From NCBI RefSeq assembly GCF_004010195.1, contig NC_057751.1:14339483-14378309 (forward strand): a stretch of 38,827 bases of DNA, written 5' to 3'. Under the pieces are notes generated by a model. The model saw nothing but the letters and a program-made list of their open reading frames with translations, had not been told where the DNA came from and made no database searches. The DNA is from Chiloscyllium plagiosum (lineage: Eukaryota). Shown here piece after piece: positions 1 through 38,827 of this stretch; the first letter of the stretch is position 1, and every line of letters starts with the position of its first letter. A program made the position numbers and the translations under genes.

Positions 1-1490
1 GTGTGTGTGTGTCTCTCTCTCTTACTCACTCTCACACTCTCTCACTGTGTGTGTGTGCGTCCCTCTCTCTTACTCTCTCTCACACACTCTCACAGTGAGA
101 GAGTTTGAGAGAGACGAAGAGAGAGAGACACACACAGTGAGTGTGTGTGTCTCTCTCTTTCACTCACTGTGTGTGTCTCTCTCTTTCACTCACTGTGTGT
201 GTCTCTCACTTTCACATTCTCTCACTGTGTGTGTGTCTCACTCTCTCTCACTGTGTGTGTGTGTGTCCCTCACACACACTCACTGTGTGTGTCTCTCACT
301 GTGTGTGTGTGTGTCCCTCACACTCTCTCTCACTCTCTCACTGTGTGTGTCTCTCTCTCTCTCACTGTGTGTGTGCGTCTCTCTCTCACTGTGTGTGTGC
401 GTCTCTCTCTCACTGTGTGTGTGCGTCTCTCTCTCACTGTGTGTGTGCGTCTCTCTCTCACTGTGTGTGTGCGTCTCTCTCTCACTGTGTGTGTGCGTCT
501 CTCTCTCACTGTGTGTGTGCGTCTCTCTCTCACTGTGGGTGTCTCTCTCTCTCTCACTGTGTGTGTGCGTCTCTCTCTCTCACTGTGTGTGCGTCTCTCT
601 CTCTCTCACTCTTACTGTGTGTGTGCGTCTCTCTCACTGTGTGTGCGTCTCTCTCACTGTGTGTGCGTCTCTCTCACTGTGTGTGTGCGTCTCTCTCTCA
701 CTGTGTGTGTGCGTCTCTCACTGTGTGTGTGCGTCTCTCTCTCACTGTGTGTGTGCGTCTCTCTCTCACTGTGTGTGTGCGTCTCTCTCTCACTGTGTGT
801 GTGTGTGCATCTCTCTCTCTCTCACTGTGTGTGCGTCTCTCTCTCTCTCACTGTGTGTGTGCGTCTCTCTCTCTCTCTCACTGTGTGTGTCCCTCACACT
901 CTCTCTCACTCTCTCACTGTGTGTGTCTCTCTCACTCTCTCACTGTGTGTGTGCGTCTCTCTCTCTCTCTCACTGTGTGTGTGTGTCCCTCACACTCTCT
1001 CTCACTGTGTGTGTGTCTCACTCTCACTCTCTCACTGTGTGTGCGTCTCTCTCTCTCTCACTCTCACTGTGTGTATGCGTCTCTCTCTCTCTCACTGTGT
1101 GTCCCTCACACTCTCACTCTCTCACTGTGTGTGTCTCTCTCTCACTGTGTGTGTGTCCCTCACACTCTCTCTCACTCTCTCACTGTGTGTGTGTCCCTCA
1201 CACTCTCACTCTCTCACTGTGTGTCTCTCTCACTCTCTCACTGTGTGTGCGTCTCTCTCTCTCACTGTGTGTGTCCCGCACACTCTCTCTCACTCTCTCA
1301 CTGGGTATCTCTCTCTCACTCTCTCACTGTGTGTGCGTCTCCCTCTCTCACTGTGTGTGTGTCCCTCACACTCTCTCACACTCTCTCACTGTGTGTGTGT
1401 CTTTCTCTCACTCTCACTGTGTGTGTCTCTATCACTCACTCTGTGTGTGTGTGTGTCTCTCTCTCTCTCCCTCTCTCTCTCACTCTCACT
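1..1490. repeat. Compound (CT)n/(GT)n minisatellite, unit ~20-28 bp (ctctctcactgtgtgtgtgcgt)
   Basis: Directly visible tandem units with variable CT and GT run lengths around a constant CACTGTG core. One inverted segment at ~92-140. Truncated by the window start. Confidence 0.97.
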
Positions 1491-4400
1491 GGCTGATCAT
1501 CCAACTGTGTACCCTGTTCCTCATTCAATATGATCGTAGGCTGATCATCCAACTGTGTTCCCTGTTCCTCATTCCATATGATCATAAGCTAATCATCCAA
1601 CTGTGTTCCCTGTTCCTCATTCAATATGATCGTAGGCTGATCATCCAACTGTGTACCCTGTTCCTCATTCCATATGATCTTAGGGTGATCATCAAACTGT
1701 GTACCCTGTTCCTCATTCAATACGATCATAGGCTAATCATCCAACTGTCTTCCCTGTTCTTCATTCAATATGATTTTAGAGTGATCATCAAACTGTGTAC
1801 CCTGTTCCTCATTTCATATGATCTTAGGGTGATCATCCAACTGTGTACCCTGTTCCTCATTCAATACGATCATAGGCTGATCATCCAACTGTGTTCCCTG
1901 TTCCACATTCAATATGATCGTAGGCTGATCATCCAACTGTGTACCCTGTTCCTCATTCAATATGATCATAGGCTAATCATCAAACTGTGTACCCTGTTCC
2001 ACATTCAATATGATCGTAGGCTAATCACCAAACTGTGTACCCTGTTCCTCATTCAATATGATTGTAGGGTGATCATCCAACTGTACCCTGTTCCTCATTC
2101 AATTCGATCAAAGGCTGATCATCAAACCGTGTACCCTGTTCCACATTCAATATGATCATAGACTAATCATCCAGCTGTGTACCCTGTTCCACATTCAATA
2201 TGATCGTAGGATAATCATCCAACTGTGTACCCTGTTCCACATTCAATATGATCGTAGGCTGATCATCCAACTGTGTACCCTGTTCCACATTCAATATGAT
2301 CATAGGCTGATCATCCAACTGTGTTCCCTGTTCCACATTTAATATGATCATAGGCTGATCATCCAACTGTGTTCCCTGTTCCACATTTAATATGATCATA
2401 GGCTGATCATCCAACTGTGTTCCCTGTTCCACATTTAATATGATCGTAGGATAATCATCCAACTGTGTACCCTGTTCCACATTCAATATGATCGTAGGCT
2501 GATCATCCAACCGTGTACCCTGTTCCACATTCAATATGATCATAGGCTGATCATCCAACTGTGTTCCCTGTTCCACATTCAATATGATCGTAGGCTGATC
2601 ATCCAACTGTGTACCCTGTTCCACATTCAATATGATCGTAGGCTGATCATCCAACCGTGTACCCTGTTCCTCATTCAATATGATCATAGGCTGATCATCC
2701 AACTGTGTACCCTGTTCCACATTCAATATGATCATAGGCTGACCATTCAACTGTGTACCCTGTTCCACATTCAACATGATCGTAGGCTGATCATCCAACT
2801 GTGTTCCCTGTTCCTCATTCAATATGATCGTAGGCTCACCATCCAACTGTGTACCCTGTTCCTCATTCAATATGATCGTAGGCTGATCATCCAACTGTGT
2901 ACCCTGTTCCTCATTCAATATGATCGTAGGCTGATCATCCAACTGTGTACCCTGTTCCTCATTCAATATGATCGTAGGCTGATCATCCAACTGTGTACCC
3001 TGTTCCTCATTCAATATGATCGTAGGCTGATCATCCAACTGTGTACCCTGTTCCTCATTCAATATGATCGTAGGCTGATCATCCAACTGTGTACCCTGTT
3101 CCTCATTCAATATGATCGTAGGCTGATCATCCAACTGTGTACCCTGTTCCTCATTCAATATGATCGTAGGGTGATCATCCAACTGTGTTCCCTGTTCCAC
3201 ATTCAATATGATCGTAGGCTGATCATCCAACTGTGTTCCCTGTTCCACATTCAGTATGATCGTAGGCTGATCATCCAACTGTGTTCCCTGTTCCACATTC
3301 AGTATGATCGTAGGCTGATCATCCAACTGTGTTCCCTGTTCCACATTCAGTATGATCGTAGGCTGATCATCCAACTGTGTTCCCTGTTCCACATTCAGTA
3401 TGATCGTAGGCTGATCATCCAACTGTGTTCCCTGTTCCACATTCAGTATGATCGTAGGCTGATCATCCAACTGTGTACCCTGTTCCTCATTCAATATGAT
3501 CGTAGGGTGATCATCCAACTGTGTTCCCTGTTCCACATTCAGTATGATCGTAGGCTGATCATCCAACTGTGTACCCTGTTCCTCATTCAATATGATCATA
3601 GGCTAATCATCCAGCTGTGTACCCTGTTCCTCATTCAATATGATCATAGGCTAATCATCCAGCTGTGTACCCTGTTCCTCATTCAATATGATCATAGGCT
3701 AATCATCCAGCTGTGTACCCTGTTCCTCATTCAATATGATCATAGGCTAATCATCCAGCTGTGTACCCTGTTCCTCATTCAATATGATCGTAGGCTGATC
3801 ATCCAACTGTGTACCCTGTTCCTCAATCAATATGATTATAGGCTGATCATCCAACTGTGTACCCTGTTCCTCATTCCATATGATCATAGGCTGATCATCC
3901 AACTGTGTACCCTGTTCCTCATGTAATATGATCACAGGCTAATCATCAAACTGTGTACCCTGTTCCACATTCAATATGATCATAAGCTGATCATCCAACT
4001 GTGTACCCTGTTCCACATTCAATATGATCAGAGGCTGATCATCCAACTGTGTTCCCTGTTCCACATTCAGTATGATCGTAGGCTGATCATCCAACTGTGT
4101 TCCCTGTTCCACATTCAATATGATCGTAGGCTGATCATCCAACTGTGTTCCCTGTTCCTCATTCAACATGATCGTAGAGTGATCATCAAACTGTGTACCC
4201 TGTTCCTCATTCAACATGATCGTAGGCTGATCATCCAACCGTGTACCCTGTTCCACATTCAATATGATCAGAGGCTAATCATCAAACTGTGTACCCTGTT
4301 CCACGTTCAATATGTTTCGTCGGCTAATCATCCAACTGTGTACCCTGTTCCTCATTCAACATGATCGTAGGCTGATCAACCAACTGTGTTCCCTGTTCCA

Positions 4401-6070
4401 CATTCAATATGATCATAGGCTGATCATCCAACTGTGTACCCTGTTCCACATTCAATATGATCAGAGGCTGATCATCAAACTGTTTACCCTGTTCCTCATT
4501 CAATATGATCGTAGGCTGATCATCCAACTGTGTACCCTGTTCCACATTCAATATGATCGCAGGCTGATCATGAAACTGTGTACCCTGTTCCACATTCAAT
4601 ATGTTTCGTCGGCTAATCATCCAACTGTGTACCCTGTTCCTCATTCCATATGATCATAGGCTGATCATCCAACTGTGTACCCTGTTCCACATTCAATATG
4701 ATCATGGGCTGATCATCCAACTGTGTACCCTGTTCCTCATTCAATATGATCGTAGGGTGATCATCCAACTGTGTTCCCTGTTCCACATTCAATATGATCG
4801 TAGGGTGATCATCCAACTGTGTACCCTGTTCCTCATTCAATATGATCATGGGCTGATCATCCAACTGTGTACCCTGTTCCTCATTCAATATGATCGTAGG
4901 GTGATCATCCAACTGTGTTCCCTGTTCCTCATTCAATATGATCAGAGGCTAATCATCAAACTGTGTACCCTGTTCCTCATTCAATATGATCGTAGGCTGA
5001 TCATCCAACTGTGTACCCTGTTCCTCATTCAATATGATTATAGGCTGATCATCAAACTGTGTACCCTGTTCCTCATTCAATATGATCATCGGCTGATCAT
5101 CCAACTGTGTACCCTGTTCCTCATTCAATATGATCGTAGGGTGATCATCCAACTGTGTACCCTGTTCCTCATTCAATATGATCGTAGGCTGATCATCCAA
5201 CTGTGTTCCCTGTTCCTCATTCAATATGATCAGAGGCTAATCATTAAACTGTGTTCCCTGTTCCACATTCAATTTGATCGTAGGCTGATCATCCAACTGT
5301 GTACCCTGTTCCACATTCAATATGGTCGTAGGCTGATCATCCAACTGTGTTCCCTGTTCCACATTTAATATGATCGTAGGCTGATCATCCAACTGTGTAC
5401 CCTGTTCCACATTCAATATGATCGTAGGGTGATCATCCAACTGTGTTCCCTGTTCCACATTCAATATGATCATAGGCTAATCATCCAACTGTGTTCCCTG
5501 TTCCATATTCAATATGATCATAGGCTGATCATCCAACTGTGTACCCTGTTCCACATTCAATATGATCGTAGGCTGATCATCCAACTGTGTACCCTGTTCC
5601 ACATTCAATATGATCATAGGCTGATCATCCAACTGTGTACCCTGTTCCTCATTCAATATGATCATAGGCTGTTCATCCAACTGTGTTCCCTGTTCCTCAT
5701 TCAATATGATCGTAGGCTGATCATCCAACTGTGTACCCTGTTCATTCAATATGATCGTAGGCTGATCATCCAACTGTGTTCCCTGTTCCTCATTCAATAT
5801 GATCGTAGGCTGATCATCCAACTGTGTACCCTGTTCCTCATTCAATATGATCGTAAGCTGATCATCCAACTGTGTTCCCTGTTCCTCATTCAATATGATC
5901 GTAGGCTGATCATCCAACTGTGTTCCCTGTTCCTCATTCAATATGATCGTAGGCTGGTCATCCAACTGTGTACCCTGTTCCTCATTCAATATGATCGTAG
6001 GCTGATCATCCAACTGTGTACCCTGTTCTACATTTAACATTATCCTGGCTGCTCTAACTGTGTACCCCGT
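1490..6070. repeat. 48-bp tandem satellite, ~95 copies (ggctgatcatccaactgtgtaccctgttcctcattcaatatgatcgta)
   Basis: 48-bp period is visible throughout, with few indels and blocks of shared variants. The 16-aa repeat ORFs on both strands follow from the period being a multiple of 3. Confidence 0.98.
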
Positions 6071-6126
6071 TCCCACTTACTCCCATACCATTTGATCTCT
6101 TTAGCCCTCACAACTTGATTTACATC

Positions 6127-6272
6127 TAACATCCTCTGCTAACAGAGACGACTGCGTGTTTATGTTCCTGTGTATATAACATCCTCTCCTAACAGGGACG
6201 AGTGTGTTCATGTTCCTGTGTATATAACATCCTCTGCTAACAGAGACGACTGCGTGTTCATGTTCCTGTGTA
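6127..6272. repeat. Short tandem triplication of a ~49-50 bp unit (taacatcctctgctaacagagacgactgcgtgttyatgttcctgtgtata)
   Basis: Three near-identical copies starting at about 6127, 6177 and 6226. Confidence 0.9.
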
Positions 6273-6627
6273 AATCAGATGTCGATTTGAGAGTGATCTG
6301 AGAGTTTCCTGCTCACATTCTCTAATTTCATTCCGAGTTGTCCTGGCACATCTCTGGAGTAGCTGGGACTTGATCCTTGGACTCTGAAATGTGGGCACAG
6401 CCAGGACACCACAAGACCCCCTAGGGTTTACAGCATCTTATCTTTAAGGGAGTGCCCTCTTCCTGGAATGAGAGAGTGCTTTGAATTCACAAGCCAATCA
6501 CACTGGAATCCATTGTTCTGTTGGCGTCTCTGCTTCCTGGCTTTGTGCGTGTTTTACTGTTGCCACTCAACTCCCCCCGAGCGTTGCTCGTTCACTGATG
6601 GCTGATGGATTCCGCGACCATGCTCGT

Positions 6628-6635
6628 TGACGTGA
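6628..6635. promoter_or_regulatory. CRE-like site (TGACGTGA) in a locally CpG-retaining stretch
   Basis: 7/8 match to TGACGTCA. Several CpGs are retained at 6575-6695. Confidence 0.25.
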
Positions 6636-6975
6636 CAGCAGAGGCACTGGGGGCGAAGGTGACAATCAGGCGCCACTGTTCCTGTGCGTCGATTAGAAAG
6701 TGACAGAAATTGGTGAAACATCATGCTCACGGTCCGTGTGACCTTGTGTGGTCTGCATCAACCCCAATCTCTAGGTTTCCACAAGTACGTTCCCAGACAG
6801 TGCTCGCCACCAGAGTGAATTGTGGCCTCTCAGAATGAAGCCAGGAGGCCTTCCCAGTTGCAATATGCTGTGGTGATGATTTCCAGCCAGGATCTTTCAG
6901 AGTACGGAGACAGATGCTCCCCTCCTCCCTGACCCCCAGCCTGTGATTGTGTGCCAGGGTGCTCAGCGAGCTCTG

Positions 6976-7027
6976 ATTGGCCCTCCCAGGAACATTCTAG
7001 AATCTGCATTCTGGAACCTTCCAGAGA
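6976..7027. promoter_or_regulatory. CCAAT box (reverse) plus two tandem perfect heat-shock elements
   Basis: ATTGG at 6976-6980. gGAAc-aTTCt-aGAAt at 6989-7003 and aTTCt-gGAAc-cTTCc-aGAga at 7008-7027 are both canonical alternating nGAAn trimers. Confidence 0.6.
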
Positions 7028-7181
7028 ACAGCAGGTGCTCCAGGTGCCACTGGCTGTGAGGCAACGAGGTCAGGGACACGCTGCCAACGCCTCAGGCAGT
7101 AGGAACCACCATGGATAAATCCCACATGGATTCTGATCTCCTCCTTTCCTGGATTTGGGTCTTTGAGAGTACGTCCAGTTC

Positions 7182-7252
7182 ATGAGGGGAAAAATCTATC
7201 AGCAAAAGTCCAAGAAACGGGCTCGGCCAAGAGTTGCTCTGAATTCTAACAG
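7182..7252 (+). other. Candidate first (coding or non-coding) exon end: ATG 7182 open to splice donor AG|GTAAGG at 7252/7253 (MRGKIYQQKSKKRARPRVALNSN-R)
   Basis: Lies just downstream of the HSE/CCAAT cluster, with a good donor site and a basic NLS-like peptide. It overlaps the putative BEL gag Zn-knuckle remnant, so it may be exapted or coincidental. Confidence 0.25.
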
Positions 7253-7334
7253 GTAAGGAGTCTCAGTTCCCAACAATTCCATTTGTCAAGTCGAGTTTCG
7301 GAGTGTAGGAATTTGGTTGACCGCGCCTGGGGTT

Positions 7335-7348
7335 GTTTCCATGGCAAC
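7335..7348. promoter_or_regulatory. RFX X-box (GTTTCCATGGCAAC)
   Basis: Matches the X-box consensus GTYNCY-AT-RGNAAC at every position. Located ~310 bp downstream of the HSE pair. Confidence 0.55.
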
Positions 7349-8269
7349 TCGAAGAACATGGGCTTATCCCCCTCTTCCTGTTTGGATGCCCCTCTTGCCC
7401 CCAAACAGACCCCATAACCCCTCCATCAGTGAGACCACCTCTCAGAATTGAACTGTCTCTGCCCTTGCCTCAGCTCCATCCCCCACCCCACCCCCATCCT
7501 TGCCTTTGTGCGCGCTCTCTCTCTCTCTCTCTCCCTTATTCACAACTGGTTTACACCATTCGTCAAATTTCTGGTGCCTGTGCTGAATGCATTTGCTGTT
7601 CCTGAAAATGTTCTACCCCAATTTTACTTCAAAAGCTTTGCCAAATCAAAGTTCTGTTGGGGATCCTCACCTCTTACGCATATGTGAAAATTCTGTTCCC
7701 ACATGACATTGACAAGCAGCCATCAGCTGAATTGTGAATTTGGAAGTTCCTGTGAGGTCGAATGTCACCTCTGTTGTGAATACATCCACACTGCAAGATG
7801 AAAAGGCCCACTCAGTTTGACGAGAAAGCCTCAGGCATGGTATGCTTTGTATTAAACCTTCATTGCTTCCCTTCTCATGTCAATGGGCCTGAGAAACATA
7901 TTCTCCCAATTCGAGAACAACGTTTGGTGATGAACAGAATTGGGTCGCATTTGCAACTTCATTAAAAACAAATTCTCCAGAGATCTGTTTGAGGCGAAGA
8001 AAGCGTCAACAGCTTTATGGTCCAGGAGGAAAGGAAAATTATGGAACTTTTAAACGCCAAATTATCGACCAAGAATGGCCTGTTCAAGTCTTCATTGAGC
8101 TTCAGGGAAAAGGCTGATGGAAAGTTATCAGCTTTGAGCTCATCTACATGGAGGCAAGATGGAACACAAGCTGGGAAAAAGCTGTGACACTGCTGTAGTC
8201 AATAAACTCACTTGACAGTGGAGAGGGACATGTCATGGATTTTACTTTACCAGTCCAATGGGATTGGAT

Positions 8270-8850
8270 CAACATACTTCAGCTGTCCAGGACATTGGTT
8301 AGGCCACTGTTGGAATATTATGTGCAATTCTAATCTCCTTCCTATCGGAACAATGTTGTGAAACTTGAAAGGGTTCAGAAAAGATTTACAAGGATGTTGC
8401 CAGGGTTGGAGGATTTGAGCTCCAGGGAGAGGCTGAACAGGCTGGGGCTGTTTTCCCTGGAGAGTAGGATGCTGAGGGGTGACCTTATCGAGGTTTATAA
8501 AATCATGAGGGGCATGGATAGGGTAAATAGACCAAGTATCTTTCCTGGGGTGGGTGAGTCCAGAACTCGAGGGGCATAGGTTTAGGTTGAGAGGGGAAAA
8601 GAGACCCAAGGGGCAACTTTTTCAAGCAGAGGGTGGTCTGTGTATGGAATGACTTGCCAGAGGGAGTAGTGGAGGCTGGTACAATTACAGCATTGACAAG
8701 GCATTTGGATGGGTATATGAATAGGAAGGGTTTGGAAGGATATGGGCTGGGTGCTGGCAGGTGGGACTAGATTGGGTTCGGATATCTAGTCAACATGGAC
8801 GGGTTGGACCGAAGGGTCTGTTTCTGTGCTGTACATCTCTATGACTCTAT
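8270..8850 (+). mobile_element. CR1 LINE 3' fragment (ORF2 C-terminus, 3' UTR, microsatellite tail)
   Basis: LSRTLVRPLLEYYVQF*SP..KLERVQKRFTRMLPGLE..LFSLESRMLRGDLIEVYKIMRG. Ends ...gaagggtctgtttctgtgctgtacatctctatgactctat. Confidence 0.96.
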
Positions 8851-10543
8851 ACTGTGGTCACGTTGACCTGCACCCACACTGGCTGAATGGGAACTGGAGA
8901 AAACGCCGATGGAGAAATGCTCAGCTCGGTCAGAGAAACAATGGTCTCTTCAGTCATGGTTCCTGCGAGATGTTTGTTGATAAGTAATCGTTGAGCAGGT
9001 TTGTGTTCCTTCACTGTGCCAAACCCCTCTCTCGGAACATCTACTCTGCCTGAAGCACCAACATTGCCAATCATTTTCCTTGTACTCGCCAACTCCAAAA
9101 ATCCAGACTGTAGTTTCCTCCAAGACATATACATTTTGCTGCATTTGAGATGTTGCTGTTGGATGTGTTATTGATTTCAGTTATTAATGTGACACACGAT
9201 TTCAATTCAGCATCCAAGAGGATGGAGAGGAAGGGGGGAACGTTGTGTTGGACCTTCCACAGTGTGTTTAAATTCTTATATTCAGCAAAAGAATTGCAAG
9301 TCAAATCTTAGAAACAGTAATATTTGTTTATTGAACACAGTATTAGAGCAATAAAGTATCCTATAAACTAATGATAAACACTACAAATTATCTTATACTT
9401 GACTTAACTTTGTATAGTTAGATGCCACCTCACTGGAACGAGGCTGGGCTCCACAAGAGGTCTTTGTCTTCTGATGGACTTGGAGGTATCCTCTCTCTCT
9501 GATATTCTCGAGTTTGCACCCTGAGTGGGGTTTTCTGATGGTTCTTATCCTTTCAAGTCTTCGTGCCTTTTTGGGAGGGTCTTGAGGATCTGCCAATGGA
9601 TTGATCAGGTTCGATTCCATTATGGTAAGTGCTGGGTGCACATAACCTCGAAATAAGGGCGTGAGGTGCCTTCGTGTCTCGCGAATGACTTGATATTCCC
9701 GCGGGCGGTCTTCCATTGACCCATTCAAGTCTGACTTCAGCCATGTATTCTGCACACTTGCAGCATCACCTGTGGGAGCTGGGCCTGTCTGGAGTCTGTA
9801 GCATGTGAATGGATACCGTCACTTCAGTCAAGGCTGGGTTCCATTTCCCAGCATGCTCTAATCATTGTCCCTCTTTTGTAAACCCCCACGGTAAATTGAT
9901 TATTGTCCATCATAAGTTCATGATTTCAGGTGGCCCATCCAGCCATAGTTGCTTCATCAGCCTTTTAACTGTTGGGATAAATACACACCAGAACAGTTTC
10001 TGAACCGAATTGAGTGCTTGGTGTGCTGGTGAAACCTCTGTTCGAGGTAGGCTGTGGCAGTGTCACGCTGAGTGAGCAAGTCACTCTCGAATGTGATGTT
10101 CTCTCACAGAGCACAGTGAGCTGAGTGCTCCACACATAGTCCACGATCATTAATCGTAGTCCAGATACATCCACCTCCAAGGACCCCGAGAAAGACAAGG
10201 ACCAAAAGCCAAAACAGCAAGCCATGCAGAACAGCATGCTCTGATTCAGAACCGTTCCACGTAGCGAACATCTGACAGTGCTGCACTTGCTCATGACTGC
10301 TCAGATCTCCTGTTCCACTCTCCAGGTGTGTTCGGTAAACCCCCAACCTGCTGACACAGACACCAAGTGTGATAACCACTGAGTTACTCTTGGTGACAAA
10401 ACAAATGCTACTTCAAGATAGGGGAACATCAGTGGCAATTGCAGGGTCAGACAAACAAATGAGGGGATGGAATATTAACGACACACGTTTTGCAGCAATC
10501 AGTGAAACTTCAACTTGTACAGTTTACTAAATGTAATGCACTA

Positions 10544-10890
10544 CACGCTGGCTCAGCGGTTAGCACTGCTGCCTCACAGTACCAGGGACCTGGGTTCGAT
10601 TCCAGCCTCGGGCGACTGCCTGTGAGGAGTTTGCACATTCTCCCTGTATCTGCGTGGGTTTCCTCCAGATGCTCTGGTTTCCTCCCACAGTCCCAAAGGT
10701 GTGTGGGTCAGGTGAATTGGCGAGGCTAAATTGCCCATAGTGTCCTGGGTTGTACAGGCTAGATGGGTTTGACATGGGAAATGCAGAGTTACCAGGACAG
10801 GGGTTAGTCTGGGTGAGATGCTCTTCAATGGGTCAGTGCAGACTTGATGGACTAAGTGGCCTCTTTCTGAACTGTTGAGATTCTGTGACA
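10544..10890 (+). mobile_element. tRNA-derived SINE (HE1/V-SINE-like)
   Basis: A box tggctcagcggtt, B box gggttcgattcc, core gagtttgcacattctccc..tgcgtgggtttcctcc, and a CR1-like 3' tail. Confidence 0.93.
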
Positions 10891-12201
10891 CAGAAAAATG
10901 CTGTGTCCCATTTGTCCGTACAACTGTAATCTGTACAATCTTCTGTGTTTCAGACTGCCTGGCTATTTCCCTGACACAGGAAGCCTGTTTCCCAGGAATG
11001 TGGCACTCCTCAGGCTGTAGTTAATCTTGATCGTTTTATAACAGCAACGGAGAACTCCCAGGTTTGCCAAGAGCTGGCTTTATTTAATTCTGAGCAGCAT
11101 CAGACAGGGCACGTGAGTCATGGTGTGGCTGTCACCCTGAGGATGCTCTCTGCTCCCTAATCCGTGCGCTGAGCGTCCTGGCTGAAGCCTTAACCATCTT
11201 CATGTTTCGCCAAGTCCTGCAGAGTACATTGACAGCTTGAGCCCATCAGTTTCGGCTGAAGACACGGTCGGCCATTGCTTTGTGGCCTGGTCACTGGTGC
11301 AGAGAGTGACCGGTTGACTTTGGGTTTGAGTTCCTGCAGCCTCTGTTTCCTGGCACTGGGTCATCGGTGCAATTCCTGCTGCAGGGAGCCACACACCATC
11401 CGACACAGTCTGGGCTGCCCTTGGAGAATCGGCCACACTGCAGCTCCGTCCTTGCACCCGCTCCTTGAGTTTTTTTTCTGTCCACGTCAACACTTCCAAA
11501 TTATCCCGTGCCCACAATTTCAGCCTTTTGTATGACGTGGGAAACCAAAGACAAAGAAATTGATCCTGGTGCGCTGGAATATATTTTCCAGGATTCGCTG
11601 ACCCAGCAACTCTGGCCGAGTTCAGCAATAACTGCTCGAAACACCGACTGCAAGCTGAAATTGTCAGGTCTAGCGATCAGCCTGTTCTGTCAGCTCCATG
11701 TGCAAATGTTCTGACAGCCCTGACTTGCAGCTGGTGAGACCAGGGTAGGCGAGGCTTGAGGGGTTGCAGGGGGAGGGAATCTGCTGCGATTTTGAAAGGT
11801 GCTGGCCATTCAGATTCTCCTGATATCTGCGTGAACCACACGCACTCTGATCTCACACTGTAACTCAGTTGCCACATCCATCTGGCAGGAGGTCCTGCTC
11901 CATTTGCTGGGTCAAGAATCAGCGAGGTCCTCACCTGGGCACCAAATGAGTGAAAGTGACATCCTGCTGGGGTTCCCATCACCAATTCTGGGAGCTCAAA
12001 GTGGTTTGGGACTGATGACCCCTCCCCTAATGTGTTCACAAGCAACCCAACGGTTAGCTCCCTGGCACGGACTGTCTAAGCCCAACCCAGCAAGAAGACC
12101 ACTGAAGAACTGCTGGGGGACTTCTTGCCCCAGAGACTCTCAACTCGCCCCCACCCCTGCCCCTTCAGCCAAGGGGACCTCCTAATTGCTTGTCTTCAGT
12201 T

Positions 12202-12528
12202 GGGTGGCACGGTGGCTCAGTGGTGAGTACTGCGCCAAGGACTCAGGTTCGATTCCAGTCTCTGGCGACTGTCTGTGTGGAGTTGGCACATTCTCCCTGT
12301 GTCTGCATGGGTGCTCCGGTTTCCTCCCACAGTCCAAAGATATGCAGATGAGGGTGGATTGGCTGTGCTAAATCAGCCACAGTGTCCAGGGATGTGCAAG
12401 CAAGGTGGGTGAGCCATGGGAAATACAGGGATTAGTGGGGTGGGTCGAGGTGGGATGCTCTGTGGGCGGTCAGTGTTGACCCGATGGGCCGAATGGTCTG
12501 CTTCCTCAATCTCGGGCTTGTATGATTC
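12202..12528 (+). mobile_element. tRNA-derived SINE (HE1/V-SINE-like)
   Basis: gggtggcacggtggctcagtggt A box, ggttcgattcc B box, and the same core and tail as the 10544 copy. Confidence 0.92.
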
Positions 12529-12968
12529 ATCTGAGAAGGGCAAGAATGAGGTGGAGTGTAAAACTTGCCTGTTCTTCAGCTTAACCCTGAGGACTGGCTG
12601 GTTTACACATTAGATAGACTTGTTCTGAGCAGCTGAGCTGGAAGCAAGTGTTGGTCAATGAAGCAAATTTATGCCAGACGCCCCCAGCCCTCTCCTGAAC
12701 CCTCTGCTACAGCTGAGCAACTTGGCAGGGTCTGTGTGTGTCCCTCAGGTGTGAAATAGCATATTGGCTTCTCTGCAGTAATTGATTACATTTTCAGTGT
12801 TGTACTATTGATGAGTTCTGTAATTTGATCTGGTCAGTGTTTTTCACTGAAGGTCTGGTTCCCAGCTACATTTGGAAAAGAACGAAAAGCCATCCCAATA
12901 TATCTTGTCACGTTGTATCGGGGAGGGCAGAAAATGTTGTCCCTGAGATAATGTTACGAACAGTGACT

Positions 12969-13581
12969 TGTTATGGACCAGGCCCGACCCCCTCAAAGTG
13001 TATTCAGAAGGTTGTCTGGAACCTAACTTTTTCTTATTTTAAATGTTGATGAAAGGTGTAGCATTCCAGAGGCAATTCAATTGGTCATGTGACTCAACGT
13101 AAAGCAAAACACAATTTATTCGGAAACCCTCAGTAAAATACAACAAAAGAAAGAATAAAGAACTGGCTTAGCTGTAACTCTGTTGGGAAACTTAACAGGG
13201 TAATCGATTCAGTAACTATTGTGTTCCAATCCCATGAATACACCTCTTGGCAAAAGGCAAGTTTGGAAAATAGATTGTCTTGCATACAACTCTAACAGGA
13301 AGAGAACCTCCAGCTTTTTGCTGTAACTGAGAGAGGGGATAAAATAGCTTCCACTTCTTCAAGACGCCATCTCTTACTGCTGAAAGCCAGACTAAAAATC
13401 CTGGATCTGAGAGAGCTTGACCACACCCGTCCAGGCTGCTTCTACTGTTTCAACTTGGATAAAAGGAAAGCCAGCTGTTTATTTCTAGTCTTCAGTAGCT
13501 ATCTCAGCACCTCATACTTAAAACCTTCCTTTACCAAAAATCAAGGACAAGACAGTCTCTTAAGTCTGTGACATTGTCACA
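12969..13581 (-). mobile_element. Solo LTR (613 bp) with 4-bp target-site duplication GACT
   Basis: Starts TGTTATGG and ends TTGTCACA (TG..CA). GACT at 12965-12968 and 13582-13585. AATAAA on the minus strand near 13115-13120 suggests minus orientation. Removing it restores the reading LRTVT|ALNSVSKLHPM. Confidence 0.85.
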
Positions 13582-14361
13582 GACTGCACTGAATTCAGTC
13601 AGTAAACTGCATCCAATGGGGGAGGTATTTGGCCCAACTCATCACATCTGGCTCCCCATAGTACAGAGCCTATTTCTGATCAGGGCACCAGGACTGAAGG
13701 AACTCCTTCATGTGTTCCTGGCTGGGCGAGCATTGATTGTTCTTCAGAAGGTGGGATTAAACATACTTCTGAAACCACTGCATTCTAAGCAAGTGCTCCC
13801 CCTGAGGGTCAGGACTTTTACCCTGGGTTGACTGGTGAAGTTTGGGTTTGTGGTCCTTTCAGCAGAAAAGTGTTTCCTGGACTGGATTGCAATTTGTCAA
13901 ACCAGGAATGGTTTTCCTTGTGTCAAGAAAGCTCTGAAAGCTTCCAGTGCTGGCACTGTCGTGACAGTTGGAAGGATGTGAATTTCAGAATCAAATTATC
14001 ATCATGCACAACACATCAAGGATGGTTGAAGTAGGACTTTGAAAAGCGGACCAGATGTTTTGTTGAAGGGAAGGAAATTAGAGGGCGATGGGGGAGTGAA
14101 CTTGGAAAGGTCTTCCAACAGAATGAATGGTCTTTTGCTCATCAAATGTTTCATGAAAGGCAATTGCCCAATGAGGTGATGGGTTTCCCAAAGCGATGGT
14201 CAGGTCATGGGAGTCATGAATAGTACCTGAATGGGGAATTGTGAGCAAGCTCATCAGCAAACCGACATTCTGGGCACATCCCATCGTGGTGATAACTGGG
14301 GAGACTAGCACTTTCATCTCCTTTCCCAATGGCTTCCTGTCATTGTCAGACTTGACAAATA

Positions 14362-14390
14362 GACAGTAGACAATAGGTGCAGGAGTAGGC
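14362..14390 (-). mobile_element. Start of an antisense CR1-type 3' tail, truncated by the assembly gap
   Basis: gacagtagacaataggtgcaggagtaggc resembles the tail at 27835-27850 (gcaggagtaggc). Confidence 0.55.
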
Positions 14391-14890
14391 NNNNNNNNNN
14401 NNNNNNNNNNNNNNNNNNNNNNNNNNNNNNNNNNNNNNNNNNNNNNNNNNNNNNNNNNNNNNNNNNNNNNNNNNNNNNNNNNNNNNNNNNNNNNNNNNNN
14501 NNNNNNNNNNNNNNNNNNNNNNNNNNNNNNNNNNNNNNNNNNNNNNNNNNNNNNNNNNNNNNNNNNNNNNNNNNNNNNNNNNNNNNNNNNNNNNNNNNNN
14601 NNNNNNNNNNNNNNNNNNNNNNNNNNNNNNNNNNNNNNNNNNNNNNNNNNNNNNNNNNNNNNNNNNNNNNNNNNNNNNNNNNNNNNNNNNNNNNNNNNNN
14701 NNNNNNNNNNNNNNNNNNNNNNNNNNNNNNNNNNNNNNNNNNNNNNNNNNNNNNNNNNNNNNNNNNNNNNNNNNNNNNNNNNNNNNNNNNNNNNNNNNNN
14801 NNNNNNNNNNNNNNNNNNNNNNNNNNNNNNNNNNNNNNNNNNNNNNNNNNNNNNNNNNNNNNNNNNNNNNNNNNNNNNNNNNNNNNNNNN
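14391..14890. other. Assembly gap (500 N)
   Basis: Run of n. The round size suggests a placeholder of unknown true length. Confidence 1.
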
Positions 14891-17800
14891 TGGGGTACGG
14901 GGTCCCTCACACACACTGACTCTCACTGGGGTACAGGTCCCTTACTAACATACACTGACTCTCACTGGGGTACCGGGTCACACACACGCACACACACTGT
15001 CTCTCACTGGGGTACGGGGTCCCTCACACACACTGTCTCTCACTGGGGTACAGGTCCCTTACACTCACACACACTGACTCTCATTGGGGTCCGGGGTCAC
15101 ACACACGCACGCTGACTCTCACTGGGGTACAGGTCCCTCACACACACATACACTGACTCTCATTGGGGTACGGGGTCACACACACTGTCTCTCACTGGGG
15201 TACGGGTCCTTCATACACACTGACTCTCACTGGAGTATGGGTCCCTCACACACACTGTCTCTCACTGGGGTACGGGTCCCTCATACACACTGACCTTCAC
15301 TGGAGTATGGGTCCCTCACACACTCTGTCTCTCACTGGGGTACAGGTCCCTCACACACACACACACACACACTGTCTCTCACTGGGGTACGGGTCACTCA
15401 TACACACTGACTCTCACTGGAGTATGGGTCCCTCACACACACTGTCTCTCACTGCGGTACGGGGTCACATACACGCACTGACTCTCACTGGGGTATAGGT
15501 CCCTCACACACACTGACCTTCACTGGGGTATGGGTCCCTCACACACACTGTCTCTCACTGGGGTACAGGTCCCTCACACAAACATACACTGACTCTCATT
15601 GGGGTACGGGGTCACACACACGAACACACACTGTCTCTCACTGGGGTATGGGTCCCTCACACACACTGACTCTCACTGGGGTACGGGGTCACACACACGC
15701 ACTCACACTGTCTCTCACTGGGGTACGGGTCCCTCACACACACTGACCTTCACTGGGGTATGGGTCCCTCACACACACTGTCTCTCACTGGGTCATGGGG
15801 TCCCACACACACAGTGACTCTCACTGGGGTCCGGGGTCACACACACACACACTGACTCTCACTGGGGTATGGGGTCCCACACACACACTGAATCTCACTG
15901 GGGTATGGAATCTCACACACACACTGACTCTCACTGGGGTATGGAGTCCCACACACACACTGACTCTCACTGGGGTATGGATTCTCACACACACACTGAT
16001 TCTCACTGGGGTATGGATTCTCACACACACACTGACTCTCACTGGGGTATGGAGTCCCACACACACACTGACTCTCACTGGAGTATGGGTCCCTCACACA
16101 CACTGTCTCTCACTGGGGTACAGGTCCCTCAAACACACATACACTGACTCTCATTGGGGTATGGGGTCACACACACGCACACACACTGTCTCTCACTGGG
16201 GTACGGGTCCCTCACACACACTGACCTTCACTGGAGTATGGGTCCCTCACACACACTGTCTCTCACTGGGGCATGGGGTCCCACACACACAGTGACTCTC
16301 ACTGGAGTATGGGGTCACATACACGCACACATACTGTCTCTCACTGGGGTACTGGGTCACACACACGCACACACACTGTCACTCACTGGGGTACGGGGTC
16401 CCTCACACACACTGACTCTCACTGGGGTATGGGGTCCCACACACACACTGATTCTCACTGGGGTATGGGGTCTCACACGCACTGACTCTCACTGGGGTAT
16501 GGGGTCCCACACACACAGTGACTCTCACTGGAGTATGGGGTCACATACACGCACACATACTGTCTCTCACTGGGGTACAGGGTCACACACACACACTGTC
16601 TATCACTGGGGTCCGGGGTCCCTCACACACACTGACTCTCACTGGGGTACGGGTCCCACAGACACACTGACACTCACTGGGGTATGGGGTCCCACACACA
16701 CACTGACTCTCACTGGGGTACGGGTCCCACAGACACACTGACTCTCACTGAGGTACGGGGTCTCACACGTACACTGATTCTCACTGGGGTATGGGGTCTC
16801 ACACACGCACTGATTCTCACTGGGGTATGGGGTCTCACACACACACTGATTCTCACTGGGGTATGGGGTCCCACACACACGCTGTCTCTCACTGGGGTAC
16901 GGGTCCCACAGACACACTGACTCTCACTGGGGTACGGGGTCTCACACGCACACTGATTCTCACTGGGGTATGGGGTCTCACACGCACTGACTCTCACTGG
17001 GGTATGGGGTCCCACACACGCGCTGTCTCTCACTGGGGTATGGGGTCCCACACACGCACTGACTCTCACTGGGGTATGGGGTCCCACACACACACTGACT
17101 CTCACTGGGGTATGGGGTCCCACACCCACTGACTCTCACTTGGGTACGGGGTCTCACACACACACACACACACACACACTGTCTCGCGTTGGGGTATGGG
17201 GTCTCACACACACACAAACACACTGTTTCTCACTGGGGTACGGGCTCACACACACACACTGTCGCGCGCTGGAGTATGGGGTCACACACACACACTGTCT
17301 CTCGCTGGGGTATGGGGTCCCACACACACACACTGACTCTCAGTGGGGTCCCAGACACACACTGACTCTCAGTGGTGTATGGGGTCCCACACACACACTG
17401 ACTCGCACTGAGGTACGGGGTCCCACACACAGTGACTCGCACTGGGGTATGGGGACTCACACACACACACTGTCTGTCACTGAGGTATGGGGTCCCACAT
17501 ACACACTGACTCTCACTGGGATACGGGGTCACACACACACTGTCTCTCACTGTGGTATAGGGTCACACACACACACTGTCTCTCACTGCGGTACTAGTCC
17601 CTTACACACTGACTCTCACTGGGGTACAGGGTCACACACACGCACGCACTGTCTCTCATTGGGGTATGGGGTCCCACACACACACTGATTCTCACTGAGG
17701 TATGGGGTCCCACACACACACTGACTCTCACTGGGGTATGGGGTCCCACACACACTGTCTCTCATTGGGGTATGGGGTCCCACACACACACTGATTCTCA

Positions 17801-18435
17801 CTGAGGTATGGGGTCCCACACACACTGTCTCTCACTGGGGTATGGGGTCCCACACACACACTGTCTCTCACTGTGGTACAGGGTCACACACACACACTGT
17901 CTCTCACTGCGGTACTAGTCCCTTACACACTGATTCTCACTGGGGTACGGGGTCACACACATGCACACACACTGCCACTCACTGGGGTACGCGGTCCCAC
18001 GCACCCCAGTGAGAGTAAATGTGTGAGGCCCCCTCCACCAGTAAGAGTCACTGTGTGCGTGGGGTATGGGGTCAAACACACACACTGTCTCTCACTGGGG
18101 TACGGGGTCACACACATGCACACAGACTGTCTCTCACTGGGGTATGGGGCCCCACACACACACACACTGTCTCTCACTGGGGTATGGGGTCCCACACACA
18201 CACTGTCTCTCACTGGGGTCCGGGGTCCCACACACACACACAAACTCACTGGGGTATGGGGTCTCACACGCACTGACTCTCACTGGGGTATGGGGTCCCA
18301 CACACACATTGATTCTCACTGGGGTACGGGGTCCCACACACACAGACTCTCAATGGGGTATGGGGTCCCAGACACACACTGACTCTCACAGGGGTATGGG
18401 GTCCCACATGCACTGACTCTCGCTGGGGTATGGGG
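14891..18435. repeat. G-rich minisatellite, unit ~31-40 bp (ctcactggggtatggggtcccacacacacactgact)
   Basis: About 100 visible tandem units with a variable (CA)n run and an inverted patch at ~18003-18057. Followed by a (CT)n(CA)n microsatellite to ~18480. Confidence 0.97.
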
Positions 18436-18469
<34 letters not shown>

Positions 18470-18616
18470 ACACACACACATGTTTGCTTCTGTCTGTTGT
18501 AACTGTCAACAACTCTTTTATGTTCAGTTTGTGAATGAAGGTTTTGCTTTCTGATTTACATGAATTGTAAAGCCTGAGATGTTTTTGAAGAGTCGTAGCT
18601 TTGGTTGTGGATCAGT

Positions 18617-18940
18617 AATTAGATTAGATTAGATTAGATTACTTACAGTGTGGAAACAGGCCCTTCGGCCCAATAAGTCCACACCGACCCGCCGAAGCGA
18701 AACCCACCCATACCCCTACATTTACCCCTTACCTAACACTACGGGCAATTTAGCCTGGCCAATTCACCTGACCTGCACATCTTTGGACTGTGGGAGGAAA
18801 CTGGAGCACCCGGAGGAAACCCACGCAGACACGGGGAGAATGTGCAAACTCCACGCAGTCGGTCGCCTGAGGCGGGAATTGAACCCAGGTCTCTGGCGCT
18901 GTGAGGCAGCAGTGCTAACCACTGTGCCACCGTGCCGCCC
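18617..18940 (-). mobile_element. Young full-length tRNA-derived SINE (HE1-like) with (TCTAA)n tail
   Basis: Minus strand starts gggcggcacggtggcacagtggttagcac with B box gggttcaattcc. CpGs are retained. Tail reads (ttaga)n on the plus strand. Confidence 0.96.
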
Positions 18941-18977
18941 ACGTTGTAAGATTGCTCACTGAGCTGGAAGGTTCGTT

Positions 18978-19020
18978 CTCAGATGTTTCGTCACCATGCC
19001 CAGTAACATCCTCAGCGAGC
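18978..19020 (-). ncRNA. Minimal type I hammerhead ribozyme motif (Penelope pLTR)
   Basis: Minus strand reads gctcg CTGAGGA t gttac-tgggcatg-gtgac GAAAC ATC tgag. Core CUGANGA and GAAA are intact and stems I/II pair. The helix III CG is mutated to CA. Confidence 0.6.
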
Positions 19021-19830
19021 CTCTGGTGAAGCGCTGGTGCTCTGTGCAGCTTGCTATTTATGTGGCTTGGTCTTTTGGTTCTTTTCCTCAGAGGTTGCTG
19101 AATGGGGTCCAAATTGATGTGTGTGTTATTGGAGGTCTGGTTAGAATGCCAAGCCTCTGGGTTTTCCCTTGCATGTCTCTGTTTGGCCTGTCCCAGGATG
19201 GATGCGTTGTCCCAGTCAAAGTGGTGCCCTACATTGTCTGTGATAAACACAGCCCACCAATTCTTAAACAACAAACCCAAACCAGGAGACACAGCACACC
19301 CAGAGACTTCAGCCACGCGACCAGATATCAAAGGCACCTCTGATATGACGATCAGACCACTCCAACCCATTGGCATCATGGAGCCCACAAACCTCCCAAC
19401 ACAGACACAGCTTCTGGTGAACCTGATGGACTCTATACCAACAACCAGCAGTACGAACATCATATCCAAAATACCCTGCAAGGACTGTAACAAACACTAC
19501 ATTGGACAGACAGACAGGAAACCAACCATCAGGATACACAAACACCCCAACTAGCCACCAAAAGACATGATCCTCTCTCACTAGTATCCTTACATACAGA
19601 TGAAGAAGGACACCACTTCGACTGAGACAACACATCCATCCTGGGACAGGCTAAACAAAGGGAATTCTGAGAGGTCTGGCATTCTCACCGGAACTCCATC
19701 AACAAACACATTGATCTGGACCCCATTTACCCAACCTCTCAGAAACAGAACTGGAAATGATGGCACCCACCACAACAGACCGAGACTCATAAATAGAAAG
19801 CGGGACTGAACACCAGCGCTTCACCAGAGG

Positions 19831-19872
19831 CTCACCGATGATGTTACCTCACATGGTGACGAAACGTCTGAA
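19831..19872 (+). ncRNA. Minimal type I hammerhead ribozyme motif, core mutated (CCGAUGA)
   Basis: ctca CCGATGA t gttacc-tcacat-ggtgac GAAACGTC tgaa. U4>C change in the core. Confidence 0.55.
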
Positions 19873-20254
19873 AACAAGTCTTCCAGCTCAGTGGGCAAAC
19901 TGACGAGTTTGTGTCTTTGGGGAGCAGGGTTGTGACATGGTGCTGATTGGTCGTCACTCTGGCTGGCCCCTCCATCTAGGTTTTAAGTAGTTCTGTTGCA
20001 GCGTTAACTGTGGCCTTTCAGAATTGTCCAATCTGGGCTTGCCCAGGAGTGCAGAAGGAAGATGGAGTGGAGTTCGAGGCGTTTGCTGTCATTGTTGTAA
20101 ATGTGGCGAAGGGAAAGTATTTTCAAATGAACAGCACTGTTAAATTATCAAAGCACTTTAAACATGCACTGGCTCACACACTGTCTCTCAGCATTGTTTC
20201 ATATTTCACCTCTTTTCCTAATCAACTGCTTCAGAGATGTCATTAGACACGTTT

Positions 20255-20320
20255 GGGACGTGAAACTGGGCCTCTCAGTCCACGGATAGGGGCACTACAA
20301 CTGTGCCACAAGAGGGCCCT
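20255..20320 (-). mobile_element. Short tRNA-like SINE head fragment
   Basis: Reverse complement ctcttgtggcacagttgtagtgcccctatccgtggactgagaggcccagtttcacgtccc. A similar copy lies at 21253-21322 on the plus strand. Confidence 0.6.
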
Positions 20321-21252
20321 CAAATCATTGCCATAACTTGGATAAATTAAACTTTTTAAAAAATTAGCCACTTTTTCTATTCAACCTGCTGTTGCCCAAA
20401 AATGGACCGACAGTGTAAATGGTTTAAACAGGGCTGTCGATAAGCAGTTTTGTGTCACATGGGAATAAGAGACAGAGGAAGGAGGTTGGAACCTGAGACC
20501 AGTCACTCTGTTTCTCCATTAATGAAGGGCAGTTCACACTGATGCTAAATTTGGTGCGCAAGTTGAGTGTCAAGAGTCACGATGTTTCTGGTAGGAAGGG
20601 AGGTGAGACCACAGAAGCAATGTTTTGCAGCTGCTGGAGGTCTGAAATCAGAACTGCAAGCTCTGGGAATGCTCAGGTTAGGCATGTTCCTTCACCCCTC
20701 CCTCCCTCCCTCAAGGATAGGCCATTGACCCAGGAAGTTAACCATGCCTCCCTCTCTCTCTCTCTCTCTGTCTGTCTGTCTCTCTGCAGATGCTGTCAAA
20801 CTTGCTGAGTATTTCCAGAATTATTCCCAGTTTCCTCCTGGCGTCAGGTTAGAACCCGATGATGAATTTGTATCGCATGTCTGTTGCACCTGCAGTGTTG
20901 GTATAAAGATAATTTATTGTGTAGTGGCTGTGCTCAGACTGTGAATAAGGCTGGCTTGGAACAAAGGCTTGTCCAAGATGTGTGTTTTGCAGCCTGACTG
21001 AGTAATCTAAAAGTTCTCTTCCTATCACTGAGGTTTTGAGAGAGAGAGAGAGAGTGTGTGTATGTGTAATCATAGAGTTGTGGTGGGGTGGGTGATGATA
21101 TGTCAATACAGTCTGAGCTGTCCCATTAGTGATTTGCATGCAGTTTGAGAGTGTGTCCTTCCCTCCTTTGTTCTGAGGTGTTGTGTGATGTAGCCAACCT
21201 GGTTAATTTAAAATAAAAGTTTAATTTGTCTTAGTTATGGCAATGATTTGGG

Positions 21253-21322
21253 AGCTCTCTTGTGGAACACAGTTGCACTGTGTCCCTATCCATGGACCGG
21301 GAGGCCCAGTTTCCGAGTCCCA
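21253..21322 (+). mobile_element. Short tRNA-like SINE head fragment
   Basis: ctctcttgtggaacacagttgcactgtgtccctatccatggaccgggaggcccagtttccgagtccca, the inverted partner of 20255-20320. Confidence 0.6.
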
Positions 21323-21631
21323 CTGATCCCAGAAGTTGGGTGAACTCTCCAGTGGGGCACATCCAAATGCTGTTGCTGAAATGAATGTGCATGTGATGGA
21401 GGAGGGTGGTGTGCTTGCACCTGGTACCACTTTGTGGGTGGGTTGCTGAAACACCATCACACTGTTCCTGAAAAGCCAGCTGACAGTGAGAGACTCTCTG
21501 ATAAAACAGGCCATTTGTTCAGCATGCCTTGTATTTTGCTGTGTATGAAATTTCCTGACCCTTTTCCTCAGTGGTAATGATGACTTGGTTTCGAAAGCAT
21601 TTTATGGCCAGTGAATCAATCAATCTGAGAC

Positions 21632-21910
21632 ATGGTTGGAGGATCTGAGCTACAGGGAGAGGCTGAACAGGCTGGGGCTGTTTTCACTGGAGCGTCGGAG
21701 GCTGAGGGGTGACCTTATGGAGGTTTACAAAATTATGAGGGGCATGGATAGGATAGTCTTTTCCCTGGGGTGGGGGAGTCCATAACTGGAGGGCATAGGT
21801 TGAGGGTGAGAGGGGAAAGATATAAAAGGGACCTAAGGGGCAACGCTTTCACACAGAGGGTGGTGCGTGTATGGAATGAGCTGCCAGAGGATGTGGTGGA
21901 GGCTGGTACT
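21632..21910 (+). mobile_element. CR1 LINE fragment
   Basis: Nearly colinear with 8404-8681 (ggatctgagctacagggagaggctgaacaggctggggctg...). Confidence 0.95.
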
Positions 21911-22017
21911 CGTGAACATCTCGCGGAGTGTGGTGGAGGCCGTGTTTAGTGAGTGCTACATTGCTGGAGTTATTGGCTTCCAAACGAGATACAGAAATTC
22001 AGATTATCTCAAGCAGA

Positions 22018-22090
22018 CATAGAGAGTCATAGAGATGTACAGCATGGAAACAGACCCTTCGGCCCAACCCGTCCATGCCGACCAGGTATC
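22018..22090 (-). mobile_element. CR1 3' tail fragment
   Basis: agagtcatagagatgtacagcatggaaacagacccttcgg.. is the reverse complement of the tail at 8795-8850. Confidence 0.9.
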
Positions 22091-22299
22091 ATGGCATTAC
22101 TATCACCACCATTGTGTGTCCTCAGCCGTAGGCAAGTCCTTGACACATCGTATCAAGAAACTGTGACACGCCTATTGTGCACCAAGGTGAGATATTATCG
22201 CTCAGTGCAAGAGGAATGAAGTTTTGTGCGCATTCTCCTTGAAGGCAGCTCCTTCGCACACTTTCTGTAACTCGCTAATCTCTGCCAACAACCAATAAC

Positions 22300-23300
22300 C
22301 TTCAGTTTTGAAACCATCCAACACTGACATTGTTTTCCTTCCCTGAAATTTCCTGTTCCCCTGCTTTTTCCCCACTCCCTTTGATTCTTTTCGGCCCAAG
22401 GACGGTATCCAATTCCTTACCGAAAACGGTGAATGTTGGCATCTCCGCTACCTTCTGTAGCAGAGGGCTCCACCAGCTCACCAGGATTTGGTGAAAAATT
22501 CCTCTTTGTGTCAGTCCCATGTCATTAGACTGTGACCCCCTGGTTCGAGACTCTTTACTCATCAGGAACTTTCACCCTGTCTCATCCCTGTTGGAATTTG
22601 ATGGGTTTCTCTGAGATCCCCATCCCCCCTTCCTCATTCTTCTAAACTCCCAATGAATATTATCCTCATCTGATCCAGTCTCTCTCCATCCCAGGAATCC
22701 GTCTGGCAAAGCCTTCGCTGCCCTCCCTCCAACACCAGAACATCCATCCTCAGATAAGGAGACCCCAAGCCGCGCACGCCCACAATACCCGCTCTGTCCA
22801 TCCCTGCTCCTACACTCCAATCCTCTCACCATGGAGGGCCCACCATCCCATTGGCCTTCCTCACCACCTGCCACTCCTGCAAGGCTGTCTCTCAGCCAGT
22901 GGGGGAGGAGGGACACCCAGGTCTCACTGCAGCTCCCATTTCCCCACTCAGGTCATAATCTGCCCTTGTTTCTGCAACCAAAGTGGATGAGCTCACACTG
23001 ATGCACAGTAAACTGCATCTGTCACACATTTGCCCACTGGTCTGTCCAAATCTCACTGCAACATCTCTGCATCCTCCTCACAACTCACCCTCTTCCCCCC
23101 AGCTGGTGTTGTCTTCATTAATTCCCTCACCGAAATCATTAAGATACATTCGAAAGAGCAGGGAGTTGGGCATTGATCCCTGCAGGACCTCCCTCGTCAC
23201 TACCTGCCACTCAGAAAAAGACCCCTTTATTCCTTCTCATTTTTTTTTCCTGTCTGCTAACTGTCCAGATTAGTAAACTGCCCGTAATCCCATTTTGTTG
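22300..23300 (-). mobile_element. Old degenerate CR1-type LINE fragment
   Basis: Minus translation gives QILVSWWSPLLQKVAE..FGKELD (CR1 C-terminal-like) and upstream RT-like remnants (ggcattgatccctgcaggacctccctcgtcac..). Confidence 0.7.
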
Positions 23301-23706
23301 TAATTCCTCTTATTGCTGTGCCCTTGTGTGCTCCTGGTATAATTGACCCAGTGAAATTGCCGTCAGCATTATCGTCCTCAATCACTGCACTTCTCTCAAA
23401 TTCGGATAGACATGTTCAAGATGGCCACGTCCTCTTTGCTCATTTCCTCAGCAGCTTGGGAGCCAGCACTTCCTGTTTGCAGAACTTTGTGGCCCATTGT
23501 CACTCATTCCCCTTTGTTTCGACACACATGAGGGTGATCCTTCCCTGTTTAATCAAATCTCTGCACGTATCACATTGCTTTTTCAGTTCCTCACTCTCTC
23601 GCTAACTCCTGCGTCAAGAGGCTGCATTTCAGCTTGCCTTCCTGTCCCGACTGTCCATTCGCTCCTTCCTTCCATCCTTTCCAACATGGCCGTCATTTCC
23701 CTAGTT

Positions 23707-23933
23707 GTCGAGAGGGTGTTGCTGGGAAAGCGCAGCAGGTCAGGCAACTTCCGAGGAGCAGGAGAATTGATGTCTCGGGCCAGAGCCCTTCATCACGAAT
23801 AATGATTCCTGAAGAAGGGCTCCAACCCAAAACATCGATTCTCCTGCTCCTCGGATGCCGCCTGACCTGCTGCACTTTCCCAGCAACACCCTCTCGACTC
23901 TGATCTCCAGCATCTGCAGACCGCACTGTCTCC
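23707..23933. mobile_element. Palindromic Penelope-derived pLTR pair (~92-bp arms, 4-nt loop) with two decayed hammerhead motifs
   Basis: 23707-23800 is the reverse complement of 23805-23898. Plus strand: CTGAAGA aggg-ctccaa-ccc AAAACATC. Minus strand: GTGATGA aggg-ctctgg-ccc GAGACATC. Tail tctgatctccagcatctgcagac is shared with 30383-30417 and 36780-36803. Confidence 0.85.
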
Positions 23934-24289
23934 CAGTTGATTTCCCTCGTTGTGGCTGTTGATCTGTTTTTCCTTTTAAAAGGCAATGATGTTTGTCCCT
24001 TTTTCCCTGACAGACTGTTCCCTCTCCTTTCCCATCTCTCCATGCTGCTGCTTACCTGGTCTGTTCAGGCTTTTGCGTTGTCTACCTCTTATTTTGTTTC
24101 GGCCTCTCCAAGTTCCACTGTTTTCTGGAGTTGCCCCCTGAGATCTTCAGGTGGACTGACGTTCCTGTTTTCACAAGATAAACATCTCAGTATGTTGACT
24201 CCCAGTTGCACTCTCTTTCTCTTTGTGTGAGAGACAAATTTAAATATTCCTTTTTTTTGTCAGTAATCAATAGTTTAAAGTTATGAGTT

Positions 24290-24870
24290 CATTGTGTGTG
24301 GGTGTCACTGGCTGGGCCCAGCATTTATTGCCCTGTTCCCCCCCTAACTGCCCCCTTGAGAAGGTGGGGGGGTGAGTTGCCTTCTCGAACCACTGCGGTC
24401 CCATGTGGTGTAGGAACCCCCCCCACACACAGCGCCCTGAGGGAGGGAGTCCCAGGATTCTGACCCAGCGACTGATATATTTCCGAGTTGGGACGGTGAG
24501 GGGCTCGGAGGGGAACTTGCAGGGGGGTGGTGGTGTTCCCATGTACCTGCTGCCCCTTGTCTTCCAAGATGGAAGTGGTCACGGGGTTTGGAAGGTGCTG
24601 TCTGAGGAGCCTGGAGGAGATGCTGCAGTGTGTCTTGTAGATGGTACACACTGCTGTTACTGAGCGTCGGGGGGTGGAGGGAGTGGGGGTTTGTGGGTGT
24701 GGGGACAATCGAGCGGGGGGCTGCTTTGTCCCTGGATGGTGTCGAGCTTCTCGAGTGTTGTTGGAGCTGCCCCCCACACCCATCCAGGGCTAGTGAGGAG
24801 TATTCCCTCACACCCTCCTGACTTGGGCCTTGTCGATGGTGGGGGGGACAGGCTCTGGGGGAACAGGTTA
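24290..24870 (-). mobile_element. Non-LTR retrotransposon (LINE) 3' fragment of a second family
   Basis: Minus ORF remnants (..EYSSLAL.., VTAVCTIYKTHCSISSRLLRQHLPNP). The 3' end ..gggcaataaatgctgggcccagccagtgacaccc matches the tail of the SINE at 28808-29085. Confidence 0.8.
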
Positions 24871-25502
24871 AAGGGTTGCTCAGAGCAGAATGCTTGAGCT
24901 CTGAGCTGCTCACATTATTTGGGCGGTTCCTACAGTGGGATTTGCTAATTCCCAGGATGTTAACTGGAGGATTTAGCACTCATAATACTGTGCAGTTTCA
25001 TGAGGCAGTGATTAGATCCTTTGTCTTTGAATGCCACTTGTGTGGTGTCAACGCTATTTGCTACTTATCAGGTGAAGCCTGGATCACCAAGAGAGCTCAG
25101 TTGTTTATTTATCTCATTGCTATGTGTGGGACATTCCTGTCACCCACGTGTGGACTGCTGTGTCTCGTGTGTTTTTGAAAGGCCCTTGGTCGAATCAGTG
25201 ATGTTCAATATTGGAGACCATTCATCCTCTCAAGCTGTGCTGCCTCTTTGACAGAGTGACCCAATGTATCCCACACCGCTTTCTTTTCCCCATGAGCCCA
25301 GGGTTTCCCTGGAAGAATTTATCCAAGTTTTCTTTGGTTGTTGGAATTGAGTCAGCTTCCAGCCACCCATTCAGGGCAGTGTCTGCGGACCACAGGAACC
25401 TGTGTACTTTTAAAGGAAACTTTCCTTTTCTCCATTTCTATTTCTCAACTCCCCCCACCCCACCCTTCAATCACCTCTCCCCTCTTCCTGATTCCTTTGT
25501 TA

Positions 25503-27030
25503 TAAATCTATTCCATTCTCATCCATATGCCTATCCAATGACCATTTAAATGCCCTGAAAGTTGGCAAGTCTACTACTGGTGCAGACAGTGTGTTCCACA
25601 CTCCTGCTACTCTGAGTAAAGAACCTACCTCTGACATCTGTCCGATATCTATCACCCCTCAATTCAAAGCTCTGTTCCCTTGTGCTAGCCATCAGCATCC
25701 AAGGAAAAAGGCTCTCACTGTCCACCCTATCTAACCCTGTGATTATCTGATACGTCTCAATTAAGTCACCTCTCAACCTTCTTCTCTCTAACAAAAACAG
25801 TCTCAAGTCCCTCAGCCTTTCGTTGTGAGACCATCCTTCCATACCAGACAATATCCTAGTAAATCTCCTCTGCACCCTTTCCAAAGCTTCCACATCCTTC
25901 CTATAATGTGGTGACCAGAACTGCACTGAATACTCCCAAGTGCGGCTGCACCAGAGTTTTATACAGCTGCAGCATGACCTCGTGGTTCTGAAACTTGATC
26001 GCTCTACCAATAAAAGCTAGCACACCATATGCCTTCTTAACAACCCTGTCAACCTGGGTGGCAACTTTCAGGGATCTATGTACATGGGCACCGAGGTCTC
26101 TCTGCTCATCTGCACCACCAAGAATTTTACCATTAGCCCAGTACTCTGCAATCGGGTTAATCCTTCCAAAGTGAATCACCTCACAGTTTCCAGCATTAAA
26201 CTCCATTTGTCATCTCTCAGCCCAGCTCTGCAGCTTATCTATGTCTCTATAACCTACAACATCCTTCATCATATTCACAACTCCACCGACCTTCGTGTCA
26301 TCCGCAAATTTACTAACTCATCCTTCTAGGCTCTCATCCAGGTTATTTATACAAATGACAAACAGCAGTGGACCCAAAACAAATCCTTGCTGTACCCCAC
26401 TGATAACTGAACTCCTGGATGAATATTTCCCATCAACCACCACCCTCTGTCTTCTTTCAGCTAGCCAATTTCTGATCCAAACCACTAAATCACCCTCAAT
26501 CCCATGCCTCCGTATTTTGTGCAATGGCCTACCGTGGGGAACCTTATCAGATGTCTTACAGAAATCCATATACACCACATCAACCATGTTACCCTCATCC
26601 ACCTGTTTGATTACCTTTTCAAATAACTCAATAAGGTTCGTGAGGCACAAACTACCCTTCACAAAACCATGTTGACTATCCCTAATCAACTTATTCCTTT
26701 CTAAATGATTATAAATCATATCTCTCATAACCTTTTCCAACATTTTAGCTACAACTGAAGTAAGGCTCACTGGTCTATAATTTCCAGGGTTGTCCCAGCT
26801 CCCCTTCCCCAGCTCCCCAGTCTTCTGGTATTACTCCTGTCGAAAATGACAACATAAAGATCAAAGCCAAAGGCTCGGTAGTCTCTTCCCTGGCTTCCCA
26901 GAGAATCCAAAGGTAAATCCCACCCAGCCCAAGGGCTTACCTATTTTCACTCTTTCCAGGATTGCTAACACTTCCTCATTGTGAACCTCAACCCTGTTTA
27001 GTCTAGTAGCCTGTATCTCAGTCATAATTC
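25503..27030 (-). mobile_element. CR1 LINE ORF2 fragment including the reverse-transcriptase domain (frameshifted, with stops)
   Basis: SLTSVVAKMLEKV..SQHGFVKGSLCLTNL..VYMDF..DKVPH..GVQQGFVLGPLLF..IN, KFADDTK (~26291-26311), MEFNAGNCEVIHFG, EYSVQFWSPHYRKDV. Confidence 0.97.
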
Positions 27031-27136
27031 TGTACATCTTCATCAAATCTTCTCTTCAAGTGCAGAGAGCAAACCCAGTACCTGCTGTCTGAAGCCCCAT
27101 GTCCTCGCTGCACTTTCCAATCAATCACTGACTTCT

Positions 27137-27287
27137 TCATAGAATCCTGACAGGCCATTTGGCCCGACAAGTACACACTGATCCTCTGAAGACGAACCCA
27201 CCCAGACCCATTCCCCTATCCTATCACTCTACATTTCCCCTGACTAATGCCCCTAACCTGCACATCCCTGAACTCTCTGGGCAATTT
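27137..27287 (-). mobile_element. 3' part of an HE1-like SINE
   Basis: catagaatcc..ggccatttggcccgacaagt..cctaacctgcacatccctg..gggcaattt is the reverse complement of the SINE 3' half. Confidence 0.75.
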
Positions 27288-27819
27288 CGTCTCTGCAGGG
27301 TCAGAAGGCAAACACACAGAAGTAGTGTTGTCCGATGAGACCTCCATTTTCAGGTCCAGCTGTCTGACAAGTGCCAGCGTTGTACAGATGGTGCAGTCAC
27401 GTGAGCATTTCAGCATTTGTGAGCTCTGAGACCAGACTGGGCCTTGAGACACACTTCACACGCTGCACAATGTGCAGGTATCCCAAAGCAGGGCCTTCAA
27501 GGTGACCCACCACAGACAGAGTTCACACGCTGCTGGTCCTGACATCCTGCATTATGTGTACGTCATCTGCTGCCAAGGCAGAAGAGATTGTGTGTACTCT
27601 CACCAGTCACAGGCAATCAGTTCCCTTCATGATGCACACAGCTAATTACATTACATTAATAACCCTTTGGCCTGCCATCCTCCAACTCACCCTTTGTTAT
27701 TGTGCCAGCTGCCACTCTGAGAAATCAGGAAGTTCCAGGTTTAAATCCCCCTTGGGGACTTGAGACCATAAATTCCGGCTCGTCCTCCCAGTCTAGAGCA
27801 GAGAGAAGTGGGGCACTGA

Positions 27820-28440
27820 CAGAACGTGAGAACTCGGGGCAGGAGTAGGCCCCATCCAGCCTGCTCTGCCATTCTGTCCCAAGATGGCTGATCCTTTCAT
27901 GGCCTCAGCTCCGCCGACCCGCCCTCTCCCCGGAACTCTGAATTCCTTTCCCGTTCAAACGTCTGTCTCTCTTTGCCTTAAAAATGTTCAACGAGGAAGC
28001 CTCAACTGCATCACCAGGCAGAGAATTTCACAGATTCACGACCCTCTGAGGGAAGAGATTCCTCCTCAACTCAGTCCTCATTCTGCTCCCCCTCTATTTT
28101 GAGGCTCTATCCCCTGGTTTCACCCACCAGTGGAAATACCCTCCCCATTTCTGTCTTACCTAATCCCTCTGTAATTTGAGATGTCTCTATAACATCTCCC
28201 TTCCCACCCCATTGTTCAAAACTCTAATGGGTACAGTCCTAGACTACTCCCTCTCTCCTCATAAACCAACTCCCCCAACTCCATAATTTTATATGTTTCT
28301 ATAACATCTCCACCCCCTCCACCTCGTTGTTCTAAATTCAAAAGGGTATAGTCCGAGACAACTCACTCTCTCCTCAGAGAGCAACCCTCTCAATGCCAGA
28401 GCCAACCTCCTTGACACCTCGTCCAGTGCCAGTCTCCTCT
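27820..28440 (-). mobile_element. Degenerate CR1-type 3' fragment with an internal ~115-bp duplication
   Basis: gcaggagtaggc..aagatggctgatc..agagaatttcacagattcacgaccctctgagggaagag. The block taattt..tctataacatctcc..ctctctcctc occurs at both ~28170 and ~28284. Confidence 0.8.
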
Positions 28441-28448
28441 TTCTCAAG

Positions 28449-28608
28449 GAAGTTGACTAAGAGAGAGGGACTGGTGAGGCGTCAAATCTCGAGCCCCGTT
28501 CACCTGCTCAGTGGATACGCCATGGCGGAGAGAGAGAGGAGAGCACTCTCCAGTGTCCTGACCAACACTCGGCCCTCGATCAGGCTGTTTGTGGCCTAAA
28601 TAGCCAAG
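28449..28608 (+). other. Candidate spliced exon (160 nt)
   Basis: Polypyrimidine acceptor tctcctctttctcaag| and donor aag|gtgagt. CpG-retaining, with a Kozak GCCATGG at 28519-28525. No frame is open end to end. Confidence 0.3.
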
Positions 28609-28807
28609 GTGAGTATGGCAGTGGACACAGCCACCTTCCGAGCTGTTAACCCTGCTTGGACTTCCGGCCTTCGCACGTTGTGAGTTTTGTGGCGCACTCT
28701 GCACTGCCCCCACCCTGTGTCTGGACCAGGAGGTCAGGGTTTCAAGTCCCTCCTGTCCCTGTGTCATAACAGGTCCCAACAGTTCGGTTTAAAGGTAGCA
28801 GGAGGAA

Positions 28808-29085
28808 AGGTGATGGCCTAGTGATGTTAGCGATGGACTGTTAATCCAGAAACCCAAGTCAGGTTCTGGGGACCTCGGTTCGAATCCCAATTCAGAGTCT
28901 GAAGATGACCATTGGTCGACTATTGGAAGACCCCCATCTGGGTCAGTAATGTCCTTCAGGGAGGGAAACTGCCATCTAGGCCTACATATGACTCCAGACC
29001 CACAGCAATGTGGTTGGCTCTCAGTTGCCCTCTGGGACAATTAAGGATCTGCAGTAAACACTAGCCTGGCCAGTGATACCCTCAC
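28808..29085 (+). mobile_element. tRNA-derived SINE of a second family
   Basis: A box tggcctagtga, B box ggttcgaatccc, body ccccatctgg..gactccagacccacagcaatgtggttg, and a tail shared with the LINE at 24290. Confidence 0.85.
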
Positions 29086-29621
29086 CATCTTCAGTGAAAT
29101 TTGAAAAGTGTGTCCAAGCCTATCACAGAGCGAGAATTGGCTGTCGTGTTTCCGAATGACAGCAGTGGATACCACATACCAGATCAGAATATACCACATC
29201 AGTTCCCAAGGACTTTGAGAAACTCAGTTAACATGTGTACATCGTAATCTAAATGTATTCTCTAGACTCGATGATTCAGCAGCTGAGAGAGGACAGGAAA
29301 ACAGCCTGAGACACCCAGGAATCTCGTGCAGGGAATTAACAAAACTAAAAGCAGCGGTCAGCAATACATTGGCAGCGTGTGACACAATTTTGACCATCAG
29401 ATGGGCAGTGAGGTTGTGCCAACTCTGGACTGTCATACTGCTGGAGCTAACACTGCCAGCAATCTATTATCCCCGCTGTAGGTTGGCTTGATGACATGTT
29501 GATGAAGACATCAGTCAAATGTTCCAATTACTCCCATCTGTCCTGGAGAAAATTCTTCTGAATTAGCCAGCAAATAGAAATATGGCGGTTGTTTGGTCAT
29601 GAGGAGTTATGTGCCCAGTCA

Positions 29622-29875
29622 CTGAGTCAGAAACCAACCCTTCAGTCCAACTTGTCCATGCTGACCAGATATCCTAAATTAGTCTAGTCCCGTCTGCCAA
29701 CACTTGGTCTATGTACCCATCCAGATGCCTTTTAAATACTGTAACTGTACCAGCCTCCACCACTTCCTCTGGCAGCTCATTCCATACATGCACCACCCTC
29801 TGTGTGAAAAAGTTGCCCCTTAGGTCCCTTTTATATCTTTCCCCCCTCACCCTAAACCTATGCCCTCCAGTTCTG
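29622..29875 (-). mobile_element. CR1 3' fragment
   Basis: Reverse complement of 8565-8830 with an internal deletion. Confidence 0.9.
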
Positions 29876-29984
29876 GCCAGTATTGCTTGCTTTTTTTACC
29901 AACTTTGGAATGCACTCCACTCCATCCCAATCTTCGTCTTGTCTCGTTTCAAACCTCAGTCCCTACGTGTGCTATGATCTCGAT

Positions 29985-30417
29985 AAAATGTCCCATTGCT
30001 CCTGATGCAGTCTTCTCTATAAGGGGGAGACTGGACGCCTTCTCACAGAGCGCTTTAGGGAACATCTCTGGGACACCCACACAAACCAACCCCTCCACCC
30101 CATGGCTGAACATTTCAATTCCCCCTCCCACTCTGCCGAGGACATGCAGGTCCTGGGCCTCCTCCACCATCACTCCCTCACCACCCACCTCGGGACCCTT
30201 CAACCCCAGGGCATCAATGTAGAATTGGCCAGTTTCCTCATTTCCCCACCCCCCCACCTTATCCCAGTTCCAACCTCCCAGCTCAGCACCATCCTCATGA
30301 CCTGTCCCACCTGCCCATCTTCCTTCCCACCTATCAGCTCCACCCTCCTTCTGACGTGCTTTTCCAGCAACACACTCTCAACTCTGATCTCCAGCATCTG
30401 CAGACCTCACTGTCTCC
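29985..30417 (+). mobile_element. Penelope-like element 3' fragment (GIY-YIG endonuclease remnant)
   Basis: CS*CSLLYKGETGRLLTERFREHL..HPMAEHFNSPSHSAEDMQVLGL..LGTLQPQGINVE, ending with the pLTR tail shared with 23877-23933. Confidence 0.88.
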
Positions 30418-32451
30418 ATGGGTGGCAAAAGGCCATTCAGCCTCAAGAGCATGTTGTTGGACTATTCCCACTCACTGCAATGACCCTGAGCCCTACCTCC
30501 AGCCTGTCACTGACCCAAGTGCCGCCACACCCAAACCCTAACTCTGACTCACCCTGAGCCCTGGGCTACCCCATCCAGGATCAGAGGAGGGCTGAGGCAT
30601 CTCAATAACAGGCATGCAAAAAGGGCATGTCATCATTGGTCTAAGTCTCCAAATGCACACACCAAGTTCAAAAGGGGCGAGAGAAACCTTCAGAATTTAG
30701 GGGGAAGACACAAGGTGTGAGCTAACATTGGATAAATCTCCCCAGGAACAGGAGGGTGTGGAACATGGCTTGGGCTGGTGTTAAATTTCACTCCATGATG
30801 ACAAAAGCCTGTGGACAGAATGATGGTTCTGTGCTCTCGGCTAGACAGTTTGTGCGGTCCTATTGTTCACACGAAGCAATCAGCTGGGCTGACCTGCCTC
30901 TAGCTTCCTCACTTACACATTGTATTTCAGTCATTGCATGGACCGTGGGAAGTGTGTCGTTTATCTTGGCTTTACTGATCTGGAACTTGCTGCCAGATTA
31001 AATTCACTTCAGCTCAAATGGCCGTTGCAGCAATTGCTGTCATAAAGAATCAGTGCATCTCACACGAGTGGAGATTGGGGAAAGGAAAAGCAAAATGCAT
31101 TAATGGGCGCTCTCACTGATGGCAGATGGAAATGGATCTTGTTTGGAAGATTTCTGAAATGAGAGGTTGTTTGTCGCCCAGTATGTTTTCTGATTCAGTG
31201 TTCAAGATTAGTATATTCCTGAAATATATCTGTCAGAAGGGCAGCACCGTGCTTCTTGCAGAGGAAGAGGTGTTGTTGCGCTCTGACCAAACCCAAGGGT
31301 GGCAGGAGGTGCGAAGTTGATACAATTCGCAGGGGTAGAGCAAGAATTCTGACCCAACCCCAGCATCATGCCATTGGGTGAAAAGATGGTGAAAGATGTT
31401 ACAGATACCCTGCAAAGAGACAAGACATACACGGGAGTATGGACCTGAAGGAGGACTTCACAATTTCCCATTGGTGTAAAAGGCAGCAGACTCACCTTGG
31501 GAGCTCCAGACAGAATCTACTGGCTTTTTTTTTGGGATCTGATTATCCCTTGCGCTGAACTCGTCAGAAATGAGGAATATCGGATGAATGCCTAATTTTA
31601 GCATTTGCCACCTGGTTCTATTTTGGGCCAGCAGCATGAAATTGAAGGGGGTCAGAGTCCTGCCGGACTGTAGACCCAGCTTGTTTGTCGTGGTGCAGTG
31701 GTTCAAGTCCCACCTACTGCAAAGGGGTGTCATCACATGTTGAATTTGAAGGAAGGGTTAGGTCAGCTGAAATTTTGAGACAGTTGTAGCAGTGTCTGTG
31801 TGTCTGCAGTGAGTCAACTTTGATCCTCTCCAAGGCACTGGGTTGCATTCCATTGTTAAACTGCTGTTCGTTGACTGTTGACCTGGAAGGTGAAAGGGAG
31901 TGAGTCCAACAATTGGGCCCCCTGCAGCCTGTATCCAGGGAGAAAACCAAAGCTGTTCCACCTTGTCATGGGGAAGCCATTTTTGAGACCAGGCCCTAGG
32001 CCTCCTGACAAGTTAGTAAGTATTGCAGACAGAAGCAGTTCTGTCAGAGAGACAGGGCTGGTTCATGTTGTGAGCTAGACGTAGGAGAAAGATGGGTCTC
32101 TACTTGAAGCCTTGTAAAGACTAGTCGCAACATCTCTAGGGGAAGAAAGTACTTCAAGCAACCTTCACTCTGGGTGGGGAATGGGAGAGACTCTCTGAGA
32201 ATTGAGCCAAGTGCCAGGAGATGGTCTTGAAACAGCAGTTCTGGGGAAAGTACAATGCAGAATCAGGGTAAAATGAGAAGGTTGCGCTCTGTCACTACAG
32301 GTAAATGAGGCCGACAAAACGAGGTGTTTACTTGTTAGTCAAAGTTCGAAAAGTGAAATGTTGTGTTATGCTTTCAGCTCGCAATTTGAGGTTCAAATTT
32401 GAGAAGAGACATTCTTGCTCTCTTTAGAGATCAGAGCTCTCTCTCTGTCAG

Positions 32452-32601
32452 GGAATGAGATATCAGTAAGTGGATTTGGGGCGGGATTGGGGCTGATGAG
32501 CCACTCACAGATGAGTCCTTCAGGAATTGATGCTTTTAATTTTTCGGAAGTGTGTTCCTTTGAACAACATGGTTGGAAAGTTCTATTGAAAGGCATTACA
32601 G
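32452..32601 (+). other. Candidate phase-1/phase-1 exon (150 nt, open frame GNEISVSGFGAG..GWKVLLKGIT)
   Basis: Acceptor ctctctctctgtcag| and consensus donor cag|gtaagt. Only the phase-1 frame is open. Alternative in-frame acceptors at 32427 and 32523. Peptide not recognised. Confidence 0.3.
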
Positions 32602-33225
32602 GTAAGTGAAAATGCTCAGGTACCTTTCCCGAAATCCAGCATACTGTTGCAATTACCTTGACACTGGGCAATCGGAATTCTCGTATTTTGTAGTCAGTGT
32701 CTCGAAAGAATTAAGATTGTCTCCTGAAAGTACATGCAACAGGGTTCTGTGGTGACCCAGGTTTCTCACGAAACCCAAATTATTCATGTAATAATGGCCA
32801 ATAGCTCAATGTGGAATTTGCCTCCTTGGTTCAAAGGGCATAAATACATGATCTCAATCTTCAGTGGGTTCAAATCAAGAGGACCTGTGTAGCTTTCTCG
32901 AACAGGCAGCTTGAGTCAATACACTGCACACCCATGTTCTGAAAGTTGGGTTGAATGTTGGGCTCATCTGCTCATGCAAACTTTTCACCCAGTTAGGTCC
33001 TGGAATTCTGGGGAACTGGGACTCTACAATTCCACACCCAAGAAGTTGCAGGTGCCCCAGAAACAGAATTTACCCCTAAACTTGGTAAAAGTAACAAGAG
33101 GAAACAGGCAGCTGCTGGCGTAGGAAAGCAGGAGGTGAATTTGTAGGAAGACAGACGTTCGGATCAGATTGCTGGAGGAAGTGTGCAGTGCACGCATGAA
33201 ACATTTGGAAGGTAAGGTACAGCAA

Positions 33226-33940
33226 TGAAACAAAGATCGGTACAGCACAGGAACAGGCCCTTCGGCCTTCCAAGCCTGCGCCAATGCATTTTGCCCTTCC
33301 GTACTAAAGCTGTCTTCCCGACATGATCCGTATCCCTCTATTTCATTCCTATCCATGTATTCATCCAGGTGTTTCTTGAATGCTGCTATTGTGCCAGCTT
33401 CCACCACCACCTCTGGCAGTGTGTTCCAGACACTCACCTCACACACCTCAGAACTTGCCTCACACATCTCTTTCTAAACTCCAGCCCCAACAATACCAGA
33501 CCTTAAACCTGTGCCCCCGAGTAACTGACCCTGCACCCTGGGGAAAAGCCTTATAGTTTCCCCTCCATCCATGCCGTTTGCAATCTTATAAACCTCTATC
33601 AGGTCACCCCTTAACCTCCTGCGTTCCAGTAGGAAACAAACCCAGTCTATCCAACCTTTCATCGTTAACATCCCCCATACCAGGCAACATCATGGTAAAC
33701 CTTTTCTGTTCTCTCTCCAAAGCATCCACATCCTTCTGGTAGTGTGGTGACCAGAACTGTACACAATATTCCAAGTGTAGCCTAATTAAAGTTCTATAAA
33801 GCTGCAGCGTAATTTGTCTATCCTTGCACTCAACGCCCCTTCCAATGAAGGTAAGCATGTCATAGGCCTTTTTCACTCTCTTATCTACGGGTGCTGGCAC
33901 CTTCAGTGATCTGTAGACCTGCACACCCAGATCCCCTGGA
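33226..33940 (-). mobile_element. CR1 LINE 3' fragment
   Basis: DLGVQVYRSLKV..LQLYRTLIRLHLEYCVQFWSPHYQKDV..RRLRGDLIEVYKI..VWNTLPEVVVEAG, plus 3' UTR. Confidence 0.95.
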
Positions 33941-34721
33941 TGGTTAGACATATAAAGACTGGTATTAATGGGGAAACATGATGCTGGGACAGGGTTTGCT
34001 GAGTCTTTTCATCATCGGTCAGGTAATGCCTCCTGGTTCTTGGGCCCAACATTCTGAAGCAGAGACTTGGTAAGTCTGGGTGGTTTCCAAAAAGAGCTAA
34101 GTTTGCAGTTGCAATGGACAGAGTCCACCTTAATCACTGCATTGTCTGCTATAACTGCCTCCATACCTATTCAATAGGGATGTTGGTTTAAGGGTACGCA
34201 CCCTCTTGAGTGACAGCATAATGTGGAGACAGATACATTACCGCCTGGAAAAATGACAGGATGATTCAGTCTCCAACTGCAATGAGTGACATGGCTGTGC
34301 AGAGCTGAATTTATTCCCACTCTGAAGAATTGACGGCAATGTGTAGGTACAAAGGATTTCCCAGTGGTTTTGGATCTGGAAACATCTCAACATGGGTCAT
34401 AAAAGCAGGTTATTACAACCTTTATTGGGCAGACTGGGAGTTCATTAAGCAGCCTTTTAACTGCTTGTTCTGACAGCGATTTATCGGTTGTGGAGGGATG
34501 GCAATGTAATACACTGTGTGTGAGGTTGCCAAAGCTTGAAAATGGTTTGTCAATTATATTAATTAACCTTCACTCATGTGGCCGTTTCTCCTTCTTGAGT
34601 GGAACTGGGCACTGACCCTTGGCATGTGAAGTGATCGAGAGAGACCCAGTGTCGTTTGAGAAGCCCCCCTTCATCACAATTAGACATCTAACACAAGAGA
34701 AAAGGAACTTCCAGAAAGCCC

Positions 34722-35066
34722 CATAGAGTCACAGAGGTGTACAGCATGGAAACAGACCCTTCGGTCCAACCCGTCCAGGCTGACCCAGATATCCCAACCC
34801 AATCTAGTCCCACCTGCCAGCACCCGGCCCATCTCCCTCCAAACCCTTCCTATTCATATACCCACCCAGGTGCCTTTTAAATGTTGCAATTGTACCAGCC
34901 TCCACCACTTCCTCTGGCAGCTCATTCCATACACGTACCACCCTCTGGGTGAAAAAGTTGCCCCTCAGGTCCCTTTTATATCTTTTCCTCTCTCACCCTA
35001 AACCTATGCCCCTCTAGTTCTGGACTCCCCCCACCCCAGGGAAAAAACTTTGCCTATTTGTCCTAA
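34722..35066 (-). mobile_element. CR1 3' fragment (young)
   Basis: catagagtcacagaggtgtacagcatggaaacagacccttcgg.. is the reverse complement of 8520-8850. Confidence 0.95.
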
Positions 35067-36769
35067 CTTTCACTTGTCATGTTCTGTGATCGCGGTCTGA
35101 GGCATCAGTTTAGAGCAGTCTCAACGGGAGCAAGAGATAGGCAGGAGCAGCATCTTGTTTGTGATTGTGATACAGTGGAAGGGGCAGCAACATCTGGTTA
35201 GTTCGAGGGCTGACGGTGTTGGCGCACCTCAGGTTAAAATGCGCACTTGTACAAGATTATCTGGTGGAGACGGACTATCCTTCAGCACATTCCCCTCTTC
35301 AGGCAAGGGGATCATCAATCCCGATGGAACTTGGTTCATTTTGGTCACGTCTCTTTTGTTTAAAGCACTGGAGCTAACTCATGGCTTGTTGTCTGTGAGA
35401 CACAGTGTTCACACAGTGAGCAGCTCACTCGCGAGTCAGGCTGAAGGTGCAGAGTGGTGTCGGTGTGAGTTGGATGATGTAACTGAGGTTCACTCTGCCC
35501 TTCTGGGAGGTTTTAGAAGGTCAAAGACCCTCAGCAAGTGAACGTTCAACATTTATCCCTCATGCATTACAACGAGAAGCAGTTACATGGCTATCGAAAA
35601 CATTACTGCACTTGTCCCAGCCATTTTGACAATTGAGGAGAGTTGGCGAGCATGTTGTGGAGGGAACTTTGAATCCAAACAAACTAACCCTGGCAATGGT
35701 TTAAAATGGGAAATGTACAGGATCTGTGGGAGAGGAAAGGATAGAACTATGCAGAGCAGAACACTTACGACAGAGTCGTCACACAAAATATCAAAATAGC
35801 CCAGTTATTGCTCAAGGCTGCTATGACTGGGCAATGTTGAGAACACTTTGGGTTCAGCATCCAGCCTTGGCAAGCTAATTTGCACTGTCTGCTGGAGATC
35901 ACTGGTATTTGGCGGCAAGTGTGATTTGACATGATGGAATCTGATGTGACACAACGTGATATGTGATGCGTTGTGTTGTGGCCTGCTTTCCACCATGTTG
36001 AGGCTGCGAATTATAATTGACTGTGTGGTGTTGTCACTAACGAGCTCATCCTTCCCGGCATCGGCAATGGACAGCTCTCGTTGAGTGCCTGAGGTGGTTG
36101 TGCAGTTTGTGGCTCTGTGGAGCGATATCCTCTCAGTTCGAGCTGAATCCAACTCAACCAGAAGCAGCTGTCTCAGTGTGTGCATTGGTTCACTGGGTCT
36201 CAGCTCTGCCATGTTGTCCAGTTGGACAGTTGTGTTAGCCAAGCTAGCAAGCTCTTTGATAATGATGGGAGCACAGCTAATTACAGCAGTTCTGTCTTGA
36301 CAGACACTTGGATAGAAATCCACCTTGGGCATTTATTGCTCAGACTACTCTTCAATCAATATGTGATTTGACTTTGATCAAACTGAATATGGGCAAAGTG
36401 TACATCGAACAGTTGCCATGATGTCCTATTTCGCACAGCCCCACAATTCTCTTGCTCACATTTATCACCAACAATGAGTTGATATTATGGGTAGCAGTTG
36501 GCACCACTGATTCCACTACATGCCCTGCATCCTATTTCCCTGACAACATATTGCCAGTTCCAGTTGTGCAAAGGACAGAACAGAGTGAGGATGCTGTGGA
36601 CACACTCTGTCCTGACTGTACACCTACACCACCCTCCCCAACTAAAACAGGGCCAAGAAGTGGAATCACATCTTCAACAGTTCGATACTCTGCTGCATTG
36701 ATGGCTCTGGTCAAGGCATGGGCAGCGCTGTATCCGTACTTCACATCAGTCAGGGCACAGCGCAATAGT

Positions 36770-36896
36770 AGAGAAAGTGAGGACTGCAGATGCTGGAGAT
36801 CAGACTCAGAAAGTGTGCTGGAAAAGCACAGCAGTTAGGCAGCATCCAAGGAGCAGGAGAGTCGATGTTTCGAGCATAAGCTCTTCATCAGGAATG
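36770..36896 (-). mobile_element. Penelope-derived pLTR fragment inserted in the Harbinger transposase, with imperfect 9-bp TSD
   Basis: Same family as 23805-23933. Flanked by cgcaatagt (36761-36769) and tgcaatggt (36897-36905). Excision restores MTPLRCALTD. Confidence 0.85.
36860..36895 (-). ncRNA. Minimal type I hammerhead ribozyme motif with intact catalytic core
   Basis: Minus strand reads attc CTGATGA a gagc-ttat-gctc GAAAC ATC gact. CUGAUGA, a 4-bp stem II and GAAA are intact. Confidence 0.6.
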
Positions 36897-38764
36897 TGCA
36901 ATGGTGTCATGAGCCATGGACTCAGTGGGAACCCTTGTCCCCCAGTAACCAGCCTTGCAAGCCATCCTCAAATGCACCAGGTACATAAGAGTTCTCCAGT
37001 ATGTCGGAATCCTGGACATATACCTCAGGAGGTAAGGACAACGTTCACATGATGTGAACAAACATCAAATGGGACTTCTTGCTGCTGATGAATTCCACAT
37101 TATTGAGATCCAGCACTTTCAGTACAGTCAATGACACCCTGCATCTGGGAAATCCAGCTACGTCTCTGAATTTGACTGCACAGGCTATGGCACTGTCCTG
37201 GGGTCATTGGGAAAGAAAATGAACCACTCTGATTTCGCACAGATTCATCGGTCATAGCTGTGGGTGTACGACTGAGAGATCCCACACAGCTCACTGGTTG
37301 AACCCTGAAAGGAGTCAGTAGCACAGAAGCTCAGAGTGACAGTCACTTTCACAGCCTGTGGGAGAGGGTGGTCTCGTACTGCTACAGTGCTCAGTTCCCC
37401 CTCCAGCATCTGGCACAGTTCCATTATTATGCCCTGGAACATCTGAAGCCCATGTCGACACTGTGCCTCGCTCATCCCTGAAAACAGAGTGGGAGTGAAA
37501 AATCTCTATTGCTCTTGCAGACTCACACATCTTGAGAGACCTTGCAACAGTAACCTCTGCCTGAGCTGGCCATGGTTCACCCGGATCTGCCTTCAACCTC
37601 ATCAGTGACTCATGCCCCACCAGTGGGCAGGGGAGCAGAACTCCCTCGGGAAGTGAGAAATCAGGAATGGAAGGTTCCTGGGCCTGCGCAGAGTCTCCGC
37701 TGAGCTGCACCCAGTCCTCATTGCTGTGGGAGACGCAGGATCCAGCCTCACTCGGTGCACCGACTTGGTGATGGGCAGAATGCGACATGTTCCACTGACA
37801 GACTGCCAAACCCCCTCGCAGCCCACGCCTGACGATTCACGACCCTCGGAGGGCAAACCCCTCTCGGATTCTGCTCCACGTCTCTCCCCCCCCCCCGCGA
37901 CCTTGGCCCTCACTTTCAGGGATGGGGAGAGGTGGGGGTCGGTGACTAAAGCAGGCAAGGTGTCCCGGTTGTCGCTGAAGACAAATCCAGAGCAGTTTCT
38001 GTCATTGGAGCTGCGATGAACAGCAAGGGCTACGATCTTCAAGTTATCCCAATGCCGCCAAGGAAGGGAATCACTGGAGAGGTCAGGTGTCAGCTCCACT
38101 GCAAGGAGGGTTTCGGAAGCGATCAGTCACACCCACATTGGGAATGGGAATGGGAAGGATGTCGGGCATTCATGGGAACACAGAGTTAAATGACAGCAGA
38201 GAACCAACTGAGTGCAGCGACATGAAAAAATTCTGGAGTTTTTTTTCGGAGAAGTGTGAAAGTGCTGGGAGACAGGGCAGAGGGAGTCTCAGTGCTCGGG
38301 CATCGTGGTACCCTGGAAAATTGCCAGTGAAGACAGCACTCATTCAGGAGCGTTCAGCCTTGGCATACTCCCGAGCAGCTCCAACAGTGAGCAAATCATC
38401 TCTTCAATGTTTTATGAAAAGCACACATCACATTTAATGAAAAATTCAGGCAGCCTCAGTGCTCCATTCTGGGCTGTGTGACTCAGGGACGAAATTAACT
38501 GGTGTCCTAAGTGACTTGAAAGGAGGGCAACTGGGCTATGTCACAAAAGGAGCAGCGACTCTTTCAGATTAACTGGTGCCCTGCCAACCACCTTGCTCGC
38601 TGTTTGGTGGTGTACTTACACTGAATTGGCTCAAGACACAAAGACCTGAAGTTGAGTCAACACAGAGAGACTGACAGAAACTGCTCTGGAAATAAAAACC
38701 AACATCTTTTTCTCTGTCTTTCCACTGATCGAGACCATCGCTGTCTCCATTGTCCCCAAAACCC

Positions 38765-38827
38765 CACCCTGCTCTCTGTCCCTCTCTCCCCCCCCTCACC
38801 CTGCTCTCTGTCCCTCTCTCCTCCCCC
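38765..38827. repeat. Start of a pyrimidine-rich 32-bp tandem repeat (caccctgctctctgtccctctctcccccccct)
   Basis: Two copies (38765, 38797), truncated by the window end. Confidence 0.75.

What the first reader, a model, noticed from the sequence alone, without database searches (positions are those of the whole stretch)
6570..7350. Heat-shock/RFX/CRE promoter-like module sitting inside a fossil retrotransposon gag
Seen: within ~750 bp there are a CRE-like TGACGTGA (6628), a reverse CCAAT (6976), two perfect three-unit HSEs separated by only 4 bp (6989-7003, 7008-7022), a consensus splice donor (7253), a perfect RFX X-box (7335-7348) and locally retained CpGs. Each HSE fixes 9 bases and the X-box fixes 9 and constrains 3 more, so this cluster is unlikely to be chance. 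Established: HSF1/HSF2 bind nGAAn trimers, RFX factors drive ciliary and spermatid genes, and CREM acts via CRE. Inference: the surrounding sequence reads as decayed BEL/Pao gag, yet these motifs are pristine. That suggests a stress- or germ-line-responsive promoter/enhancer built in and selected from an ancient TE, driving a + strand transcript.
Basis: partly seen in the sequence, partly recalled or inferred. Interest (0 to 1): 0.75.

Follow-up and report, generated by a model that had tools for sequence, protein, structure and literature searches.

The report
Heat-shock/RFX motif cluster, not gag-derived
Two strong heat-shock-factor sites and an RFX site really do sit close together in this shark-like DNA and look like a gene switch, but no transcript could be tested and the claim that they lie inside a fossil retrotransposon gag gene found no support.

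Summary
All motifs are at the stated places. Only three carry weight: the two perfect HSEs, the only ones in the window, and the X-box. In 0 of 2000 shuffles did two HSEs fall within 50 bp, or an HSE within 750 bp of an X-box. The CRE-like site, CCAAT and donor are at or near chance level.

The BEL/Pao gag origin was tested with Pfam, a 1.84-billion-protein search and purpose-built BEL profiles; the module scored like control DNA. A weak BEL-like relic of the protease-to-RT linker lies downstream at about 7880-8112 (+): not gag, and not under the motifs.

No transcript test was possible. No host coding exon was found. Motif conservation is untested in practice (P=0.44).

Best reading: a single-copy, TATA-less HSF plus RFX promoter or enhancer of an unidentified gene (about 0.5). 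Main rival: a neutral cluster, with the HSE pair made by one inverted duplication. Known kind of element; exaptation from gag is unsupported.

The parts
6339..6385 (.). Short piece of an old, abundant interspersed repeat (SINE-like by recall); left boundary of the unique stretch
   Evidence: Many contigs of run X1 match only here, with loose ends; weak in-window copy at 31700-31737
6550..6760 (.). Locally CpG-rich patch (13 CpG, o/e 0.85)
   Evidence: 1 of 268 overlapping control tiles as high
6628..6635 (+). TGACGTGA: 7 of 8 to a CRE, exact match to the UPRE consensus TGACGTGG/A; chance-level on its own
   Evidence: UPRE consensus from PMC8301375 passages
6976..6980 (-). CCAAT box, 8 bp from HSE1; chance-level on its own
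6989..7003 (.). HSE1, perfect three-unit nGAAnnTTCnnGAAn, followed by an imperfect fourth unit
7008..7022 (.). HSE2, perfect three-unit nTTCnnGAAnnTTCn; one base out of phase with HSE1 and 12 of 15 identical to its reverse complement
7111..7185 (+). ATG in a strong Kozak-like context opening a 24-codon ORF that stops before the donor (would be a uORF if transcribed)
   Evidence: use not shown
7182..7252 (+). Second ATG, open for 23 codons up to the donor (phase 2); no homologue found
7250..7258 (+). Consensus-like splice donor CAG|GTAAGG; use not shown
   Evidence: no joint seen
7335..7348 (.). RFX X-box-like site, 13 of 14 to the palindrome; the only one in the window
7880..8112 (+). Weak relic resembling the BEL/Pao protease-to-RT linker (pol side, not gag), with two in-frame stops
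   Evidence: Best of 1122 tiles in 3 overlapping profiles, E 0.12, 0.011 and 0.68; best reversed decoys E 1.0-3.9; 27-30 bits, 0 of 170 controls as high, but picked after the fact
8240..8850 (+). 3' part of an abundant LINE (CR1/L2-like by recall) downstream of the relic; limits approximate
   Evidence: In-window copies 85-90% alike (pairs I1, I5, I9-I11); RT-like reading frame 8334-8579

Best explanation
A single-copy, TATA-less cis-regulatory module (promoter or promoter-like enhancer) read by HSF and RFX factors, belonging to a gene or long non-coding RNA that is not identified in this window. Proposed working: activated HSF1, or HSF2 in development and germ line, trimerises and loads on the two adjacent HSEs. 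Their 4-bp gap breaks the 5-bp register, so they would take two separate trimers. NF-Y at the adjacent CCAAT and an RFX dimer about 310 bp away would keep the site open and tie it to ciliated or germ cells. A start shortly 3' of the HSEs and a first exon ending at 7252 is the simplest layout. Shown: the motifs, their rarity, single-copy state at 85% identity. Inferred: binding, direction, transcript, tissue. The module is not detectably derived from BEL/Pao gag.
For: HSE pair in 0 of 2000 shuffles and HSE plus X-box in 0 of 2000; analytic 1.7e-7 per window and 0.02 per 4-Gb genome. Both HSEs match the consensus used for fish chaperone promoters (PMC6836667 passage). Functional human X-boxes lie mostly within 500 bp either side of a start site (PMC5838959 passages), which fits an X-box about 310 bp from the HSEs. 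One contig per place in run X1 and no second copy in the window. No listed variant falls in a motif base.
Against: No CpG island at the HSEs or X-box (o/e 0.38) and no TATA or GC box. No coding exon of a host gene found: 0 Pfam families in six frames of about 24 kb and 0 PDB matches in three + frames of 6270-14390 and 18451-33449; long frames with stops are an insensitive query. The 526-base contig of run X2 runs unbroken from 6738 across both HSEs to 11 bases past the donor with no joint; the run's kind is not on record, so this weighs little. Zero variants in 53 motif bases has P=0.44 by chance. The two HSEs are 12 of 15 inverted copies and may not be independent.
Confidence: 0.5

Rival explanations
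1. Neutral cluster: one chance HSE was copied as a short inverted repeat by template switching, giving the second HSE for free, and the X-box and the other motifs are coincidence in old, decayed repeat-derived DNA.
For: HSE2 is 12 of 15 identical to the reverse complement of HSE1 around a 4-base loop. CRE and CCAAT are chance-level, the donor borderline. No host exon was found. The window is mostly satellite and transposon debris.
Against: Nine of the 12 matches are forced by the HSE consensus itself; only 3 of 6 free positions match. The hairpin is not unusually stable (z -1.56; 15 of 200 shuffles fold as well). Even one HSE plus an X-box within 750 bp occurred in 0 of 2000 shuffles.
Confidence: 0.3
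2. The motifs are the native promoter of an old mobile element of another class (LTR or DNA transposon) that has decayed beyond recognition; they came with the element and may or may not serve the host.
For: Transposons can carry HSEs ready-made (Helitrons, PMC6927752 abstract). The module is flanked by repeat debris, and a CpG-rich patch of unknown origin lies at 6550-6760.
Against: No second copy at 85% or more in run X1 or in the window. No poly(A) signal in 6300-7850 and no partner LTR. Logan contigs collapse near-identical copies, so copies within a few percent are not excluded.
Confidence: 0.12
3. One reading: the module lies within the gag/knuckle/protease part of the BEL/Pao element whose linker survives at 7880-8112, and the motifs were built there and kept by selection.
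For: A BEL-like relic exists on the + strand about 530 bp downstream of the X-box, and collinearity would place the module in the gag end, knuckles and protease. One C-x2-C-H stretch ends at 7050 near the expected diagonal. Natural BEL elements do not carry HSE pairs as by-products: 3 single HSEs, 0 pairs and 1 X-box in 46 elements, 111,654 bases; so if the origin held, the motifs would be new.
Against: Banded collinear score in 6430-7370 is below the control median (64 of 98 controls as high, both profiles). Protease-start test: 154 of 170 and 67 of 170 controls as high; knuckle test: 31 of 170 and 103 of 170, although these profile parts are about as informative as the linker that was detected. 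The 7540-7875 stretch next to the relic also gives no signal. Pfam and phmmer are blank.
Confidence: 0.08

Closest known systems
HSF1/HSF2-bound heat shock elements of vertebrate chaperone promoters (consensus GAAnnTTCnnGAA; PMC6836667 passages seen, PMC8379338 start of abstract seen)
   Same: Two perfect three-unit HSEs beside a CCAAT box.
   Different: No chaperone or other coding exon was found, there is no TATA box or CpG island, and binding is untested.
RFX X-box promoters of human RFX target genes (PMC5838959 passages seen)
   Same: Near-palindromic 14-bp X-box within 500 bp of the presumed start region.
   Different: No start site mapped, no target gene known; sits beside an HSE pair.
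Helitron-borne HSEs that rewire the Caenorhabditis heat shock response (PMC6927752, abstract and outline seen)
   Same: The idea of HSEs inside transposon-derived DNA regulating host transcription.
   Different: There the HSEs are many and family-borne, with binding and induction shown. Here the site is single-copy, no element could be assigned under the motifs, and nothing functional is shown.
BEL/Pao (Belpaoviridae) LTR retrotransposons of fish and invertebrates (DUF1759 gag, Peptidase_A17)
   Same: A weak match of 7880-8112 to the protease-to-RT linker.
   Different: No gag, knuckle, protease, RT, RNase H or integrase match in the module or significantly anywhere else in the window; no LTR pair.

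Membership tests
BEL/Pao gag relic (for 6570-7350) | DUF1759 gag domain | tested here: not met
   0 Pfam families in six frames and in short open frames; custom profile zone scores 11.2 (-) and 14.2 (+) against control median 13.9
BEL/Pao gag relic (for 6570-7350) | Triple Cys/His zinc-knuckle region | tested here: inconclusive
   Minus strand 6680-6575 scores 21.3 bits (3 of 254 controls as high, picked after the fact), but the same tiles rank nearly as well when reversed, so composition can explain it; + strand knuckle test not above controls
BEL/Pao gag relic (for 6570-7350) | Collinear gag-protease-linker order continuing into the relic at 7880-8112 | tested here: not met
   panel limited to the lineage caught by one RT motif and its fish relatives, so other BEL/Pao lineages were covered only by Pfam
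BEL/Pao element (for 7880-8112) | Similarity to the BEL polyprotein | tested here: inconclusive
   Top of 1122 tiles in 3 non-independent profiles, E 0.011-0.68; phmmer and word search blank
BEL/Pao element (for 7880-8112) | RT, RNase H (Peptidase_A17), integrase and paired LTRs | tested here: not met
   Best pol-profile tile E about 1; no repeat partner in the window
HSF-regulated promoter | At least three alternating nGAAn units | tested here: met
   Two such sites
HSF-regulated promoter | HSF occupancy and stress- or development-dependent transcription | not testable with these tools
   No ChIP or heat-shock data offered; no read of X5 or X6 lay on the stretch, which the tool marks as no test
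RFX target promoter | X-box motif | tested here: met
   13 of 14 to the palindrome; P=0.006-0.0185; consensus recalled, not taken from a matrix
RFX target promoter | X-box within about 500 bp of a mapped start site and conserved across species | not testable with these tools
   No start site data and no other shark genome held
Multi-copy LTR or transposon promoter | Other family copies in the genome | tested here: inconclusive
   One contig per place at 85% in run X1, with a hole over the HSEs; near-identical copies would be collapsed and copies under 85% unseen

The most novel reading that the evidence does not exclude
A shark-specific stress and germ-line promoter assembled de novo inside the coding region of a dead BEL/Pao retrotransposon: a new HSF double site plus an RFX box that starts a spliced transcript, while the rest of the element decayed until only a short linker relic is recognisable.
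Probability: 0.07. Interest if true: 0.65.

Novelty: new member of a known kind. Interest (0 to 1): 0.3.

Why it matters
If functional, it is a compact, testable site where HSF and RFX inputs could meet in a cartilaginous fish, a group for which my searches turned up no description of such an element. That would be a useful example, not a new principle: HSE promoters, X-box promoters and transposon-borne HSEs are all known. It would be more striking only if the BEL/Pao coding origin held, and the tests here do not support that.

Tried and rejected
No whole genome is held, so no genome-wide copy count or motif background was possible.

RNA: no RNA holder listed. Single-cell poly(A) runs X5 and X6 (one sample; about 2% and 6% of each run read) laid 0 reads: no test. 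Runs X1 and X2 have no kind on record. X2 covers 1138 of 1971 bases from only 97 Mb of contigs; this is unexplained and not used as evidence of expression, since holders are picked for holding the stretch. Only 4 of the 16 listed runs could be laid.

Protein searches: one + frame of 6292-8262 against 1.84 billion representatives gave 0 hits; the other five frames were not searched there. Word searches of 7893-8114 (+) and 6557-6757 (-) gave nothing. Pfam gave 0 families on long frames; that scan is weak on fossils, since it also missed a by-eye Harbinger-like relic while finding an intact RT piece. tblastn with 88 and with 120 BEL proteins had no hit in the module below E 0.3. No language-model look-alike result was obtained.

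My own first idea that 7800-8200 is a Gypsy-type gag came from recall, could not be tested (0 loci) and was dropped for the BEL linker match. By-eye BEL-like words inside the module did not survive scoring.

Rfam: two weak matches far below their gathering scores, neither in the module. A BEL RT motif scan of viral contigs gave 14 unrelated loci. Earlier findings: nothing near, alike or on BEL; three unrelated promoter or gene notes in the same genome.

Papers: passages of PMC8301375, PMC5838959 and PMC6836667; abstract and outline of PMC6927752; all others listing and start of abstract only. No supplements were read; repeat annotations in shark genome supplements could bear on the origin.

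Full report
Setting. The window is animal DNA made mostly of satellites (48-bp array 1491-6073, 36-bp array 14891-18435), a 500-N gap and interspersed repeats.

Observation. The two HSEs are the only perfect three-unit sites in 38.8 kb and the X-box is the only one. In 2000 dinucleotide shuffles of the 28,391 non-tandem bases, two HSEs never fell within 50 bp and an HSE never fell within 750 bp of an X-box; the analytic rate of the triple is 1.7e-7 per window. The other listed features add little. The CRE-like octamer is expected 1.25 times; it is an exact UPRE by the consensus in PMC8301375 (passages). CCAAT is under-represented. Two other + strand donors are as good or better. CpG retention is confined to 6550-6760 and absent around the HSEs. 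Two cautions apply: the motifs were chosen after the fact, and HSE2 is 12 of 15 identical to the reverse complement of HSE1, though only 3 of the 6 free positions match and the hairpin is not unusually stable.

Is the ground a BEL/Pao gag? Pfam found nothing in six frames, and phmmer of the most suggestive frame against 1.84 billion proteins found nothing. To these I added the best 120 of 264 relatives, fish where named. The 22-sequence gag-protease profile detected 168 of 191 held-out 60-residue tiles from elements under 45% identical to the training set, and 13 of 22 naturally broken loci. Against 1122 window tiles, no tile in the module was significant in any profile; the best had E about 2-6. 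Frameshift-tolerant scoring gave a mild knuckle-like score on the minus strand at 6680-6575 (3 of 254 controls as high), but reversed decoys of the same tiles rank nearly as well, and the gag zone it would imply scores below the control median.

A BEL-like relic nearby. The top tile in three profiles is 7880-8112 on the + strand, matching the linker between protease and RT (E 0.12, 0.011, 0.68; best reversed decoys E 1.0-3.9). It exceeds 52 of 52 window controls and 29 of 30 shuffles, and 170 of 170 controls, where it was picked after the fact. Tested directly on that diagonal, the module scores below the control median (64 of 98 controls as high). The protease-start and knuckle columns, about as informative as the linker, give nothing. 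The adjoining 7540-7875 stretch is blank too, so deep decay cannot be excluded, and my panel covers one BEL lineage group. The gag origin is unsupported, not disproved. Natural BEL elements do not carry such pairs as coding by-products (0 pairs in 46 elements).

Copies, variation, expression. Laid at 85% identity, run X1 gives one contig per place except for a 47-base repeat piece at 6339-6385, so there is no moderately diverged family; near-identical copies would be collapsed, and X1 has a hole over the HSEs. Across X1 and X2, 14 listed variant sites in 925 covered bases miss all 53 motif bases, which has P=0.44. X2's contig 6738-7263 crosses both HSEs and the donor without a joint, but neither run's kind is on record. 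The two single-cell RNA runs gave no test. No host exon was found by Pfam or PDB searches; 33450-38720 was covered by Pfam only. The Kozak-context ATG at 7111 stops after 24 codons, and an ATG at 7182 is open to the donor.

How it most likely works. I put 0.5 on a real HSF plus RFX promoter or enhancer: two HSF trimers on out-of-register HSEs, NF-Y beside them, an RFX dimer about 310 bp away. That distance lies within the 500-bp window where human functional X-boxes cluster around start sites (PMC5838959 passages). It would drive a first exon ending at 7252 whose downstream exons lie outside the window or are non-coding. Only the motifs and their rarity are shown; the rest follows from known HSF and RFX biology or is inference. 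Rivals: a neutral cluster helped by an inverted duplication (0.3), the native promoter of some other decayed element (0.12), exaptation within BEL coding sequence (0.08).

Comparison and verdict. It works like an ordinary HSE/X-box promoter, and transposon-borne HSEs are known from Helitrons (PMC6927752 abstract). Searches found no paper on this locus or on a BEL-derived HSF/RFX promoter; the library lacks most subscription papers. Verdict: a real and uncommon motif cluster, function untested, gag origin unsupported. New member of a known kind; interest 0.3.

Noticed in passing
window 7880-8112 (+): Short relic resembling the BEL/Pao protease-to-RT linker, with a LINE piece starting about 130 bp downstream; borderline statistics.
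   Followed up: yes
window 6308-8025, run X2: A run with only 97 Mb of contigs covers 1138 of 1971 bases in three pieces. It could be an RNA or chromatin library, an enriched library, or a sign of near-identical copies. Kind not on record; unexplained.
   Followed up: partly
window 6470-6960 and 7691-8228, run X1: Contigs differ from the window at about 1.8% (9 of 491, 9 of 538), and from X2 at 6 listed sites in about 220 shared bases; a divergent haplotype, a related population or a collapsed duplicate.
   Followed up: no
window 6550-6760: CpG-rich patch (o/e 0.85) holding the UPRE/CRE-like octamer and a Cys/His-rich 67-codon minus-strand frame without homologues.
   Followed up: partly
window 35805-36834 (-): Two long open frames (175 and 100 codons) in non-tandem DNA that look to my eye like pieces of an envelope- or glycoprotein-like gene; no Pfam match for either and no PDB match for the longer.
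   Followed up: partly
window 9393-10412 (-): Open frames of 141 and 102 codons, one with a hydrophobic stretch; origin unknown, no real Pfam match.
   Followed up: partly
window 36900-37505 (-): Decayed Harbinger-like transposase by recall; not detected by Pfam.
   Followed up: partly
window 18946-19904 and 30006-30557: Penelope/GIY-YIG-like relics by recall; the first is arranged as inverted partial copies (pairs I4, I12, I13).
   Followed up: no
window 25546-26830 (-): LINE fragment with a recognisable reverse transcriptase domain (PF00078, E 1.6e-19).
   Followed up: partly
window 1491-6073 and 14891-18435: Large satellite arrays: 48-bp unit, about 96 copies, 92% matches; 36-bp unit, about 96 copies, 78% matches.
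   Followed up: no
window 23707-23898: Head-to-head inverted repeat of 94-base arms, 87% complementary, 4 bases apart (I7); shows that short-loop inverted repeats occur in this window.
   Followed up: no
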